64,000 nt of DNA. Source: an uncultured Alphaproteobacteria bacterium. Its GTDB lineage: Bacteria > Pseudomonadota > Alphaproteobacteria > Rhizobiales > Beijerinckiaceae. Where the stretch lies: contig OY969936.1 of NCBI GenBank assembly GCA_963704745.1, positions 2,047,527 through 2,111,526 of the forward strand. The letters run 5' to 3'. The notes beneath the pieces were generated by a model that was not told where the DNA came from, searched no databases, and saw nothing but the letters and a program-made list of their open reading frames with translations. The position numbers and the translations under genes were made by a program. This document shows, piece by piece, positions 1-64,000 of this stretch (within the stretch, counting starts at the first letter, position 1; each line of letters starts with the position of its first letter).

Positions 1-843
1 AAATATGATTCCGGGCGTGAGCATGGTTTGATCCAGATGACCCCTTTCGCTGCCGTCCAGCCAATAGGTGTTGTTGACCTCGAATTCGGGCCAGAAATAT
101 TTAGCGAAGTGATATTGAAAGGTGACATTGGTCGCCCAGGATTTACCGACAACGGATTCTTGTGATCCCGGGATCGCAAGAGCAGTGGTCGCCTGAATGT
201 CGAAATCGCCCCAGCCTTTACCGGCGAGGAGAGTCGGCGTGAAGACCCAGGGGCTTTGCGGCAGAGCCCCGGTCGCAAAGGCGGGTGCGCCCGTCGGTGC
301 GGTTGCGCCGAACATTAAGGACACGACATAATCGTCCTTATCGGCTGGGGAGCTGAGCAATCTTTGCTTGATGTTGAGAAAATTCCAATCCGTGGTCCCC
401 TGGTGCACGGATTGTATGACCCGGTCTTGATAGGCCGGCAGATTGATCAGCAATTCCGTCGTCGTCCAGGGGATGATTTCGAGGCCCTTACCGCCGTCGA
501 AGACAGTGGTCTGGGCGCCCCCCGCGCGCTCCTGCCAGAATTGATCATAACGGAATTCTTCTTCGAGCCGCGGCGTCACCGTTGCCAAGGGCGTCATCCA
601 GCCCGGCTGCGTCGCTTGGGCTTGGTGCACGCGGTCGTACCACGTCAAAAAATAATCGGTGAAGGGATCGCTTGCGACGGGGCTTGCGACGGGCAAGATG
701 GGTGCCGTATCGTCCTGCGGGGCCGACAAATCCGCCGCCAAAGCGCCACTTGCGCCTAAAAAAACGGCGATGCCGATTGCAGAGGCACGATGCAGCAGTG
801 GCTGCCGGATCGACTCATTCCTTGTAAGACACTTACCAGCCAT
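1..843 (-). CDS. Exported, probable outer-membrane beta-barrel/transporter-like protein (3' end runs off the window)
   Basis: Hand-translated open frame from ATG 843 (GGGGA upstream) to base 1: signal-like GIAVFLGASGALAA, then WYDRVHQAQATQPGWMTPLATVTPRLEEEFRYDQ...GKGWGDFDIQ...YFWPEFEVNNTYW. Not in the ORF track because it lacks a stop in the window. Confidence 0.7.
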   Translation of the reverse strand, partial: MAGKCLTRNESIRQPLLHRASAIGIAVFLGASGALAADLSAPQDDTAPILPVASPVASDPFTDYFLTWYDRVHQAQATQPGWMTPLATVTPRLEEEFRYDQFWQERAGGAQTTVFDGGKGLEIIPWTTTELLINLPAYQDRVIQSVHQGTTDWNFLNIKQRLLSSPADKDDYVVSLMFGATAPTGAPAFATGALPQSPWVFTPTLLAGKGWGDFDIQATTALAIPGSQESVVGKSWATNVTFQYHFAKYFWPEFEVNNTYWLDGSERGHLDQTMLTPGIIF

Positions 844-1152
844 TGTTATCCCCCGATTTTGGCCGGCCACGCAGATGTCGGGCCGGCAGCCCATGAGCAG
901 CAATATACTTTTCAATACAGTATCTGTGCCGATATGGCTAAGCGGGGCGGGGCGACATTAGAAAATTTTTATGACTGTTGCGCCGAAAGCACGCTCCTCC
1001 GGACGCGGAAGGCGGGCGGCCGGTTCAGCCTCGCCGAGCATGACGTCTCGACCGGCCATGAGTCCCATTCGCCTCATTCATAGCCCTGCCGGCCGGCGAG
1101 ACCGGCTCCACCTTTATCTCGTCCAGACAAAATCCCGGCGTGCTCGACGAGC

Positions 1153-1204
1153 TAGAGCATCGTTCAAGCGCAAAACCGCTCACACTTTTGCGCACGATGC
1201 TCTA
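1153..1204. repeat. MITE-like repeat copy 1 (solo 52-bp unit A)
   Basis: TAGAGCAT-cgttcaagcgcaaaaccgctcacacttttgcgcacg-ATGCTCTA, flanked by C and G; near-identical units at 2901, 14332 and 52515. Confidence 0.9.
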
Positions 1205-1359
1205 GGCTCCGTCAGCGCAAAGATTCGATCCCAACAGGGTTTCGATCTAGGATCGGGCCACCGCGATAAAGGCAGACCGGCTCTTCTGCCATGTCGTTGT
1301 CTTGGCCGAATAAAAGTCTTGTCTCATTGGCGCCGCGTGTCAGATCGATATTTTTGGAA

Positions 1360-1818
1360 TCACGCGGCGCGGCCATAGACGAAATTGGCGCGCGTCTCGA
1401 AGGCTTCGGCAAATTTGCGGAAGGCGGCATCGAACATGCCGCCGACGAGCAGCCCCAAGGCGCGGCTGCGGAATTCATAGGCGATGTCGAATTCGACAGT
1501 GCAGGAATGTTCCCCGGTCTCGACGAAGTGCCAATGATTCTCGAGATGCTTGAAGGGGCCGTCGACATATTCGACGAGGATCTCGAGCCGCGCAGGATCG
1601 CAGGTCACGCGGCTCGTAAACGTCTCGCGGATCGCCTTGTAGCCGACTTCCATATCCGCAATGAGCAGCTGTTTGCCATCTGCGGTCTCGCGGGTCTCGC
1701 GCAGCCGCAGGTCGCGGCAGAGCGGCAGAAATTTCGGATAGGACCGGACATCCGCGACGAGAGCGAACATCTCGGCGGCGGAATGCGAAACCCGGCGTTT
1801 GGTGCGAAACCTCGGCAT
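1360..1818 (-). CDS. ratA: RatA/COQ10 START-domain protein
   Basis: MFALVADVRSYPKFLPLC...VDGPFKHLENHWHF...FDIAYEFRS; usual position downstream of lipA. Confidence 0.85.
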   Translation of the reverse strand: MPRFRTKRRVSHSAAEMFALVADVRSYPKFLPLCRDLRLRETRETADGKQLLIADMEVGYKAIRETFTSRVTCDPARLEILVEYVDGPFKHLENHWHFVETGEHSCTVEFDIAYEFRSRALGLLVGGMFDAAFRKFAEAFETRANFVYGRAA

Positions 1819-1922
1819 GAGAGAACAATAGAGCGACGACGATTAAAATTCGATGCGGGGACCGTTCAGGGTCTTGCGAAATGATGCCGCAGCGCGACTA
1901 TGGGCGAGGACTGCGCCGGAAT

Positions 1923-2891
1923 TCAGCCCCCTGCCCGCTTCGCCTTGAGCTTGGCGAAATCCTCGCCGGCGTGATGCGAGGAGCGCGTCAAAGGCGAGGC
2001 CGAAACGAGCAGAAAGCCCTTCGCGCGGGCGACGCCCGCATAGGCTTCGAACTCCTCCGGCGGCACGAAGCAAACCACCGGATGATGCTTCTTCGTCGGT
2101 TGCAGATATTGGCCGATCGTCAGAAAATCAACATCGGCGCTGCGCAGATCATCCATCAGCTGGAGCACTTCGTGGCGTTCTTCGCCCAGCCCGAGCATGA
2201 TGCCGGATTTGGTGAAGATGTCGGCATCCTGCTCCTTGACCTGCTGCAGGAGCCGGACCGAATGGAAATAGCGCGCGCCGGGCCGCACGGTCAGATAACG
2301 GCCGGGGACCGTTTCCAGATTGTGATTGAAGACATCGGGCTTGGCGGCGACGACTTTTTCGAGCGCGCCGTCTTTGCGCAGAAAATCCGGGGTCAAGACC
2401 TCGATCGTCGTTCCCGGGCTCGCCCTGCGGATCGCCGCGATGACCTTGACGAAATGGTCGGCGCCACCATCGGCGAGATCGTCACGATCGACAGAGGTGA
2501 TGACGACATGGGCGAGGCCGAGCTTGGCGACCGCATCGGCGATGTGCGCCGGCTCGGAGGCATCGAGCGGCCGGGGCAGGCCCGTCCTGACATTGCAGAA
2601 GGCGCAGGCGCGCGTGCAGATGTCGCCCATGATCATGAAGGTCGCATGCCGCTTGGCCCAGCATTCGCCGATGTTGGGGCAGCCCGCCTCCTCGCAGACC
2701 GTCACGAGTTGATGATCCTTGACGATGGATTTGGTCGCCTCCCATTGGCCTGAACCCGGCGCCCTGACGCGGATCCAGGCCGGCTTTTTGGCGACGGGCT
2801 GGTCCGGCCGATGCGCCTTTTCGGGATGGCGCGGCGGAAGCGGCGGAGCGTCGTCAAGCGATTGTGGAGCTGAGGTCATTGATTTCACCAT
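1923..2891 (-). CDS. lipA: Lipoyl synthase
   Basis: [13 protein letters not shown] and CTRACAFC clusters, RSSHHA C-terminus; start placed at ATG 2891 because the longer ORF only reads through repeat copy 2. Confidence 0.97.
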
Positions 2892-2900
2892 TGCCAACTC

Positions 2901-3016
2901 TAGAGCATCGTGCGCAAAAGTGTGAGCGGTTTTGCGCTTGAACGATGCTCTAGTTTTATGAATGTAGAGCATCTTGTCCGCCTTCAAGTGATTTCACTTG
3001 AAGGCGGGATGCTCTA
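2901..3016. repeat. MITE-like repeat copy 2 (unit A + spacer + unit B)
   Basis: Two TAGAGCAT...ATGCTCTA units (2901-2952, 2965-3016) with a 12-nt spacer; unit B holds the palindrome ccgccttcaagtg/cacttgaaggcgg. Confidence 0.92.
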
Positions 3017-3063
3017 GATTTCAAAGCGGCGCGGCGCAATGTGCCATTTGGGACCGAGTGACG

Positions 3064-3273
3064 ATGCCTTATGCCAGCAATTGGGACCTGCCGCCGTCCG
3101 TGCGCGATCATCTGCCCGAGCATGCGCAGGATATTTTTCGCGCCGCCTTCAACGCCGCCTATGCGGAATATGCCGGCGAGCGGCAGGAAGAAGCCGCTTT
3201 CCGCGTCGCCTGGGCGGCCGTCAAAAAGCAATATCACAAGATCGGCGACGTCTGGGTGCCCAAAGACGACTGA
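3064..3273 (+). CDS. chaB: ChaB family protein
   Basis: MPYASNWDLPPSVRDHLPEHAQDIFRAAFNAAY...AFRVAWAAVKKQYHK matches the ChaB signature. Confidence 0.9.
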   Translation: MPYASNWDLPPSVRDHLPEHAQDIFRAAFNAAYAEYAGERQEEAAFRVAWAAVKKQYHKIGDVWVPKDD

Positions 3274-3295
3274 CGGGCCACGGCCCATTTGTTCC

Positions 3296-4738
3296 TCACA
3301 TATGGATCACCCGCCCATAGGCGTCGAGGACGCTCTCATGCATCATTTCCGAGAGCGTCGGATGCGGGAAGATCGTCGCGATCAGCTCTTCTTCCGTCGT
3401 CTCGCAATTCATGGCGATGACGAAACCCTGGATCAATTCGGTGACTTCGGCGCCGACCATATGGGCGCCAAGCAGCTTTCCGGTCTTGGCATCGAAGATG
3501 GTTTTCACAAGCCCGTCCGGCTCACCGAGCGCGATCGCCTTGCCATTGCCGATGAAGGGGAAGCGGCCCACCCGTAGCTCATAGCCCGCAGCTTTCGCCT
3601 TCTCCTCGGTCAAGCCGACGGAAGCGATCTGCGGATTGCAATAGGTGCAGCCGGGAATCATCAACTTATCCATCGGATGCGGATTGAGGCCCGCTATCGC
3701 CTCGACGCAGATCACACCTTCATGCTCAGCCTTATGCGCAAGCATGGGCGGGCCGGCAACATCGCCGATGGCATAGAGGCCGGAAACATTGGTGCGGCCA
3801 TGGCCGTCGATGCCGATAATGCCGTGCTCGATCTTCACGCCGAGTTCTTCGAGGCCAAGATTTTCGACATTGCCCTGCACCCCGACGGCGGAAATCATCC
3901 GCTCGGCTGAAAGCGTCTGCGTCGCGCCCTTCTCGTCGGCGAGTGTGACGACAATCCCTTGCGCCTGCTTTTCCGCCTTCGTCGCTCTGGTAGAGGTCAG
4001 GATCTTGATGCCCTGTTTCTCGAAGCGCTTGCGGGCATGGGCGGCGATCTCCGCGTCTTCGACCGGCAGGATCTGCGGCAGAAGTTCGACGATCGTCACT
4101 TCCGTGCCGAGCGTATGATAGAAGGAGGCGAATTCGACGCCGATCGCGCCGGAGCCGAGAACGATGAGGCTCTTCGGAAATTGGGGCGGCACCATCGCCT
4201 CGAAATAGGTCCAGATGAATTTCCCGTCCGGCTCGAGGCCCGGCAGAATGCGTGGCCGGGCGCCGGTGGCGACGATGATATGTTTCGCCTGATATACGCC
4301 CGGCGGAAGGATACCTTTCGGCGCCGGATGCTGGGGCTGCATCGCCTTCTTCTGCGAAGCCGTGACAGCGACTTCACCGATCTTGCTGATCTTCGCCTCG
4401 CCCCAGATCACATCGACCTTGTTCTTCTTCAAGAGAAAGCCGACGCCATTGTTCAATTGCCCGGAAACGTCGCGCGATCTTTTGACGATTGCGGCGGGAT
4501 CGAAGCCGCGTTTGCCTTCGATCGTGAGGCCGTAATCCTTCGCGTGCTGGGCATAATGATAAATTTCCGCCGAGCGCAGCAGCGCCTTGGTCGGAATGCA
4601 GCCCCAGTTGAGGCAGATGCCGCCCAAATGCTCGCGCTCGACGACGGCCGTCTTCAGGCCGAGCTGCGCAGCGCGGATCGCAGCCACATAGCCGCCCGGC
4701 CCGCCGCCGATAATGAGGATGTCGTAAGGATCAGACAT
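3296..4738 (-). CDS. lpdA: Dihydrolipoyl dehydrogenase (E3)
   Basis: MSDPYDILIIGGGPGGYVAA, GGICLNWGCIPTK disulfide motif, HPTLSE; start at ATG 4738. Confidence 0.97.
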   Translation of the reverse strand: MSDPYDILIIGGGPGGYVAAIRAAQLGLKTAVVEREHLGGICLNWGCIPTKALLRSAEIYHYAQHAKDYGLTIEGKRGFDPAAIVKRSRDVSGQLNNGVGFLLKKNKVDVIWGEAKISKIGEVAVTASQKKAMQPQHPAPKGILPPGVYQAKHIIVATGARPRILPGLEPDGKFIWTYFEAMVPPQFPKSLIVLGSGAIGVEFASFYHTLGTEVTIVELLPQILPVEDAEIAAHARKRFEKQGIKILTSTRATKAEKQAQGIVVTLADEKGATQTLSAERMISAVGVQGNVENLGLEELGVKIEHGIIGIDGHGRTNVSGLYAIGDVAGPPMLAHKAEHEGVICVEAIAGLNPHPMDKLMIPGCTYCNPQIASVGLTEEKAKAAGYELRVGRFPFIGNGKAIALGEPDGLVKTIFDAKTGKLLGAHMVGAEVTELIQGFVIAMNCETTEEELIATIFPHPTLSEMMHESVLDAYGRVIHM

Positions 4739-5165
4739 GAGGATCTCGCTCTTCCCCTCCCCCTTGTGGGGAGGGGTCAGGGGTGGGGGTTCGTTCAAAT
4801 GCAGCCGCGATCGTGTCAGGCACACTATCGATCGCCGTGATCACATCGTGATTTGAAAAGCGGAGAATGCGATAGCCTTGCAATTCGAGATAGGATGTTC
4901 GCACCGCGTCTCGTGCAATCGATGCGTCATCGCCGTGCTGATTGCCATCGACCTCGATAATCAATTTCCCAGCATGCGAACAGAAATCGGCTATATAGGA
5001 TCCTATGCAGACTTGCCGTCTAAAGTGGGTCTTTTCGAGCGGAAGCCGCCAGCGCAGAGCCTTCCAAAGCTTGCGTTCCGGCTCGGTGATCTCACGCCGC
5101 ATTGCTTTGGCGAATGCAGCCTGACGCGGCGCTATGCTCGTTCGGTCAGCTCGCTTGACGCTCAT
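4731..5165 (-). CDS. DUF559 / Vsr-like endonuclease-domain protein
   Basis: MRREITEPERKLWKAL...FRRQVCIGSYIADF...LIIEVDGNQH...RTSYLELQGYRILRFSNHDV; stop overlaps the lpdA start (ATGTCTGA). Confidence 0.88.
   Translation of the reverse strand: MSVKRADRTSIAPRQAAFAKAMRREITEPERKLWKALRWRLPLEKTHFRRQVCIGSYIADFCSHAGKLIIEVDGNQHGDDASIARDAVRTSYLELQGYRILRFSNHDVITAIDSVPDTIAAAFERTPTPDPSPQGGGEERDPHV
4752..4789. repeat. Left REP-like inverted repeat of the DUF559 cassette
   Basis: ttcccctcccccttgtggggaggggtcaggggtggggg; reverse complement of 5170-5206 with 1 mismatch over 37 nt; internal CCCCTCCCC/GGGGAGGGG hairpin. Confidence 0.92.
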
Positions 5166-5169
5166 CGAT

Positions 5170-5206
5170 CCCCACCCCTAACCCCTCCCCACAAGGGGGA
5201 GGGGAA
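5170..5206. repeat. Right REP-like inverted repeat of the DUF559 cassette
   Basis: ccccacccctaacccctccccacaagggggaggggaa, between the DUF559 ATG (5165) and the pdhC stop (5215). Confidence 0.92.
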
Positions 5207-5214
5207 AATGCGCG

Positions 5215-6525
5215 TCACACCAGCATCGCAACCGGATTTTCGATGTAGCGCTTGAAGGCGGCGATCAGCTCGGCGCCTTTGGCGCCATCCATGGCGCGAT
5301 GATCGCAGGTGATCGTCGCGCTCATCATATTGGCGATGGTGATCGCGCCGTTGCGCACGATCGGGCGCTGCTCGCCCATGCCGATCGCCAGGATCGAGGA
5401 TTGCGGCGGATTGATCACTGCGCAGAAATCCTTGATCCCATACATGCCGAGATTGGAAATCGCGCTGGTGCCGCCCTGATATTCCTCCGGCTTCAATCTG
5501 CGACCTTTGGCGCGGGCGGCGAGCTCCTTCATCGTATCGGAAATCGCCGACAAGCTCAGCGTGTCGGCTGCCCGCACGATCGGGGTGATGAGCCCGTCGG
5601 GGATAGCGACCGCGACCGCCACATCGGCGTGATGATGATGCAGCATGGAATTTTCGGTGAAGGTCACATTGGCGCCGGGAACGGCAACGAGCGCCAAGGC
5701 CAAAGCCTTGATCACCATGTCATTGACCGAGATTTTGAAGGCCGGCGTGCCGTCCTTGGCCTTGGGCGCGGCCTTGTTGACGTCTTCGCGCAGTTTCAAC
5801 AGAGCGTCGATCTCGCAATCGACGGTGAGATAGAATTGCGGGATCGCCTGATTGGCCTCGCTCAGCCGCCTTGCGATCGTCCGGCGCATATTGTCATGCG
5901 GGACTTCCGTATAGCTTCCCGGCGCGAAATAGCTCTTGATCGCCGCCTCGGCGAGCGACGGCGGCAGCATGGGCGCCGGCGTCTGCCGAAGCGCGGGCCC
6001 CGCGGCGAGCGCCGCCTTCACATCGCGTTCGATGATGCGGCCATGCGGGCCGGAGCCTGTCATCCGCGCGAGCTCAACGCCGGCATCCTTGGCGATCCGG
6101 CGCGCCAGAGGCGAAGCAAACAAAGGTTGCGCCGTTCCCGGCTTAGGCTGTGACGCAACCTGGCTCAAGCCCGGCGCTGCACGCGGCGGGGCAGCAGAAG
6201 CCGGTGGCGGCGCGGGAGCCGGCGCGGTGGGCGCTGGCACCGGCGCGCCTTTCGCCGGAGCCCTGATGCTCTTCGCATCCTCGCCTTCGCCGGCGATCAC
6301 CGCGATCACATCATTGACCGGCACGTCGGCCGTGCCTTCCGGCACGAGGATCTTGGCGAGCACGCCCTCATCGACCGCCTCGACCTCCATCGTCGCCTTG
6401 TCGGTCTCGATCTCGGCCAAAACGTCACCGGATTTTACGTGATCGCCTTCCTTCTTCAGCCATTTGGCGAGATTGCCCTTTTCCATGGTCGGCGACAGCG
6501 CGGGCATGAGGACGTTTATGGGCAT
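5215..6525 (-). CDS. pdhC: Pyruvate dehydrogenase E2, dihydrolipoamide acetyltransferase
   Basis: [17 protein letters not shown], lipoyl motif [16 protein letters not shown]3-binding domain, catalytic DHRAMDGA. Confidence 0.97.
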
Positions 6526-6578
6526 TGGCAATTCACCTTTTCCGGCTTCGCCATTTTTTGCGTAGCACCTACTGCTGC

Positions 6579-7979
6579 TCAAGATTTGTAGCAAACCGCT
6601 TTCGCCGCTGCGATCACATCGCCGACGCTCGGCAAAGCGAGCTTTTCGAGATTGGCGGCATAGGGCATGGGGACGTCGCGGCCGGTGATCCTGATCACCG
6701 GCGCGTCGAGATAATCGAAGGCCTCGTTCATCAGCCGCGCGATGATCTCCGCGCCTATGCCGCATTGCGGCCAGCCTTCCTCGATCGTGACGCAGCGGCC
6801 GGTCTTCTTCACCGAGGCGATGATCGTCGTCTCGTCCAGCGGGCGCAAGGTCCGCAGATCGATGACCTCGGCATCGATCCCTTCCTTGGCTAATTCTTCG
6901 GCAGCCTTCAGCGTATAGCTCATGCCGATGCCGAAGGAGACGAGCGTCACGTCGGCTCCTTGCCGCGCGATGCGCGCCTGGCCGATCGGCACGAGATAAT
7001 CCTCGATTTGCGGCACTTCGAATGTGTGGCCGTAGAGAATCTCGTTTTCGAGAAAGATCACCGGATTTGGATCGCGGATCGCGCTCTTCAAAAGTCCTTT
7101 GGCATCGGCCGCAGTGAAGGGCACGACGACCTTCAGCCCCGGCACATGCGAAAACCAGGCGCTGTAATCCTGGCTGTGCTGCGCGGCGACGCGGGCTGCT
7201 GCGCCATTCGGGCCGCGAAAGACGATCGGGCAGCTCATCTGGCCGCCCGACATATAATGCGTCTTGGCGGCCGAATTGATGAGCTGATCCATCGCCTGCA
7301 TGGCGAAATTGAAGGTCATGAATTCGACGATCGGCCGCAAGCCCGCCATGGCGGCGCCGATGCCGAGGCCGGCGAAGCCATGTTCGGTGATCGGCGTGTC
7401 GACGACGCGGCGAGTGCCGAATTCCTCCAACAGGCCCTGGGTGACCTTATAGGCGCCCTGATATTCGGCGACCTCCTCGCCCATCACGAAGACGCTTTCG
7501 TCGCGGCGCATCTCCTCGGCCATGGCATCGCGCAAGGCTTCGCGGACTGTCATGGGGACCATTCGCGTGCCGGCGGGCACAAGAGGCTCGGCCGCGGGCG
7601 GCGTCACCATGGGCACGACAGCGGGCGAAGGTTGCGGCGGCGCCGTCTCCGGCGCGGGCGTGACGGGCCTTGCAGGAACGGCCACGACCGATCCAGCGGA
7701 GGGCGCGGCCGCAGTCTGCGCTGCAGCGATCGGCTCGCCATCGGCTGTAATGACGCCGATCAGGCTGTTCACCGCGACATTTTCAGTGCCTTCCGGCACG
7801 ACGATCCTGGCGAGCGTGCCGTCATCGATGGCCTCGACCTCCATCGTCGCCTTGTCGGTCTCGATCTCGGCGAGCACATCGCCGGATTTGACCTTGTCGC
7901 CCTCCTTCTTCAGCCATTTGGCGAGCTTGCCCTGTTCCATCGTCGGCGACAGCGCCGGCATCAAAATATTGGTCGGCAT
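6579..7979 (-). CDS. pdhB: Pyruvate dehydrogenase E1 beta subunit with N-terminal lipoyl domain
   Basis: Lipoyl domain (ETDKAT), [37 protein letters not shown]. Confidence 0.97.
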
Positions 7980-7991
7980 GAGCGGCCCGCC

Positions 7992-9023
7992 TCAGAGCAA
8001 TACATCGGTATAAAGTTCGGATGGATCGGGTTCGGGATCATGGGTCGCGAATTCCGCGGCCTCCGCCACGATCGCGCGCACGGAGACGTCGATCTCTTTC
8101 AATGTCTCTTCATCGGTCGATTTGGTGCGGAGAAGCCGCGCCCGGACCTGCTCGATCGGATCATGTTCTTCGCGCATCTTCTGGACTTCTTCCTTGGATC
8201 GATATTTCGCCGGGTCGGACATGGAATGGCCGCGATAGCGATAGGTCTGCATTTCGAGGATGATCGGCCCCTTTCCCGCCCGGCACCACAAGGCCGCCTC
8301 GCGCGCCGCCGCCGTGACGGCGCGGACATCCATGCCGTCCACGCGTTCGCCGGGGATGTTGAAAGAGGTGCCGCGCTTCGAGAGATCGGTGACTGCCGAG
8401 GCCCGCTTCACCGATGTGCCCATCGCATAAAGGTTGTTCTCGATCACAAAGACGACCGGCAGTTTCCAGAGCTCCGCCATATTGAAGCTCTCATAGACCT
8501 GGCCCTGATTGGCCGCGCCGTCGCCGAAATAGGTGAAGGAGACATTGTCATTGCCGCGATAGCGATCGGCGAAAGCGAGCCCGGTGCCGATCGGCACTTG
8601 CGCGCCGACGATGCCGTGCCCGCCGAAGAAATTCTTGGCCCGCGAAAACATATGCATCGAGCCGCCCTTGCCTTTCGACTGGCCGCCGCGGCGTCCGGTG
8701 AGTTCCGCCATCACCGCTTTCGGGTCGATACCGCAGGCGAGCATATGGCCGTGATCGCGATAGCCGGTGATCGTCTGATCGCCCGGCTTTGCCGCCCGCA
8801 TCATGCCGACGACCACCGCCTCCTGGCCGATATAGAGATGGCAGAAGCCGCCGATGAGCCCCATGCCATACATTTGCCCGGCCTTCTCCTCGAAACGGCG
8901 GATCAGCAACATGTCCCGATAGGCGGAGAGCTCCTCTTCGAGGGTGAATTCGGCGGGTTTGGTGGCTGGGACAGGAGCTTCCGGCACGGCCGGCTTACTA
9001 GTTGGGTTTGACGCGACTGCCAT
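7992..9023 (-). CDS. pdhA: Pyruvate dehydrogenase E1 alpha subunit
   Basis: GFCHLYIGQEAV, GKGGSMHM, TPP motif GDGAANQG...ENN, YRYRGHSMSDP; start at ATG 9023. Confidence 0.97.
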   Translation of the reverse strand: MAVASNPTSKPAVPEAPVPATKPAEFTLEEELSAYRDMLLIRRFEEKAGQMYGMGLIGGFCHLYIGQEAVVVGMMRAAKPGDQTITGYRDHGHMLACGIDPKAVMAELTGRRGGQSKGKGGSMHMFSRAKNFFGGHGIVGAQVPIGTGLAFADRYRGNDNVSFTYFGDGAANQGQVYESFNMAELWKLPVVFVIENNLYAMGTSVKRASAVTDLSKRGTSFNIPGERVDGMDVRAVTAAAREAALWCRAGKGPIILEMQTYRYRGHSMSDPAKYRSKEEVQKMREEHDPIEQVRARLLRTKSTDEETLKEIDVSVRAIVAEAAEFATHDPEPDPSELYTDVLL

Positions 9024-9335
9024 TGCAAATCCCTTCCTGGATGCCGGCATAAATACTGTGGGACGACGGCAATGGCGAGCTGCCAAAGGTTGCATCGCGA
9101 CCGGCCGCTGCCGAAAACCGAAACATACCGCTTTATGGCCACTTAGCCAGGGCGGGCCAGCCGCGATCCGGCAGATTGGCGGCCCTTGCCCCGCGGCTGC
9201 CCCGGAAGACGCGCGCCGGGCGGCGAAAAGCCTATCGCGCCATGGGTTTCAGTCATGTGACACGCGCCGCTGCCGGCGAGCACCCGGCTCCGGCCTGGAA
9301 GCGCCGGGCCAGTCCATGCCGACGGCATCGGCAAG

Positions 9336-9659
9336 TCAGGGTGTCGGAGGGTCGAAGATGATGACGAGGTCGTTCTTCCCGACGCTGCCGAGCCGCGCCT
9401 CCGCCTCTTCCCGGAGGAGATCCTCATCGATCGTTTCACCGCGCAGCAGATTGACTTTTCGCTGCCAACGCTGGCGATCGGCCTTCAGATCCGCGAGCTC
9501 GCCGCGCAAAGTCGCAATCTTGCGCGCGTAATATTCGCTGGTCTTGAGACCGCGCTCGCCATTGACGGCATGCCAGACGAAATAGCCGCCGATGGCGGCA
9601 GAAAGGCAATAGAGCAGCAGAGGATAGAGAATGGCGCGAAGACGCCTGCGGACAACCAT
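9336..9659 (-). CDS. ftsB: Septum formation initiator FtsB/DivIC
   Basis: MVVRRRLRAILYP, one TM helix, GERGL, coiled coil, DEDLLREEAEARLG; usual position upstream of pdhA. Confidence 0.85.
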   Translation of the reverse strand: MVVRRRLRAILYPLLLYCLSAAIGGYFVWHAVNGERGLKTSEYYARKIATLRGELADLKADRQRWQRKVNLLRGETIDEDLLREEAEARLGSVGKNDLVIIFDPPTP

Positions 9660-9682
9660 TGCCACACAGTCGCCGATCCGGG

Positions 9683-9697
9683 TTAGCGATCGCTTAA
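9683..9697. promoter_or_regulatory. Candidate CtrA box upstream of ftsB
   Basis: Minus strand TTAA-gcgatcg-CTAA(C), one mismatch from TTAA-N7-TTAA, 24-38 nt upstream of the ftsB ATG. Confidence 0.4.
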
Positions 9698-9786
9698 GCC
9701 CGAATCGAAAGTGGTGGCGGCCGGGAGATCGCCCTTGCGGAAAGAGGCTTCGCTGGACGCCGGCCGAGCGAGCCTGCAACGGCCAC

Positions 9787-9814
9787 AAAAAAGCCGCCCC
9801 TTATGGTGGCGGCT
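9787..9814 (-). terminator. Rho-independent terminator downstream of pqqA
   Basis: Minus strand agccgcc-accataagg-ggcggct followed by a T run (AAAAAA at 9787-9792 on plus). Confidence 0.7.
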
Positions 9815-9955
9815 CATGCGCTTCCGCATCGCTTCGCGGCGGGAGCCCGCCGAAACTTCTCACGCCGCCGCCCCGCCGGGTGATCCCGAGCGGGGCTGAC
9901 AGCCCGGTTCAGACGTATCGCCGTCCGGCGTCGAAGGCGCCGCCGCCGCGCAGCT

Positions 9956-10033
9956 TCAGATTTCGGCCGAAGCGTAGCTCGTGACTTCCATGCCGACGCA
10001 GATTTCGCAGATTGAGGGTGTCGTCCAAGCCAT
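9956..10033 (-). CDS. pqqA: PQQ precursor peptide PqqA (25 aa)
   Basis: Hand translation MAWTTPSICEICVGMEVTSYASAEI*; GAGGAG RBS upstream; W-x2-P and E-x3-Y (EVTSY) motifs of PqqA. Below the ORF-track size cutoff. Confidence 0.92.
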   Translation of the reverse strand: MAWTTPSICEICVGMEVTSYASAEI

Positions 10034-10089
10034 GATCGTCTCCTCGGGTTGGGCACCAGACGGAAGTGCTACTCCGGTCTGGCGAGAAT

Positions 10090-10128
10090 GGCATTCGGCT
10101 GCGGCGCGAAGCGCCGATACCGAATGCC
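10090..10128. promoter_or_regulatory. Stem-loop/inverted repeat between pqqA and the sensor kinase
   Basis: ggcattcgg-ctgc-ggcgc-gaa-gcgcc-gata-ccgaatgcc: 9-bp outer and 5-bp inner stems. Function unknown. Confidence 0.45.
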
Positions 10129-10304
10129 GCTGCCTCGCTTCTATTCGAGTGAGCCGATCTTAGCCGGAATGCCGGCGGAGTGGTCAGGCGGGTGAAAGAA
10201 TAGTGTAAGATATCTGTAAGAAGGCCGCCGCGATGGCCCGGCGCGTCCAAAGCTTTGCGCGCCGCGCGCGCTCCTGTATCCTTCCCCCAAAGGACGACAG
10301 GGAG

Positions 10305-11873
10305 ATGAGCAACAGCTTTGCCGTGCGGCGCGCATTCGCCCCTGGCGGCACGGACCGGCAAGAGGGCTGGCGGGCGGTCGCGTGGTTCGCCGTGCTGCTC
10401 GCTCTGCCTTTGGCCGTGTTCGGCGTCTTCGCAGCGCTGCTGATCGATGCCGATTATGCCGTGACGCGCACCCATGAACTTGCCACGGCGACCGATCAGA
10501 TCGCCAGGCTCGACACTTTCATGCGTCAGGCGACCGAGCACCGGGCCGATGCGACGATCGCCGATGTGCGGACGGCGCTGCGCGACAACAAAGACCCTGT
10601 CGGAGCCTTGCGGCTCGCGACCTATGTGGACGAAGCGCGCTTTCTGCTCGTTCACCGCAACGATCAGCAGATCTTTCCGCCCCTCGCCGGCGCCACTTTT
10701 TCCGAACAGGAGATGCTGCGGAGATTTTCCACCGCCCTCGCCGCGGCGCGGTCCGAATTGACACCGCGAACGCGAGACAAAGCCGGGACGACGGGATTCT
10801 GGACAGCCGACAGCCTCGGGCTGTCCTTCGTCCGCTGCCTGCGCGAGCCAAACACGCTCGATATTTGCGTCGTCTTCGACGAAAGCGCCCTCGACCCCGT
10901 TCTCGAGGTCGCCCTCAATGCCGCGGCGACGAAGCTTGCCGGATGGTCCTTGACCTTGCGCGACCCGGTCGGCCGCGCCATTTGGACCCATGGCAAGTCG
11001 ACAACGAGCACAGCGGCCATTTCGGCGCTCACCGGCTCGATGGGAGGCTGGCATATGGAGGCTTCGCCACCGGCCGGCACGCATTGGGGCTTCTTGCCGC
11101 TGACGGCGATCATCGTGCCTTTGATCGGCTGCTGGCTCTTCGTCGTCTGGTACATGTATCGCAGCCAAAGGGCGCGCCTGCTCGAAAGCAATTTCCGCAG
11201 CGAGATGACGGCCAAGCTGTCGCATGATCTGCGCACGCCGATCGCGAATTTGCGCCTCTACGCGGAATTGGCCTCGCGCCGCGCCGACGACGGCCCTGCG
11301 GTGCGCCGCTATTGCGAGGTGCTGCGGGCCGAGGTCGAACGGCTCGCTTTGCTTGCCGATAATACGGTCGTCTACGGCCGCGGCTCGATGCCGCAACCGC
11401 TGCGGCTCGACGAGGCGATCCCGGACAGCGTGCTCGATGCGACGATCGAAAGATATGAAAGCCTGTTTGCCGCCACGGGATCGACGATCGAGGTGACGCA
11501 TCATGCGCCGAACCGCTGCCGTTTCGACCGGATGGGCTTCGAACGCATATTGATCAATCTCCTCGACAATGCCTGCAAATATGCGCCCGGCCGCATCAAA
11601 GTCGCGACAAAGCAGGACGGCAACAGCCTCATCCTCAGCATTCGCGATTTCGGCAATGGCTTCGACGAGGTCTTCAGAGAGAAGCTCGCCGCCCCTCACA
11701 AAGGCGCCGGCACGCAGGACGGCTATGGTCTCGGCCTTTCCGTCGTGCGCGACCTCGCCGAAGTCAATGGCGGCAAGATTGCCGTCGAAAATCTCGACCA
11801 GGGCGCCCGCGTCACCGTCTCGATGAAGACCATGGCGGCGACCCGTCCAGCGGAGGCCAAATGTCCATCCTGA
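10305..11873 (+). CDS. Membrane sensor histidine kinase
   Basis: Two TM segments around a periplasmic domain; H-box SHDLRTP, N-box NLLDNACKY, DFGNGF, GYGLGL; start at ATG 10305 after GGGAG. Confidence 0.93.
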   Translation: MSNSFAVRRAFAPGGTDRQEGWRAVAWFAVLLALPLAVFGVFAALLIDADYAVTRTHELATATDQIARLDTFMRQATEHRADATIADVRTALRDNKDPVGALRLATYVDEARFLLVHRNDQQIFPPLAGATFSEQEMLRRFSTALAAARSELTPRTRDKAGTTGFWTADSLGLSFVRCLREPNTLDICVVFDESALDPVLEVALNAAATKLAGWSLTLRDPVGRAIWTHGKSTTSTAAISALTGSMGGWHMEASPPAGTHWGFLPLTAIIVPLIGCWLFVVWYMYRSQRARLLESNFRSEMTAKLSHDLRTPIANLRLYAELASRRADDGPAVRRYCEVLRAEVERLALLADNTVVYGRGSMPQPLRLDEAIPDSVLDATIERYESLFAATGSTIEVTHHAPNRCRFDRMGFERILINLLDNACKYAPGRIKVATKQDGNSLILSIRDFGNGFDEVFREKLAAPHKGAGTQDGYGLGLSVVRDLAEVNGGKIAVENLDQGARVTVSMKTMAATRPAEAKCPS

Positions 11874-12589
11874 TCGCCGAGGACGATCCGCATCTGCGCA
11901 ACGGCATCGTCGACCTGCTCACTTTGGAAGGATTCCCCTGCCAGGTCGCCGAAGACGGAGCCAAGGCGCTCGCTCTGTTCCGGCAGTCGAAGCCCGATCT
12001 CTGCGTCTTCGACGTGATGATGCCGGCCATGGACGGGCTCGCGCTGTGCCGCGAAGTGCGCCGGATCGATCCGCTCGTGCCGATCCTGCTCCTGTCGGCG
12101 CGCGGCGAAGAGACGGACAGGGTCCGCGGGCTCGATGTCGGCGCCGACGACTATGTGGCCAAACCCTTCGGCGCGCGCGAACTCATCGCGCGCGTCAAGG
12201 CCGCCTTGCGGCGGGCCAAGGCCCAAGAGGCACAGACGCAAGAGGCGAATGCGCTGGCAACGCCGGTGAAATCGGAGCCCTGCGCGAGGATCGGGATCGG
12301 CGATCTCGACATCGATCCCAAAGCCATGCGGGCCTTTCGCGGCGACACGAAGATCGATCTGACCGCGCGCGAAGTCGCGATCCTGATGACGCTCTACGAA
12401 AGGCGCGGCCAGGCCGTGTCGCGCGACGAATTGTTCGATCTTTGCTGGGGCCGCGGCTTCATGCCCAACAGCCGGGCGCTCGATCAATATGTCTCGGCGC
12501 TGCGCAAGAAGATCGAGATCGATCCCGCCAATCCGCGCATCATCCGCACGGTGCACGGCGTCGGCTATCGGCATGAGGCGGATGAATAG
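11861..12589 (+). CDS. OmpR-family response regulator
   Basis: ILIAEDD, FDVMMP, GADDYVAKPF, winged-helix IRTVHGVGY; overlaps the kinase end. Confidence 0.95.
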   Translation: MSILIAEDDPHLRNGIVDLLTLEGFPCQVAEDGAKALALFRQSKPDLCVFDVMMPAMDGLALCREVRRIDPLVPILLLSARGEETDRVRGLDVGADDYVAKPFGARELIARVKAALRRAKAQEAQTQEANALATPVKSEPCARIGIGDLDIDPKAMRAFRGDTKIDLTAREVAILMTLYERRGQAVSRDELFDLCWGRGFMPNSRALDQYVSALRKKIEIDPANPRIIRTVHGVGYRHEADE

Positions 12590-12721
12590 CGGTTATGCCG
12601 TTCGGCCTGCCTTGCCCCAACCATTGTCTGGCGCTGCAACATCCGGTATAGTTATATCTTATGTTATATAGCTCGTTGCTGGCCATCCGGCCGGACGCGC
12701 CAGCCTTTCGGAAGCCAGACG

Positions 12722-13126
12722 ATGAAACCTGCTTTGGAGCCTGTCGATCGCGAACAGGCGATCATGAGCTGCGTGCGCAGCTTTTACGGGAAGGCACGGC
12801 AGGACCCTCTTCTCGGGCCGATCTTCGCGGCCAGCGTCCATGATTGGGAGACGCATTATCGGACGGTTGCGGATTTCTGGTCGCGCGCCCTGCTCGGCAC
12901 CGATCGCTACAAAGGCCATCCTTTCCCCTTCCATACAAAGCTGCCGATCGAGCCGCAGCATTTCGAGCGCTGGCTCGCTTTGTTCGGCGAGGCGACCGAG
13001 AGCCGCCTGCCGCCCGATCTCGCAGCGGCGGCCATGGCCAAAGCCCGCCATATGGCCGAGAGCTTCAAGGCCGGCATTTTTCCCTTCACCGATGCGCAGG
13101 GCCGGCCCTCACGGCTGCCGGTCTGA
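12722..13126 (+). CDS. Group III truncated haemoglobin
   Basis: VRSFYGKARQDPLLGPIF...DFWSRALLGT.RYKG.PF..H..LPIEPQHFERWLALF. Confidence 0.9.
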   Translation: MKPALEPVDREQAIMSCVRSFYGKARQDPLLGPIFAASVHDWETHYRTVADFWSRALLGTDRYKGHPFPFHTKLPIEPQHFERWLALFGEATESRLPPDLAAAAMAKARHMAESFKAGIFPFTDAQGRPSRLPV

Positions 13127-13157
13127 AATCCGCCCTGCCAAAGCGCCGGCAGGGATC

Positions 13158-13457
13158 TCACCGGCACGCATGAGAGCGGGACAGGCCAGCATCCGAAAAA
13201 AGCGGATTGCAACGCATTTGGTTGATGATGAACCAGCTGCCGAAGAGGAGCATCAGGACCACCAGAAGACCGAGGCAGAGGGCAAGGGGGCTATTGGGCT
13301 CCTCTTCGATGTGACGTTCTTGTTCGGCGCGCGTCTCACGTGCCTCATCGCGGTCTGCTGCATCAGCGGCGCGCATTTCGGCCCGCCGCTCGACCCAGCG
13401 CTGCGTCGCCGGGGAAGCGCCGCTCTTCACGTCTCGTTCTTGCGGATCATCGGTCAT
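13158..13457 (-). CDS. Small hypothetical membrane protein
   Basis: Charged N-terminus, one TM helix (LALCLGLLVVLMLLFGSWFII), C-terminal CNPLFSDAGLSRSHAC. Confidence 0.6.
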   Translation of the reverse strand: MTDDPQERDVKSGASPATQRWVERRAEMRAADAADRDEARETRAEQERHIEEEPNSPLALCLGLLVVLMLLFGSWFIINQMRCNPLFSDAGLSRSHACR

Positions 13458-13594
13458 GTCGGTTCCCACTTTTCCTCGTCCCGCTCTGGCGGCGATGTCG
13501 CCATTCCGCTACACTGCAGACTGTCTCGCCAATCGTTTCTCGCCGGCGCTGCGCGCTGTGCGGAAGTGAAGGTGCTTGCCCTGAAGGAACCGCC

Positions 13595-13894
13595 ATGCAC
13601 CTCTCGAACGAAAGTCTGATCGTTATCCTATTGGTGGGTCTGATCGCCGGGTGGTTGGCCGGTCAAATCATGCAAGGCACCGGATTTGGGCTCATCGGTG
13701 ACTTAGTGGTCGGGATCATCGGCGCCTTCATCGGCGACTGGCTGTTGCCGCAATTACATATTCATTTGGGTGTCGGAATCGTCGGTCTGATCGTGAACGC
13801 CACAATCGGCGCGATTGTGCTGCTCTTCGTCATCGGCCTCGTCCAAACTAGAGGCAGGTGGGGTCGGGGCTGGGGCCGCCGTCGGCGCTGGTGA
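13595..13894 (+). CDS. GlsB/YeaQ/YmgE family stress-response membrane protein
   Basis: ILLVGLIAGWLAGQIMQGTGFGLIGDLVVGIIGAFIG...ATIGAIVLL; ATG 13595 after AAGGA. Confidence 0.9.
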   Translation: MHLSNESLIVILLVGLIAGWLAGQIMQGTGFGLIGDLVVGIIGAFIGDWLLPQLHIHLGVGIVGLIVNATIGAIVLLFVIGLVQTRGRWGRGWGRRRRW

Positions 13895-13989
13895 CATCCG
13901 CTCGCGCGCATTGGATTTGTTTCGGTGCAAGGCTCGCGAACAAATCTGCTGCAAGCGCAGCTCTATTTCTAAAGCAAATGAAATCAAAG

Positions 13990-14074
13990 TGGTGGGAGAG
14001 GTAGGACTCGAACCTACGAAGGCATAGCCAGCGGATTTACAGTCCGCCCCCTTTGCCGCTCGGGACACTCTCCC
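13990..14074 (-). tRNA. tRNA-Tyr(GTA)
   Basis: GGGAGAGTGTCCCGAGCGGCAAAGGGGGCGGACTGTAAATCCGC...GGTTCGAGTCC...CTCTCCCACCA; long variable arm, GTA anticodon, encoded CCA. Confidence 0.98.
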
Positions 14075-14268
14075 ACGCAGTCCGCGCCTGCCTAGGCTTG
14101 CCGCGCGGATCGCAGGCTTATGGGAAAGCCACCCCGCCTCTGTCAACCCCTGTCACCGGCAAAGCGTGACGGCGGGCACCTTGCCGATGGTCCGCCATGT
14201 GGCTGTCTGATAAGGACTTGGCCGAAAGCGCCGCCCGGCGCGCGCTTGCCGCTGCCGCTGAGCCTCGC

Positions 14269-14383
14269 TAGAGCATCCCGCCTTCAAGTGGAATCACTTG
14301 AGGGCGGATAAGATGCTCTAGATTCAAAAAATAGAGCATCGTTTAAGCGCAAAACCGCATACACTTTTGCGCACGATGCTCTA
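14269..14383. repeat. MITE-like repeat copy 3 (unit B + unit A)
   Basis: TAGAGCAT...ATGCTCTA units at 14269-14320 and 14332-14383; almost identical to 52452-52566. Confidence 0.92.
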
Positions 14384-14393
14384 GATTTGCGCA

Positions 14394-15284
14394 ATGAAGA
14401 TCGACTATTCCGACCTCGCCACCGACGGGCTCATCATCTATCCGCGCCGCAATGGCGCAGCCGTGGCCCATTCCTTTGCCGGCTCGACGCCGCAGAGCTT
14501 TTTCGATTCCGACCGGGGTGAGCCGGCCTGGATCAGCGATGTTCCGAATTTCGCCGATTTTGCCGCGGGGGTGGATCACGACGTCGGCGCCTTCGAGATC
14601 AAGGCGCAGCGCACGCGCCGCATCTGCCTGCCGAGCAATCTCGCCCATCTCCTGCCGACGACCGCTCTGATCATCGACGATCTCTATGATCATGCCGGCG
14701 AAGCCGTCGCCGACCAATGCGAGATCAGCCTGCAATTCTTCCGCCGCGGCTATGCCAAGGGCGAGCAGCTCCTCTTCGACCGGATCCATCGGCATGCCTC
14801 GGAAGGCAAAATGGTGATCTATGTGGTGACCGCCTTCGATGCCGCCGGGACCGGCGAGGCGCAGCAGCTCGGCACGGAATTCTATGCGCCCTGGGTGATG
14901 GGCCAACGCATCGAGCGGGCGCGCACTGCCGCCGGGCCGGCGGAATTCGCGCGGCGCTATCGCGACCAGGGCGTCGTCGCGGCGCCCGGCGGCGCCATCA
15001 TAAGGTTCAGCGAGACGACCCTGCATGCGGCGCCGGACGTCGTCGAAAATCCGGCCGCCAAAAACATTGCGGCCAGGCCGTTCGGCGGCAGAGGCCTGCG
15101 GCGCAGCCTGTTGAACATCATCGCCAGCCACAGGCAGAAGGACGGCACCGTCTATGGGCGGACGCGGCCGCCCCATGACCATCGGCCCTCCCCCGTTCGA
15201 GACATGGCCGATCGCCATGATGCCTATTGCGTAGCGGCCGCGCGTGTCCTCGGTTGCTTGCACCGGACGGAACGAAGCGCGTGA
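14394..15284 (+). CDS. Hypothetical protein, 296 aa
   Basis: Host-like G/C-ending codons in this frame; no family recognised; the C-terminal ~40 codons may be frameshifted at GGG 15156-15158. Confidence 0.65.
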   Translation: MKIDYSDLATDGLIIYPRRNGAAVAHSFAGSTPQSFFDSDRGEPAWISDVPNFADFAAGVDHDVGAFEIKAQRTRRICLPSNLAHLLPTTALIIDDLYDHAGEAVADQCEISLQFFRRGYAKGEQLLFDRIHRHASEGKMVIYVVTAFDAAGTGEAQQLGTEFYAPWVMGQRIERARTAAGPAEFARRYRDQGVVAAPGGAIIRFSETTLHAAPDVVENPAAKNIAARPFGGRGLRRSLLNIIASHRQKDGTVYGRTRPPHDHRPSPVRDMADRHDAYCVAAARVLGCLHRTERSA

Positions 15285-16198
15285 CGCCGCGCAAGCGCCA
15301 AGGCCCCAATCATCGGCGCAGCGATCGGTCTGGCGATCGCGCCGAGCGTGGCGCAGATGCACATCCACCGACCGCGCCGCGCCCGCTGCGTAAAAAGCCG
15401 AGCCCGGCGGCTTCGGCCGGCAAAGCTGCGCCACATGCATGGCGGCCGGGCGGGCCCGCGCCCGGCTTCCGCCGCCCGAGCTCCGATGTCGTCATTCTCT
15501 ACGGGTTTCATCCTGTGTCCGAAGTGTTGCGCAGCAAGAAACGGATATTGTTAGATCTTTTTGCGACAAAACAGGCGGCGGAACGGTTGAAGGACGAGAT
15601 CGCCGCTGCCGGCCTGCCGCTGCATCTCGTCCAGGCCGAAGAGCTGACGCGGCGGCTCGGCCCTGAGGCGGTGCATCAAGGTCTCCTGCTCGAGGCGCGC
15701 CCCTTGCCGGCGCTGCGCCTCGACGAGATCGTCGCGCGGAGCGGCATTGTGCTGGTGCTGGATCAGATCACCGATCCGCATAATGTCGGAGCGATCCTGC
15801 GCTCGGCCGCCGCCTATGGCGTCGATGCCGTGGTGACGACCGAGCGCCATGCGCCAGAGCTCTCGGGCGTGCTCGCCAAAGCCGCCTCCGGCGCGCTCGA
15901 ACATGTGCCGGTGATCGAGGTGGTCAATCTCGCCCGCGCCTTGGAGGAATTGGGAGACCTCGGCTATCTGCGCATCGGCCTCGATTCGGAAGCGGCGCAG
16001 GCCTTGCCAACATTTGCATCGCGCCGCCCGCTCGCGCTCGTCCTCGGGGCCGAAGGCAAGGGGCTGCGCCGGCTGAGCCGGGAAAACTGCGATCACCTTG
16101 CCCGCCTCGACCTGCCGGGTGCGATCAAGAGCCTCAATGTGTCCAATGCCTGCGCCATCGCCTTGACGCTCGTCTCTCTGAAGAGCGCTTCGACTTAG
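15281..16198 (+). CDS. rlmB: TrmH/SpoU family RNA methyltransferase (23S rRNA Gm2251 RlmB-like)
   Basis: ILYGFHPVSEVL, HQGLLLEA, LDQITDPHNVGAILRSA, LGAEGKGLR, SLNVSNA; start estimated at GTG 15281. Confidence 0.93.
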   Translation: MTPRKRQGPNHRRSDRSGDRAERGADAHPPTAPRPLRKKPSPAASAGKAAPHAWRPGGPAPGFRRPSSDVVILYGFHPVSEVLRSKKRILLDLFATKQAAERLKDEIAAAGLPLHLVQAEELTRRLGPEAVHQGLLLEARPLPALRLDEIVARSGIVLVLDQITDPHNVGAILRSAAAYGVDAVVTTERHAPELSGVLAKAASGALEHVPVIEVVNLARALEELGDLGYLRIGLDSEAAQALPTFASRRPLALVLGAEGKGLRRLSRENCDHLARLDLPGAIKSLNVSNACAIALTLVSLKSAST

Positions 16199-16712
16199 CG
16201 AGGGAGGGCGGCGGCGCGGAAATAGTCTGCGGCGGCGGACAAAAGGCCGGCGCGCCATAGGTGACGCGCGGCGTTTTTCCTGCCGTTTTTTGAGGCTCGA
16301 GCTCGATCACGAGCGGCGTGACACATTGCGGCGGAGGAGCAGGTGGCATCGGATAGAAACCCGGCGGCAGCACCTCGCTGCCCCCCTCTACGCCCTCCGG
16401 CGGCTCGGTCTCGAACGGGCCTGAAAGGAGAGGCAGATAGCCATAGCCCCATCCGAAGGACTGAGATGGTCTGAAGCGCCGGAATGCCCGCCGCCGCGGA
16501 TGCCGCGCCGCTCGGCGCAAAGCCCGCGAGGCTTCAAAGCGGCCATGTCGCGCCGACGCAACGACTGGGCCCCGCCCCTGCTCCATCGCGATCATTGGCC
16601 CGAAAGGCCCGGCCGCAGCGCCATTGTCAGCCGCCATGCTGAACGCGCCGATCACCATGAGGCAGCAAATAGTGGCACCGAAACGTAAGAGGCTCTTGGC
16701 CGAAGGTTGCAT
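16134..16712 (-). CDS. Hypothetical exported proline-rich protein
   Basis: Signal-like N-terminus, Arg-rich then Pro-rich segments, Cys pair (CVTP...FCPP); overlaps the rlmB 3' end by 65 nt, so its end is uncertain. Confidence 0.55.
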   Translation of the reverse strand: MQPSAKSLLRFGATICCLMVIGAFSMAADNGAAAGPFGPMIAMEQGRGPVVASARHGRFEASRALRRAARHPRRRAFRRFRPSQSFGWGYGYLPLLSGPFETEPPEGVEGGSEVLPPGFYPMPPAPPPQCVTPLVIELEPQKTAGKTPRVTYGAPAFCPPPQTISAPPPSLAKSKRSSERRASRRWRRHWTH

Positions 16713-16926
16713 GTGGGCTCCATAGACGCCGCCCCGTCGCTAGGCGTAATATTAAGCCGCTGTTGATCATTCCGATAGATCCGCGAACGCCAGAAGCGAT
16801 CCCAAGCCGTGGAACGCCGGCCAAAGTCAACGGGAGCGCTGGCGCGCATTTGCTGTGGTCGGCAGCGAAACAATAAGGCAGCATGGCCGAAAAGGCCTGC
16901 GGGGCAAGGAAACCAAGGACAAGGCC

Positions 16927-18570
16927 ATGAGCAACATAATGGCAGGCAAGAGGGCCCTTCCGGGCGGGGGTGCGCAGCAAATGACGGCGGAAGAGAGGCT
17001 GGTCATTTTCGCCTCTTCACTCGGCACCGTCTTCGAATGGTATGATTTCTATATCTACGGCACGCTCGGCGTGTTTCTCGCCAAATACTTCTTCTCCAAC
17101 GTGCCGCCGAATGTCGGCTTCATCTTCGCCTTGCTGGCCTTTGCCGCCGGCTTCGCGGTGCGCCCGTTCGGTGCACTGATCTTCGGCCGGTTCGGCGATC
17201 TCATCGGCCGCAAATATACCTTCCTGATCACCATGAGCCTGATGGGTGTCGGCACGTTCTTCATCGGCGTGATACCGGGCTTCGCCACTTGGGGCATCGT
17301 GGCGCCGATGGTGCTGATTGGGCTGCGCCTCGTTCAGGGCTTGGCACTCGGCGGCGAATATGGCGGGGCGGCGATTTATGTCGCCGAGCACGCGCCGCCC
17401 ACCAGACGCGGATTCTACACGTCTTGGATTCAGACTACCGCGACGCTCGGCCTTTTCCTCGCTCTTCTCTTGATCCTCGGCATCCGCACCTTGATGGGCG
17501 AACCCGCCTTCGGTGAATGGGGCTGGCGCATCCCGTTCCTGCTATCGGCGGTGCTGCTCGCGGTCTCGCTGTGGATCCGGCTCAAACTGAGTGAGTCGCC
17601 GCTGTTCACGCGCATGGTGGACGAGGGCAAGCAGTCGACGCGGCCGCTGACGGAAGCCTTCGGACAATGGAACAACGCGAAGATCGCGATCGCCGCTTTG
17701 TTCGGCGCCACCGCCGGCGAGGCCGTGGTGTGGTATGGCGGCCAGTTCTACGCGCTGTTCTTCCTGACGCAGACGCTCAAGGTTCCGGGCCTCACCGCGA
17801 CGATCATGATCGTGATCGCGCTCGCCATCGGCACGCCCTGCTTCATCCTGTTCGGATGGCTGTCCGACAAGATCGGGAGGAAGCCGATCATGCTCGCGGG
17901 CTTTGTGCTTGCGGCGGTGACCTACTTCCCGATCTTCCAGGGCATCACCCACTTCGCCAACCCGAAGCTGGAGGCGGCGCTTGCATCGGCGCCGGTGACA
18001 GTGACGGCCGATCCGGCCAAATGTTCGTTCCAGTTCAAGGCGACGGGAACGGAGAAGTTCACCACCGGTTGCGACATCATCAAGCAGACGCTGGTCGGCC
18101 TCTCGGTCAACTACAACAACGTCGCCGCGCCGGCAGGAACGACGGCGAGCGTGAAGATTGGCAATCAGACGATCACGGCGGACACGCCGAATGTCAAAGA
18201 CGTGATCACTAAGGCGATCAAGGAACACGGCTATCCTGCGAAGGCCGATCCGGCCGAGATCAACCATGTCATGACGGTGATCCTGCTTGCGATCCTCGTC
18301 GTCTATGTGACGATGGTGTACGGGCCGATCGCCGCATGGCTCGTGGAGCTGTTCCCGACCCGCATCCGCTATAGCGGGCTGTCATTGCCGTATCATATTG
18401 GCAACGGCTGGTTCGGCGGCTTCCTGCCGGCGACTGTCTTCGCCATCGTCGCCGCGACCGGCAACATCTATTCGGGCCTCTGGTATCCGATTGTTGTCGC
18501 CGCAATGAGCTTCGTCGTCGGGCTGCTCTTCCTGCCCGAGACCAAGGATCGCGACATCACGCACATCTAA
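16927..18570 (+). CDS. MFS transporter, metabolite:H+ symporter (MHS) family
   Basis: ASSLGTVFEWYDFY, RPFGALIFGRFGDLIGRK, QGLALGGEYGGA, SDKIGRK, ELFPTRIRY, LPETKDRDI. Confidence 0.95.
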   Translation: MSNIMAGKRALPGGGAQQMTAEERLVIFASSLGTVFEWYDFYIYGTLGVFLAKYFFSNVPPNVGFIFALLAFAAGFAVRPFGALIFGRFGDLIGRKYTFLITMSLMGVGTFFIGVIPGFATWGIVAPMVLIGLRLVQGLALGGEYGGAAIYVAEHAPPTRRGFYTSWIQTTATLGLFLALLLILGIRTLMGEPAFGEWGWRIPFLLSAVLLAVSLWIRLKLSESPLFTRMVDEGKQSTRPLTEAFGQWNNAKIAIAALFGATAGEAVVWYGGQFYALFFLTQTLKVPGLTATIMIVIALAIGTPCFILFGWLSDKIGRKPIMLAGFVLAAVTYFPIFQGITHFANPKLEAALASAPVTVTADPAKCSFQFKATGTEKFTTGCDIIKQTLVGLSVNYNNVAAPAGTTASVKIGNQTITADTPNVKDVITKAIKEHGYPAKADPAEINHVMTVILLAILVVYVTMVYGPIAAWLVELFPTRIRYSGLSLPYHIGNGWFGGFLPATVFAIVAATGNIYSGLWYPIVVAAMSFVVGLLFLPETKDRDITHI

Positions 18571-18591
18571 ATCGATCGATTGGTTCGATCC

Positions 18592-18624
18592 GCGGGACGG
18601 CGCAGGCCCGTCCCGCTGCTTTCT
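18592..18624 (+). terminator. Probable terminator after the MFS gene
   Basis: gcgggacgg-cgcaggc-ccgtcccgc 9-bp stem followed by tgctttct. Confidence 0.55.
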
Positions 18625-18655
18625 AAGAACAGGAATAAATATAAACCTATAACAT

Positions 18656-18937
18656 ATCTATTTCGACCTCTGGTATCCGATCATCTTGGCGCTCGCGACC
18701 TTCATGATCGGCCTAGAGCATCCCGCTTTCAAATAGAATCATTTGAAAGCGGATAAGATGCTCTAGATTTAAAGAAGTAGAGCATCGGATCATCAAATCA
18801 AATCGGGCCTGCCCGATTTGATCATTCAAAAGCTGATCTCGGCAACAGCCGAGATCAGTACCGCTCACACTTTTGGGTCCGATGCTCTGGTGTTCATTCC
18901 TGAGACCAAGGATCGCGATATTCATGCCAATGCCTGA
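18656..18937 (+). pseudogene. 3'-terminal remnant of a paralogous MFS gene, interrupted by repeat copy 4
   Basis: Removing the repeat gives IYFDLWYPIILALATFMIGL|VFIPETKDRDIHANA*, aligning to the upstream MFS end IYSGLWYPIVVAAMSFVVGLLFLPETKDRDITHI*. Confidence 0.85.
18714..18889. repeat. MITE-like repeat copy 4 with nested double hairpin
   Basis: Unit B 18714-18765; unit A 18778-18889 expanded by hairpins atcaaatcgggc/gcccgatttgat (18797-18822) and ctgatctcggc/gccgagatcag (18833-18858). Confidence 0.9.
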
Positions 18938-19013
18938 ACCCGTTCCGAGCCGATGAGCGAAACCGATCCCCGTGCAATTGCACGGGGATTGGTTGCAAAT
19001 CGAAGCGGTTCAC

Positions 19014-19044
19014 AAAAAAAGGCCTCGCCAAAAGCGAGGCCTTT
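19014..19044 (-). terminator. Rho-independent terminator
   Basis: aaggcctcgc-caaaa-gcgaggcctt stem with an A run on plus (T tract on minus), downstream of the 19150-19530 gene. Confidence 0.75.
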
Positions 19045-19149
19045 CCTTCAGCAGCTTGTCTTAAGCCGAGCGTCCGCCCGGCTCGCCCGTAGGTCGGACC
19101 TCAAGATCCGCTCCAGCGCAGCGGTACCGGCGAATCGCGTCGCGACGGC

Positions 19150-19530
19150 TCAATCTCTGAAATAGCGGAGACAGACCGGATTGCCGTTGGCGTCCGGCTG
19201 GGCCCTCCACCGGGCGCAGCGCGGCCCCGGACCAGCATCGGGGCCCGCATCCGGACCCGGGCCCGGCGCCGGGCCGGGCGCCGAGGCTGGATCGTAATAG
19301 GCCGGCGGAGGCGGCGGAGGCGGATAATAGCCCGGGGGCGGCGGCGGTGGCGGCGCAGCGCCCGCAGCCGCGGCACCGACCATGACGCCAAGCGCGGTTC
19401 CGCCGAGGATGCCGGCGGCGATGGCGCCGCCGTCACCTGCCCGCGCCGGCATGGCGACCGCGGTCATTACGCTCGCGGCAAGCCCGAGGGCCACCACGGA
19501 TTTGAGTGCCGATCCGATCTTCTTCGACAT
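19150..19530 (-). CDS. Exported Pro/Gly-rich hypothetical protein
   Basis: Signal peptide (AMPARA), GGAIAAGILGGTALG glycine-zipper-like segment, poly-Pro, terminal Cys pair; GGAGGG RBS. Confidence 0.75.
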   Translation of the reverse strand: MSKKIGSALKSVVALGLAASVMTAVAMPARAGDGGAIAAGILGGTALGVMVGAAAAGAAPPPPPPPGYYPPPPPPPAYYDPASAPGPAPGPGPDAGPDAGPGPRCARWRAQPDANGNPVCLRYFRD

Positions 19531-19887
19531 GATCCCTCCTGAAAAGGGCGCTTGAAAAGAGCGCGATTCGCGACAGGTTTCTTCAACGACGCTATGATTC
19601 TTAACATAGCGATAAAGGCGCTATGTTTTGTTCACAAGGCCGAGATGGAGCGCGGTTTTTCCCGGCCTTCACAAAGTGCATCGGCCTTATGAGTCGACCA
19701 TTTTTAAACTGTCCACTCGGGCCCCGATAGTCGGTAGCGGCCCATTGCGGCAAGGATGCGGCCGAATTGGCGGGAGACGGTTGCATGTCGCCGCGCCCGC
19801 TGCTAGCTCAATCCGTCTCGAACGGGCCGCGCTGCCGGGCGGCGCCCCCTTGGGCGCAACCCAGACCTCCGGTCCCCGACGGGAAAC

Positions 19888-19963
19888 GCCGGTTTAGCTC
19901 AGTTGGTAGAGCAACTGATTTGTAATCAGTAGGTCGCGGGTTCAACTCCTGCAACCGGCACCA
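19888..19963 (+). tRNA. tRNA-Thr(TGT)
   Basis: GCCGGTTTAGCTCAGTTGGTAGAGCAACTGATTTGTAATCAGTAGGTCGCGGGTTCAACTCCTGCAACCGGCACCA, 76 nt with CCA. Confidence 0.98.
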
Positions 19964-20356
19964 CATCATCGTCTGATGGCGTGCGATAACGTCTTGTCGT
20001 AAGCCATACCTCAGGGAGGAGCACTTTTCAGGGGGAAGACCACCGACAGCCTCCGGAGACTTCATGTGCGCGTCAGGGCGCGCCTTGACTTCAGAAATTT
20101 CTTGGTGGCGAATTGCAAATATGAGACATCTGTCGCCTAGCGCCGCGAGATATTGGTCGACGCTACGCTTCCTGGTCAACTCGGAGCTTCTCATAGCGAT
20201 GCGGCTATGCGGGAACAGCTCTCGTCGTGAAGCTGATGGCAGAACCACGATTTCGAAGAGAATGCCCTGAACGAGTGCTGCTAGTGATGGATAACCGCGC
20301 GAATCAAACACAGAAGCGGCTGCGCCTCTCTCGCGTTTCGCGATGAGTGCCCCCTC

Positions 20357-21706
20357 GTGATCATCCTGATCGATCTTCTGTTTGTCTGCTTTGTCCTCGC
20401 AGCTTTCATTTTGGGTTTGCGTGCAGGTGTTGCCGCGCTAATTGTCGTGCGCCCACTATGTGATCGCCTGTTTGAGTCAGGACGGTTTGACATCGCCGGG
20501 CATGCCGAAAGCGCCGGCGCTATAATGAATGTCATCGTGATCTGTACGGTGATTTTCAATATAGCGAGAATATCAAAATATACTCCTCCCCCCCTGAAAA
20601 ATATTTGGTTTCCGTTTCTGTTTGTCTGCGCGGCTGCGGTCATTTACTCGCCCGTCCAGGTCGATGCGCTGCGGACGCTTCTCACCTACGTGTGCTACTA
20701 CGCAATGTTTGCGCTTTCTTTCGTGGTCGTCAGATCGGAAGACGATGCGCTATCATTCCTAAAGCTGATAGTTCTGTCTTCGGTATTGCCGGTGCTGTAT
20801 GCGCTTTTTCAGATCGTGTCCGGAATCGATTGGGTAGTGTCGCCCGATTGGGAACACGTTTCTCGAATCCGAAGCACGTTTTCTCATCCCAATATTCTCG
20901 CTTTCTTTCTGCTAGGGGTCATCGGAGTTATCCTGTTCTTGCTCGTCACAAAGCACGTCAGCATAACCGCTCGAGTGCGTCTTCTTCTGCAACTCTATCT
21001 CGTTCCCCTTCTCGTTGTCCTCATAATGACGAAGACAAGAAGCGCCTGGATTGGTTGTCTGGTGCTGTTTCTCGCATATGGCCTGATTTACGACAAACGG
21101 GTTCTCTTTCTTGTGCTAGTGGTGCCATTCCTTGCGCTCGCACTGCCTGTCGTGTCCGATCGTCTAAAGGATCTGCTGTCTGACACACAGTACGTCGGTG
21201 GGCCGGCTGTGGTCCTTAATTCGTTTGCCTGGCGAGAGCTGTTATGGGAGAACTCGTTCTCCTATATCTGGCGGCAGCCAATATTTGGATATGGTTTGGA
21301 GTCCTTCCATGTCTATTCTCCAATGTTCTTCTCTCCCGAACCAGGCGGGACTTTTGCCCACAATGTTTATATTCAACTTCTTTTCGAAACTGGCCTTATA
21401 GGCTTGATCGGATTTCTATGGATTTTTGCGCGGTGCCTTATCTGGCTTATTCGACGCTGGCAATTTGACTGGCGCGGCACGTCGATGGCTGTCGCAATTG
21501 TGATTGCATACTTAACTTACTCATATTCGGACAACATGCTAGACTATTTAACTTTTCAATGGAGCTTCTGGTCTGCCTTAGGCGCCATTTGTTCACTTAT
21601 GGCTTGGCGCCTTTCACTCGCCCGGCCGCAGTTTGGCGATCGGCCAAAATTGGTTGCAACGCGTACGGCAGGCGCCGCGCCACGCCCTAGCAGGCCAGAA
21701 GCCTAG
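20357..21706 (+). CDS. O-antigen ligase/Wzy-like polymerase
   Basis: About 12 TM helices; RIRSTFSHPN, TKTRSAW, WRELLW...PIFGYG...AHNVYIQLLFETGLIG (Wzy_C-type). Confidence 0.88.
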   Translation: MIILIDLLFVCFVLAAFILGLRAGVAALIVVRPLCDRLFESGRFDIAGHAESAGAIMNVIVICTVIFNIARISKYTPPPLKNIWFPFLFVCAAAVIYSPVQVDALRTLLTYVCYYAMFALSFVVVRSEDDALSFLKLIVLSSVLPVLYALFQIVSGIDWVVSPDWEHVSRIRSTFSHPNILAFFLLGVIGVILFLLVTKHVSITARVRLLLQLYLVPLLVVLIMTKTRSAWIGCLVLFLAYGLIYDKRVLFLVLVVPFLALALPVVSDRLKDLLSDTQYVGGPAVVLNSFAWRELLWENSFSYIWRQPIFGYGLESFHVYSPMFFSPEPGGTFAHNVYIQLLFETGLIGLIGFLWIFARCLIWLIRRWQFDWRGTSMAVAIVIAYLTYSYSDNMLDYLTFQWSFWSALGAICSLMAWRLSLARPQFGDRPKLVATRTAGAAPRPSRPEA

Positions 21707-21843
21707 GCTGTAATGTCCGATCATAGGCGGCTTGTGGCACGGGCCGCCCCCGGAGTGGGAGCAAGCGGTAGAATACCGCGACGAGGCGGACGTGGCTTCC
21801 AAGAGGCCGGCTTATTTGCGGCGAGCGGTGAGCAGGCTATCCC

Positions 21844-22530
21844 ATGCTGATGAATGAGGCGATTTGGATTGGTCGGGCACTGTCGGCGTTGCCGCTAAGT
21901 GAGGCTTCGCCTTGCCTCAACCTTGGTTCCAGCGCAGGTGATTTCCGGAAGATTACGCAGCCATGGATCCAACGGCATGTCATTGCACCAGCGGAGGCAC
22001 GTGGGGTTCGATTTATTCATGCCGACATCAAGGATGCTCCTGGGGTCGATATCGCTGGCGATATCTTTGATCCGGCCTTTCAAGCACGGTTAGCTGCATC
22101 TGAGCCGAACGCGATCTTATGCTGCAACATGTTCGAGCACGTCCTAGACCGCCAGAAGCTCGCTGATGTGTGCATGAAGCTTGTTCGCCCGGGAGGTCAC
22201 ATCATTGTCTCCGTTCCACGAAGCTATCCTTATCACCTCGATCCTATCGATACCTATTTTCGACCAACGCCCTCGGCTATCGCTGAGTTCTTTTCCACTT
22301 GCCAAATCGTCACAAGCGAAGTCGTTTTAGAACATACGTATTGGACAGAAATATCGGCGTTACCCGTTCGGCAGCGGTTGGTTGAGCTGGTGAAGATGGC
22401 CGCTCATTTGTTCATACCGTTCTACAAATGGAATCGCTGGAAAACCCGCCTGCATCCCCTTTTGTGGTTGTTTCGCCGTTACAGAGTCTCGATCGTCGTT
22501 CTCAGAGAAATCGAGCGAACTAACAGGTAA
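21844..22530 (+). CDS. Class I SAM-dependent methyltransferase
   Basis: LNLGSS motif I, IHADIK...DIAGDI, CCNMFEHV, LVRPGGHIIVSVP, YPYHLDPIDTYFR. Confidence 0.8.
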   Translation: MLMNEAIWIGRALSALPLSEASPCLNLGSSAGDFRKITQPWIQRHVIAPAEARGVRFIHADIKDAPGVDIAGDIFDPAFQARLAASEPNAILCCNMFEHVLDRQKLADVCMKLVRPGGHIIVSVPRSYPYHLDPIDTYFRPTPSAIAEFFSTCQIVTSEVVLEHTYWTEISALPVRQRLVELVKMAAHLFIPFYKWNRWKTRLHPLLWLFRRYRVSIVVLREIERTNR

Positions 22531-22539
22531 GTTGCTGCC

Positions 22540-23598
22540 GTGGCCACGATTGATGTCCTTCTTCCTGTACGCAATGGATTGCCGTTCTTAGGCGCAGCAA
22601 TCGAGAGCATAAGAGATCAGACATTTTCTGATTGGAGGCTCCTCATTCTCGATCACGGCTCCTCTGACGGCTCCTTAGAGCTCGCGCAAAAGTACGAAGA
22701 AAAAGATTACAGAATCCAAGTGTTCTCGTTTCCCGCCGCCGAGGCATTGGCAGGCCTCCACAATGCTGGACTTGAAAGGTGTGACTGCCGATATATCATG
22801 CGGCAAGACGCGGATGACATTTCACTTCCTAATCGGATGCTGATCGTCAAGGACGCGTTCATTGCCCGCCCACACCTCGTCGCGGTTGGCGCACCTGTTT
22901 TTACGATCGATAAGTTGGGGCAACGTACAGGGTATGTCAGCGTACCTACGACGCCGGCCGCCATCACTGCAGCCAGTTTCTTTTACAATCCAATTCTTCA
23001 TCCGGCGGTGGCGGCAAACTTCGCTGTGCTCAAACATTATGGCGCGGAGTATGGCAAAGATATTCTTAAAGTGGTTCCGGCGTCGGAGTCACCGTGCATA
23101 ACAAAACTTGCATTGGACTATCTTCTTTTCGGACAATTGGCCCTGTTAGGACCATGCGCTAACCTTGCCGTTCCCCTGGTTGAGTACCGCAGACACGGCG
23201 AAAGCGTGGGGATTCTTAATCCGATTGCGCAAATTGAGGCGGCCTTGCAGGTATCGCGCTTTCTCGCGAACTCCCTGTCCATTATGAAAAGCGTGCCCAG
23301 ATTTGATCCAGGACCATTTTGCAATCATGCGGACTACGTTTTTGATTTTCGGCTTGACGATTACACGCCCGAATTTGAGCGGATGGCTTGCGCGCTGCGT
23401 CGAGGCCTTGGACCCTCTGATGAACTCGAACGGGAGCTGGCATTTCGACGGATCCTGGCCGTCCGAAGGTCCGTGCATATGGCGGCGCGCTACCTTCAGT
23501 TCCGATTGAAACACGCGGCGACCCCAAGCGAATGGCGTACCGTTCGAAACTGGCTGCTGCGGGCGGCCCGCAATGGTAAATACATCTATCGCGGCTGA
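22540..23598 (+). CDS. Glycosyltransferase family 2
   Basis: IDVLLPVRNG, LDHGSSDGS, RQDADDISLPNR. Confidence 0.9.
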   Translation: MATIDVLLPVRNGLPFLGAAIESIRDQTFSDWRLLILDHGSSDGSLELAQKYEEKDYRIQVFSFPAAEALAGLHNAGLERCDCRYIMRQDADDISLPNRMLIVKDAFIARPHLVAVGAPVFTIDKLGQRTGYVSVPTTPAAITAASFFYNPILHPAVAANFAVLKHYGAEYGKDILKVVPASESPCITKLALDYLLFGQLALLGPCANLAVPLVEYRRHGESVGILNPIAQIEAALQVSRFLANSLSIMKSVPRFDPGPFCNHADYVFDFRLDDYTPEFERMACALRRGLGPSDELERELAFRRILAVRRSVHMAARYLQFRLKHAATPSEWRTVRNWLLRAARNGKYIYRG

Positions 23599-23636
23599 GG
23601 TCGAGAAACGCTCCAAACGGGCGTTGAGGGAGGTTC

Positions 23637-24674
23637 GTGGCTATGGCGCCGGCAAGGATGAAAGCAGCCATTGCTTTAGCGCTGCTGATTTGCTGTTGGC
23701 GACTTCCAGCACAGGCCGCCGATTTCGAGCGGTTGGGAGACAGTCAATCGACCGGGAAGCAGCATGGTTACAGAGTATTCGCTGCCGGCAGTTTTTGGTA
23801 TCAGCCGATCCCCGCTAATGCGCCGTTGAACCCCAGCTCGGCCGGGATGTTGCGAAACTTCCTGGCGCAAATTCGCAGCTATTATGGCGATGTCAACCTG
23901 GATATAGCCTCCTGGACAGCACCGATTTATGAGCCGGCGGCAGGGACGCAAACAGTTGCGGTTAGACAGAGACAGGCCTTAAACGCCGGCCTAGCTGCCC
24001 AATGGGCCGCCGTGCCTATGCCCTCCTATACCCAAATCCCCGATTCGCCTGATACCGATAAAGAGGTCGTCCTCTATCAGCCTTCCACCGACAAAATGTG
24101 GGAGTTCTGGCAGCTTGCGCACGACAGCAATGGTGCTTGGGCGGCCTCCTGGGGAGGCGAAATGCAGAACGTATCACTGAACAATGGCATCTGGGCCAAT
24201 CCTTATGGGGCAACGGCCACCGGCCTACCGCTCATCGGTGGCCAGTTGAGTATCGACGAATTGTCAGCTGGCAAGATCAAACATGCGATCGGTATTGCGC
24301 TGGTTGAGACCGCCGCCAACAATGTCGTCTCCTGGCCGGCCAATCGCTCGGATGGATGGTCAAGCGGCAAGTTGCCGGGCACCCTTATTCCCGAAGGATT
24401 GCGTTTTAGGCTCGACCCAACAATAAACGTAGATGCCTTGAATCTCACACCGATCGCCAAGATGGTGGCCAAGGCGGCGCAGATTTATGGATTTGTAGTC
24501 TGGGATCGTGCCGGATCGATCGCACTGCGGGCGGAAAATCCGCTCAGTCGAACAGCATTTGGCAAGCCTGACCCTTATCCGCGACTCACACAAGGAGTGC
24601 CACACTATGCAATCTTCAACAACTTCCCCTGGGATCATCTTCAGTTTCTGCCGATGAACTACGGAAAACCCTAG
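23637..24674 (+). CDS. Secreted hypothetical protein, 345 aa
   Basis: Signal peptide MKAAIALALLICCWRLPAQA; Trp/Gly-rich body (WEFWQ, HAIGIAL, WPANRSDG, IPEGLRFRLDP, YGFVVWDRAG). Start may be ATG 23658. Confidence 0.8.
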   Translation: MAMAPARMKAAIALALLICCWRLPAQAADFERLGDSQSTGKQHGYRVFAAGSFWYQPIPANAPLNPSSAGMLRNFLAQIRSYYGDVNLDIASWTAPIYEPAAGTQTVAVRQRQALNAGLAAQWAAVPMPSYTQIPDSPDTDKEVVLYQPSTDKMWEFWQLAHDSNGAWAASWGGEMQNVSLNNGIWANPYGATATGLPLIGGQLSIDELSAGKIKHAIGIALVETAANNVVSWPANRSDGWSSGKLPGTLIPEGLRFRLDPTINVDALNLTPIAKMVAKAAQIYGFVVWDRAGSIALRAENPLSRTAFGKPDPYPRLTQGVPHYAIFNNFPWDHLQFLPMNYGKP

Positions 24675-24683
24675 GCACCATCA

Positions 24684-25949
24684 ATGCATTCCGCGGATTG
24701 CACTCGCAAACTTGCTTACCTGATAAGCCAATATCCCAAGGTAAGCCACAGTTTCATTCGTCGCGAGATTCTTGCGCTTGAAAAGCAAGGATGGCAAATT
24801 TTTCGATTGTCCATACGGGGCTGGGATCTACCGCTAGTCGATCCCGATGACATTTTAGAGCGAACAAGAACAACTTTTGTATTGAAGGACGGCGCGCTGT
24901 CCCTTGTGACGGCAATTATAAGCCAGCTCTTTTCCAGGCCTCATAGGTTTTTTGCGGCCGCCGCCTTGGCAGTCAGAATGATGCGGTGGTCGGACCGACC
25001 TTTTATCTGGCATCTTTTTTATCTCGCGGAAGCATGCTGGATCGTGCCTCAATTAAAGCGCCACGGCCTAACGCATGTGCATGCTCACTTCGGTGCAAAT
25101 GATGCCGAGGTAGCAATGCTGGTTAGCATGCTCGCGGGGATCAGCTACAGCGTTACCGTCCATGGGCCGGACGAATTCGACAAGGCGCGATCCATCCATC
25201 TTGCCGAGAAGATCAGGCGAGCAGCCTTCGTCGTCGCTATATCCTCATTCGCTCGCGCGCAGATTTTTCGCATTATCGATCATCACGAATGGGACAAGAT
25301 CAAGGTTGTTCATTGCGGTATAGACGCATCATTTGCCGATCTCGCCGCGGTCGTGCCATCGGAGACAAATCGCCTCGTTTGCGTCGGCAGACTTTGTCCC
25401 CAGAAAGGACAACTCCTTCTCGTAAAGGCAATTGCCCAAATCGCCAGAGAGCGACGCGATTTTCATCTTGTCCTCGTCGGAGATGGCGAGCATCGGGGCG
25501 CGATCGAACAATTGATCGCTGAGAATAATTTGGCCAATTTCGTGACAATAACCGGGTGGGCCACCGCGGGCCGCGTTAGAGATGAAATTTTGGCGGCGCG
25601 GGCTATGATCTTGCCCAGTTTTGCCGAAGGCCTGCCGGTTGCGCTTGTAGAAGCAATGGCCTTAGGGCGGCCTGTCTTGAGCACCTATATTGCGGGAATC
25701 CCCGAACTGGTCGTCAACGGCAAGACCGGGTGGCTTTTCCCGGCCGGTTCTGAGAACGCAATGCTGGACGCGATCCGCGCCTGTCTCGACGCGCCGAAAG
25801 AGGCGCTCAAAGCGATGGGCGAGCTGGGACGCGCCCGCGCGCTGGAGAGGCATGATGTGACCAGAGAGGCGGAAAAGCTCACGAGTTTGTTTGAATCCGT
25901 GCTACAGCGGCAGCGTAACCAGCGCAGGCCCGGAAGTGAAACACCATGA
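24684..25949 (+). CDS. Glycosyltransferase family 4 (WcaL-like)
   Basis: YPKVSHSFIRREI, HVHAHFG, VCVGRLCPQKG, SFAEGLPVALVEAMA, IAGIPELV. Confidence 0.92.
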   Translation: MHSADCTRKLAYLISQYPKVSHSFIRREILALEKQGWQIFRLSIRGWDLPLVDPDDILERTRTTFVLKDGALSLVTAIISQLFSRPHRFFAAAALAVRMMRWSDRPFIWHLFYLAEACWIVPQLKRHGLTHVHAHFGANDAEVAMLVSMLAGISYSVTVHGPDEFDKARSIHLAEKIRRAAFVVAISSFARAQIFRIIDHHEWDKIKVVHCGIDASFADLAAVVPSETNRLVCVGRLCPQKGQLLLVKAIAQIARERRDFHLVLVGDGEHRGAIEQLIAENNLANFVTITGWATAGRVRDEILAARAMILPSFAEGLPVALVEAMALGRPVLSTYIAGIPELVVNGKTGWLFPAGSENAMLDAIRACLDAPKEALKAMGELGRARALERHDVTREAEKLTSLFESVLQRQRNQRRPGSETP

Positions 25950-26114
25950 GCTTTGCTTGAGGCCAGTTTGGCGAATTGGGGCGAAGGCCGAAAGGTTGAC
26001 GGCTGGGTCTTAACCCTACCCCAAGGAAGACCAGCTGACCGCAGGTCCTTGCGCATTGCGGCTGAGTTGCCTCGATGCTACCGACTTGATAATCACTAGG
26101 CGCTGGAATGACCA

Positions 26115-26939
26115 ATGCAAGACGTCATCGTTATTGAAGCCGGCCGCACCGAGCGCCACTATTGGCTGGACCTCTGGCGCTATCGGGAACTGTTTCGCGT
26201 GCTAGCTTGGCGCGACTTGGCTGTCCGCTATAAGCAGACCGTCATCGGCGTCCTGTGGGCTCTGATCCGGCCCTTTCTGACGATGGTGATATTTACCATC
26301 ATTTTCGGCCGCATCGCCAAGCTGCCGACGGACGGCAGCGCGCCTTATGCGCTCATGGTGTTCGCCGGCATCCTGCCGTGGACTTTTTTCTCCACGGGCC
26401 TAAGCGAGGCTTCCAATAGCCTCATCACGAATGAGAAGCTCATCAGCAAGGTCTATTTCCCGCGCCTGATCGTGCCCATAGCCACCGTCGTTGTGGCATT
26501 CGTGGACTTTCTGATCAGCTTTTGCATCTTGCTTTTGCTGATGGGCTGGTACCGCTACTCGCCGGATTGGCGGATACTTGTTTTGCCGGTCTTTGCTCTT
26601 TTGGCCTTTTTTGCCAGCATCGGCCCATCCCTCTGGATCACCGCTCTCAATGTTAAATATCGGGATTTTCGTTACGTCATACCGTTCATCGTGCAGTTCG
26701 GCCTTTACGTGTCGCCCGTCGGATTCAGTTCAAGCGTGGTGCCCGCGAAATGGCGGATGCTGTATTCGCTCAATCCTATGGTTGGCGTAATTGACGGGTT
26801 TCGGTGGTGCATACTGCGCGGACAAAGTGAACTATATCTGCCAGGACTGTGGGCGAGTGTTGCCGTGATTGCCTTTTTCCTGTGGTTCGGAGTCCATCAG
26901 TTCCGCAAGATGGAAAAAAGCTTCGCGGACCTGATTTGA
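26115..26939 (+). CDS. wzm: ABC polysaccharide exporter permease Wzm
   Basis: RDLAVRYKQTVIGVLWALIRP, KVYFPR, VKYRDFRY, LNPMVGVIDGFRW. Confidence 0.92.
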   Translation: MQDVIVIEAGRTERHYWLDLWRYRELFRVLAWRDLAVRYKQTVIGVLWALIRPFLTMVIFTIIFGRIAKLPTDGSAPYALMVFAGILPWTFFSTGLSEASNSLITNEKLISKVYFPRLIVPIATVVVAFVDFLISFCILLLLMGWYRYSPDWRILVLPVFALLAFFASIGPSLWITALNVKYRDFRYVIPFIVQFGLYVSPVGFSSSVVPAKWRMLYSLNPMVGVIDGFRWCILRGQSELYLPGLWASVAVIAFFLWFGVHQFRKMEKSFADLI

Positions 26940-26954
26940 GCGAATGAACCAATC

Positions 26955-28235
26955 ATGCCGGACACCGCGATCGTCGTCGAAAATTTGTCCAAGAGCTACC
27001 TCATTGGACACCAATCCGGGTCAAACGGAAAGTACAAGTACAAGGCCCTGCGCGATGTCATGGGACGCGAAATCGGCAACTTTGCGCGCAAGGCTGCCGA
27101 TGTCGTTCGCGGCCGCCAGGTCGTGCAAGGGGATGCGATCGAAGAGTTCTGGGCCCTGAAGGATGTGAGCTTCGAGGTCAAGCAGGGAGAGGTTCTCGGC
27201 ATCATCGGCCGCAACGGCGCCGGCAAAAGCACGCTGCTCAAGATCTTGAGCCGGATCACCGAGCCGACCCGGGGGCGAGTGTTGTTGCGAGGGCGCGTTT
27301 CGAGCCTGCTCGAGGTCGGCACCGGCTTCCACCCCGAACTCACCGGCAGGGAGAACATCTTTCTCAATGGCGCCATCCTCGGCATGACGCAGCGGGAAAT
27401 CCGCAAGAAATTCGACGAAATCGTCGCCTTCGCCGAGGTGGAAAAATTTCTCGACACACCAGTGAAGCACTATTCGTCAGGAATGTATGTGCGCTTGGCG
27501 TTTGCCGTGGCCGCGCACCTCGAGCCGGAGATTTTGGTTGTGGGCGAGGTGCTGGCCGTCGGCGATGTCGAGTTTCAGAAGAAGTGCCTCGGAAAAATGG
27601 AAAACGTGGCGCGATTGGGAAGGACAGTGCTCTTTGTGAGCCATGATATTGATGCGGTTGAGAGGCTTACTTCACGATGCCTCTTGCTTTCAAATGGCCA
27701 ATTGCTGCTCCATGGATCGACTAGAGATGTGGTTACAAAATACCTGCGCGCCTCGCAATCTACGGAAGTCGACCTTGCCCAATATCGGTTGGCTTGCATT
27801 GCCGAGACCGTGTCCGTCAAACGAATCTGGACTGAGACAACATCCGGTCAAAATGCCAAGAGTTTCCGCCAAGGGGAATCGTTCCGAATTGGCGTTGAAA
27901 TCGACGTAAAGAATGTCGACGCGTGTGACCTCGCGATTGTAATAGAGAACAGCCGGCAACATGCAATTTTTGCTACACATCTCAGCGATCACGGTCTTCC
28001 TGTTAATGCAAAAGGCCGGCATACGTTCTATGTGAATATAGTTGAGCCAAACCTTAGGGGCGGTGAGTATCTTATCTCCTTTGCGGCTTTCTCCCTTGAC
28101 CAGAATACAGTTTTTGACCTGGTGAAATATATTCCAGGCTTTCAAGTTGCCGGCACATTGCACAAGACATTTCCCTGCGATAAAAGAGACGGAGATATTT
28201 ACATTCCAGTCAGGTGGCAGGTGAGTCAGTCATGA
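26955..28235 (+). CDS. wzt: ABC polysaccharide exporter ATPase Wzt with C-terminal domain; Walker B Asp replaced by Gly
   Basis: Walker A GRNGAGKST, GFHPELTGREN, YSSGMYVRLAF; Walker B reads ILVVGE rather than ILVVDE; H-loop VSHD; ~150-aa C-terminal extension. Confidence 0.92.
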   Translation: MPDTAIVVENLSKSYLIGHQSGSNGKYKYKALRDVMGREIGNFARKAADVVRGRQVVQGDAIEEFWALKDVSFEVKQGEVLGIIGRNGAGKSTLLKILSRITEPTRGRVLLRGRVSSLLEVGTGFHPELTGRENIFLNGAILGMTQREIRKKFDEIVAFAEVEKFLDTPVKHYSSGMYVRLAFAVAAHLEPEILVVGEVLAVGDVEFQKKCLGKMENVARLGRTVLFVSHDIDAVERLTSRCLLLSNGQLLLHGSTRDVVTKYLRASQSTEVDLAQYRLACIAETVSVKRIWTETTSGQNAKSFRQGESFRIGVEIDVKNVDACDLAIVIENSRQHAIFATHLSDHGLPVNAKGRHTFYVNIVEPNLRGGEYLISFAAFSLDQNTVFDLVKYIPGFQVAGTLHKTFPCDKRDGDIYIPVRWQVSQS

Positions 28236-29083
28236 TGTTGCTTAAAACTGCTATTAGAGCCGCAATACCCGTCGGTTTGCTTGATTTGCGTCGCGCATGG
28301 CAGAAAAGACGGGCGAAAAAGGAGCAATTACTTACACGTTTCAATTTCCACGATCTGCGACGTCAACGAATCGACACGGTTTCCAATACTTTTCTCGGCA
28401 CTCAATTCAAAGCGGACAACTACGAACGGGTAGTAGCCTTTCTAGTCGAGGCGGGCGTCACAGAGCATCACATTCGTGACGGCAGCATTCCGTTTGACTC
28501 ACTCAAATTTATTAACGATACCGTAATATCAAAACTCAATCCAAATAGGCCGTCATTCGTGTTGCATATAGGCAATTTCGTCGGCGTATCATTGGCTTAC
28601 CTTACCGGTAAAATAGTCGATTTGAATTCGCAATCCGTTGTCGTTGCTATTGATCCTAACATCACCCACAGGGGAATCGCAAATCCGCAGTCGCTCGCGA
28701 TGAAATTGCTTTGCAGTTGCGGATTGCAACGAAATGTCATCCCGATCACAGGATTCTCGATCGGAAAGAACATTAGCAACGATGGTGTCATTTTCGAAAA
28801 TTATGATCCTGTTCAGTCCTTTCTGGAAGAAGCCTCCTGCGAGAAAGTGCTCGATAACTTGAGCCTCTTTTTCAACGAGCAATTTGATGTTGCTTGCTTA
28901 GATGGCAATCACGAAGCAACCTATTTGCAGCGAGAAATTGAATCCATTTTGCCTCTCATTAAAAGAGATGGATGGATGATTTTTGATGACGTTGATCAAG
29001 GCTGGCCAGAAATCCAGGATGTATTCAAGAGGGTCGCTCGTGGGGATTGGACGCGATCGCAAGCGATGGGCGTGTTGGTATAG
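28232..29083 (+). CDS. Class I SAM-dependent methyltransferase (Methyltransf_24-like)
   Basis: VLHIGNFVGVS, VVAIDP, FDVACLDGNHE...DGWMIFDD; ATGA overlap with the wzt stop. Confidence 0.75.
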   Translation: MMLLKTAIRAAIPVGLLDLRRAWQKRRAKKEQLLTRFNFHDLRRQRIDTVSNTFLGTQFKADNYERVVAFLVEAGVTEHHIRDGSIPFDSLKFINDTVISKLNPNRPSFVLHIGNFVGVSLAYLTGKIVDLNSQSVVVAIDPNITHRGIANPQSLAMKLLCSCGLQRNVIPITGFSIGKNISNDGVIFENYDPVQSFLEEASCEKVLDNLSLFFNEQFDVACLDGNHEATYLQREIESILPLIKRDGWMIFDDVDQGWPEIQDVFKRVARGDWTRSQAMGVLV

Positions 29084-29117
29084 CGAGACTTGGTGGGCGA
29101 GATAATGGATAAATATA

Positions 29118-29873
29118 GTGCTTAGCAAAAGAGTTCAGATGAGAATAAACCGCTCGATCCGAGCAATTCTCAATGCTCTCGGCTACGATATTGTACGCGT
29201 GAAATCGCGAGGATCAGATGCGTCCATTAAGAAGCCAACTGATGCGTCCTATCTAGAAATTCTCTTGGATGAGTCCTTTCAGACTTCGATTGACGAGGTT
29301 CGCGATCTTACACTTCTCGATACGGCAAGGCTCGCAAATCTTTGGCAGCTGTGCAGAATGAGCAACCCTGCCGGCTCAATTATTGAGATTGGATCATACA
29401 AGGGCGGAGCCGCGCTCCATATGTCAAACAGTTGTCCGAACCGTCGTATCTTTGTGTGCGATACATTTGAAGGATTCGCAAACCTGCCGATCGATAGTCG
29501 GCTTGATCGACTGTTCTCCCGAAGCGATTTCGTGGACACGAGCCTAACGTTTGTGCAAGCAGCGTGGAAAGGCAAAAGGCGAAATGTGAATTGGCTAAAA
29601 GGCTACTTTCCGGAAAGTGCCGCGGGCGTAGGGATTCGCGATATCTCCTTTGCTCATATAGATGTCGATCTCTACAAGTCCACATTCGAATCGTTGGCGT
29701 TTTTGAGTCCCCACTTTATCGATAGATCGCTTGTTGTTTTGGACGATTATATGCGTGGTGTCGATGGTGTGATGAAAGCGACTAAAGACTTCCTAAACTT
29801 GCATCCCGAATGGATTTGCCTGCCAATTTACCCTGGTCAGGGACTCATGATTCATCGTAGCTGGTTTCGTTAA
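29118..29873 (+). CDS. TylF/NovP-like O-methyltransferase
   Basis: IIEIGSYKGG, CDTFEGF, KGYFPES, FAHIDVDLYKST, VVLDDY. Confidence 0.87.
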   Translation: MLSKRVQMRINRSIRAILNALGYDIVRVKSRGSDASIKKPTDASYLEILLDESFQTSIDEVRDLTLLDTARLANLWQLCRMSNPAGSIIEIGSYKGGAALHMSNSCPNRRIFVCDTFEGFANLPIDSRLDRLFSRSDFVDTSLTFVQAAWKGKRRNVNWLKGYFPESAAGVGIRDISFAHIDVDLYKSTFESLAFLSPHFIDRSLVVLDDYMRGVDGVMKATKDFLNLHPEWICLPIYPGQGLMIHRSWFR

Positions 29874-29903
29874 GTTCGAGCATTTAAAGGGGCGACGCTC
29901 GAC

Positions 29904-31316
29904 ATGTCGAAGACCTATTCATGCGTGATCATTGGCGCAGGGCCGACGGGTCTTGGTGCAGCGACGCAGCTCGTGTCTCTGGGAAATCGAGACTGGCGTC
30001 TCCTGGAAGCCGAAAGCCGGCCCGGCGGCTTGGCGCGGTCATTCAGAGATGACGCAGGTTTCACCTGGGACATCGGCGGGCATGTCCAATTTTCGCACTA
30101 CGAACTCTTCGACAGATCAATGCTTGACTGCCTCGGCGCGGACGGCTGGCTGCAGCATGAGCGTGAATCATGGATATGGATGCGCGATCAATTCATTCCT
30201 TATCCATTGCAGAACAATGTGCATCGGCTTCCGCCCGACGACTTGAACAAGTGCTTGCAGGGTCTTATCGCGATCACACGTGAGCCGAGAGCTAAGTCTG
30301 CCAATTTTGCCGAATGGATTGAAGCCACGTTTGGCGCAGGATTGGCCGAAGTATTCATGCGTCCATATAATGAAAAAGTCTGGGCGTTCCCTCCCGAAAC
30401 AATGAATGCCTCATGGGTGGGAGAACGTGTGGCGGTTACGGACTTATCCCGAGTATTAAAAAGCCTTGTTTACAACCATGACGACGTGTCCTGGGGGCCC
30501 AACAACCGCTTTCAATTTCCCAGAGCCGGAGGCACTGGAGCAATTTGGGAGGCTTGCGCTGCTTCCTTGCCGGCGGAGCTGCTCAATTTTTCCACGCGAG
30601 TGGTTGATATCAACCTTAAGGAGCGGAAGCTATATACATCTGATGGTTCGAAATATACGTACGACGTATTGATCTCTACGATGCCATTGCGAGAGCTGAT
30701 TGAGGTGACCCATCGTAGTGATTTACGCCCACTGGCCGATAAAGGGCTCTTGCATTCCAGCGTAAATATCGTCGGCATCGGCCTGCGAGGACGCCCGAAG
30801 CCAGAGTTAGCGAAGAAATGCTGGATGTATTTCCCGGAGGATAACTGCCCCTTCTATCGCGCAACGGTGTTTAGCAACTATTCACCGGCAAATGTTCCCG
30901 ATCCCACTCGTCATTGGTCCCTTATGTTCGAGGTATCCGAATCGCCGTATAAGCCGGTCGATCGAGCGTCGTTATGCGATGACGTTGTTTCTGGCGCGCT
31001 CAACACGCGCTTGATCGGCGATCGAAGCGATATCGTTTCCCTTTGGTCTTACCGGGCACGATATGGCTATCCGACGCCAAGCCTGTATCGCGATGAAGTT
31101 TTAGGCGAGCTGATCCCGGAATTTGAGCGCTGGGGAGTATATTCCCGCGGCCGATTTGGAATGTGGAAGTACGAAGTATCAAATCAAGATCACTCCTTCA
31201 TGCAGGGAGTGGAGGTGATCGAGCGGCTTTTAAATGGCCGCTCTGAAATGACCGCCTTCAACGCCGGTTTGGCAAACAGCAAGAAGCATCCTTGGCCATT
31301 CGAGGAGTGGGAGTAG
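29904..31316 (+). CDS. FAD-dependent oxidoreductase, eukaryote-type UDP-galactopyranose mutase homolog
   Basis: GAGPTGLGAA, DIGGHVQFSHY, PYPLQNN, FMRPYNEKVWA, WVGERVA, WGPNNRFQFPRAGGTGAIW, CWMYFPEDNCPFYRATVFSNYSP, GYPTP, SRGRFGMWKYEVSNQDHSFMQGVE, colinear with fungal/trypanosomatid UGM as recalled. Confidence 0.8.
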   Translation: MSKTYSCVIIGAGPTGLGAATQLVSLGNRDWRLLEAESRPGGLARSFRDDAGFTWDIGGHVQFSHYELFDRSMLDCLGADGWLQHERESWIWMRDQFIPYPLQNNVHRLPPDDLNKCLQGLIAITREPRAKSANFAEWIEATFGAGLAEVFMRPYNEKVWAFPPETMNASWVGERVAVTDLSRVLKSLVYNHDDVSWGPNNRFQFPRAGGTGAIWEACAASLPAELLNFSTRVVDINLKERKLYTSDGSKYTYDVLISTMPLRELIEVTHRSDLRPLADKGLLHSSVNIVGIGLRGRPKPELAKKCWMYFPEDNCPFYRATVFSNYSPANVPDPTRHWSLMFEVSESPYKPVDRASLCDDVVSGALNTRLIGDRSDIVSLWSYRARYGYPTPSLYRDEVLGELIPEFERWGVYSRGRFGMWKYEVSNQDHSFMQGVEVIERLLNGRSEMTAFNAGLANSKKHPWPFEEWE

Positions 31317-31320
31317 TATC

Positions 31321-32370
31321 GTGCTCTATGTCCATTCCAAGTCCAACGGCGTCAATCCAGCCGCGAATACTATGAATCGGCCGTCGCGTAGCGCGCCGGA
31401 TCAAGGCTATGCTGACCTTGACTCCGCGGTGCCTCGAATTGAACCTCTTCCTCCTGGCATGAAGCGCCCGCTTTGGTCGGTTATGATTCCGACTTACAAT
31501 TGTGCAAGATATTTACGGGACACTTTGAGGAGCGTGTTAGCGCAAGATCTGGGACCGGACGAAATGCAGATCGAAGTCGTCGACGATTGCTCAACGCTCG
31601 ATGATCCTGCAGCGGTTGTGGAAGAAGAAGGCAACGGGCGAGTTCTCTTTTACCGAAAACAGACAAACGAGGGAGCGATCAGAAACTTTAATACTTGCAT
31701 CAAGCGGAGCAAGGGACATCTGATCCACATCTTGCACGGGGATGATTATGTTCATCCAGGATATTACAATAAAATATCAAATGTTGCGGCGCTAAATCCT
31801 GAAGTTGGATTACTTTCTGTAAGATGTTTTGTAATTGACGAAGACTCAGAGATTTCCGGTGTGTTCCAGCGCGTGAAAACGCTTGAAGTTGCAGGAAAGT
31901 CTGTTGTTCCCTTTTTATATTCTACGCCCATCGCGCCAGCCGGCGTAACAGTCCGGCGTCAAGCATATGAGAAGCTTGGCGGATATAGATTAGATCTAGT
32001 GCACGCCGCTGATTGTGAGCTGTTCGCCAGGGTTGTTACAGAACATGGCGGAATTATTCTAAAAGATATTTTGGCTTACTATCGAGTATTTGAGGGAAAC
32101 GACACATCTCGCCTCAGACAAACAGCAGAGAACATTCGTGACGTTTGCCGATTGAACGAGTTGTTTGCCAAGCGTTATGCAGAATTTTCAGTTGAATTGG
32201 GGCGCGAAAGAGCTATCGACATGGCGCGCCATCAATATTCTCGGTTTCTAAAATTGGGCAATGAGGAAGCTCTCGCAGCTCACCACAAGATTTTAGTCGA
32301 ATTAATGCCCTTCTTCCGAAAGTGCAAATGGCAACTAAAAAATGTGATCTTCCGCCGTGGCTTTCTGTGA
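31321..32370 (+). CDS. Glycosyltransferase family 2
   Basis: WSVMIPTYN, VVDDCST, ILHGDDY, ADCELF. Confidence 0.9.
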   Translation: MLYVHSKSNGVNPAANTMNRPSRSAPDQGYADLDSAVPRIEPLPPGMKRPLWSVMIPTYNCARYLRDTLRSVLAQDLGPDEMQIEVVDDCSTLDDPAAVVEEEGNGRVLFYRKQTNEGAIRNFNTCIKRSKGHLIHILHGDDYVHPGYYNKISNVAALNPEVGLLSVRCFVIDEDSEISGVFQRVKTLEVAGKSVVPFLYSTPIAPAGVTVRRQAYEKLGGYRLDLVHAADCELFARVVTEHGGIILKDILAYYRVFEGNDTSRLRQTAENIRDVCRLNELFAKRYAEFSVELGRERAIDMARHQYSRFLKLGNEEALAAHHKILVELMPFFRKCKWQLKNVIFRRGFL

Positions 32371-32424
32371 ATTACCGCCGCTTTCTTAGCTAATGCGCTT
32401 TTAGCACTTACCTGGGAGACGGCA

Positions 32425-33573
32425 TTGCGCAAGCCAATTCTCTTCATATCCAGCATGGGTGGCAGCCCCTGGGGAGGATCGGAGGAACTTTGGACAAGAA
32501 CGGCTGCCCGGCTTGCAAGGCAAGGTATCGCCGTCTCGGCAAGCGTCCACGGCTGGCCGCAGCTTGACCGCCGAATAAGCGAATTGTCGCGAGCCGGGGT
32601 CGACCTTCGCCCACGCCCCGTCAAACCTTCTTTGGTAACTCTCGCGCGACGATATGTGTCCGGTCAGACGCAAATTGTTTTCGACATCGACCGGTCATTT
32701 GGGAAAACGTCGCCGCGTCTCGTGCTCATCTCCAGCGGGTCTTTCCCCAGTTTGCAAATCGAACTGGTCGAAATGTGCATCGCAAAGCGTTGGCCATTGG
32801 CTATTGTGGCGCATGGGAATTTTCCTGGTTGGTGGCCTTCCGACCAACTGGCTGCTCGGTTCCGGAATGCGCTGCCATTTGCTCGCCGAATATTTTTTGT
32901 CTCAGAGGCCAATCGACTTCTTGCCCAGAGACAATCGGGATACGAGTTTGAAAATGCAGAGATCGTACGTAACCCACTGGTCATCGAGATTGCCTCCCCC
33001 CTGCCCTGGCCGCCGCAAGCAGGGCAGCAAGAGCTTCGCATGGCGTGCGTGGGCAATCTGTTTCCGACCGAAAAAGGCCAGGACATCCTGTTCGACGTCC
33101 TGGCCACCCCAAAATGGCGAGAACGGAATTGGCGGCTCACTCTTTACGGGAACGGCCCTAATCGCGGAATCCTTGAACAGCTGGTTGCCACGCTCAAACT
33201 GGAGGATCGGGTCTCGTTCGCGGGCTATGTCGCAGTCGACAAGATCTGGCGGGAAAACCACATCCTGCTCATGCCATCACGGTATGAAGGCATGCCATTG
33301 ACAATTGTCGAGGCGATGTTCTGTGGACGCCCTGTCGTCGCAACGAATGTCGGCGGCATTTCAGAATTGGTGAAGGAAAACCTGACAGGCTTCTTGGCTG
33401 AAGCCGCCGTAGCCAAATGTTTCGCCGATGCACTCGAGCGCATGTGGTCGGAGCGCGACAGGCTGGAGGAGATCGGAATGCTCGCTGCGGCCAGTATCCG
33501 AGAGTTTGTGCCAAAGGATCCTGTCGGCGAATTCGCGAACAAGCTGAGAACGCTAGCTAACATCCCAAAATAG
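32425..33573 (+). CDS. Glycosyltransferase family 4
   Basis: WGGSEELW, CVGNLFPTEKGQD, PSRYEGMPLTIVEAM, TNVGGISELV. Confidence 0.9.
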   Translation: MRKPILFISSMGGSPWGGSEELWTRTAARLARQGIAVSASVHGWPQLDRRISELSRAGVDLRPRPVKPSLVTLARRYVSGQTQIVFDIDRSFGKTSPRLVLISSGSFPSLQIELVEMCIAKRWPLAIVAHGNFPGWWPSDQLAARFRNALPFARRIFFVSEANRLLAQRQSGYEFENAEIVRNPLVIEIASPLPWPPQAGQQELRMACVGNLFPTEKGQDILFDVLATPKWRERNWRLTLYGNGPNRGILEQLVATLKLEDRVSFAGYVAVDKIWRENHILLMPSRYEGMPLTIVEAMFCGRPVVATNVGGISELVKENLTGFLAEAAVAKCFADALERMWSERDRLEEIGMLAAASIREFVPKDPVGEFANKLRTLANIPK

Positions 33574-33671
33574 CGCGATTGCGATTAGTGGTTAATGGCC
33601 CTTCTCTTTGACGCGAGCGCAGGCTTGAGTAACCGCACCAACGTTGATATACAAGAAAGCTATAGGGTTGG

Positions 33672-35372
33672 ATGCGAGCCGCACAGCTCACGGGTATTAT
33701 CGGCATGATAATCGCGGGGGACAGCCAGCCTAGCGAGGCTCGAGCCAACGAGGCAGCCCCGCCTTGCGATAGTGCGACCGTTGCGGTCATTATCCCTATC
33801 TTCAACTACGCACGTTTTCTCGCCGCCGCGATCGAAAGCGTGCTGGCACAGACTCACCCTGCCGACGAGATCATCGTCGTAGACGATGGGTCGACTGATG
33901 ATCCCGGGGCGATTGCAGCCAAATTTCCCGGTGTGCGCCTGATTCAACAGGAGAATCGCGGTCCGAATTCCGCCCGCAACGCCGGCCTTCGAAGTTGCAA
34001 GACGAGCCACCTCGTTTTCCTCGATGCGGACGATCGACTGCTGCCCAAAGCGCTCGAAGCTGGACTTGCTTGCATTGTAGACCGACCCGATTGCGCGTTC
34101 GTCTATGGTGGCTATCGCTTGATTTCAGAGAGTGGTGATCGTATCGGGCCCGATGTCCTCAAACCGATCGACGGCGACGCTCATTTAGCTTTCATACGCG
34201 AAAATCGAATTGGTTTACCCGCCGCCGCACTTTATCGGGTTGATTGCCTGCGATCCGTGAATGGGTTTGACGAAACACTCCGGCGGGCTGAAGACTTAGA
34301 GGTCTATCTTCGTCTTACACAGAAATACCCGATTGCAACGCATCCGGAGATCGTTGCCGAATATCGAAGACATGATCAAAACGTGTCGAGCAATTACGCT
34401 GAACAACTCAGGGCGGCGCTTCAGGTCCTCGACCTTCATGAATTGCGTATTGGCGCCGATGCTCGCACTCGCGCGGCCTTACGAGAAGGGCGAGCAAACA
34501 GGCGGAAGATGTACATCTCGCAGATGCTCGCAGCGGCCAATGTCCGCTGGCAAATGCGCCACGACATCGGAATTCTCGTGCGGGACGTAATGCAAGCCGC
34601 GCGATTGTCACCATTTTTCACCGTGCGCGCGTCAGTCGGCTTTCTCGGTCGTCGTGCCAGTCAAGTTCTCCCGAGACCAATTGTCCGACGGATCGAGGGG
34701 ATTCGGGGCCGACCCTATCCGATCCCAGTCGGATCGGTACGCTTCGGCGATCTCGGACGATTAACGCCTTTCGACCGCAGCTTCGGGTGGGGTCGGGGCA
34801 AGCCGGTCGATCGCGTCTACATTGAGCGATTTCTCGCTAAAAATGCAGCTGATATTCGCGGACACGTGCTGGAGCTGGGAGATAACGCTTACACCCGAGC
34901 GTTCGGTGATCAACGCGTCGAGCGTAGCGATATCCTTGGTGTCGAGGCAAACCCGAAAGCGACCATCATTGCCAATCTTGAACACGACGAGGCGCTGCCT
35001 GAAGCTACATTTGATTGTATTGTCCTGACGCAAGCGCTGCAGTATCTGTTCGATATCCGCCGCGCGACAGAGACCTTGTACCATGCGCTGAAACCGGGCG
35101 GCGTCTTGCTTGTGACCGCTCCCGGCATATCGCCGATGGAAGACTTTTGGCCATGGTATTGGACGCTCACTGCGGCAGCGCTGTACCGCCTCCTTGCAGA
35201 TCGATTTGGACAAGATGCTGTGAATGTCGAGGCGCACGGTAATGTCTACGTTGCGACTGCGTTGCTTTATGGTCTAGCAGTCGATGACCTTGATCCTGCC
35301 GCTCTCAACACCGACAATTCGAGATATCCGGTCACCGTAGCCGCCCGGGCGGTTAAGCGGAGGGATGCATGA
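33672..35372 (+). CDS. GT2 glycosyltransferase fused to a C-terminal methyltransferase-like domain
   Basis: VIIPIFN, VVDDGSTD, FLDADD, AEDLE; then GKPVDRVYIERFL...VLELGD...FDCIVLTQALQ...LKPGGVLLVTAPG. Confidence 0.88.
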   Translation: MRAAQLTGIIGMIIAGDSQPSEARANEAAPPCDSATVAVIIPIFNYARFLAAAIESVLAQTHPADEIIVVDDGSTDDPGAIAAKFPGVRLIQQENRGPNSARNAGLRSCKTSHLVFLDADDRLLPKALEAGLACIVDRPDCAFVYGGYRLISESGDRIGPDVLKPIDGDAHLAFIRENRIGLPAAALYRVDCLRSVNGFDETLRRAEDLEVYLRLTQKYPIATHPEIVAEYRRHDQNVSSNYAEQLRAALQVLDLHELRIGADARTRAALREGRANRRKMYISQMLAAANVRWQMRHDIGILVRDVMQAARLSPFFTVRASVGFLGRRASQVLPRPIVRRIEGIRGRPYPIPVGSVRFGDLGRLTPFDRSFGWGRGKPVDRVYIERFLAKNAADIRGHVLELGDNAYTRAFGDQRVERSDILGVEANPKATIIANLEHDEALPEATFDCIVLTQALQYLFDIRRATETLYHALKPGGVLLVTAPGISPMEDFWPWYWTLTAAALYRLLADRFGQDAVNVEAHGNVYVATALLYGLAVDDLDPAALNTDNSRYPVTVAARAVKRRDA

Positions 35373-36391
35373 GCCTTCGCAGCAGACTGAGAGTTCGTAC
35401 AAGATTGCGCTCGGCCATCCGTCGAGTCTGGCCGCCCAAGCCGAAGCCGCTGATCCTCATGTATCACCGGATCGCCGATGAGCCTGTCGATCCTTGGGCC
35501 CTCGCCGTGTCTCCGGCGCATTTTGAAGAGCATCTTCTTGTACTGCGCCGCACTCGCCACCCCCTTCCGCTTTCGGAATTCGTCCGCGCTCTAACGGCAG
35601 GTACGCTGCCACCGAATGCCGTGGCTTTGACCTTTGACGATGGTTATGTGGACAATCTTTTCGCAGGCAAGCCGCGGCTTGCGGCCGCGGACGTGCCGGC
35701 GACCGTCTTTCTCGCCACTGGATATCTTGACGGCTCAGAGGAAATTTGGTCCGACGAGCTTGCGAGACTCATTCTCCTCGGAGACGGCCCTCAAAGTTTT
35801 GAGCTTCCAGTGGTCGGCGAGTTGATGCTCTTCGAGCTCGGAACCGATCCACCCGCGCGGGGGGACGGCACCACACCCGTCGAATCGTTGCAAAGACGGC
35901 TTGGCGCTTTGCGAAAGATACGGGAGGTTTTACGCGTGCTTGACGACGAAAAGCGTCGACCAGTTATGGCGCAGCTTCGCTCGATCTTCGGAGGTCAGGG
36001 TCATAGCGCGAACGTTGCCCGGGCGATGACAAGCCAAGAAGTCAAAACGCTCGTGGCCGATGGCCTAGTGACGATAGGCGCACACACCGTCACCCACCCG
36101 GTCCTCCCAAAATTGGCCGCAGCCACATGTCACCGTGAAATCAGCCAAAGCAAAATTGCTTGTGAGTCCTTGATCGGAGCACCAGTGGCGGCATTCGCTT
36201 ATCCATACGGAGACTTCGATACCCAGGCACGTGAGATAGTGAGAGCCAGCGGCTTCCTCTTTGCCTGTTCCACGCAACGAGGACCGGTGGGCGCGGCTTC
36301 AGACATCTTTGCTTTACCACGCATCCACGTCAGCAACTCGAACGGCGATACATTTGAACAAGCCCTTCGTTCAGTATCAGCGTCATATTGA
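35369..36391 (+). CDS. Polysaccharide deacetylase (CE4/NodB)
   Basis: ILMYHRI, LTFDDGYVDN, ATVFLATG, IGAHTVTHPVL, FAYPYG. Confidence 0.92.
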   Translation: MSLRSRLRVRTRLRSAIRRVWPPKPKPLILMYHRIADEPVDPWALAVSPAHFEEHLLVLRRTRHPLPLSEFVRALTAGTLPPNAVALTFDDGYVDNLFAGKPRLAAADVPATVFLATGYLDGSEEIWSDELARLILLGDGPQSFELPVVGELMLFELGTDPPARGDGTTPVESLQRRLGALRKIREVLRVLDDEKRRPVMAQLRSIFGGQGHSANVARAMTSQEVKTLVADGLVTIGAHTVTHPVLPKLAAATCHREISQSKIACESLIGAPVAAFAYPYGDFDTQAREIVRASGFLFACSTQRGPVGAASDIFALPRIHVSNSNGDTFEQALRSVSASY

Positions 36392-36698
36392 CGAGAACGA
36401 GATTCCATAATCCATCACAAAGCATATGGCACTGATGCGTGACGCCTAACCCCGAACGCGTATAGCGCTCTCCGGTTCAAGCATAGTCAAGCGTAAATAC
36501 ATCGCCAACAATCGCTCGCGGGCGCGATGGCGCCGGAAGTGCAGGTTGTTAAGCGAAGGAGCGGGAACTCAACCCGCGATGTCGAGCGCGGTTTCTTTGC
36601 TTAGCTTACCTTATATCTTTCTTAACATGTTTACATCGCCAATGTAGCCTGCTACCATGGCAAACCCGACGGAAGTCAGAAGTCAGGCGGGACGCAAA

Positions 36699-37901
36699 AT
36701 GAAAATCATTGTTTTGGGCGGTGATGGCTTTTGCGGATGGCCTTCAGCACTGCATCTGTCGGCCAACGGGCACCAAGTTGCGATCGTCGACAATCTGTCG
36801 CGACGCAAAATCGATATTGAACTTGAGGTTGAATCGCTCACGCCGATTGCCCCGCTCGGCGTCAAACTCAAAGCATGGGCAGAAACCACAGGAACTTATA
36901 TTCCATTTTTCCAATTCGATATCGCCGAACACTACCATAGACTTCTTACTCTCTTCGAGGAGCTGAGGCCGGACGCAGTCGTGCACTTCGCCGAGCAGCG
37001 CGCTGCGCCTTACTCGATGAAATCGTCGTTCCACAAGCGATACACGGTCAACAACAACCTAAATGCGACCAACAATGTTCTGGCCGCTATCGTCGAGACG
37101 GGTAACGACATACACCTCGTTCATCTCGGTACCATGGGCGTCTACGGCTACGGCACGGCGGGAATGAAAATCCCGGAAGGCTATCTTTCGGTGAAGGTGG
37201 ATACGCCGGCCGGCGAGACAATCAGTCAGGAAATTCTTTACCCGGCAAACCCGGGCAGTATTTATCACATGACCAAGACCCAGGATCAGTTGATGTTCGC
37301 GTTCTACGCTAAGAACGACGGCGTCCGCATCACCGACTTGCATCAGGGAATCGTCTGGGGAACACAAACTGCACAAACAAAACTTGACGATCGCTTGATC
37401 AACCGCTTCGACTATGATGGCGATTACGGTACCGTGCTCAACCGCTTCTTGATGCAGGCCGCCCTCAACCATCCGCTCACGGTACATGGCACGGGCGGAC
37501 AGTCCCGGGCATTCATCAACATTCAGGACACTGTCCGCTGCATCGAACTTGCCGTCCTTCACCCGCCGCAGCGCGGCGAGCGGGTCAACATTCTCAACCA
37601 AATGACTGAAGTTCACCGGGTGCGCGACTTGGCGAAGATGGTCTCCGAGATGACCGGAGTTCCGATCTCCTATGTCAAGAACCCGCGAAACGAAAGCGAC
37701 GAAAACGATCTTCACGTCGAAAACAGCCGATTGCGTAACCTCGGGCTGGCCCCGATCACCCTTGAACTGGGCCTCATGCGCGAAGTGACGGAGGTCGCGC
37801 AAAAATACGCTTATCGATGCGACACCACGAAGATTCCTTGTACCTCGCTTTGGCGGCCCGAGCGAGAAGCCGAGGTTGTACCGTTACAGGCAAGCGGCTG
37901 A
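36699..37901 (+). CDS. sqdB: UDP-sulfoquinovose synthase
   Basis: VLGGDGFCGWP, VDNLSRR, VHFAEQRAAPYSM, HLGTMGVYGY, YHMTK, TDLHQGIVWGT, RFDYDGDYGTVLNRF, HPLTVHGTGGQ; alternative start ATG 36657. Confidence 0.93.
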   Translation: MKIIVLGGDGFCGWPSALHLSANGHQVAIVDNLSRRKIDIELEVESLTPIAPLGVKLKAWAETTGTYIPFFQFDIAEHYHRLLTLFEELRPDAVVHFAEQRAAPYSMKSSFHKRYTVNNNLNATNNVLAAIVETGNDIHLVHLGTMGVYGYGTAGMKIPEGYLSVKVDTPAGETISQEILYPANPGSIYHMTKTQDQLMFAFYAKNDGVRITDLHQGIVWGTQTAQTKLDDRLINRFDYDGDYGTVLNRFLMQAALNHPLTVHGTGGQSRAFINIQDTVRCIELAVLHPPQRGERVNILNQMTEVHRVRDLAKMVSEMTGVPISYVKNPRNESDENDLHVENSRLRNLGLAPITLELGLMREVTEVAQKYAYRCDTTKIPCTSLWRPEREAEVVPLQASG

Positions 37902-38021
37902 CGTTCGGCGAGGAGTTCGCACAGCGGACTATTTTGCTAAGCCTGCAAAGCGGCGCGCCTTGCCGACGTGATTGTAACTCCAGTAGGCAGATAGTGCCGG
38001 TGGCTCAGGTTAGCCCGACAC

Positions 38022-38464
38022 ATGACGAACTTTAGCAAGATTTCTCATTACCGGGGGCCGCGGCTTTATCGGAAGCAATCTGATTGAGCTGCTTCGATCG
38101 CGGGCGGATTGCAAGATTTCGCGTTCTTGACGACGAATCCACGGGATCAAAAACCGACATTATGGATTTCGATGTTCATTTTATGCACGGCGATATCACC
38201 GATGCCGCCACGATAAAGGAAGCTCTCAAGGACACCGACCTCGTAGTTCACCTGGCTGCCGACACTCGCGTCGTCGATTCGATCGCCGCGCCGCAATGGA
38301 ACTTCTGCACGAACGTCTATGGAACTTTCAATCTGCTTTGTCGAATGAAGGAGGTTGGGATCCGCCGCATTGTCAATACATCGACGGGCGGCGCAATCCT
38401 CGGAGAGGTTCCGCCCGTCCTCGCAAAAAAGCGAGCGTCTTGCTACCCCTACCTTTCCGTTTGA
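38022..38464 (+). pseudogene. Truncated, frameshifted NAD-dependent epimerase (GalE-like)
   Basis: Removing two extra Ts (both in AAGATTT) gives MTNFSKILITGGRGFIGSNL...RVLDDESTG...VHLAADTRVVDSI...NVYGTFNLL...STGGAILGEVPP; the YxxxK half is missing. Confidence 0.8.
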
Positions 38465-38576
38465 TCGAGACCCTCGCGTCTGTGACGAACTTCGTTCCAA
38501 TCTTCAGCACGAGCCGTAGCGCCGTCGGACGCACCGTGCGACCTTCCCTGGTTTTGGAAACAATGAGCACGGCTCT

Positions 38577-39347
38577 CTATTGCCACGGCCGATCCGGCCT
38601 TTCGACGCCCGGAATAACAACATCCATGCCCCTGTCGCGGAGCGTTCTTGCAAAGACCGCCCGAGGATAGGCCTTCGCAGATTTAAGGGCCAAGACCATG
38701 CGGTTTTGCGCCGCCGGCGCGGCACTGGCGAAGATGTCCGCCGTCTCCGAATACGCCCAGCCCGTGTCCACCAATTTCACAAATTCATCAATCGCATCAT
38801 TCTGAAGATCGGCGGGTAGCTGCTTAAAAGCCGCAATGGCGATTCCATTACGTCGCAGGCCAATCCATCCCTCATTCGGGCCCAGCATGTAAGACAGGCG
38901 CAGGTAGTTTGCATTATTTGGCTGGATCCCTCGCTTGGTTGCATCGAGCCAAAATAAGGTCAACCATGCGAAGGAATCCGATGGCGCGCATAAGAGCGCC
39001 TTTTGCCCCGATTCATATACGGGCTGATAGGCGGCATCGATGCGTTTCTCATCTTTTGCCGCGATCGCCTCATTCAGAATTGCAAGACGAAGTATCATGG
39101 CGCTATGCAGTTCGGCCGGGGTACAAAATGAAGAATCCTCGGCCATCTTCAGTTGACGCGCTCTGTCTTGAAGAACCCGCCCGCTAAATGTGTGGCCCTG
39201 CAGGAGCTCGGAAGCGAGCCGGTTCAGCGGAACTTGCCGCCAGAACAACGGCAGCAGGAAGATACCCCAACTGACAGCACCCAATCCCATACAACAGACA
39301 AAAATCCGCACCAGAATTAAGCTTGCAGTCCTTCCAGTGACCTTCAT
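38577..39347 (-). CDS. Hypothetical protein coupled to wzc
   Basis: 256-aa ORF, N-terminal TM, helical body (PSDSFAWLTLFW, YLRLSYMLGPNEGWI); 4-nt overlap with the wzc stop. Confidence 0.75.
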   Translation of the reverse strand: MKVTGRTASLILVRIFVCCMGLGAVSWGIFLLPLFWRQVPLNRLASELLQGHTFSGRVLQDRARQLKMAEDSSFCTPAELHSAMILRLAILNEAIAAKDEKRIDAAYQPVYESGQKALLCAPSDSFAWLTLFWLDATKRGIQPNNANYLRLSYMLGPNEGWIGLRRNGIAIAAFKQLPADLQNDAIDEFVKLVDTGWAYSETADIFASAAPAAQNRMVLALKSAKAYPRAVFARTLRDRGMDVVIPGVERPDRPWQ

Positions 39348-41671
39348 TCGCTATAGCCGTATCGCTGATAATTTCCGTGGTAGTAGTAGCTATAGCCTCG
39401 ACCGTCGAAGCGTCCCAACAACCTCAGATTAACTTTATTGAGCACGACTCCGAGCAGATGATCGTAAACCCCTCTTGCCGAGTTCAGAGTCTGTTCGACA
39501 AAATCGATCCTCGTTTTCCCCCACTCAACGACATATATGTAGCTATCGACGAAGCCCGTGGAGGCTCGAACGTCTACAATAGGCATCAACGGCGCCAAAT
39601 CCACGAAGATGTAGTCATAATCGCTGCGCAAGCTCTCAAAGAACGTCCGCATATGTTCCGACGCCAAAATCTCGCTCGAATGGGCCAACCGGCCCTTCAT
39701 AAACACGGGCAGGAATTCCATATCGGTGGCTTCATCCAACCAAATGGTGTCTTCGAGAGTCGATTTCTGCAAGACAACGTCAAGCAAGCCGCTGGTACCG
39801 CCAAGTGCAAAAGAGCGTGACAACGACGGATTCCTAAGGTCGCAATCAACTAGTAATGTCCGGGCCCCCGCGTGCGCCGCTAACCTTGCAACCGCGAGAG
39901 CTATGGTGGATTTTCCTTCACTTGGAATCGATGACGTGAAGCCAATGATCTTGCAGCCAGCCTGCGCCGGGCTTTGATCGACAGTAATTTTGATTGATCG
40001 AATTGCCTCGGTGAAGATCGAGAACGGTGAGTCAACGATCGCCGAATGTACCCCAGGCGCAAACGTAATCGATCCCTGATCTTTCTTAAGAGACTTCGTA
40101 TTGGCGATCTCGGCGCTCCACTCCGAAGCCCTGCTCCCCGCCTTCCCGTGTTTCCCACCCAGAGCCGGAACTAACGCAATGCATTCCGTCTGGAGAATTT
40201 CCTCGACTTGACCGCGAGTCCGAAATACGCGGTCTGCGACCTCGCGCCACGCTCCCACTAAAGTGCCGAGCGCCAGACCGAGGACAGTGGCCAGCCCCAG
40301 CGCAAGCGTTGTTTTTGGGTGGCTCTTGGATGGCGGGCGTGTCGCAGCGGAAACTATCCGGGCATCCGTAATCGGGAACGACTGCTGCTGCACGGATTGC
40401 ATATAACGCTGCAAGAAATTGTCATATAAGGCTTGGTAGGATTCAGCATTAGTCTGGAGCTCGCGGAGAGCAACCTGTGCTTCGTTCGTAACCTGCGATT
40501 GCGATACAGACTTATCGAGCTCCTCCTGGGTGCTATTTTCACGCTGCTTAGCAATTGCATAGTCGCTCTTGTAGGTCTCAGCGATACGCCGCAACTCATT
40601 CCGGATCGAATCCTCGATCTCGCGCATCTGATTGCGCAGATTGACAACCGCAAGGTGATTGATTCCATACTTCGGCACCCAATCTTCTTCACGCGCGGCT
40701 AATGTAAGGTATTGTGTGCGAAGGCTGCTGATCACCGGGTTTTTGAGAACGTCGGTAACTGTGGCATCAACTACCGCTTCTGGAGAATTGCTCGTGAGAA
40801 TCATTTGAATACGATCTAGCCGGGCGCGCATCTCTGCGGTCTGCGCCCGAGCTTGGACGAGTTGGCTGTTGAGCTCAGCCATCTGCTGCTCATTTATCGT
40901 CCGCCCGCCGGCATCGACCATCTCGTGCTTGTTCTTAAAGTCGACGACAGCACGCTCAGCGACCGTGGCCTGCTCTCGCAATTGGCGGAGCCGATCTTGC
41001 AACCACACCGCCGCGCGCTTGAGCGTTTGATATTTGGCGTCGAGTTGATCATCGATATACGCGTCGGCGACAGCGTTTGCGATCCGGGCCGCGCGGTCTG
41101 GGTCGTGCGATTCGAAATTGATTGCGATCAGGTAGGTAAGGCCGATACGCCGGACACTTAAATGACTTCGAAAGATACCCAGAGCCTGACGGGCCTGAGC
41201 ATATTCTGAAGTCGGCTCGCTGGAGCCGAACAGATTGCTGAGAATTCCCATGAGCGAGCTGATCACCCCGCCGCCCGGACCGGAGAACTCAGGATCCTGC
41301 ACGAGGTTGAGTTTCTTGACGACTGCTGCCGCGATCTTCTCGGACTTGAGAATCTCAACTTGGCTCTCAACGGCTCCGGGATCGATCGCGATCGGCAGCT
41401 CCGAACCCTGCTGCTGGAACAGGTGGGCGCCTTGCGTGTCGATAAGGAGGGTCGCGGTGGCGGTGTAGCTCGGCGGCGTCGTGAAGACGTATACGAAGCC
41501 CATCGCAATGATGATCGCGGCGACTACGCCTATCACCGCGTATTGCCGCTGAACGAAAGCCACAGTCGACTGATAGGCAAACCGAAAGGTCTCAGGCGAC
41601 ACCGTTTCAGTCGAGTCGCCGACGCTCCGGACGGACGAAGAGTGTTCAGTCTGGAGCATATAACTATCCAT
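39344..41671 (-). CDS. wzc: Wzc/ExoP polysaccharide co-polymerase, tyrosine autokinase
   Basis: Wzz N-terminal TM, coiled coils, SAATRPPSKSHP + TM2, Walker A SSIPSEGKST, LVDCDLRNP, FVDLAP, C-terminal Tyr cluster YSYYYHGNYQRYGY. Confidence 0.95.
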   Translation of the reverse strand: MDSYMLQTEHSSSVRSVGDSTETVSPETFRFAYQSTVAFVQRQYAVIGVVAAIIIAMGFVYVFTTPPSYTATATLLIDTQGAHLFQQQGSELPIAIDPGAVESQVEILKSEKIAAAVVKKLNLVQDPEFSGPGGGVISSLMGILSNLFGSSEPTSEYAQARQALGIFRSHLSVRRIGLTYLIAINFESHDPDRAARIANAVADAYIDDQLDAKYQTLKRAAVWLQDRLRQLREQATVAERAVVDFKNKHEMVDAGGRTINEQQMAELNSQLVQARAQTAEMRARLDRIQMILTSNSPEAVVDATVTDVLKNPVISSLRTQYLTLAAREEDWVPKYGINHLAVVNLRNQMREIEDSIRNELRRIAETYKSDYAIAKQRENSTQEELDKSVSQSQVTNEAQVALRELQTNAESYQALYDNFLQRYMQSVQQQSFPITDARIVSAATRPPSKSHPKTTLALGLATVLGLALGTLVGAWREVADRVFRTRGQVEEILQTECIALVPALGGKHGKAGSRASEWSAEIANTKSLKKDQGSITFAPGVHSAIVDSPFSIFTEAIRSIKITVDQSPAQAGCKIIGFTSSIPSEGKSTIALAVARLAAHAGARTLLVDCDLRNPSLSRSFALGGTSGLLDVVLQKSTLEDTIWLDEATDMEFLPVFMKGRLAHSSEILASEHMRTFFESLRSDYDYIFVDLAPLMPIVDVRASTGFVDSYIYVVEWGKTRIDFVEQTLNSARGVYDHLLGVVLNKVNLRLLGRFDGRGYSYYYHGNYQRYGYSE

Positions 41672-41869
41672 TTACAAAGGAACTCGACGACGCTGTACAC
41701 AGGCTCAGCGTCAAAATTCTAAAGAATTAAGAGCGAAACTGCAAGTAATTGTTGCGCCGCATTAAAACTGCGGCTCAGTATAATTAAGAGCAACAGGGAG
41801 GATCTTCGCGCGCCCTCGACCCACCAAAAGCATCCGCAGGGCCTTCAAAGATATGGCCTCGAAGGCGGC

Positions 41870-42529
41870 CTAAGGGGTCGACGAACTCACCGCCGAACTC
41901 GGAGTGAAGCTGTTTAACGTGAAGCTATCGACAGTATTGGTCGCTGCAGTATAAAGGTTAAGCGGGCTCCCCGCAAAATATCCTCCGAAGGTCCCCGAGC
42001 TACCGGTCCCCGCTTCACCACCGCCTCCTGTCCCGCCGCCGCCAGCTGCAGCAGTGAGCTGGATGTTACCGCCAATCGCAGCATCAAAGGCCACCAAGGC
42101 CGAAGCACTTTGCGCGGCGACGACCGCCTGCTGGATCAGCGTGGCATAGGCTTGATTGGTCTTAACCGCTTCAACGGCGATCTTGCCGAGCCCGGTGCCG
42201 ATCGCACTCGCCTGTTTCGGATTTGCGCTCTTGAGCAATCCTAGGAGCGCCTGCAGCGTGGCTGGATCGGTCCCGGCGAGCTTGTAAACCTCGTCGATCA
42301 TCTGCGGCCCGCCGTCGGGATATTGCGTCAATAGCGCTGATGGGTTGGCGAGGAATTGCTGGATAGCCTGCGCTGAAAGCGCCAGGTTCGCCGGAATAAC
42401 CGGGGCCGCGACCGCCGAAAGCGGAGCCAGAAAGAAGCTCGCAATTGCTGCCGCTTGGGCCAGTCGCACAAGGCCGTTGGAATTGGAATACCGCACGGGC
42501 ACAATCTCCAAAGAGCTAAACAATAGCAC
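41870..42529 (-). CDS. Exported Ala/Gly-rich hypothetical protein
   Basis: Signal peptide (APLSAVA), helical Ala-rich domain, Gly-rich tail ending SAVSSSTP. Confidence 0.75.
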   Translation of the reverse strand: MLLFSSLEIVPVRYSNSNGLVRLAQAAAIASFFLAPLSAVAAPVIPANLALSAQAIQQFLANPSALLTQYPDGGPQMIDEVYKLAGTDPATLQALLGLLKSANPKQASAIGTGLGKIAVEAVKTNQAYATLIQQAVVAAQSASALVAFDAAIGGNIQLTAAAGGGGTGGGGEAGTGSSGTFGGYFAGSPLNLYTAATNTVDSFTLNSFTPSSAVSSSTP

Positions 42530-42594
42530 CTCTGTGGCCGCCTGCCAATGCCAGGACCCGTCGATCGCTCACCGGCCGATATAGCCAATATAGC

Positions 42595-42984
42595 CTAGGC
42601 TAAAGGGAAGGATTGAGCCAAACCTGCCCCAATTAGGGACAGTACCACAACGGAATAACCCGGGATTTGCAAAGTGAAGTCGATCAGCGAATGCAGCACC
42701 GCCAGCATGGCAACCGCAAGCCCGGCAACCGGCACTAGGGCGCCGCGCCGGCGAATAAGAGCGCCCCGAATTAACAGGGTAAAGATGACAGCCCAGGCCG
42801 CTGTAACGAGCACCGCAATGGGCAGGCCCATATCGCTGGCGATCTCGAGCAGGGTGTTATGGGCCATATCCCAGACGCCCCACATCGAGGCGGTGGGGCT
42901 TCGATAAGCCGGAAATGCGTAGGCGAAAGTGCCCTGCCCTGTCCCAAGCCAGGGGTGGTTGGCTCGAAGGTGAATCGGCTTTGG
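42595..42984 (-). pseudogene. 3' fragment of a second O-antigen ligase/Wzy-like gene
   Basis: HPWLGTGQGTFAYAFPAYR...AHNTLLEIASDMGLP...LHSLIDFTLQIPG; in-frame stop just upstream (42985-42987) and no N-terminal half. Confidence 0.8.
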
Positions 42985-43118
42985 TCATTCTGCCATCCGC
43001 TCGTCCCGCCGACCGTTGGCTTCGACCAACTCGCGAAACCATCGCCCTCGTTCTGCGCTAAGGCAAAACAAGTGGATGTCGCCAAGCAAATTACTGCAAG
43101 CGTGACCCGAAACATCAC
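42985..43118 (-). pseudogene. 5' fragment of an exported-protein gene joined to the ligase fragment
   Basis: MMFRVTLAVICLATSTCFALAQNEG signal peptide, then the frame runs out of register into ligase sequence. Confidence 0.5.
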
Positions 43119-43468
43119 AAGCCCACTAAAATATTACCTATCGCAGCAATATTCATGCCATGTTTTACGTAACTTAACTTATCTCAGAATTTGAAGAAAA
43201 TCAATCTTAACATCGACCATGTTGAGAAGGCTTCTTCGCCGCGGAAATCCTCGACTTCAGAAAGGTTGGCGTCTTGCCTTACGCGAAGGTTGCTGTCTGT
43301 TCCTAGTCCTGAGCAAGCCGAGCGCCCGTTGGATCTGGGCGCAAAGCGATTCCAGGCGTAGGCTAATATTGCATGCGGTCGCGGATGACCTACCTACCGG
43401 AACATGGACAGATATCCCGTTTTGACACACGAGAACTTGAACGCGGCCATAGAACCCAGAACCGCTCG

Positions 43469-44212
43469 ATGAAACCCTTTGCGTCTCGCCTCAAGTGGTA
43501 TATCGCCCGGCTTTCAGCGATGGACGCTCCCGAAATCGCTCATCGTCTAAGCGAGGCGGTTAAGAAGGCAGGCGCGCGGCGTATGACTGTCGGATGGAGC
43601 GACTTCTCAGTTCCTGGTTCGCTGCGCACGAACGCTTCGATTGGCGCCCTTTGCACCTTTGGCACAATAGATTCGCATGTCGCAGCAATCATCGCCACTG
43701 AAGCGGCGGCGGTCCGTGTGGGACGCCTTGCGCTACTTGGCGCTCGGTGGCCGAAACCGTTTGCAATGCCTCCCCCTGAAGATTTTTGGCATCTTGATCC
43801 AGTAGATAGTGAGGCTTGGCCCAGCCAGTCCTATTGCTTCGACGTTCCCTTTCGCCATGGCGTCAAAACCCGCGAGATCAAGCGCGTTTGGGAAATCAAC
43901 CGCCTCCAATTCCTTCCTCCCCTAGCCCTTGATGCGGTCATTCATAATAGCGAGGAGGACCGAGAGCTCGTCGTCGGCATCGTCAAATCCTGGATGGCGG
44001 GCAACCCGCCTTTTCAAGGTGTGAACTGGATATCGCCGATCGAACTTGCCCTGCGTGTCATTTCGGTGGCTGTTTCTGTCTCTGTCCTCGGCACTCACAA
44101 TCTCGACCCCGACGTTCAGAAACAACTCTTCAGCTTTTTTCGGCCCATGCATTTTGGATCGCGCGCTTTCCGTCCCTCCATTCCTCGGCAAATAACCATC
44201 GCGTTGCCGAAA
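43469..44212 (+). pseudogene. Heparinase II/III-family gene, frameshifted and truncated
   Basis: VWEINRLQFL, SWMAGNP..GVNWISPIELALR; adding one T to the T6 run at 44135-44140 restores FSAHAFWIARFPSLHSSANNHRVAE, where the gene breaks off. Confidence 0.8.
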
Positions 44213-44258
44213 CGTCAGTGAGATAGTCCTGCGGATCTATCTCGTTCAATCTCGCCGT
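44211..44258 (-). mobile_element. IS66-family transposase C-terminal remnant
   Basis: TARLNEIDPQDYLTDV resembles the IS66 TnpC C-terminal motif TAKLN.(I/L)DP..(Y/W)L.DV; lies at the heparinase breakpoint. Only 16 codons. Confidence 0.6.
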
Positions 44259-44324
44259 ATTGACATCCCGGTCTTTGCCGATACTTTCAGGGCCATTTGA
44301 AAATGAGGGGGAGTCATGAGGTGA

Positions 44325-44642
44325 TTGGTGGGACCCCGGCCGCATGCCATCGCTCACGATAACCAATTTGGCATATTGATTGCCGAATATGCGTTTTGCC
44401 AGCACGTCAAACCCGGAATTACCGGGTTAGCGGAGGTGAAAGGCTGCCGCGGTGGGACCAGCAGCCTTGAGGACCTGAAACGGCGGATCGATTACGATCT
44501 CTGGTACGTCAACAATTGGAGCTTTTTGCTCGACCTGCAGATCTTGGCGCGGACGCTGGTTGCGACAATTCTTGCCCGAAACGCCTATTGGGAGCCAACC
44601 GGAATTCCTATGGATTGTGAATACCTCCATGCAGTTCTCTAA
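44325..44642 (+). pseudogene. 3' fragment of a WcaJ-like undecaprenyl-phosphate sugar phosphotransferase
   Basis: LVGPRPHAIAHD...HVKPGITGLAEVKGCRG...RRIDYDLWYVNNWSFLLDLQIL...NAY; no start or N-terminal part. Confidence 0.85.
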
Positions 44643-44799
44643 TTCCTGACGGCTACCCCTACCTAACTGAAAGGGCCAGCCATTGACGATTTTCTCATAT
44701 CAATGGGGGAAATTCCGAAGGCTCGTAAACAGGTCAACGCAGTTCAGTTCAACAGCTCATCTGCGTGCGCACAAGGGAAAAGACGGGACGCGTCTTAAA

Positions 44800-45651
44800 A
44801 TGACAGATGCTCGATTGCCACCTATCCCTGCGCGGTCCAGCCAATTCTTGTTGGAACACGTTCCTGTTGCCGCTCCTTGCCGTTCCGCCGCCCTAATCGA
44901 AGGGTTGCCTATCAGCTTAACGCCCCACGAGGAAGTCCTGGCCGAGATCGACTATACTATCGCGATTCGCGAAGTGGGACATTACATCTCGATCACGAAT
45001 ACGGAATTTATGTACCACGGGCTCCGCATTCCGGCGCATGGCGAATATATTCGCAATGCAGATTTTTCGTTGTGCGACGGGGTCGGCGTTATCATCGCCG
45101 GCTGGGCTTGGGGGCACCGCATCCGTCGCTTTAACGGTCCCGTGCTGCAGCTCGAGTGCTCCCGTTATGGAATCACTAAAGGTTGGCGGCACTTCTTCTA
45201 TGGTGGCAAGGAGGGGGTCGCCGAGGAAATGGCCCGACAGTTGAAGGTCATGTTTCCAGGCTTAATTGTATGCGGCATCATCCAACCGCCTTTCCGTGAG
45301 TTAACTTCGGAGGAAGAGGAAGGCATGATCCAACAGATAAACGCCAGTCGGCCTGATATCGTCTGGGTCGGATTAGGTCTCCTTAAGCAGGAGCGCTGGA
45401 TCGCCAAGCACCTGGGATGCATCGAAGCGCCATGGATGGTAGGTGTGGGGGCAGCGTTCGACTACCACGCTGGCGTCGTACCTTGGGCACCGCCAGTGTT
45501 GCGGGCCCTCGGCTTGGAGTGGCTGTTCCGCCTGATCATACAGCCGCGCCTTCGCGCAAAGCGCTACTGCTGGTCGGCAGTCTATGTTGTGCAGAGCTTC
45601 GTCCGCGGACTTGTTACGGCTCAATTTCTACGCAAACCCAAGACATGCTGA
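44800..45651 (+). CDS. WecB/TagA/CpsF family glycosyltransferase
   Basis: ADFSLCDGVG, RFNGP, FFYGGKEG, PPFR, IVWVGLGLLKQERW, VGVGAAFD, GLEWLFRL; start estimated at ATG 44800. Confidence 0.92.
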   Translation: MTDARLPPIPARSSQFLLEHVPVAAPCRSAALIEGLPISLTPHEEVLAEIDYTIAIREVGHYISITNTEFMYHGLRIPAHGEYIRNADFSLCDGVGVIIAGWAWGHRIRRFNGPVLQLECSRYGITKGWRHFFYGGKEGVAEEMARQLKVMFPGLIVCGIIQPPFRELTSEEEEGMIQQINASRPDIVWVGLGLLKQERWIAKHLGCIEAPWMVGVGAAFDYHAGVVPWAPPVLRALGLEWLFRLIIQPRLRAKRYCWSAVYVVQSFVRGLVTAQFLRKPKTC

Positions 45652-45725
45652 AAAGTTATTCTACTTGGCAGCTACGCTGCCACGTTCGGAAGCCATCTTA
45701 ATTCCAGAATACTTCCCCAATTGCT

Positions 45726-46889
45726 TTGTTGGAGGTGGTTAAGTTGGTTCGCGTCGCTGTTGTCGGGCTGGGCAAGATGGGAATATCTCATCTGGCCATC
45801 ATCAAACCCCATCCGGACGTCGATTTGGTCGCAGTGTGCGATACCACTGCATACCTGCTCGACATCCTTGAAAAATTCGCGTTCGTCAAAACTTACACGG
45901 ATCATCGTAAGCTGCTCGCGAGCGAAAAGCTGGACGCTGTACTTATCGCGACGCCGTCGCGATTTCACGCCAGTCTAGTTCAGGCCGCATTGGATGCAAA
46001 CGTGCATGTCTTTTGCGAAAAACCTTTTTGTCTCGATGCGGCCGAAGGCTTGCGGCTTGCCGACCTCGCCGAAAGCAAAAATCTGGTAAATCAAGTGGGA
46101 TATCACTATCGATTTGCCGGCGTTTTCCACGAGGTGAAGCGTCTTCTTGATCTCCAAATCCTCGGCCGATTGCATCATGTGCGGGCTGAAGCATATGGCC
46201 CGGTGGTCCTCCGACCCAAGGGCGTGACTTGGCGTGCGATGAAGTCTGAAGGTGGGGGCTGTTTATACGATTATGCATCTCATGCAATTGATCTAGTGAA
46301 TTACTTTGTTGGGCGACCCGGAGCGGTGGGCGGTACTGTGCTCAATCGGGTGTTCTCCTCCGATGTGGAGGACGAGGTCTATTCAAGCTTGTATTTTCCA
46401 AATGGCATGACGGGTCAAATCGCCGCGAATTGGAGTGACGAAAGTCATCGCAAGATGTCGACAAAAATCACCATCTGGGGAACGAACGGAAAGATCGTTG
46501 CCGACCGACAAGAGTTGCAAGTCTATCTTCGCGACGATGCTCCGATTCCCGAGGGGTTCAACTCGGGATGGAACATCCGCTATACGACCGATCTGACGGA
46601 CGGGGTGGGATTCTATCTTCGCGGTGAAGAATATTCGGCCCAACTCGACCACTTTATCGGGGCGGTCAAAATACAGCAACTCGACACTCGGAGTACATTC
46701 CGTTCGGCAGCCGATGCTGACTTGGTAGCGGCCGCCATGGTTCGAGATGCCAGCGTTCGAGATGCCAGCGGCGGCGCAAATGCAAGGGTGTCCACAGAAC
46801 TTGAGGCCGAGCAAATGCGAGAGAAGACAAAGTGGTGGAATTCGCTAAGGCGGTCTTGGGGATCGACTGCCATCATGCCTCCACGATAG
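45726..46889 (+). CDS. Gfo/Idh/MocA family oxidoreductase
   Basis: VAVVGLGKMG, IATPSRFH, VFCEKP, QVGYHYRF, GGGCLYDYASHAID. Confidence 0.92.
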   Translation: MLEVVKLVRVAVVGLGKMGISHLAIIKPHPDVDLVAVCDTTAYLLDILEKFAFVKTYTDHRKLLASEKLDAVLIATPSRFHASLVQAALDANVHVFCEKPFCLDAAEGLRLADLAESKNLVNQVGYHYRFAGVFHEVKRLLDLQILGRLHHVRAEAYGPVVLRPKGVTWRAMKSEGGGCLYDYASHAIDLVNYFVGRPGAVGGTVLNRVFSSDVEDEVYSSLYFPNGMTGQIAANWSDESHRKMSTKITIWGTNGKIVADRQELQVYLRDDAPIPEGFNSGWNIRYTTDLTDGVGFYLRGEEYSAQLDHFIGAVKIQQLDTRSTFRSAADADLVAAAMVRDASVRDASGGANARVSTELEAEQMREKTKWWNSLRRSWGSTAIMPPR

Positions 46890-46899
46890 GATTACTGCC

Positions 46900-47778
46900 G
46901 TGCCCATGGAAAGAGTGCTATTCGGCGACAATCAGTTCTTTGGCATAAATCATATGTCGGAAGAACGGGCCCGCGCCCAGGCAATGAAGTTTCAGAACCT
47001 CCAGGCGGTCATTGAGGTGCTCGATGCCGCCTACGATGAGGGCATTAAGGTCTTCATGTGCACGACGCATGAGCGCATTGCCGAGGTGTGCGATCACGTG
47101 CGCGCCTATTCGGACCGGTATAGGGACTTTCAGTTCTATCCTTGCATGCCCTATGCACATAAATACGCGAACGCCGTTACCGAACACGGAATACTGGGGG
47201 CCCTTAAGTCGTTCCTCCCAGAGGAAGGGGCGATCGGTGCCCTCCTTCGCGGTGGGATGTCGCTCGCGCGAAAGGACGTGGAGGGCCCAGCCACCTTGCT
47301 GATCGACGCCGAAATGAAGATGTTCAACGGTCTGAAAACGCCGGTGATCTTTTTGCAAAATATTGTGACCGATCTGATCTTGGGCTTGGGAGCGAAAGAC
47401 GTGTTCCGAATATTCGCCGACCATGTGAAAAACCGCTACGGCGCGGAACCGGGCTTCATTACGATGAACATGCCTCGCTTGCTTGACGCACTGGATGCAT
47501 GCGGCATCGACAATCCCATCATCTGTGCCAATATTAACAAGATTGGTTTTCGCATGTGCGGTGGGATTAGCGCCTACGAGCAGGCGATCAAAACCAGGCG
47601 ATTCCGGCCGGTCGCCATGTCCGTGCTGGGTTCCGGCGCGATCTCCCCTCGCGAAGCGGTCGAGTACGTCTGTAACCAGCCGAAGATAGAATCCATTGTG
47701 TTCGGGGCTTCAAGCCGAGCCAACATCCGGCAGACAAAGGCATTAATCGACGAGATGACTTCGCGCAGTGCTTGTTGA
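46900..47778 (+). CDS. Hypothetical protein, aldo/keto-reductase-like barrel suspected
   Basis: 292-aa ORF 10 nt after the oxidoreductase; VLFGDNQFFGINH, GAEPGFITMN, NINKIGFRM, AMSVLGSG, SIVFGASS. Confidence 0.75.
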   Translation: MPMERVLFGDNQFFGINHMSEERARAQAMKFQNLQAVIEVLDAAYDEGIKVFMCTTHERIAEVCDHVRAYSDRYRDFQFYPCMPYAHKYANAVTEHGILGALKSFLPEEGAIGALLRGGMSLARKDVEGPATLLIDAEMKMFNGLKTPVIFLQNIVTDLILGLGAKDVFRIFADHVKNRYGAEPGFITMNMPRLLDALDACGIDNPIICANINKIGFRMCGGISAYEQAIKTRRFRPVAMSVLGSGAISPREAVEYVCNQPKIESIVFGASSRANIRQTKALIDEMTSRSAC

Positions 47779-47798
47779 CACGACATAGGATACAGAGT

Positions 47799-48370
47799 TC
47801 GATACGATTCGTTCGTTGCAATTGAGATATCGGCGGTCTTGAAAGTCATCCTTTCAGCGAGGAGCAAAAGTCTCCAAAAAGGCCGCGCCGGCTAAATTTT
47901 GCCTCGTAAAGCTCCGGGCAGAGATCATGATGGTCGAAGATCAAGCTCTTGCGGCCGAGGCCTTTGAAAATCAGCCCGACGATAAAAATCAAGTCGGGAG
48001 GATTGCAGGCATGAATGACTTCAAAGCCGGTCTGTTTAGCGACTTTCAAAGCTAGGACGAGCTGCCAGAACAGTGCGAGTCCATATTCCAAGACATAGCC
48101 GATGGCTCCGTTGGCATCATGCGAAATACCATGACGGTGCACATAAATGCCATCAATGATTTCATGGGATGATTCATACTCGGGCGCTTTAGGGCTGATA
48201 ACTGACACTGTATATCCGGCATCGCGCAAGGTGGTTGCCTCAGACCAGACGCGCCGATCAAATGGAACCGGAAGGTTCTCGACAATGATCAGTGCTCGGC
48301 TGCCCGCCCGCGACACAACAGCATCAACCAAAGCTAATTGGGCATTGTCGTTCGCCATCATCGGCTCCAC
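47799..48370 (-). pseudogene. 5' fragment of a GT4 glycosyltransferase, frameshifted
   Basis: IIVENLPVPFDRRVWSEA...IHACNPPD...FDHHDLCPELY; adding one base at the A5 run 47876-47880 gives GLFWRLLLLAERMTFKTADISIATNESYR, then homology stops. Confidence 0.82.
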
Positions 48371-48488
48371 GCCTTAACAAGCCTTCGATCTGAGATCTCG
48401 CGGTATATTTTGGGCATTCGGTTCCTTCGGCACTCAAAAAGCCTCCCCTCTTGACGCTACTCTAACGCGTCAGTGGCGCTACTTCAGC

Positions 48489-49607
48489 TCACAACTCAAC
48501 AATTCTCTCTCCGCTCGCTGACTCCGCGACGCCACAAGACCTCACCGCAGCAACAATCCCGTCGGCAGCCGCATCGTAATTATATTCCTGGACCTTCGCC
48601 AAAGCATTTTTGCAAAATGTGTCCAGCAAAGCGCGGTCGGTCAACAGCCTGCAGACATGCTGACACCAAACTTCTGGATCTAGCTCAAGAACAAAGCCAT
48701 TAAAGCCATCGAGAATAAGATCGCCGGCAGCCCCCGCATTCGAACATGTAATGACGGGAACCCCCGCCGCGCAGGCTTCGTTGGCGACCACCCCCCACGG
48801 ATCGAGTAGCGTGGGGAACAGAAACACCCGCGTTGACGCGTAGTAGTATGGAAGTTCGTTTTGAGAGAGGTATCCCGCGTAATCGAAGTCTATCCCGCTA
48901 CTCCGCAGGACATCCAATACTTCCTCGCGCTGCGGTCCATCTCCCATCAACAATACGCGCATGTCCGGCTTCTTGCCTTTCAGAAGCTTCGCGACCTCGG
49001 CAAAAAAAAGCGGCATTTTGCGTTCGATGAATTGTCCGGAGAACGCTATGTCATATTTCTTCGGCGTCACTCCGGCATACTTTCTGTAGGTGTCGTTGTT
49101 CGCGCATAGATGACTCTGAAACAAAGCGGCTTCCGGGCAGCCGTAATGACGGAACCAATCGAGGCCGTGACGACCTGGACTAAGAAACGCACATGAATGC
49201 CGATAGACGAGCTTCCGGACCAGAACGTGGACAAATGTCAAATTCGATTCTGATCGCATCCATCCGTCATGAAAGATAATGTGCTTTCGTTTTTTCACAA
49301 CACACCAAAGAAACGCAAACAAAAATGTTGGGTTAAACCCTGTCGTAATGACAATTCTGGGATCCAACTCATCCAAAGCCGGCCACACGTCGAAATTGAT
49401 GTGAATGAACCTGTCACTCAACGCAACGAATGCTTCCCGCAGAAATGTGCTGCCATAAGCGCCAAGCTCGACGTCCCACAATCGATTGGGCTCCCGACGG
49501 TGACAATAAATTACATGATAATCGCCGTTCAGATCGTTGGACACGCGCTCATGAATCTTCTCGCGGTAGGGAACCGGCATATTCGACACGCAAACCACGG
49601 TCTTCAT
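48489..49607 (-). CDS. Glycosyltransferase family 4
   Basis: SNMPVPYR, FSGQFIERK, FLFPTLLDPWGVVANEACAAGVPVI, GDLILDGFNG. Confidence 0.9.
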   Translation of the reverse strand: MKTVVCVSNMPVPYREKIHERVSNDLNGDYHVIYCHRREPNRLWDVELGAYGSTFLREAFVALSDRFIHINFDVWPALDELDPRIVITTGFNPTFLFAFLWCVVKKRKHIIFHDGWMRSESNLTFVHVLVRKLVYRHSCAFLSPGRHGLDWFRHYGCPEAALFQSHLCANNDTYRKYAGVTPKKYDIAFSGQFIERKMPLFFAEVAKLLKGKKPDMRVLLMGDGPQREEVLDVLRSSGIDFDYAGYLSQNELPYYYASTRVFLFPTLLDPWGVVANEACAAGVPVITCSNAGAAGDLILDGFNGFVLELDPEVWCQHVCRLLTDRALLDTFCKNALAKVQEYNYDAAADGIVAAVRSCGVAESASGERIVEL

Positions 49608-50259
49608 GATCTGATCTCTGACAGGCGAGCGCTCAATGCTGGGAATGTTGAACCTTCTGCCGCTGCTTGCACAAGGGATGATCGAGTTGCTTGACCAGCC
49701 CCACTGAGTCCAGTTTGGATGCTAGTGGATTGAGGGGCTCGGCGCCAGCGCGGAGAGCTCGAACAGCTTCAACTCGGATCGAATAGGATCAATGCATCCT
49801 TGGCGACGCGCGCGGCTTAGAAGCCTCTCCGAAATTGCCGACTCACGAAGCAAAGTCCGCTTCTGGCGCAATTGAGAATATGGAGCGAGTTCCCCCGAAC
49901 GGACGTTGCCCGAAACGGCAGGCCCGGTCCTCAATTGGAGCGCGACGGACCGCATAATGCCGCGTTAGAGCCATGAGCCACGGTCCGAAAGCCGAAACAG
50001 GCAGGGACAGACATGACCCCCGATGAGGATTAGGTTGAGACTGTACCGGGAAACGCCCTCTGGGCCCGAGCAAGCTGATGTCGTTGGTATATTTGTTGGT
50101 ATAGCGGAATTGATTTGCCGAAAAACTTCCGTAAAATCATGCGTGCTGCCCGGACCCGGTATGGCGCTTGATGACGGTTTTCGTGAGGAAGCCGTCATGC
50201 CGATCCGCGACGTTCGAGGTGCGATCTGTGGAAAGCCGCAACGGCGCGGAGGAACTGCA

Positions 50260-50469
50260 ATGGCGAATTTGGAAGCAGGCGAAGAGATTTTGATTCAGAA
50301 AAAGCCAAACGGCAAATGGGGCATATTTCTGCGCCTGAACGACTATGCCGAACCTTTCGACATCGGGCGCGAGTTGAAGACCGAAGAAATGGCCGAAGGC
50401 TGGGTCGACACGACCGAATGCAACAATCTGATCGACCAGTTCATCAGCAAATATCGCGGCAAGGCCTGA
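50260..50469 (+). CDS. Small hypothetical protein, 69 aa
   Basis: GGAGGA RBS, ATG 50260, host-like codon usage; MANLEAGEEILIQKKPNGKWGIFLRL...KYRGKA. Confidence 0.7.
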   Translation: MANLEAGEEILIQKKPNGKWGIFLRLNDYAEPFDIGRELKTEEMAEGWVDTTECNNLIDQFISKYRGKA

Positions 50470-50513
50470 CTCGCCCGCACCGCACTATAAGGCGACGAGT
50501 ACGAGCTGTTCGC

Positions 50514-50949
50514 CACCCCGAATGGGACGGGGAGCCGCCAGAGCCGGAACAACCCGGCCCGCCGCGACCGGGACCGGGACCAGGCGAACCACCGCCGGAG
50601 CCGCCGGGCGGCGGCGAGGAGGAAGACCCGCCCCAAAAGATCAAGATCAAGCTCGCCGACGGCAAAGAGCGCGCGATTCAACACATGACGGCGACAACCT
50701 TCTGGAGCGCCGATGGCCGCCCCATGTCAGCGGCGCAATTCGTTGAAAACCTGTTTGGCGAATTGCCGGCGTTCTTCAAGGACGAAGACGAGTTGCGGCT
50801 GATCCGGAGCCGGCCGGATACGCGCAAGGCTCTGTTGCAGGGGCTCTCAGAGAAGGGCTTTGGCCCGTCGCAACTTGGCGAAATCAGGGGCCTGATCGAA
50901 GCCGAGAACAGCGACATTTTCGACGTGCTGGGTTACGTCGCCTTCACGC
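50514..50949 (+). pseudogene. hsdR: Internal fragment of a type I restriction enzyme R subunit (EcoEI R C-terminal domain)
   Basis: PEWDGEP, Pro-rich linker, KIKIKLADGKERAIQHMTATTFWSADGRPMSAAQFVENLFGELP.FFKDEDELR...SDIFDVLGYVAF; no helicase domain and both ends broken. Confidence 0.8.
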
Positions 50950-51316
50950 AATGCGTTTGTCAGGTTTCAGCGGCATTTGAATCCCCCTGTAAGGCCCCCA
51001 TTTTATCAGTTAAATCATTGCGTTAAGCCGAGATAGGCAACTCCGGAGCGCCCGGCACTTCACGCTTCGGCTATGTGAATTGTGGCGGGGCCGTAGCCAT
51101 TCTCGCTCGCGCAAAATAGCGATGCTTGGTTGTACATAGTAACTTTTTGTTAGCTGTTGCGGGATCGCAACAAGGCGTGATGGCTTATCCGGCGCTTGGC
51201 GCCCCCGGGGCGCGTCGGCATCAATTGCCTTCAATTATCGCCTTTGGGGCGCCATCTATCGGCTTCGGGGCGCCACCAGACGCTGTATCCGATCAGGCAA
51301 TGTCGCCTTCGAGCCG

Positions 51317-51595
51317 TTGATCGAGGTTTCATGCAGGATTGGCGAGCGACCGATTTGTGTCAGGTTAAGACCAACGGGGAGGACCACGGCAACGACGGCT
51401 TCGAGCCGTTTGCAGACTGCGCTCGGCCTGGCCGATGGTCTGCCCTTTCCCGATATCGCCCGGCGCCGACAGTTCGTCTGCACGCAATGCGGCGGCCGGC
51501 GTGTGTCGGTCTCGCCGGATTGGCAGGCGCACTGGGCCTATGGACCGCAGCGGGGGCAAGCCGAAATGACGGCCCGCCGCGACAGCAGCACCTAG
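51317..51595 (+). CDS. Possible small Zn-ribbon protein, probably degenerate
   Basis: FVCTQCGGRRVSVSPDW (one CxxC); the N-terminal Cys pair is imperfect. Confidence 0.35.
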   Translation: MIEVSCRIGERPICVRLRPTGRTTATTASSRLQTALGLADGLPFPDIARRRQFVCTQCGGRRVSVSPDWQAHWAYGPQRGQAEMTARRDSST

Positions 51596-52032
51596 GGCAG
51601 CGAGATCGCCAGCCCGCTCAGGTCGGCATTGGCGATCAACCCGACCTGCGGGCCGGACAGCGTCAACACGGCGCCTTTTTCGTTGCGCAGCACGATCGCC
51701 TGCGCCCCGAAACCGAGCGCGGCGCCGGCGCCGGCGGCCCCATAAACGCCGGCGACGTCCGACGGGCGTCGGATGTGGCTCACCCGGCCGAACAGCCTTG
51801 TCACCGAAGCGCCGAAGACGAGCCCCGCGCTCAAGCCCCCAACCGTCAGCGGATAGCGCCGCCCGTGGAAGATCAGCGTGCCGCCGCCGCCGGATGCGCC
51901 GATGAACCAGCCTCCCTTCAACACCGAAATCCAAATGGCGCCGGAATCGGCGTGTGCGGCGAACGAAACGCCCGCACCGGCCAACGCAACCAGAGCGACG
52001 AGAGCGGCACGAAATCCCGACGAAAATCGCAT
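51592..52032 (-). CDS. Exported Gly-rich hypothetical protein
   Basis: Signal peptide (FAAHA), GGWFIGASGGGGTLIFHGRRYPLTVGG...LRNEKGAVLTLSG; GGAG RBS. Confidence 0.8.
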   Translation of the reverse strand: MRFSSGFRAALVALVALAGAGVSFAAHADSGAIWISVLKGGWFIGASGGGGTLIFHGRRYPLTVGGLSAGLVFGASVTRLFGRVSHIRRPSDVAGVYGAAGAGAALGFGAQAIVLRNEKGAVLTLSGPQVGLIANADLSGLAISLP

Positions 52033-52451
52033 GGTGGAGTCTCCTTGGGTCCTAGAGAGGCGCGTATAATGGGCAATGCTTGGCAAAGCGCCAGAAGCCG
52101 CAACTCGGCTCGATGAGGAGGAGAAAGGTCTCATTGCTAATGACACCCCTGGCGCTGAGCAGAACGCCACTATCATCAACGCGCCCGGCCCTTTACAAGC
52201 TGATCATGACGAGCCGAAAGCCGCAAGCCAAGCGCGCCGGATTTACAAAAAGACAGCGCGCCGCAAGGCCCGACTCGGCCGCGCCGCACCGCACTATAAG
52301 GGCTTCGGCGCCCGCGGCGCGTTTCTTGCGTCTTGCAGAGACGAGGATTTGCTGCGCGGCCCGATTATTCTCATCGATCGGGCGTGATCGCTCGCTTTGA
52401 GCGTGACGTTGGCGCATGCCGGTCCGCATTTCGGACCCGAGCCAGGGACCC

Positions 52452-52566
52452 TAGAGCATCCCGCCTTCAAGTGGAATCACTTGAGGGCGGATAAGATGCT
52501 CTAGATTTAAAAAATAGAGCATCGTTCAAGCGCAAAACCGCATACACTTTTGCGCGCGATGCTCTA
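52452..52566. repeat. MITE-like repeat copy 5
   Basis: Unit B 52452-52503 plus unit A 52515-52566, C/G flanked; nearly identical to copy 3. Confidence 0.92.
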
Positions 52567-52580
52567 GGGAGCTGGAAACC

Positions 52581-52856
52581 ATGACGGACAAGCAAGAGCC
52601 GACGGTGTTCATGGAAGGAGGCGACGAGTACGAGCTGTTCGCGAGCGAGGACAAGACTGCCTATCTTCTGCGATTCAAGACGGAGGAACTGTCGGTTCCG
52701 CTGGCGGGCGATCAGCTCGCGGCTTTCCTGAAGGAATATGACACCGTCAAAAAGGCCTATCCTCATTATGGTCCGGACCAGCGGCTGGCGCAGATCTGGG
52801 ATCAGGGCGGCTACAGCTGGCTTGCCATGGAGGCGACCGGCGACGGCGAGGCATGA
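52581..52856 (+). CDS. Hypothetical acidic protein, 91 aa
   Basis: GGGAG upstream, host-like codons; MTDKQEPTVFMEGGDEYELF...LAQIWDQGGYSWLA. Confidence 0.75.
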   Translation: MTDKQEPTVFMEGGDEYELFASEDKTAYLLRFKTEELSVPLAGDQLAAFLKEYDTVKKAYPHYGPDQRLAQIWDQGGYSWLAMEATGDGEA

Positions 52857-52898
52857 GATTTTCCAGAGGGTAAGACGACTGCCCGCTGTCCGGCGGCT

Positions 52899-54077
52899 CT
52901 ACTTCGCAGCCGCGGCGAAAAGATTCGGGTGGCTTTGCTCTATATAGGCTTTCACCATCGCCGCCCGGATCGTGTTCGCAAAGGCGGTTGGATGGCGGTC
53001 GCCGGGGATTACCAGCTGCATTCCTGGATAATCGGCTGAATGAAGCGTCGCATCGATCACGTCGAGACCGGAGGCGCGCATCTGCTGGATGATCTCCGAA
53101 TCGCTGTAGCCGGAACGGCGAAGATAACGTGCCTCGCTGCGCATATTGCGCATATAGAGAATGAGCGTCGGCGCGTTATATTTCTGCCGCCCCAATTCCG
53201 CCGCCCGCGCAAGAATGGCGATGTAGAGATCGATATCCTTATGGCTGGGGCCGCCCAGCGCCGGCTCGATGAAGACGTGATAGAGCGCGGTATTGGCGAA
53301 TAATGCCCTGAGCATGTCCGTCCAATGCTGGTAACAGGCGCCGCGATAGACGGGACGGCCGCCGACCATCTCATAGCGTGGCGCGCGCAACATGAAGCCC
53401 GCCGTGCAGGACGTGCGCTCCGCATGCCAGGCCGCGGTCTCATAGACGAAGAGACGCATCTGCTGGCGCAGAAGCTTGTCGAACATATTGGTTTCGAGCG
53501 CACGCAGAAATTGCTGCGGACCATAGCCGGGAAAGCCGAAATTCAAAACGCGGATTTTGCGATCATAGAGGTCGGCGAAGACCTGTGGCAGGGTCTGCTT
53601 GTCCTCCATGCCGGTTCCGAAAGTGAAGGAATCGCCGAAGAAGGCCACGGTCGGTCCACTCTTTGCGGAGATCACCTGACGGTTGAGGTTTTCGTCGATC
53701 GTATAATTGACGTCATAGATGAGACGCCCGCTTCGTGCCTCGAATTTGGTGTGAGGGAAGACGCCCGCATGCCCGGGACCCCAGCCCAGAATCGGCCGCG
53801 ACACGGAATAGCCGCGGGCACGGATGTCGATGGGTCGCCCCTCAATGACGACCGAGAGGGCTTCGACGCAAGCAAGCCCCACCAAGATGGTTGCGACGGC
53901 TATCGAAAGATCCCGAATGCGGCCGCGCAAGATCGCGGTGAGATAGACCGCGAGCGCGGCGATCAGCGCAAAATATTTGAAGCTGCTCCAATTATCATAA
54001 GGCGCAGCACAGACGTACCAGAGTATGGCGAGAATGGCGATCGGAGCGACGATTTTCGCTACACGACGATAGACCAT
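52899..54077 (-). CDS. SGNH/GDSL hydrolase-like membrane-anchored protein (possible polysaccharide O-acetylation factor)
   Basis: Three N-terminal TM segments; FFGDSFTFG, LNFGFPGYG, DRHPTAFAN (D-x-H). Confidence 0.82.
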   Translation of the reverse strand: MVYRRVAKIVAPIAILAILWYVCAAPYDNWSSFKYFALIAALAVYLTAILRGRIRDLSIAVATILVGLACVEALSVVIEGRPIDIRARGYSVSRPILGWGPGHAGVFPHTKFEARSGRLIYDVNYTIDENLNRQVISAKSGPTVAFFGDSFTFGTGMEDKQTLPQVFADLYDRKIRVLNFGFPGYGPQQFLRALETNMFDKLLRQQMRLFVYETAAWHAERTSCTAGFMLRAPRYEMVGGRPVYRGACYQHWTDMLRALFANTALYHVFIEPALGGPSHKDIDLYIAILARAAELGRQKYNAPTLILYMRNMRSEARYLRRSGYSDSEIIQQMRASGLDVIDATLHSADYPGMQLVIPGDRHPTAFANTIRAAMVKAYIEQSHPNLFAAAAK

Positions 54078-54111
54078 GATCGGAAACCGGCTCCCGTGAC
54101 AGCGCCGTGCC

Positions 54112-54228
54112 TAGAGCATCCCGCTTTCAAATGGAATCATTTGAAAGCGGATAAGATGCTCTAGATTTAAAAAAGTAGAGCATCGGATTATCCCAAAACC
54201 GGTATCCACTTTTGGGTCCGATGCTCTA
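54112..54228. repeat. MITE-like repeat copy 6
   Basis: Unit B 54112-54163 plus unit A 54177-54228 (cggattatcccaaaaccggtatccacttttgggtccg variant). Confidence 0.92.
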
Positions 54229-54278
54229 GCAGACTTGGCCACAGGGATCAACGCGCGCCGACGCCGCAAGCGCCTCGC

Positions 54279-56192
54279 TCAGCCCTTCTGATCGGGCAGA
54301 TTGAGCCTGATGTGCAATTCCCGCAATTGTTTCGCCGTGACCGGCGAAGGCGCGCCCATGAGCAGATCCTCGGCCTTCTGATTCATCGGGAAGAGCACGA
54401 CCTCACGCAGATTCTCTTCGCCCGCCAGCAACATGACGATGCGGTCGACGCCCGGCGCTATGCCGCCATGCGGCGGCGCACCATAGTGGAAGGCGCGATA
54501 CATGCCGCCGAATTTCTCGAGCAGCACGGCCTCGTCATAGCCGGCAAGCGCAAAGGCCTTCTTCATAATGTCGGGGCGGTGATTGCGGATCGCGCCCGAC
54601 GACAATTCAGTGCCGTTGCAGACGATGTCATATTGAAAGGCCTTGATCGACAGGACCCTCGCCTGATCGGCCGGATCGAGCGCGACGAAGGCGTCATGAT
54701 CGTAATTCGGCATCGAGAAGGGATTGTGCGAGAAGTCGATCTTCTTCTCTTCGTCGTTCCACTCATACATGGGGAAGTCGACGATCCAGCAGAATTCGAA
54801 GACGTCCTTCTTGGCGAGATCGAGTTCGCTACCGAGTTTTTGGCGCGCGAGGCCGGCGAATTTATAGATGTCGTCCGGCTTGCCGAGGACGAAGAAGACG
54901 GCGTCCCCCGCCTTGAGGCCTTCCGGCCGCAACAACCGATAGGGTGTCGCGACTTCAAGCGGGAATTTTTCACCGCTCGCCGCTTCGAGTTCCGGCGCCG
55001 GCACATGCACCCATTCGCCCGGCAGGCCATTGAGCCCTTGCCGAATATATTCGGTCCGCTCCGGCCCGACATTCTTGGCGACGGGGCCGGCACCAGTCTC
55101 TTCACCCTCGCGCCAAAAAATATAGGCAAGCCCCGGCTGGCCTTCGCTCTTCGCCCACGAGTCCATGCGGTCGCAGAAGGTGCGCTGGCCGCCGCCCGGC
55201 GCCGGAATGGCCCAGACGCGCGCCTCGGGATCAGAGGCGAGTTTTTTCGCAAAAACGCCGAAGCCGGAATCGCGGAAGGCCGCAGTCGCATCATGGATGA
55301 GCAGAGGATTGCGTAGATCCGGCTTGTCGGAGCCGAAGGCGCGGATCGCGGCGCTATAGGAAACAAGCGGAAATTTCTGCGTCACCGGCCGGCCTTCGCC
55401 GAATTCCTCAAAGATGCCGCGCAGCACCGGCTCGACGGCGGCGAAGACATCCTCCTGGGTGACGAAGCTCATTTCGATATCGAGCTGATAGAATTCGCCG
55501 GGACTGCGGTCGGCGCGCGCATCCTCGTCGCGAAAACAGGGCGCAATCTGGAAATAGCGGTCGAACCCCGCCACCATGGTGAGCTGCTTGAACTGCTGCG
55601 GCGCCTGCGGCAGCGCATAGAATTTGCCGGGATGGAGCCGCGACGGCACGAGAAAGTCGCGCGCCCCTTCCGGGCTCGAAGCGGTGAGGATCGGCGTCTG
55701 GAATTCAAAGAAGCCTTGGCTCTTCATCCGCGCTCTGAGGCTGTCGATGATTGCACCGCGCAACATGATGTTTCTGTGCAGCTTGTCGCGGCGCAGATCG
55801 AGGAAGCGATATTTGAGCCGCATGTCCTCGGGATAATGATGCTCGCCAAAGACCGGCAGAGGCAATTCGGCGGCTGCGCCTAAAACTTCGATGTCGGTGA
55901 CATAGACTTCGACGAAGCCCGTCGGCATCTCGGGATTTTCAGTACCCTCCGGTCGGCGGCGCACATGGCCGTCGCAGCGCACGACCCATTCGGAGCGCAG
56001 TTTTTCCGCTGCGCCGAAAGCCTTGGAATCAGGATCGACGACGCATTGGGTGATGCCGTAGTGATCGCGCAGATCGATGAACAGCACACCGCCATGATCG
56101 CGAATGCGATGGCACCATCCCGAAACTCGCACCTCTTTGCCGGCCTGCGTCTCGCGCAAGTCGCCGCAGCTGTGCGTACGATAGCGATGCAT
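54279..56192 (-). CDS. aspS: Aspartate-tRNA ligase, probably non-discriminating (Asp/Asn)
   Basis: [25 protein letters not shown] (His) and RPEG (Gly) as in non-discriminating enzymes, [22 protein letters not shown]. Confidence 0.97.
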
Positions 56193-56254
56193 CATCTCAC
56201 GTGATCTTCCGTTTGCACTCGACACAAGGACGCGGCGAGTCCCTTTGGATTGAC

Positions 56255-56896
56255 TCACTCCGAAGCCAGCGCCTTGTTCAAAGCGTCGAGCGCCTCGCCG
56301 AAGCCATGGAAGCTCATCGCCAGCACCACCTCGTCGCCGCTCGAATCCTTGAAGGTGATCTGGCCCGTCGTATTGAGGCCATGCCAATATTTAACCGTGG
56401 CATCTGCGAGCTCCGTTTCGGCGAAACAGCCGCCCGATACGCAGCGCACCCAGTCGAGCCGAACGCCCCAAATATCCTTGTCGTTGCTGCGGATATGCAC
56501 CGAACTGGGGAATGAGACATTGTTCGGCAGGATGACGATGGCGTGGAGCGCCCCCGCTCCCCCCAGCCGGCCGACCGAAAGCTTGGCGATGGGTCCGGAG
56601 CGGTCCTGCGCCTCGATCGTCTCCGAGATCTCGCAGGCACGATTCGCCTTCGGAGCGTCTTTCTCTTGCTCCTTTTTTTTGCCCTCTTTGCGGCAGCGCA
56701 GCGCCCAAGCCCCAAAAGCGGTCGTAACGATCTGCGATTCGGGCGTCGGCGCCGCCCTTGTGTGCGCGTGCTCTGCCGGCGCCGCTTTCGCCTCCGGTTT
56801 GGCAGCGGCTGCCGGCGGCTCCTCGGCCAAGGCAGGTGCCGCAAGGCCTGCGACGATAACAAAGGACCAGAAAGTGAGGCTGTGACGATGCGACAT
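56255..56896 (-). CDS. Invasion-associated locus B (IalB) family protein
   Basis: Signal peptide, FGAWALRC...CEISE...ILPNNV...[11 protein letters not shown]...[12 protein letters not shown]. Confidence 0.85.
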
Positions 56897-57087
56897 ACGA
56901 GGCCAAAACTGCAAGCTGTGAGTGGAAGGAGCCCTCCATATACTAGAAATTCGCGGTTCGATAGGCCGCTTCCGCGCCGCCGCGCTCCCGGCTCCGAGCG
57001 GCGCGCCCGAATAAGAACAACAGAGGAACATATGGCGCAAGGATCAGAACTCTGGAAGCCGGACGGCCTTTCCGATATTTACGGACG

Positions 57088-58257
57088 ATGAGCTTGATCA
57101 CCACGAGTCGCGAATTGGCGGAGATCTGCCGCCGCATGGCCCGCCATCCATTCGTCACCGTGGACACGGAATTTTTGCGGGAGACGACATTTTGGCCAAA
57201 ACTCTGCGTCGTCCAGCTCGCCTCGCCGGATGAGGCCGTCGCGATCGATGCCCTGGCCGAGGGGCTCGATCTCGCGCCCCTCTTCGCCCTCATGGCCGAT
57301 GCCAATATACTCAAGGTCTTCCATGCGGCGCGCCAGGATATAGAAATCATCTGGAATTTGGCGAAGCTGATCCCGGCGCCTCTGTTCGACACGCAGGTCG
57401 CGGCCATGGTCTGCGGCTTCGGCGACCAGATCTCCTACAGCGAATTGGTGCAGTCCGTCTGCCGCGTCAGTCTCGACAAATCCTCCCGCTTCACCGATTG
57501 GTCGCGCCGGCCGCTCTCCGAGGCGCAAGTCGACTATGCGATCGCCGATGTGACGCATCTGCGCGACATCTATTGGTATCTGTGGCGGCGGCTGGAGAAG
57601 ACCGGCCGGCTCTCCTGGCTCGACGATGAAATGGCGCTTTTGAGCAGGCCTTCCACCTATCAGCAACATCCGAGCAATGCCTGGGAGCGGTTCCGCAACC
57701 GGGCCCGCAAGCCGCGCGATCTGGCTGTGCTGATCGAAGTGGCGGCCTGGCGCGAGGCCGAGGCGCAGAGCCGCGACGTGCCGCGCTCGCGCGTCTTGAA
57801 GGATGATGTTTTGGTCGAAATCGCGCTTGCGGCGCCGCGGACGCCGGAGGAGCTCTCCAATCTGCGGACATTTCCGCGCGGCATGGAGAGGTCGCGCGGG
57901 GGAATCGATATTCTCGCCGCGGTTCAGCGTGGCCTCGCCCGCGATCAGACGAGTTTGCCGAAGCTCGAAAAGGAGCGCCGCGGCGGCGGCGGCGCGACGG
58001 TCGAACTTTTGAAAGTGTTGTTGCGCCAGGTCGCCGAGGCGGAAGGCGTCGCGCCGAAAATGATCGCGACCGTCGACGAGCTCGAGGCAATCGCCGCCGA
58101 CGATCATGCGAAGGTCGCGGCTCTCGCAGGTTGGCGGCGCGAAATTTTCGGCGCAAAGGCGCTCGAATTGAAGCACGGCCGGCTCGCCCTGACGGTCGAG
58201 CATGGCAAGGTCGTTGCCTTGGAATGGCATGAGACGGCGGAAGAAGCCGCGGAGTAA
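57088..58257 (+). CDS. rnd: Ribonuclease D
   Basis: [56 protein letters not shown] region [13 protein letters not shown]. Confidence 0.96.
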
Positions 58258-58279
58258 GCACAATTCGGGTAGGACGGCG

Positions 58280-58811
58280 ATGAAAGATCTGCCTCTCGCC
58301 AAAGTCTATCAGCTTCTCGAGCCCGGACCTGTCGTCATGCTGACGACGGCGCATAAGGGCCGCGCCAATGTCATGACTCTATCCTGGCATATGATGGTCG
58401 AGTTCGAGCCGCCGCTCGTCGCCTGTATCGTCAGCGAAGCCGATTACAGTTTTGCGGCCTTGCGCAGGACGAAGCAATGCGTGATCGCGATTCCGGCGCT
58501 GGCGCTCGCGAACAAAGTCGTCGCGGTCGGCAATTGCTCCGGCCGCGATCTCGATAAATTTTCCACCTTTGGTCTGACGCCGCTGCCGGCCGAGCGCGTG
58601 GAAGCGCCCGCTCATCGCCGAATGTTTCGCCAATCTCGAATGCGCCGTCGCCGACACGCGCCTGGTGAACAAATATGATCTCTTCGTGCTCGAAGTCGTC
58701 AAAGCCTGGACCGATCCCAAGCAGAAGAACCCGAAGACCATCCACCATCGCGGCTACGGCACATTCGTGGTCGACGGCGAGATCATCAAGCTGAAGTCGA
58801 GGATGCGGTAG
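58280..58811 (+). pseudogene. Flavin reductase-like protein with a single +1 frameshift
   Basis: LLEPGPVVML...NVMTLSWH...GNCSGRDLDKF; deleting one C at 58607-58609 restores APLIAECFANLEC...KTIHHRGYGTFVVDG...SRMR*; span is 532 nt (3n+1). Confidence 0.85.
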
Positions 58812-58820
58812 CGGCGCGGC

Positions 58821-58908
58821 TAGAACGTGATTCAGTCAAGTTGAATCGGGTATCATGCACTGAGTTTTTGAAAAGGCATCGCTTGTTGCGAAATTTGCAG
58901 ATGCTCTA
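58821..58908. repeat. MITE-like repeat copy 7 (diverged)
   Basis: Begins CTAGAACG, contains tcaagttgaatc (unit B core variant), ends ATGCTCTA. Confidence 0.65.
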
Positions 58909-58961
58909 ACTCACGCCAGGAAATATTCACAAATGCAGCCACGTCATCGCCGTTGCAGCAC

Positions 58962-58978
58962 CTATCTATAATTGATAG
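58962..58978 (+). promoter_or_regulatory. Candidate parDE -10 box inside an operator palindrome
   Basis: CTATC-TATAAT-T-GATAG upstream of the AGGAG RBS of parD; type II TA operons typically autorepress at such palindromes. Confidence 0.5.
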
Positions 58979-58999
58979 CGTTCAATAGGAGTTTTTACG

Positions 59000-59248
59000 A
59001 TGGCTAAGAACAGCTCCGTCGAGATCGGCGATTATTTTGCGTCTTTCGTCGAGGCACAGGTCGCGGAAGGACGCTACACCTCGGCGAGAGATGTCGTTCA
59101 GGCCGGCTTGCGTCTGCTGGAGGAGCACGAGGCCAAGCGAGCAGCCCTCCGCGCAGCGCTGCTCGAAGGCGAAACGAGCGGCGCGGCAACACCCTTCGAT
59201 TTTGAGGCTTTTATCGCTCGCAAGCGTGCGGCCTCGCCTAACCAATGA
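59000..59248 (+). CDS. parD: ParD-family (RHH) antitoxin
   Basis: SVEIGDYFASFVEAQVAEGRYTSARDVVQAGLRLLEEHE...LRAALLEGETSG...FDFEAF. Confidence 0.92.
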   Translation: MAKNSSVEIGDYFASFVEAQVAEGRYTSARDVVQAGLRLLEEHEAKRAALRAALLEGETSGAATPFDFEAFIARKRAASPNQ

Positions 59249-59535
59249 GCCGCTCTCGCTTATCGCCGCGTGCACAAGCCGATATTGAAGAGATCTGGGA
59301 TTACACCGCAGCCCGTTGGGGGCTCGATCAAGCCGAGATTTATCTTCGGCAAATTATGGCGGCGATCGAAACTGTCGCTGCCGCCCCAAACCGCGGCCGA
59401 TCTTGCGCCGACGTGCGCGCCGGCTATTGGAAATACCCAGTAGGCTCGCACACCCTGTTTTATCGGAACACTACAAATGGCGTCGAAATCATGCGCATCC
59501 TGCATATGCGCATGGACTTCGGCCGTCACCTTTAG
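59245..59535 (+). CDS. parE: ParE-family toxin
   Basis: LSPRAQADIEEIWDYT..RWG..QAEIY...GRSC..VRAGYWKYPVGSHTLFY...EIMRILHMRMD; ATGA overlap; stop TAG is the first triplet of repeat copy 8. Confidence 0.93.
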   Translation: MSRSRLSPRAQADIEEIWDYTAARWGLDQAEIYLRQIMAAIETVAAAPNRGRSCADVRAGYWKYPVGSHTLFYRNTTNGVEIMRILHMRMDFGRHL

Positions 59536-59625
59536 AGCATCGGACCCAAAAGTGTGAACCGGTTTTGGGATAATCCGATGCTCAAACAAAAGGCTGCCAA
59601 TTCTATTTGAACGCACGCCGTTCTA
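59533..59625. repeat. MITE-like repeat copy 8 (unit A + truncated unit B, reverse orientation)
   Basis: TAGAGCATcggacccaaaagtgtgaaccggttttgggataatccgATGCTC, then attctatttgaa (reverse of the ttcaaatagaat unit B core), ending CGTTCTAG. Confidence 0.85.
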
Positions 59626-59652
59626 GAAAGCGACACGCGGCTAATTGGCCAC

Positions 59653-61170
59653 CTACCCCGCCGTCACCACCGCCGCCTCGCGGCCGATCAACCGGCCGAG
59701 CTGCTTCAGCCGATTGGTCAGCCGGTCGCTCGCAAGATCCGCGAGATCTTTGGGCAAGGTCAAAACCAGCCGGTTCCTGACGCAGACCATCGGGGTGCGC
59801 GGCAGGACATCAGCCATCGCCGCCGAGACCAGATAGGCGACCCGCAGAGTGCCACCCAGAACCCGCGCCCGATCGAGCAGACGCGACGAGACGAGCGCCC
59901 GCATTCCCGGATTGACGTCCTGTTCGAGCCCGAGATAGCGATAAGAGGCGGCGAGTGCGAGAAAAGACCGGCCGCCGTGATCAATGCCCATGAACGAGGC
60001 ATTCGCCACAATATTGAGGCTATGCTCGCTGCGGTAATCGGGATGCGCGCGCCAATTTGCGTCGGCGAGCAGGCAGGCGACATGGCGCAGCCGCCGCTCT
60101 TCGGCGCTCTCCTCGAAATGCGTCGACTTCATGAATTGGTCGGTCCAACCGCAAAGGTCTTCGGCATGATTGGGCGAACGCGCATTGAGCAGATTGATTT
60201 CGCGGGCGGCGACCAGCAGGGGATCCTGCCGCCGCTCCGCCCGGTCGAGCTTTTCATAGAGCAGGCCCTCGCGCACGCCAGTGGCTGAAATGGTAATCTC
60301 CTTCGGCTGCGCCCGGCGCAAGATCTCGTCGAGCACGATCGCGCCATAGGCGAGCAGCGGCCGCCGCGCCGGAGCGATCGCCTCGACCGCAATCAAGGTG
60401 TCGGCGTTCACCCTTTCGACGAGACCGGCGAAATCCGCCGCATCCCGCGCCGGAATCGTATAGCCATGGATGACGCTCATGAAATAATTGCGCTGGCGCA
60501 TATGCAGCCGGGCCAGCGCCCGCCAAGTGCCGCCTACCGCGTAGAGCGTGCGGCCGCGCAGATTGTCGAGGATCTTCACCTTGGCCAGAGCCTCGCGCGC
60601 GATCTTGACCGCGGCTTTCGGCGAGCCCTCCGACGCATCCATCAGCGACAAGCCGCCGAGCGGCAGGGTGATGCCCTTGCCGACGTGTGTGCCCTTGACG
60701 TCGATCAGCTCGATGGAACCGCCGCCGAGATCGGCGACGGCGCCATCCGGATCACGGAAGCCGGAGATGACGCCGAGCGCCGAAAGCTCGGCCTCCCTTC
60801 GGCCTGACAATAGAGTGACCGGTGCGCCAATCGCTTCGCACGCCGCGGCGACGAACTCCGGCCCGTTGGCCGCATCGCGGGCCGCCGCGGTCGCGATGAC
60901 ATGCAGATCCTCGACATCCATGATGGCGATCAGCGTTTTGAAGCGCCGCAACGCCGCGAGCGCCCGTTCGACGCCGGAGCTCGACAAACGGCCCGTCGTC
61001 GCCACCCCATGGCCGATGGCGCAGAGCGACTTTTCGTTGAAGATGGGCGTCGGCGCCCGCCCGAGACCATCATAGATGACGAGCCGAACCGAATTCGAGC
61101 CTATGTCGACGATGCCGACCGGTCGTTTGGCTTCGATATTGGCGACTAAGTTCGAAAACAATTCGAGCAT
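59653..61170 (-). CDS. ppx: Exopolyphosphatase Ppx/GppA (in frame with ppk as sequenced)
   Basis: Own ATG at 61170; [51 protein letters not shown]-like C-terminal region. Confidence 0.93.
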
Positions 61171-61178
61171 GAGACGTT

Positions 61179-63513
61179 TCAGCGACCTTCCAGACGCTTG
61201 AGCAAAGTCTTGGGGCTCGAACTCGCGCCCCGATTTGCCGCGGCCGGACAGACTTGGATTGGTCATGAAATAGCTGTGCGCGTTGAACGGCTCTTCACCC
61301 GGCGCAGATATGCGCGCACTGGACCCGTCGGGCAAGAGCCGATAGCTCTGCTGATTGTCGATGAGGTTGGCGACCATGATCTGATCGAGCACTTGATCAT
61401 GCACGGTCGGATTGGTGATCGGCAGCAGCGCTTCGACGCGCCGATCGAGATTGCGCGGCATCAGATCGGCTGAGGAAATATAGACATGCGCGAGTTGGTG
61501 CGGCAGGCCATGGCCGCCGCCGAACGCATAGACGCGTGCATGCTCGAGAAAGCGGCCGATGATCGATTTGACCCGGATGTTTTCGGAAAGGCCGGCGACT
61601 CCCGGCCGCAGGCAGCAGATGCCGCGGACGACGAGATCGATCGGAACGCCGGCCTGGCTCGCGGCATAAAGCGCATCGATGATCTCCGGATCGACGAGCG
61701 CATTGCATTTGCCCCAGATCGCGGCGGGCTTGCCGGCGCGGGCGAAATCGGCCTCCTGCGCGATATGATCGAGCAGCTTGCTCTTCAAATTGATCGGCGA
61801 GATCGCCATGCGCTCGAGCCCCGCCGGCTCGGCATAGCCGGTGATGTAATTGAAGATCCGCAATATGTCGCCGCCGATGACCGGATCGGCGGTGAACAGA
61901 GAGATGTCGGTATAGATCTTCGCCGTCACCGGATGATAATTGCCGGTGCCGACATGGCAATAGGTGCCGAGCGATCCGCCCTCGCGGCGCACGACGATCG
62001 ACAGCTTGGCATGCGTCTTCAGCGCGATGAAGCCGAACACGACTTGCGCGCCGGCGCGTTCGAGATCGCGCGCCCAGCGGATGTTGGCCTCTTCATCGAA
62101 GCGCGCTTTCAGCTCGACGAGCGCGGTCACCGATTTGCCGGCTTCCGCCGCCTCGATCAGAGCGCGCACGATCGGACTGTCGGAAGACGTGCGATAAAGC
62201 GTCTGCTTGATCGCGACGACATTCGGGTCGCGCGCCGCCTGATTGAGAAATTGCACCACCACATCGAAGGATTCGTAAGGATGGTGGACTACCAGATCCT
62301 TCTGCTTGATCGCGAGAAAGCAATCGCCGCCGTTTTCGCGCACACGCTCCGGAAAGCGCGGATTATAGGGGCGAAACTTGAGGTCGGGGCGATCAACCCC
62401 GACCAGCTCCGAAAGTTCGTTCAAAGCGAGCATGCCGTCGAGCACGAAAATCTCGTCGGCAACGACATCGAGCTCCTCGGCCACGAAGCCGCGCAATTCC
62501 TCCGGCATCAGGCTGTCGACCTCGAGGCGGATGACCAAGCCGCGGCGGCGCCGCTTCAAGGCGCTCTCGAACAGCAGCACGAGATCCTCCGCCTCTTCCT
62601 CGACTTCGAGATCGCTGTCGCGAATGACCCGAAACACGCCGGAGCCGCGCATCATGTAGCCGGGAAACAAAGATTGGGTGAACATGCCGACGAGCGATTC
62701 GAGCGCGATGCAGCGCAATTCGCCCTGCCCGTCCGGCAGTTTGACGAAGCGCTCGATCTTCGCCGGTAGGCGGATCAGCGCCTTCATATAATTGCTGTCG
62801 CCCGGCCGCACCAATTCGAGCGCGATGGTGAAGCCGAGATTGGGAATGAAGGGGAAGGGATGCGCCGGATCGACGGCGAGCGGCGTCAGCACCGGGAAGA
62901 CATGCAAAAGGAAATAATGCTCGAGCCAGGCGAACTCGGCCTTGCTGAGATCCTGCGGATCGACGAGGACGATGCCGGCCGTCTTCAATTCGCCGCGCAA
63001 TTCCCGCCAGCGGCGCTGCTGCTCGGCGGCGAGCAGACCCACACGTTCCCGGATCTTCGCCAGTTGCTCGGCCGGCGTCAGCCCGTCCTCCGAAGGCGTG
63101 TCGACTCCGGCGCGGACCTGGCCGCGCAGGCCGGCGACGCGGACCATGAAGAATTCGTCGAGATTGTTCGCCGAAATCGACAGAAAGCGCAATTGCTCGA
63201 GCAAAGGATGAGCGCGGTTCGACGCTTCCTGCAAGACGCGGCGATTGAATTCGAGCCAGGACAATTCGCGGTTGATGAAGCGCTGCGGCGAGCGCGCAAG
63301 CTCCGCCGGGCGGCCGGCAATCTCGCCAATATCATCCATGACCGGAATCGAAGCCGCCGGCGACACCGCACTTGCATGCGCGGCCTCATCTGCCGCGACT
63401 CGTTCGACATTCTCTATCGGCTTGTGCCCTTCCGCATTGACCTGCACAGCGTCCTCCTTGCTACCGTCCCGCCGAGGTTGCCGATTTATTTTGACGTTAG
63501 CATGATCTGACAT
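61179..63513 (-). CDS. ppk1: Polyphosphate kinase 1 (reads through into ppx as sequenced)
   Basis: [73 protein letters not shown]; expected TGA at 61179-61181 is out of frame by one base at C4 61228-61231. Confidence 0.93.
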
Positions 63514-63750
63514 TGGCTTCATCTGATAGGGGTTCCAGCGAAATTTCACGCCTGCTCCCGGCGGGCTGCGGAAGAATGACCCATATTTCGATTAAGGGTC
63601 TGGTGCAAATGCAAGGCACAAGTCCGATTTCCAGCCGCCGGTCGCTGCCGGAAATCGTACGAGATCCTCGCAGAGCGCTATCCGAAGGGCGCGACTCAAC
63701 GCGACGAATATTTGCGGAAGAAGCACGATCTCGGCGGTTGACGGCATCCA

Positions 63751-64000
63751 TCATTCTCGCGCCGTCGGCGCGATGAGGGCCGCCGGCAGGCTGCGGTCGA
63801 TCACGTCGCGCAAGGCAAAACCCGACTGGATGCGCGCGACATGCGGCAGCCGCGCCAATTGGGTTTTATGGATATGTTCGAAATCCGCGATGTCGCGGCA
63901 GAGCACGAGAAGCTCATAATCGTCATAGCCCGACATGAAATAGCACCGAACGACGGAGGCGCATCGGGCCACCGCCCTTTCGAAAGCTTCGAAGGCCTCT
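63751..64000 (-). CDS. Lrp/AsnC-family transcriptional regulator (5' end outside the window)
   Basis: EAFERAVARCASVVRCYFMSGYDDYELLVLCRDIADFEHIH...LPHVARIQSGFALRDV. Confidence 0.88.
   Translation of the reverse strand, partial: EAFEAFERAVARCASVVRCYFMSGYDDYELLVLCRDIADFEHIHKTQLARLPHVARIQSGFALRDVIDRSLPAALIAPTARE

Follow-up and report, generated by a model that had tools for sequence, protein, structure and literature searches.

What holds a small DUF559 nuclease gene and two hairpin-forming inverted repeats together between the pdhC and lpdA genes of a PDH operon is the question raised by a cassette in the stretch of DNA analysed here (64 kb, hereafter the window). Repeats of the REP type rank with the most frequent non-coding features in bacterial genomes, and to our knowledge the RAYTs are the only enzyme family so far tied to them. 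The reading we favour, to which we give about an even chance and which draws on analogy with that system, is a REPIN/RAYT-like partnership between repeat and enzyme run by a different nuclease, DUF559, in a repeat-plus-nuclease system that is apparently widespread and undescribed so far. Were this true, a second, unrelated nuclease family would be tied to its own repeats, such a lifestyle would have evolved more than once, and DUF559, a large family of unknown function, would gain a testable role. An origin would also be suggested for G-rich palindromic repeats, possibly including one E. coli family; we know of no established source of such repeats.

Layout of the cassette within the operon

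The two 37-nt arms of the cassette (Table 1) are reverse complements at 36 of 37 positions (97%), with 381 nt between them and a TCA vs TTA spacer as the sole mismatch, and each holds one hairpin of 9 bp, CCCCTCCCC-5 nt-GGGGAGGGG, that of the downstream arm lying at 4754-4776. Exactly two arm copies are present in the window, both at the DUF559 gene and none gene-less, with zero matches expected by chance (100 shuffles). The cassette leaves only 8 nt and 13 nt uncovered at the two ends of the 476-nt pdhC-lpdA gap and encloses exactly one gene, whose ORF runs through the downstream arm, yielding the tail TPTPDPSPQGGGE, to a TGA (4731-4733) that falls 8 nt into lpdA. The stop codon follows the end of the arm at 23 nt, in the window as in loci L001, L002, L005, L006, and L007. 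The first-pass annotation had described 37-bp inverted repeats each with a hairpin, a single enclosed gene, a filled pdhC-lpdA gap, and an ORF reading through the left repeat to stop over the lpdA ATG, all of which hold, the filled gap with the small margins given above; it had reported no target duplication, and likewise none is visible in the flanks.

Table 1. Features of the cassette and its neighbours (positions in the window; the start of pdhC was taken as 6525, with the longest ORF there, 516 aa, beginning too early).
Feature	Position	Strand	Remarks
pdhA	7992-9095	-	
pdhB	6579-7979	-	
pdhC (E2), upstream neighbour	5215..6525	-	stop codon 8 nt before cassette
Cassette	4752..5206	-	455 bp, outer arm end to outer arm end
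Upstream (5') arm	5170..5206	-	sense: TT, CCCCTCCCC, CTTGT, GGGGAGGGG, TTA, GGGGTGGGG; ends 4 nt before DUF559 ATG
Hairpin of upstream arm, 9 bp	5182..5204	-	
G-quadruplex motif of upstream arm	5170..5190	-	GGGGAGGGGTTAGGGGTGGGG, four G-tracts, sense strand
DUF559 gene	4731..5165	-	144 aa, EDxHD/Vsr-type nuclease, PF04480; no stop codon within cassette
Downstream (3') arm, within DUF559 ORF	4752..4788	-	sense: CCCCACCCC, TGA, CCCCTCCCC, ACAAG, GGGGAGGGG, AA; encodes PTPDPSPQGGGE
G-quadruplex motif of downstream arm	4768..4788	+	antisense strand, mirror of upstream motif
DUF559 stop / lpdA start overlap	4731..4738	-	sense ATGTCTGA; stop codon from DNA outside cassette
lpdA (E3), downstream neighbour	3296..4738	-	ATG at 4738-4736

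The last G-tract of the upstream arm likely doubles as the ribosome-binding purine run of the DUF559 gene. With the G-quadruplex option of ViennaRNA, the parameters of which are rough, a quadruplex is favoured over the hairpin in this arm (-41 to -45 vs -11 to -26 kcal/mol), and in the predicted transcript the two arms pair as a duplex of ~39 bp around the ORF and its ribosome-binding site (z = -8.6). A promoter and terminator scan found no such sites at the arms or inside the cassette. Rfam returned just weak matches over the cassette region at an E-value threshold, all far under the gathering score of their family, and two tRNAs and nothing else over the whole window at the gathering threshold. 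The public sequencing runs matching the cassette sequence are metagenome DNA only.

Every cassette site found lies between co-directional operon genes, namely pdhC/lpdA, pheS/pheT, sufB/sufC, pntAA/pntAB, and ABC transporter genes. The cassette gene thus comes without its own stop codon and without a recognisable promoter or terminator; because it is placed between co-transcribed genes, its transcription would come from read-through, and the host-supplied stop codon overlapping the next start could hand ribosomes to the next gene. Seated between genes of an essential complex, such a design would be a compact case of a selfish gene that is hard to lose. The GC content of the DUF559 ORF is 54%, compared with 60-64% for its neighbours. 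The neighbours in L001 and L002 include no cytosine methyltransferase, and comprise PDH genes, ChaB, a lipoyl synthase-like gene, and others instead.

The DUF559 protein and its tail

Residues 15-122 of the protein match PF04480 (DUF559) at 110.1 bits (cut-off 20.6, E=6.3e-32), with DUF559 and MTES_1575 the only families returned by a Pfam scan. The scan gave no match to Y1_Tnp, DDE, or any other recognised transposase, and the earlier view, by which the enzyme belongs with neither the RAYTs nor the DDE transposases, is borne out. E30, D60, and D86 show no variation in 26 homologues, and H77 next to none, with the spacings D60-H77 (17) and H77-D86 (9) equal to those of D196-H213-D222 in I-Bth0305I, the active-site residue roles of which are described in PMC3239194. 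The family profile aligns the catalytic positions to 3R3P (I-Bth0305I; E=9e-5), and, judged by these alignments, the catalytic residues of an EDxHD/Vsr nuclease are intact in the cassette protein. The protein also matches PDB 3HRL (E=2e-15), and its AlphaFold2 model resembles both 3HRL and 3R3P, with the homing endonuclease I-Bth0305I the nearest characterised structure and Vsr a much weaker structural match.

DUF559 genes of this kind are now annotated as 'very-short-patch-repair endonuclease'. We know of no Vsr gene that is flanked by repeats. Literature searches found no link of DUF559 to repeats or mobility, and nothing on Vsr-like or very-short-patch enzymes together with MITEs or inverted repeats.

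The ORF is under purifying selection (dN/dS 0.11-0.20), and the C-terminal tail TPTPxPSPQGGGE is invariant in the 26 homologues, down to 52% identity. These odd tails are translated repeat DNA. Neither the Pfam scan nor the AlphaFold2 model revealed NUMOD/HTH DNA-binding modules, with ~25 residues preceding the core, and a 144-aa protein without an obvious separate DNA-binding domain counts against a reading in which it acts on the arms. With respect to anti-phage defence, PADLOC gives marginal matches only, one of them a weak match to a homing endonuclease. The data offer no evidence for a phage vehicle, because a search of viral contigs found no relatives.

Arms with and without the gene

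Among 82 loci homologous to the DUF559 gene, 39 carry both arms and 27 one arm, and of the 184 hairpins in 1.36 Mb surrounding homologues, 139 are found at the gene; the enrichment for flanking inverted repeats that the first-pass annotation had proposed to look for among DUF559 relatives is thus present, and strong. The arm-flanked loci include non-PDH sites, reach Sphingomonas and Azospirillum, and span three orders. The unit has sharp ends. Homology of the paralogue L008, at an unrelated locus, to the PDH copies starts and stops exactly at the outer ends of the arms, and metagenome contigs diverge from the window at 4752 and at 5203-5207. No target-site duplication was found in the flanks of five aligned copies or in the arm listings.

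The arms are tightly constrained. The upstream arm is unchanged across five copies whose dS is 0.7-1.7, at which synonymous sites are saturated, and at the centre of the inner run 38 of 39 cassettes have complementary bases in their two arms (33 T/A, 5 A/T). Bradyrhizobium-type arms have a stem wobble that recurs in mirror image, on the opposite strand, at the other end. The fusion of ORF and arm, in a fixed frame, is kept from Hyphomicrobiales to Sphingomonas, and since movement is also from arm to arm, gene and arms move as one unit. Three Sphingomonas paralogues with 45-48% mutual identity each have a different arm variant. In the Methylobacterium clade the ORF persists with arms decayed or rearranged, suggesting that the protein may work independently of the arms.

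Gene-less arm derivatives, looked for in relatives and metagenomes, are present in both. The majority of arms are gene-less, as inverted doublets of ~100 bp and as singles, and a metagenome search with the arm only returned 138 arms, with 12 at DUF559, 54 in gene-less doublets, and 63 solo or other. DUF559 is the only nuclease-type family recurring beside arms; of the remaining recurrent neighbours, four clusters lack a Pfam match, those that have one are housekeeping genes, and no transposase was found. In the source metagenomes, contigs are 3-8x deeper over the arms than over the flanks, but these contigs may derive from other organisms. Derivation of the gene-less doublets from the cassette by internal deletion was rejected, with same-genome homology extending <=~20 nt past the arm and interiors unrelated to the gene.

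Inheritance of the PDH copy is largely vertical in appearance. The DUF559 tree follows taxonomy, homologues more similar to the window protein tend to come with a more similar LpdA (correlation of identities, r=0.63), and on this comparative evidence the PDH copy has long been resident and has co-diverged with lpdA across several families. Comparison of the pdhC-lpdA junctions of relatives, another of the checks proposed earlier, revealed clean empty sites, for example the Beijerinckia indica and the X2-type junctions, and a putative empty-site allele of the source sediment community was seen on just one 265-nt contig, at low depth. In one genome the cassette lies elsewhere and the PDH site holds just a single degenerate hairpin. 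No near-identical copies pointing to recent movement were found, the paralogues being old, and the flanks of filled vs empty PDH junctions are too divergent for a precise-excision footprint or target-site duplication to be read from them. The refuting case of a gene fixed at this locus across the family is partly borne out by the old, lpdA-tracking PDH copy in several families, but non-PDH loci and empty sites also exist. Descent of the PDH copy would be mainly vertical, now and then interrupted by loss or by relocation of the whole arm-to-arm unit.

A proposed repeat-nuclease partnership and its alternatives

Since the PDH copy is old and the arms in other genomes are mostly gene-less, the window cassette is best read as the low-copy, mostly vertical gene member of a repeat system, much like a RAYT, whose gene is present once per genome and passed on vertically (PMC3116915, PMC5581495). 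As in REPtrons and REPIN-RAYT systems (PMC3116915, PMC3337134, PMC5581495), one small nuclease-type gene lies between inverted hairpin repeats, the repeat is also dispersed as gene-less inverted doublets and singles (for the cassette repeat, in relatives and metagenomes, with no further copy in the 64 kb of the window), the gene is low-copy and largely vertical, and gene lineages are matched with differing repeat variants. In contrast to the HUH-Y1 transposase of REPIN-RAYT, the cassette enzyme is of EDxHD/Vsr type (PD-(D/E)XK superfamily). The cassette repeat also differs, being a C/G-tract hairpin plus G-run with quadruplex potential and without the GTAG tetranucleotide; furthermore, the cassette ORF crosses one repeat without a stop codon of its own, and the cassette lies inside operons.

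The window cassette is one copy of a discrete unit distributed across Alphaproteobacteria, its nuclease gene lying between inverted copies of a G-rich repeat made up of a 9-bp C/G hairpin and then a G4-T-G4 run; in the partnership we favour, every DUF559 lineage would be paired with its own repeat variant. By inference, DUF559 would bind or cut the arms, and this action would drive copying. The nuclease would recognise the structured repeat as a hairpin, cruciform, or G-quadruplex and nick or cut it, with repair or replication then copying repeat-bounded units, and a PD-(D/E)XK-type nuclease would take the place of the HUH tyrosine transposase. Counting against this reading are the old paralogues without near-identical copies, the lack of a target-site duplication or any other signature of transposition, the Methylobacterium ORFs that outlast their arms, and the 64 kb of the window free of gene-less copies, which makes a repeat population in its own genome conjectural.

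The ~37-bp terminal inverted repeats, sharp boundaries, and short gene-less forms with the same termini also recall MITEs and their parent insertion sequences. Unlike these, however, the cassette shows no target-site duplication and no near-identical copies, its coding member is only 455 bp, and, unlike insertion sequences, it carries no DDE, HUH, or serine/tyrosine recombinase. Of the 'minimal mobile element' first suggested for the locus, the sharp arm-to-arm unit at a second locus stands, but a freely hopping minimal transposon does not. The related suggestion of a REPtron- or homing-like cassette with a non-RAYT nuclease survives in its layout, enrichment, boundaries, gene-less forms, and empty sites, but not in free hopping.

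Homing without an intron or intein ('intronless homing') is an alternative that we consider unlikely. DUF559 would here be a free-standing homing endonuclease that cuts the compact, cassette-free junction of conserved operon genes in relatives, with repair from a cassette-bearing copy after DNA transfer installing the cassette there, and the arms would be accessories (expression control or recombination-prone ends), not substrate. The closest characterised relative by both structure and profile, the EDxHD homing endonuclease I-Bth0305I (PDB 3R3P; PMC3239194), shares the catalytic fold and active-site residues. As with EDxHD homing endonucleases and free-standing phage homing genes, the cassette lies between conserved genes, invariably co-directional, and is patchy, with the same junction filled in many families yet cleanly empty in close relatives; the weak PADLOC match and the lower GC content of the ORF point the same way. 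However, homing does not account for arms that are better conserved than the gene, that covary between the ends, and that form abundant gene-less doublets, and the divergence of DUF559, tracking that of lpdA, is more readily explained by residence than by invasion time after time. The NUMOD/HTH modules of I-Bth0305I are missing from the protein, and the gene lies in an intergenic gap, not in a group I intron or an intein. Additionally, unlike homing endonuclease genes, the cassette is bounded by conserved inverted repeats also found gene-less, and, unlike phage homing genes, it is chromosomal and not phage-borne, with viral contigs lacking relatives.

A further account, improbable in our judgement, makes DUF559 an ordinary cellular nuclease with a Vsr-like repair or DNA-damage function, embedded in REP-like repeats spread otherwise, which here would act on RNA by limiting nuclease expression, shaping pdh mRNA processing, and coupling lpdA translation. 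Vsr and Caulobacter VsrA belong to the same nuclease superfamily as the cassette enzyme, and VsrA, which contains a DUF559 domain, behaves as a nuclease of the cell that DNA damage induces and that is connected with cytosine methylation (PMC12907096), a phenotype that counts against action on the arms. The purifying selection on the ORF and its survival where arms decayed, the predicted arm duplex enclosing ORF and ribosome-binding site, the conserved stop/start overlap with lpdA, and the majority of metagenome arms lying away from any DUF559 are consistent with such a role. Against it, the gene-arm fusion is kept over a wide range of hosts and movement is from arm to arm, with no other candidate mobilising gene recurring with the arms. 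No linked cytosine methyltransferase was found in L001 and L002, unlike for Vsr, which is not decisive, as Caulobacter VsrA has no such link either (PMC12907096). The arms as a plain RNA device were considered; the 39-bp duplex stands as a prediction, but the mirrored stem wobble of Bradyrhizobium-type arms suits DNA symmetry better than a one-strand RNA element, and together with the gene-less copies this symmetry speaks for arms that work as DNA.

That a small gene should merely happen to lie between two copies of an abundant repeat unrelated to it, a concern raised at the outset, has in its favour that the repeat family is abundant and mostly gene-less in other genomes, but with the window's only two copies both at the gene, the layout recurring in dozens of loci in three orders, an invariant arm-encoded tail, and exact arm-to-arm homology, it is refuted and its probability negligible.

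Extending the partnership reading beyond Alphaproteobacteria is more tentative, and we think it rather less likely than not. DUF559 nucleases would be partners of a second, RAYT-independent class of palindromic repeats (G-rich hairpin plus G-run, including the E. coli repeats by ycjD), each lineage keeping and spreading its own variant by cutting its hairpin, cruciform, or G-quadruplex form, and the gene would survive stop-less and translationally coupled in operons of essential complexes, where deletion is costly. The E. coli DUF559 gene ycjD follows sapF in the same orientation, and its ORF ends in ...RRSPSP* within a degenerate CCCTCTCCC hairpin. About 150 nt downstream of ycjD lies CCCCTCGCCCCTCTGGGGAGAGGGTTAGGGTGAGGGG, which by eye has the same architecture of hairpin, TTA, and G-run; this association concerns one locus, looked at only after the idea arose. 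In contrast to the window cassette, the ycjD repeat has a different sequence and no intact arm lies upstream of the gene. E. coli genomes have the repeat CCCCTCGCCCCTCTGGGGAGAGGGTTAGGGTGAGGGG at a median of 18 places each, and this dispersed, G-rich repeat by ycjD is presumably the 'Box C' family.

The cassette and its boundaries

The first-pass annotation described the layout in the pdhC-lpdA gap accurately throughout, with the inverted-repeat arms (4752-4788 and 5170-5206) found to be reverse complements at 36 of 37 positions, each carrying a 9-bp hairpin (CCCCTCCCC-5 nt-GGGGAGGGG), and enclosing a single DUF559 gene. The window holds only two copies of the arm in 64 kb, compared with an expectation of zero matches in shuffled sequence. 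On the sense strand, 8 nt separate the pdhC stop codon from the upstream arm, which consists of TT, the hairpin, TTA, and GGGGTGGGG, with 4 nt more to the DUF559 ATG. The downstream arm lies within the DUF559 ORF as CCCCACCCC, an out-of-frame TGA spacer, the hairpin, and AA, and is followed 13 nt 3' by ATGTCTGA, whose ATG is the lpdA start and whose TGA is the DUF559 stop, in keeping with the proposed read-through of the repeat to a stop over the lpdA ATG. No promoter-like or terminator-like site of its own was found by scanning the cassette, nor any stop codon within it. The ORF core (4789-5165) has a G+C content of 54%, versus 60–64% in lpdA and pdhC and 58% in the whole window.

This layout recurs widely. 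The C-terminal motif TPTPxPSPQGGGE, which is the downstream arm in translation, terminates all 26 homologues compared, at identities down to 52%. Scanning a single genome for each species yielded 80 loci from across Hyphomicrobiales; with the window and previously retrieved loci, the set analysed came to 82, of which 46 are arranged as pdhC-DUF559-lpdA and 36 lie at other places. The suggested enrichment of flanking inverted repeats at DUF559 genes was observed, with both arms present in 39 loci (20 PDH, 19 other), one arm in 27, and 139 of the 184 arm-type hairpins in 1.36 Mb of DNA around DUF559 genes located at the gene. In 38 of the 39 two-armed cassettes, the base at the centre of the inner run in one arm complements that in the other (T/A in 33, A/T in 5), the A/T form occurring in Xanthobacteraceae, Pseudolabrys, and Astrobacterium. 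As the DUF559 stop codon invariably lies 5–76 nt past the outer end of the downstream arm, it is supplied by host DNA.

Outside Hyphomicrobiales, the design is present in Azospirillum and in Sphingomonas parapaucimobilis, where a sufB-DUF559-sufC locus has arms of the form CCCCTCCCC-TTCA-GGGGAGGGG-CC-GGGGGTGGGG and the tail APHPNPSPEGEG. One genome of this species encodes three DUF559 paralogues with a mutual identity of only 45–48%, each with a distinct arm variant. In Sinorhizobium sp. M103 (L213, on a 3.5-Mb replicon), DUF559 has its own stop codon and is followed 3' by a pair of outward-facing copies of a different repeat, ATCTCCCCC-ACAA-GGGGGAGAT with a C-rich run; judged from this locus, the gene-repeat link may extend to further repeat families.

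The limits of the cassette are defined sharply by L008, a paralogue at an unrelated locus whose protein nests within the Methylovirgula PDH clade of the DUF559 tree. Alignment of L008 with four PDH copies reveals homology running exactly from TTCCCCTCCCC to GGGGAGGGGAA, with no similarity beyond either end, and contigs of the source metagenomes accumulate at the arms, with divergence points at 4752 and 5203-5207. Judged from these alignments, the cassette is a discrete unit. The arms are identical across the five copies while the ORF shows a dS of 0.7–1.7 and a dN/dS of 0.11–0.20, indicating that protein and arms are both under constraint, and conservation of the non-coding upstream arm exceeds that of the DUF559 silent sites.

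Coordinates and sites of the features discussed (L-numbers denote comparison loci from other genomes or metagenomes; coordinates without one refer to the window)
Feature	Location	Strand	Description
pdhA	7992-9095	minus	PDH operon
pdhB	6579-7979	minus	PDH operon
pdhC	5215-6525	minus	PDH operon
DUF559 gene	4731-5165	minus	144 aa; PF04480, E=6e-32
lpdA	3296-4738	minus	PDH operon
G-quadruplex motif	5170-5190	minus	four G-tracts, textbook
G-quadruplex motif	4768-4788	plus	four G-tracts, textbook
CTAGAGCATC...GATGCTCTAG units	1152-1205, 2895-3018, 14266-14389, 18711-18894, 52449-52568, 54109-54228, 59533-59583		palindromic
Site pdhC/lpdA			window and PDH loci
Site pheS/pheT			4-nt overlap with pheT start; Bradyrhizobium, Pseudolabrys, Astrobacterium and relatives
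pheS/pheT cassettes	L050, L067, L073, L075, L080, L083, around 9950-10420		
Site solute-binding protein/permease			ABC transporters
DUF559 cassette, sufB/sufC	L215 1444-1890		Sphingomonas parapaucimobilis
DUF559 cassette, pntAA/pntAB	L219 1400-1884		Sphingomonas parapaucimobilis
DUF559 cassette, between gatB/yqeY and dnaG	L216 1321-2000		Sphingomonas parapaucimobilis
DUF559 (ycjD)			E. coli, 3' of sapF
ycjD hairpin end and G-rich repeat	L214 5195-5440 and 5408-5761		E. coli K-12, NC_000913.3 1346000-1354000
DUF559 with own stop codon	L213 6001-6560		Sinorhizobium sp. M103
Solo hairpin	L206 2885-3000		PDH junction of the L008 genome
Truncated DUF559	L027 10001-10446		PDH site
Truncated DUF559	L079 10001-10420		PDH site
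Outward-facing arm pairs	L092 560-720; L096 6480-6630; L119 12200-12350; L128 4950-5100; L150 10550-10700		
Long open frame	L174 3333-6533		FAD-oxidase domains

Insertion sites and history of the PDH copy

Most of the loci examined have the cassette between genes of a single operon that run in the same direction and often encode subunits of one complex; at the Nitrobacter locus L073, gene sizes and order match the pheS/pheT site by ORF prediction only. Exceptions include L008/L212, which adjoins a divergently transcribed gene, and several further non-PDH loci where ORF-based calls put a neighbour on the other strand or at a distance of several hundred nt. In the window's clade a constant 23 nt separates the arm end from the stop codon overlapping the lpdA ATG, and from this anatomy we infer read-through transcription and translational coupling to lpdA. 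Entry into operon junctions is what would be expected of a free-standing endonuclease gene spreading by homing, a reading that we consider unlikely.

The PDH copies cluster by taxonomy in the DUF559 tree (Methylobacterium, Bosea, Rhizobiaceae/Phyllobacteriaceae, Beijerinckiaceae), and pairwise identities of DUF559 and LpdA are correlated (r=0.63, 820 pairs), with DUF559 the faster-diverging, a pattern pointing to an old resident of mostly vertical descent. Empty pdhC-lpdA sites, which the first-pass annotation proposed to seek in relatives, do exist: the gaps of Beijerinckia indica and Methylocapsa polymorpha are short and clean, and a 265-nt contig of a sister metagenome (one contig, low depth) joins window position 4726 to 5215 with 24 nt between, at 91.5% identity to the pdhC 3' end, compared with 87–96% for cassette-bearing Methylovirgula relatives. 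Fixation of the gene at this locus is borne out only in part, its co-divergence with lpdA across families indicating old residence, yet with patchy occupancy and cassettes also found elsewhere.

The genome containing L008 has a PDH junction without a cassette, at which only one degenerate hairpin remains, carrying the cassette's outer termini, TTCCCCTCgcgACAAGtGGGAGGGGAA (L206). Since each hairpin is itself palindromic, the two hairpins of a cassette are also direct repeats. Recombination between the pair would excise the cassette and yield a solo hairpin of exactly this kind; alternatively, the L206 hairpin may be an ancestral target. At two PDH sites the gene has decayed with the repeat retained, DUF559 being truncated to 107 codons with both arms intact (L027) and to 83 codons with the upstream arm intact (L079). 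In Methylobacterium the ORF has outlasted decay or rearrangement of the arms, and a complete gene-less doublet often separates it from pdhC.

Arms without a gene

An arm-only query of metagenome contigs, which carries no bias toward DUF559, found 138 arms, with 12 flanking DUF559, 54 in gene-less inverted doublets (5–160 nt between arms, typically ~100 bp in total), 63 solo or otherwise arranged, including outward-facing pairs within larger mosaic palindromes, and 9 at contig ends. The genome loci, too, contain gene-less doublets in the vicinity of cassettes. The possibility that the repeats are abundant and flank the gene by chance was borne out only for their abundance: gene-less arms are much commoner than gene-linked arms in metagenomes, and the recurrence of arms at DUF559 genes across the loci refutes chance flanking. 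An origin of the doublets by internal deletion of the cassette was considered and rejected.

DUF559 was the only nuclease-type family to recur (10 loci) in ORFs lying no more than 250 nt from an arm, and no transposase was found, the other recurrent neighbours being an ABC transporter ATPase, HrpB helicase, FAD oxidase, and four clusters without a Pfam match that are probably spurious reading frames. The outward-facing pairs at L092, L096, L119, L128, and L150 have a start-to-start spacing of exactly 103 nt and are mosaic elements made of the same arm, those of L092 and L119 being embedded in a larger palindrome (cagggctatcgcatatgacg...). The long open frame of L174 contains the repeat-encoded peptides ..PPPLWGRDRVGG.. 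and ..PPPLTPPHKGEGN.., and a doublet may lie in frame within a gene, or between two genes merged by a stop-to-stop ORF. A separate and much more abundant palindromic family, with units of 54–117 nt bounded by CTAGAGCATC...GATGCTCTAG in at least 7 places in 64 kb, is apparently the dominant REP-like family in the window's genome.

The nuclease and its proposed relation to the arms

The AlphaFold2 model of the DUF559 protein (mean pLDDT 74.7, arm-encoded tail disordered) best matches the Neisseria DUF559 protein 3HRL, followed by the catalytic domain of the homing endonuclease I-Bth0305I (TM 0.75 on target), with PvuRts1I and Vsr weaker matches. The family profile aligns with 3R3P (E=9e-5), placing D60, D73, H77, and D86 on D196, N208, H213, and D222. 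These positions and E30 correspond to the EDxHD residues reported for the I-Bth0305I family (PMC3239194), with E30, D60, D73, and D86 invariant and H77 nearly so in 26 homologues. Pfam scanning detected no additional DNA-binding domain, and agrees with the earlier assignment as a non-RAYT nuclease in that the enzyme is not an HUH-Y1 transposase. Such genes are currently annotated as ‘very-short-patch-repair endonuclease’ or ‘endonuclease domain-containing protein’. The Caulobacter DUF559 protein VsrA is DNA-damage-induced, and itself causes damage in cells that lack a solitary cytosine methyltransferase (PMC12907096), which shows that members of the DUF559 family can have nuclease activity in vivo and can potentially do harm there.

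The predicted RNA fold of the cassette pairs the arms as a ~39-bp duplex (z = -8.6) that surrounds the ORF and hides the purine run 5' of the ATG. On its inward-reading strand (sense at the 5' end, antisense at the 3' end), each arm further has four G-tracts, GGGGAGGGG-TTA-GGGGTGGGG, so that quadruplex and hairpin compete for the GGGGAGGGG tract, with the rough parameters of the ViennaRNA quadruplex option favouring the quadruplex. These predictions suggest ways of silencing a risky nuclease, and possible structured substrates for a small nuclease that lacks a DNA-binding domain. The former would suit a host nuclease gene caught in a repeat family, its arms acting on the transcript, which seems to us improbable. 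We put about even confidence in the reading that DUF559 is the enzyme acting on the arm repeats, with which both main rivals, homing and the host-gene account, are compatible for different steps.

The closest functional analogy for the cassette is REPIN/RAYT, in which a low-copy, vertically inherited gene lies between inverted hairpin repeats and the repeat fills the genome as gene-less doublets (PMC3116915, PMC5581495). As with RAYTs, each Sphingomonas paralogue pairs with its own arm variant; unlike in a REPtron, the enzyme is not an HUH-Y1 transposase, so that the cassette would work like a REPtron without being one. In the library searched, no paper on DUF559 connects it with repeats or mobility, and what would be new here is a REPtron-type repeat-nuclease partnership with an unrelated enzyme and an unusual, operon-embedded, stop-less gene.

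A possible counterpart exists in E. coli, where the DUF559 protein YcjD ends (...RRSPSP*) inside a degenerate CCCTCTCCC hairpin. Approximately 150 nt 3' of ycjD lies CCCCTCGCCCCTCTGGGGAGAGGGTTAGGGTGAGGGG, a 56-nt dispersed G-rich repeat with the architecture of the arms, which we take to be the ‘Box C’ family. Across all 5,426 complete E. coli genomes, this unit has a median of 18 places per genome. If this association is real, the hypothesis is testable in E. coli K-12. The final ~45 nt of ycjD are repeated in degenerate form between the gene and the G-rich repeat (L214).

Follow-up and report, generated by a model that had tools for sequence, protein, structure and literature searches.

An apparently functional UDP-sulfoquinovose synthase gene in an O-antigen-like polysaccharide locus of an uncultured alphaproteobacterium, and its possible role in a sulfonated surface glycan

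Sulfoquinovose is known from the thylakoid lipid SQDG, from a few bacteria that make SQDG, and from the N-glycans of archaea. We analyzed a 64-kb stretch of DNA from an uncultured alphaproteobacterium of freshwater sediment (here, the window) in which a gene for UDP-sulfoquinovose synthase, sqdB, is located in a low-GC island together with an ABC-transporter (Wzm/Wzt) surface-polysaccharide locus. This position raises the question of which acceptor receives the sugar. A first-pass annotation of the window had proposed a surface glycan that carries sulfoquinovose; in the literature, with incomplete coverage, we found no report of sulfoquinovose in a bacterial O-antigen, LPS, capsule, or EPS. 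We know of no description of sqdB in ABC-transporter O-antigen loci.

Two kinds of known system provide points of comparison. The window SqdB belongs to the same enzyme family as the SQD1 and SqdB proteins of SQDG pathways, which are accompanied by SQD2 or SqdX in plants and cyanobacteria and by SqdD, SqdC, and SqdA in Rhodobacter and Sinorhizobium. The window sqdB lies in an ABC-transporter polysaccharide locus and not in a lipid operon. The second system is Agl3 of Sulfolobus acidocaldarius, which supplies UDP-sulfoquinovose for the N-glycan of the S-layer and archaellin, not for a lipid (PMC4388408). Agl3 resembles the window SqdB in that the gene for the synthase stands among genes of glycan assembly, and its product is proposed to be used in a lipid-linked oligosaccharide rather than in a membrane lipid (PMC4388408). 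However, Agl3 serves AglB-dependent protein N-glycosylation in an archaeon, whereas the window encodes predicted Wzm/Wzt polysaccharide export in a bacterium, and the best matches of the window SqdB are bacterial SqdB-type proteins.

The sqdB gene and its product

The gene under study is the following.

36699..37901, + strand: sqdB, UDP-sulfoquinovose synthase, 400 aa (414 aa from an in-frame ATG upstream at 36657)

The start codon is most likely the ATG at 36699 (MKIIVLGG), which marks the exact onset of nucleotide homology between sqdB and its relatives and gives the same length, 400 aa, as SqdB in the source genome's own gene call. The first-pass annotation described sqdB as intact, and we agree: the reading frame is unbroken from 36657 to 37901, the protein matches the structures of Arabidopsis SQD1 (1i24/1qrr) over its full length (E = 6e-94, residues 16 to 400, 44% identity in aligned columns), and contigs built from the short reads of four independent runs are identical to the window over sqdB and its junctions. 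Thousands of proteins labelled UDP-sulfoquinovose synthase by JGI are 70 to 88% identical to the window SqdB; identity is 64% to SqdB of S. meliloti and approximately 75% to SqdB of Rhodobacteraceae. The score against the NCBIfam equivalog NF041015 (UDP-sulfoquinovose synthase) is 330.8 bits, under the 575-bit cutoff. This probably reflects the scope of the model rather than a different function, because the bacterial relatives at 70 to 88% identity carry the same label.

In the alignment to the SQD1 structures, the window SqdB retains GGDGFCG, VHFAEQRAAPY, LGTMG, and YHMTK. The NAD-binding G-XX-G-XX-G motif and the catalytic Thr/Tyr/Lys triad, which serve as definitions for UDP-sulfoquinovose synthase (PMC4388408), are both present, the triad corresponding to T145, Y182, and K186 of SQD1. 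Agl3 loses activity when H95, R101, M145, Y182, or K186 is mutated (PMC4388408), and the window SqdB keeps the corresponding His (VHF), Arg (EQRAAPY), Thr-Met (LGTMG), and Tyr/Lys (YHMTK) positions; every essential residue from mutagenesis and structural work that we checked is kept. Among 119 relatives, 197 columns are at least 97% conserved, and the window SqdB matches at 196 of them, the sole departure being a conservative R-to-K change. The dN of the window sqdB to its clade relatives (0.065 to 0.086) equals that among those relatives (0.075 to 0.084), therefore we see no accelerated evolution. Because dS is saturated, dN/dS is uninformative on recent relaxation. Judged by these features of its sequence, the gene apparently encodes a bona fide, functional UDP-sulfoquinovose synthase.

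The polysaccharide locus around sqdB

The genes that surround sqdB are listed below, where L088 is the closest related cluster that we found.

20357..25949, + strand: left conserved part, comprising a Wzy_C/O-antigen-ligase-like gene, a methyltransferase, GT2a, a 345-aa protein, and GT4a (Pfam, NCBIfam)
26115..28235, + strand: Wzm (ABC-2 permease) and Wzt (ATPase with C-terminal carbohydrate-binding Wzt_C) (Pfam ABC2_membrane, ABC_tran, Wzt_C)
28214..29873, + strand: two sugar O-methyltransferase-like genes (Pfam Methyltransf_24; TylF)
29904..31316, + strand: UDP-galactopyranose mutase homologue, eukaryote type (PDB 4dsg, E = 3e-146)
31321..32370, + strand: GT2b, glycosyltransferase of the variable cluster portion (Pfam; no counterpart in L088)
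32425..33573, + strand: GT4b, glycosyltransferase, candidate sulfoquinovosyltransferase (Pfam, PDB matches; GT4 is a retaining GT-B family)
33672..35372, + strand: GT2 fused to a SAM methyltransferase domain (Pfam; widespread family, mostly paired with a deacetylase)
35369..36391, + strand: polysaccharide deacetylase, last gene of the GT operon (Pfam Polysacc_deac_1; 85% identical to L088)
36574..36658, + strand: terminator-like hairpin (36574-36591), then promoter-like site (36630-36658), in the gap between the deacetylase gene and sqdB (consensus scan)
38577..41671, - strand: convergent operon encoding two proteins, a 775-aa chain-length regulator of Wzz/GNVR/P-loop type and a membrane protein of 256 aa (Pfam); right edge of the sqdB slot
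44683..45651, + strand: WecG/TagA-family (GT26) glycosyltransferase (Pfam, NCBIfam)

This gene content bears out the placement of sqdB inside a polysaccharide cluster. Five glycosyltransferase genes lie 5' of sqdB (GT2a, GT4a, GT2b, GT4b, and the GT2-methyltransferase fusion), and the Pfam assignments of GT2, GT4, the fusion, and the polysaccharide deacetylase confirm the glycosyltransferase/deacetylase block that the first-pass annotation had described there. The slot that holds sqdB begins just 3' of the deacetylase gene. Past the convergent operon are the WecG/TagA-family gene and one more GT4. The best model for GT4a is one of an EPS GT4, and GT4b and GT4c match GT4 models of other polysaccharide or thiol pathways. 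The three methyltransferases, the GT2-methyltransferase fusion, and the eukaryote-type mutase homologue fit the earlier suggestion of a methylated, possibly galactofuranose-containing polymer.

The predicted Wzt matches PDB 8dku/7k2t (E = 9e-66), which carries the PDB name "ABC transporter" and which we take to be an O-antigen exporter. With the ABC-transporter O-antigen systems (E. coli O8/O9a type, the Aquifex Wzm-Wzt structures, terminal capping), the window shares Wzm, Wzt with Wzt_C, and several cytoplasmic glycosyltransferases, as well as possibly capping methyltransferases, a WecG/TagA-type glycosyltransferase, and a ligase-like Wzy_C protein. Unlike the O8/O9a-type systems, it holds sqdB and a PCP-2a-like gene of the Wzz/tyrosine-kinase type, which is more typical of EPS or CPS. 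The transporter with Wzt_C, the glycosyltransferases, the modifying enzymes, and the ligase, with the biochemical roles predicted for them, fit an ABC-transporter-dependent O-antigen-type polysaccharide.

The hairpin and the promoter-like site part sqdB from the GT operon, an observation that runs against a role in the glycan. As signs that sqdB is transcribed separately they are weak evidence, because the counts of such hairpins and promoters are near the shuffled expectation.

The sqdB cassette and its counterpart in a related cluster

The sequence from approximately 36695 to 38415 is a cassette in which sqdB is joined by the initial ~131 codons of an SDR gene, the one that adjoins sqdB in its closest relatives.

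38022..38464, + strand: truncated SDR remnant (~131 homologous codons, then an unrelated tail and a stop)

In close relatives, an extended SDR of 319 residues is encoded 3' of sqdB; the remnant covers ~131 residues at the N terminus of this protein and has neither the catalytic YxxxK nor the C-terminal domain. The SDR of one such relative, L081, matches the window by tblastn at 63 to 69% identity over residues 2 to 145; with its frameshifts corrected, the remnant has 146 codons and is 69% identical to the L081 protein. The frameshifts stem from two extra T bases in the window (38041 and 38117), both missing in Logan contigs of two to four runs. Because these independent short-read contigs lack the extra bases, the frameshifts are assembly errors, and we rejected a multiply frameshifted SDR pseudogene. 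The truncation is genuine. The broken GalE-like fragment that had been reported beside sqdB is thus real, but it is not specifically GalE, since it is the N-terminal part of the extended partner SDR. We also rejected the remnant as an SqdC orthologue: S. meliloti SqdC shows only weak similarity to the window, which falls on the truncated SDR (E = 0.04 to 0.11) and is generic to SDRs. The intact partner SDR of the relatives is 34% identical to S. meliloti SqdC over 107 residues.

In the closest relatives, uncultured Alphaproteobacteria (L081, L084/L085, L087, L051, L052, and L001), sqdB forms part of an sqdB-SDR-GT2-DegT module, and the window SqdB falls in the clade of that module (35 members, 82 to 88% identity). 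What the window shares with the module is this SqdB clade and the first ~131 SDR codons; the intact SDR is absent from the window, as are the module's GT2 (281 aa), its DegT aminotransferase, and its genes for a FAD-protein-like product, LPG_synthase_TM, and large membrane proteins. The first-pass annotation had suggested surveying sqdB neighborhoods for recurrent glycosyltransferase partners; recurrent SDR-GT2-DegT partners do occur in the close relatives, but they are not in the window. These comparisons indicate that sqdB, rather than being a long-standing and integral part of this cluster family, belongs to a truncated cassette. Operon junctions such as the one at sqdB are typical landing sites for foreign DNA. 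A megablast search of window positions 30 to 42 kb against plasmids gave no match.

Because the partners of this SqdB lineage are gone and the cassette is truncated, sqdB is possibly a hitch-hiking remnant. It could have been stranded recently by degradation of the sqdB-SDR-GT2-DegT module, serve no pathway, and be intact only for want of time. The cut in the partner SDR and the loss of the module's GT2 and DegT speak for this explanation, and turnover is evident elsewhere in the island (an N-terminal GT4 fragment at 47846-48370) and in related loci (IS elements). However, the open reading frame, the near-complete match at conserved columns, and the lack of excess dN count against a gene that serves no pathway. 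Nucleotide identity of the cassette to sampled relatives is only 75 to 80% and dS is saturated; the cassette was therefore not acquired recently from any sampled donor, and sqdB has stayed intact over a long period. In addition, the related cluster L088 likewise keeps an sqdB at the slot. We consider a stranded remnant improbable.

The core genes of L088 (Logan run SRR28211905) are 77 to 86% identical to those of the window. Nucleotide identity between the two is 84.7% and ends 11 nt past the deacetylase stop codon. Directly 3' of that point L088 has an intact sqdB, past which comes a homologue of the window's 256-aa gene (its 3' end). The L088 sqdB therefore occupies the same slot as that of the window, with the deacetylase gene on one side and the convergent operon of the chain-length regulator on the other. 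The two sqdB genes are nevertheless not close: the L088 gene is inverted, its product is 73% identical to the window SqdB and lies outside the 35-member clade, and divergence between the two copies (dS 2.4, dN 0.20) exceeds that of three adjacent genes (dS 0.36 to 0.50, dN 0.07 to 0.11). That related loci keep two unrelated sqdB copies at a single slot suggests that sqdB is selected for there, and this recurrence, seen in one other locus only, supports a functional tie between sqdB and the polysaccharide.

More distant clusters differ. In L089, with core genes 57 to 80% identical to the window, no sqdB was found within the flanks, and the same is true of 80 more distant metagenome loci with the GT2-methyltransferase fusion and deacetylase. 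The relatives of the fusion that we found by scanning metagenomes were all distant (30 to 59% identity), and none had sqdB. Genes of the left part recur at 55 to 88% identity in L170-L172, where no sqdB is in view. Since the counterparts of GT4a and the 345-aa protein in L170-L172 are 78 to 86% identical, we rejected these two as sqdB-specific partners.

Possible destinations of UDP-sulfoquinovose

The first-pass annotation reported no sqdD, sqdC, or sqdX in the window, and our searches concur. S. meliloti SqdD has no match in the 64 kb (best tblastn E = 1.3), SqdC finds only the generic SDR similarity described above, and no window ORF is similar to the SqdX-like GT4 encoded 3' of sqdB in the Deinococcaceae locus L055. 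The SqdX reference is the GT4 adjoining sqdB in L055, L079, and L072 and is itself only a candidate SqdX. Pfam scans of ~45 window ORFs revealed no GT8 domain, the domain of SqdD, and no acyltransferase domain. These searches for a synthase covered the 64 kb of the window out of a genome of 3.15 Mb.

We placed these results in context by comparing 88 sequences (87 SqdB loci and the window), using tblastn with reference proteins and a bulk Pfam census. A SqdX-like GT4 stands beside sqdB in only three to four of the 88, and SqdD is absent from all 87 loci as well as from the window. Many bacterial sqdB genes have GT2 or GT4 genes, sulfotransferases, or PAPS reductase as neighbors and not a known SQDG synthase. 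Because so many sqdB genes elsewhere also have no adjoining synthase, its absence beside the window sqdB is weak evidence.

The survey bears on the explanation that SqdB feeds a sulfoquinovosyl lipid, SQDG or a different one, whose synthase gene lies in another part of the genome, the position of sqdB at the island edge being an accident of horizontal transfer. All experimentally characterized bacterial SqdB proteins serve SQDG (bioRxiv 10.1101/2022.08.18.504050), and the identity of the window SqdB to those of S. meliloti and Rhodobacteraceae is consistent with such a role, as are the cassette's own promoter-like site and the terminator-like hairpin upstream. That sqdB is often unlinked from a recognizable synthase points the same way (in L086 it stands among housekeeping genes), and the LPG_synthase_TM and large GT4 genes beside sqdB in close relatives would fit glycolipid synthesis. 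Against this explanation, the 64-kb window contains no synthase, and a nonorthologous sqdB at the same slot in L088 is hard to credit to chance. The absence of SqdD from the window and the surveyed loci also argues against it, as does the restriction of the SqdD/SqdC/SqdA route in published reports to some Hyphomicrobiales families (mainly Rhizobiaceae) and Rhodobacterales (bioRxiv 10.1101/2022.08.18.504050). Overall, we regard a lipid destination as rather unlikely, albeit a serious alternative.

UDP-sulfoquinovose might instead go to an acceptor made by other loci, such as a glycosylated protein, lipid A/core, or periplasmic glucans, with the enzymes encoded elsewhere. Archaeal protein N-glycans offer a precedent, and what close relatives encode near sqdB (a 281-aa GT2, LPG_synthase_TM, and large, unannotated membrane proteins) may recall a system for decoration with polyprenyl-phosphate sugars; however, those components are missing from the window, and no oligosaccharyltransferase-like domain was found among the scanned window ORFs. 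We give this explanation little credence.

The most likely use of UDP-sulfoquinovose, we infer, would be as donor for a glycosyltransferase of the locus, and to the proposition that the SqdB product serves this polysaccharide we assign about an even chance. The sqdB gene was acquired as a cassette that also brought the 5' third of the SDR gene usually found beside it, and it occupies the junction at which two convergent operons of an O-antigen-like, ABC-transporter-dependent locus meet. Sulfoquinovose would then be built into an undecaprenyl-linked glycan at the cytoplasmic face, a glycan apparently also methylated and bearing galactofuranose, which would be exported through Wzm/Wzt and attached to the surface via the Wzy_C ligase-like protein. 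The full proposal, that this bacterium puts the C-S sulfonate sugar sulfoquinovose in a Wzm/Wzt-made O-antigen-like or EPS polymer and that a strong need for this sugar led related loci to capture or replace sqdB cassettes independently at one position, we advance tentatively, a little short of an even chance. The functional-looking sqdB in a polysaccharide locus, the lack of an SQDG synthase in 64 kb, and L088 favor the sulfoquinovosylated glycan of the first-pass annotation; the truncated cassette and the distant relatives without sqdB count against it.

If a glycosyltransferase of the locus does use UDP-sulfoquinovose, the best candidates for it are GT4b and GT2b. GT4b is 86% identical to its counterpart in L088 and 63% to that in L089, and the SqdX-like neighbor of sqdB in L055 has the same Pfam GT4 domains. 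SqdX and SQD2 are themselves placed in GT4. Comparison of the clusters revealed no glycosyltransferase that covaries strictly with sqdB and singled out none of those in the locus as the sulfoquinovosyltransferase.

The neighborhood survey suggests that equating sqdB with sulfolipid may often be wrong. If the proposal is true, the polymer would be the first polysaccharide with sulfoquinovose from a bacterium, it would open a new class of glycoconjugates of this sugar and a new anionic, phosphate-free surface chemistry, and the locus would provide a defined place in which to find the first bacterial polysaccharide sulfoquinovosyltransferase. It would also constitute a nonphototrophic, nonlipid source of sulfoquinovose in sediments and soils, making heterotrophic sediment and soil bacteria producers of this sugar, with relevance to the sulfur cycle.

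The sqdB gene and its product

The open reading frame at 36657 to 37901 on the plus strand is uninterrupted. The first-pass annotation was right that sqdB is open and intact, although its start probably lies at 36699 rather than 36657, because the ATG at 36699 is the exact onset of nucleotide homology to relatives and the annotation of the source genome has a 400-aa product. Contigs from four independent short-read runs of a freshwater-sediment metagenome reproduce sqdB and both of its junctions.

The window SqdB matches the Arabidopsis SQD1 crystal-structure sequences (1i24/1qrr) from end to end (E 6e-94, 44% identity over aligned columns). Thousands of bacterial proteins share 70 to 88% identity with it, among them many with the JGI label UDP-sulfoquinovose synthase. 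Sinorhizobium meliloti SqdB, 64% identical, belongs to an sqdBDC operon for which production of sulfoquinovosyl glycerol and SQDG has been demonstrated experimentally (bioRxiv 10.1101/2022.08.18.504050). The NAD motif (GGDGFCG) is retained, as are the SQD1 triad of Thr (LGTMG), Tyr, and Lys (both in YHMTK) and the His (VHF), Arg (EQRAAPY), and Met (LGTMG) residues whose mutation inactivates Agl3, the Sulfolobus UDP-sulfoquinovose synthase (PMC4388408). We aligned the protein with 119 relatives and considered the 197 columns with at least 97% conservation; it deviates at a single column, residue 56 of the 400-aa form (window 36864 to 36866), where Lys conservatively replaces the Arg present in each of the 119 relatives and in SQD1. 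The gene shows no excess of amino acid change, with a dN to relatives of 0.065 to 0.086 versus 0.075 to 0.084 among the relatives themselves. The score against the NCBIfam equivalog for UDP-sulfoquinovose synthase falls below the cutoff (331 versus 575 bits), which reads as a matter of the model's scope rather than a different function. The window SqdB almost certainly has UDP-sulfoquinovose synthase activity.

The polysaccharide locus around sqdB

The gene lies in a low-GC island at 20.3 to 49.6 kb (53.9% GC versus 61.6% in the flanks), bordered by housekeeping genes for pyruvate dehydrogenase E2 and E3 subunits, lipoyl synthase, a two-component system, AspRS, and RNase D. The island encodes the following:

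Plus strand, first group in order: Wzy_C/O-antigen-ligase-like protein, methyltransferase, glycosyltransferase GT2a, 345-aa unknown protein, glycosyltransferase GT4a
Plus strand, second group: Wzm; Wzt with a Wzt_C carbohydrate-binding domain
Plus strand, third group: two sugar-O-methyltransferase-like proteins
29904 to 31316, plus strand: UDP-galactopyranose mutase homolog, eukaryote type (PDB 4dsg, E 3e-146)
Plus strand, last group before sqdB: GT2b, GT4b, a GT2-methyltransferase fusion (GT2-MT), polysaccharide deacetylase, then sqdB
Operon convergent on sqdB: Wzz/GNVR/P-loop chain-length regulator, 256-aa membrane protein
Beyond the convergent operon: WecG/TagA-type glycosyltransferase, GFO/IDH/MocA oxidoreductase, further GT4 sequences

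The closest solved structures to Wzt are 8dku and 7k2t, which the PDB output lists as "ABC transporter". The island is an ABC-transporter-dependent surface-polysaccharide locus of O-antigen type, and the earlier description of a glycosyltransferase and deacetylase block leading into sqdB within a polysaccharide cluster was accurate.

Several other features of the island were recorded. The UDP-galactopyranose mutase homolog, in the variable part of the cluster, is not the classical bacterial Glf; its match 4dsg, a UDP-galactopyranose mutase by its PDB name, is presumably a trypanosomatid enzyme. The annotated start of GT4a (24684 to 25949, plus strand) is probably miscalled, since the product annotated in the source genome (P0296) has only 277 aa and the open reading frame and homologs have approximately 420. 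A 174-aa frame at 47846 to 48370 (minus strand) holds only an N-terminal GT4 domain and adjoins a full GT4 gene at 48489 to 49607 (minus strand); it is a broken GT4 or else a further frameshift introduced by the assembly. The right border of the island holds a 236-aa frame (50316 to 51026, plus strand) whose match to the EcoEI type I restriction R subunit is confined to the C-terminal domain; it may be a remnant marking the island edge.

sqdB in related loci and the origin of the cassette

Using the GT2-MT fusion and GT4a, we searched for relatives of the polysaccharide locus. The closest, L088, encodes homologs of the 345-aa protein (77% identity), GT4a (78%), Wzm (86%), Wzt (56%), GT4b (86%), the GT2-MT fusion (81%), and the deacetylase (85%). 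Nucleotide homology between the window and L088 (84.7%) ends 11 nt after the deacetylase stop codon, and immediately afterward L088 carries an intact sqdB in the reverse orientation, followed by the 3' end of a homolog of the window's 256-aa gene. Because the deacetylase and the 256-aa gene homolog flank both copies, the sqdB slot is the same in the two loci. The genes in the slot are not orthologous: the L088 sqdB shares only 73% identity at the protein level and 71% at the DNA level, falls outside the window's SqdB clade, and differs from the window copy with a dS of 2.4 and a dN of 0.20, versus a dS of 0.36 to 0.50 and a dN of 0.07 to 0.11 for GT4b, GT2-MT, and the deacetylase. Non-orthologous genes in opposite orientations at one position suggest replacement or independent capture, and hence selection for sqdB at this locus. 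This recurrence is the strongest evidence for the earlier proposal of a sulfoquinovose-containing glycan.

Divergence between the two loci is mosaic, with a dS of 0.85 for Wzm, 1.4 for GT4a, and 1.7 for the 256-aa gene. Because the lowest values lie in GT4b, GT2-MT, and the deacetylase (window 32424 to 36402, L088 8707 to 12731), the 4-kb block beside sqdB appears to have undergone exchange at a later time than other parts of the locus.

Against a tie between sqdB and the locus, the recurrence is single. No sqdB lies within 10 kb in L089, another related locus with core genes 57 to 80% identical; none occurs in 80 more distant GT2-MT loci, approximately half of which also have the deacetylase gene; and none is in view in L170 to L172, which share the left half of the locus (55 to 89% identity), so GT4a and the 345-aa protein are not specific to sqdB. 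A terminator-like hairpin and a promoter-like site, of kinds whose counts are near chance, separate the deacetylase gene from sqdB. On balance, the earlier glycan proposal is partly supported. In L170, insertion sequence and transposase fragments interrupt the polysaccharide locus (2078 to 3321, 16749 to 17027, and 20928 to the locus end), and a UDP-glucuronate-decarboxylase-like fragment at its end is called together with a transposase; polysaccharide loci such as this one are in active turnover.

The closest relatives of the window SqdB (82 to 88% identity) form a 35-member clade in our tree and come from metagenome-assembled genomes. On four independent contigs (L081, L084/L085, L087, and L001), an intact extended SDR of 311 to 319 aa directly follows sqdB, with genes for a 281-aa GT2 and a DegT aminotransferase next in line on most of these contigs. 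A conserved module of sqdB, a 319-aa extended SDR, this GT2, DegT, and an FAD-protein-like gene of approximately 540 aa recurs in uncultured Alphaproteobacteria (L081:10001-15907, L084:10001-13681, L085, L087, L051, L052, and L001), and it often has LPG_synthase_TM genes, genes for large membrane proteins lacking annotation, and long (600 to 700 aa) GT4 genes nearby. The module resembles a route to a modified sulfo-sugar or to a polyprenyl-linked decoration.

The broken GalE-like fragment reported after sqdB is indeed a truncated gene, but it is a remnant of this SDR partner. Window 38022 to 38452 matches the first part of the clade SDR (63 to 69% amino acid identity) with two frameshifts. These are assembly errors, because the short-read contigs lack the extra T, each in a TTT run, at 38041 (all four runs) and at 38117 (two runs); both are probably homopolymer errors of long-read assembly, and other apparent frameshifts or fragments in the window may be artifacts too. 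Removing both yields a clean 146-codon frame from the ATG at 38022, collinear with SDR residues 1 to approximately 131 and ending in an unrelated tail and a stop. The truncation itself is genuine; lost with it are the catalytic YxxxK and the entire substrate-binding domain. No trace of the module GT2, DegT, or other partner genes was found within the window. The cassette (approximately 36695 to 38415) retains 75 to 80% nucleotide identity to relatives in sqdB and 67 to 71% in the SDR, with synonymous sites saturated, and therefore has not arrived recently from any sampled donor. That sqdB is itself a stranded remnant, as the truncated partner might suggest, is improbable.

Sulfolipid synthases and bacterial sqdB neighborhoods

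The literature covered here places sulfoquinovose in two settings. The first is SQDG, made through SqdX/SQD2 or through SqdD/SqdC/SqdA, with reports of the latter route confined to certain Hyphomicrobiales families (mainly Rhizobiaceae) and to Rhodobacterales (bioRxiv 10.1101/2022.08.18.504050). The second is archaeal glycoproteins, through Agl3 (PMC4388408). For the window SqdB, use of its product on an acceptor other than SQDG or the polysaccharide is improbable.

We took SqdD and SqdC references from the S. meliloti sqdB-sqdD-(sqdC) locus and, as an SqdX-like candidate, a 381-aa GT4 encoded approximately 100 bp after sqdB in Deinococcaceae and Trueperaceae. Across the 64-kb window, SqdD had no match (best E 1.3), SqdC gave no more than generic SDR similarity, and this to the fragment that follows sqdB (E 0.04 to 0.11), the candidate GT4 had no counterpart, and no domain scan of window frames found a GT8 domain, bearing out the earlier report that no sqdD, sqdC, or sqdX is recognizable here. 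In one S. meliloti record (Ak57, CP090106.1, 3.7 Mb, labeled pSymB), the sqdC region downstream of sqdD (6097 to 7159 of locus L173) has no annotated protein and spans two overlapping frames, an apparent frameshift or sequencing error.

Our survey of sqdB neighborhoods covered 88 sequences, namely the window and 87 loci of other genomes and metagenomes whose SqdB shares 69% or more identity with the window protein. Only three or four have an SqdX-like GT4 as the gene right after sqdB, and none has SqdD. PAPS reductase adjoins SqdB or is fused with it in 12, the SDR partner (at least 54% identity) is present in approximately 11, the 281-aa GT2 in 7, and DegT in 4. Among 134 genes flanking sqdB, the commonest Pfam families were GT2 (9), GT4 (7), SDRs (6), sugar nucleotidyltransferases (6), and sulfotransferases (6). 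The lack of an adjacent SQDG synthase, being common among these loci, is weak evidence by itself, and a sulfolipid made through an unlinked synthase is a real though less probable alternative to a glycan.

A Rhodobacteraceae plasmid (bacterium M382, CP081099.1; 82426 to 95580 of locus L174) clusters sqdB with a sulfotransferase, PAPS reductase, GT2, a 661-aa GT4, GalE, and an SDR; L014 is similar, and this is a further context unlike that of SQDG. In several Actinomycetota, PAPS reductase is fused to SqdB or encoded directly upstream (the 714-aa protein P0061; L009, L020, L031, L035, L037, and L046), an arrangement that would couple sulfite production with UDP-sulfoquinovose synthesis. That an adjacent SQDG synthase is so often lacking also suggests that UDP-sulfoquinovose may widely serve purposes other than SQDG, so far unstudied.

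Incorporation of UDP-sulfoquinovose into the polysaccharide of this locus is the best single explanation, at about even odds, and rests on linkage and on one striking recurrence, L088. Our partial coverage of the literature on sulfoquinovose with O-antigen, LPS, capsule, EPS, and polysaccharide clusters found no bacterial sulfoquinovose polysaccharide, and novelty is unproven. If this explanation is true, a known kind of sulfoquinovose glycoconjugate synthesis would here feed a bacterial Wzm/Wzt polysaccharide.
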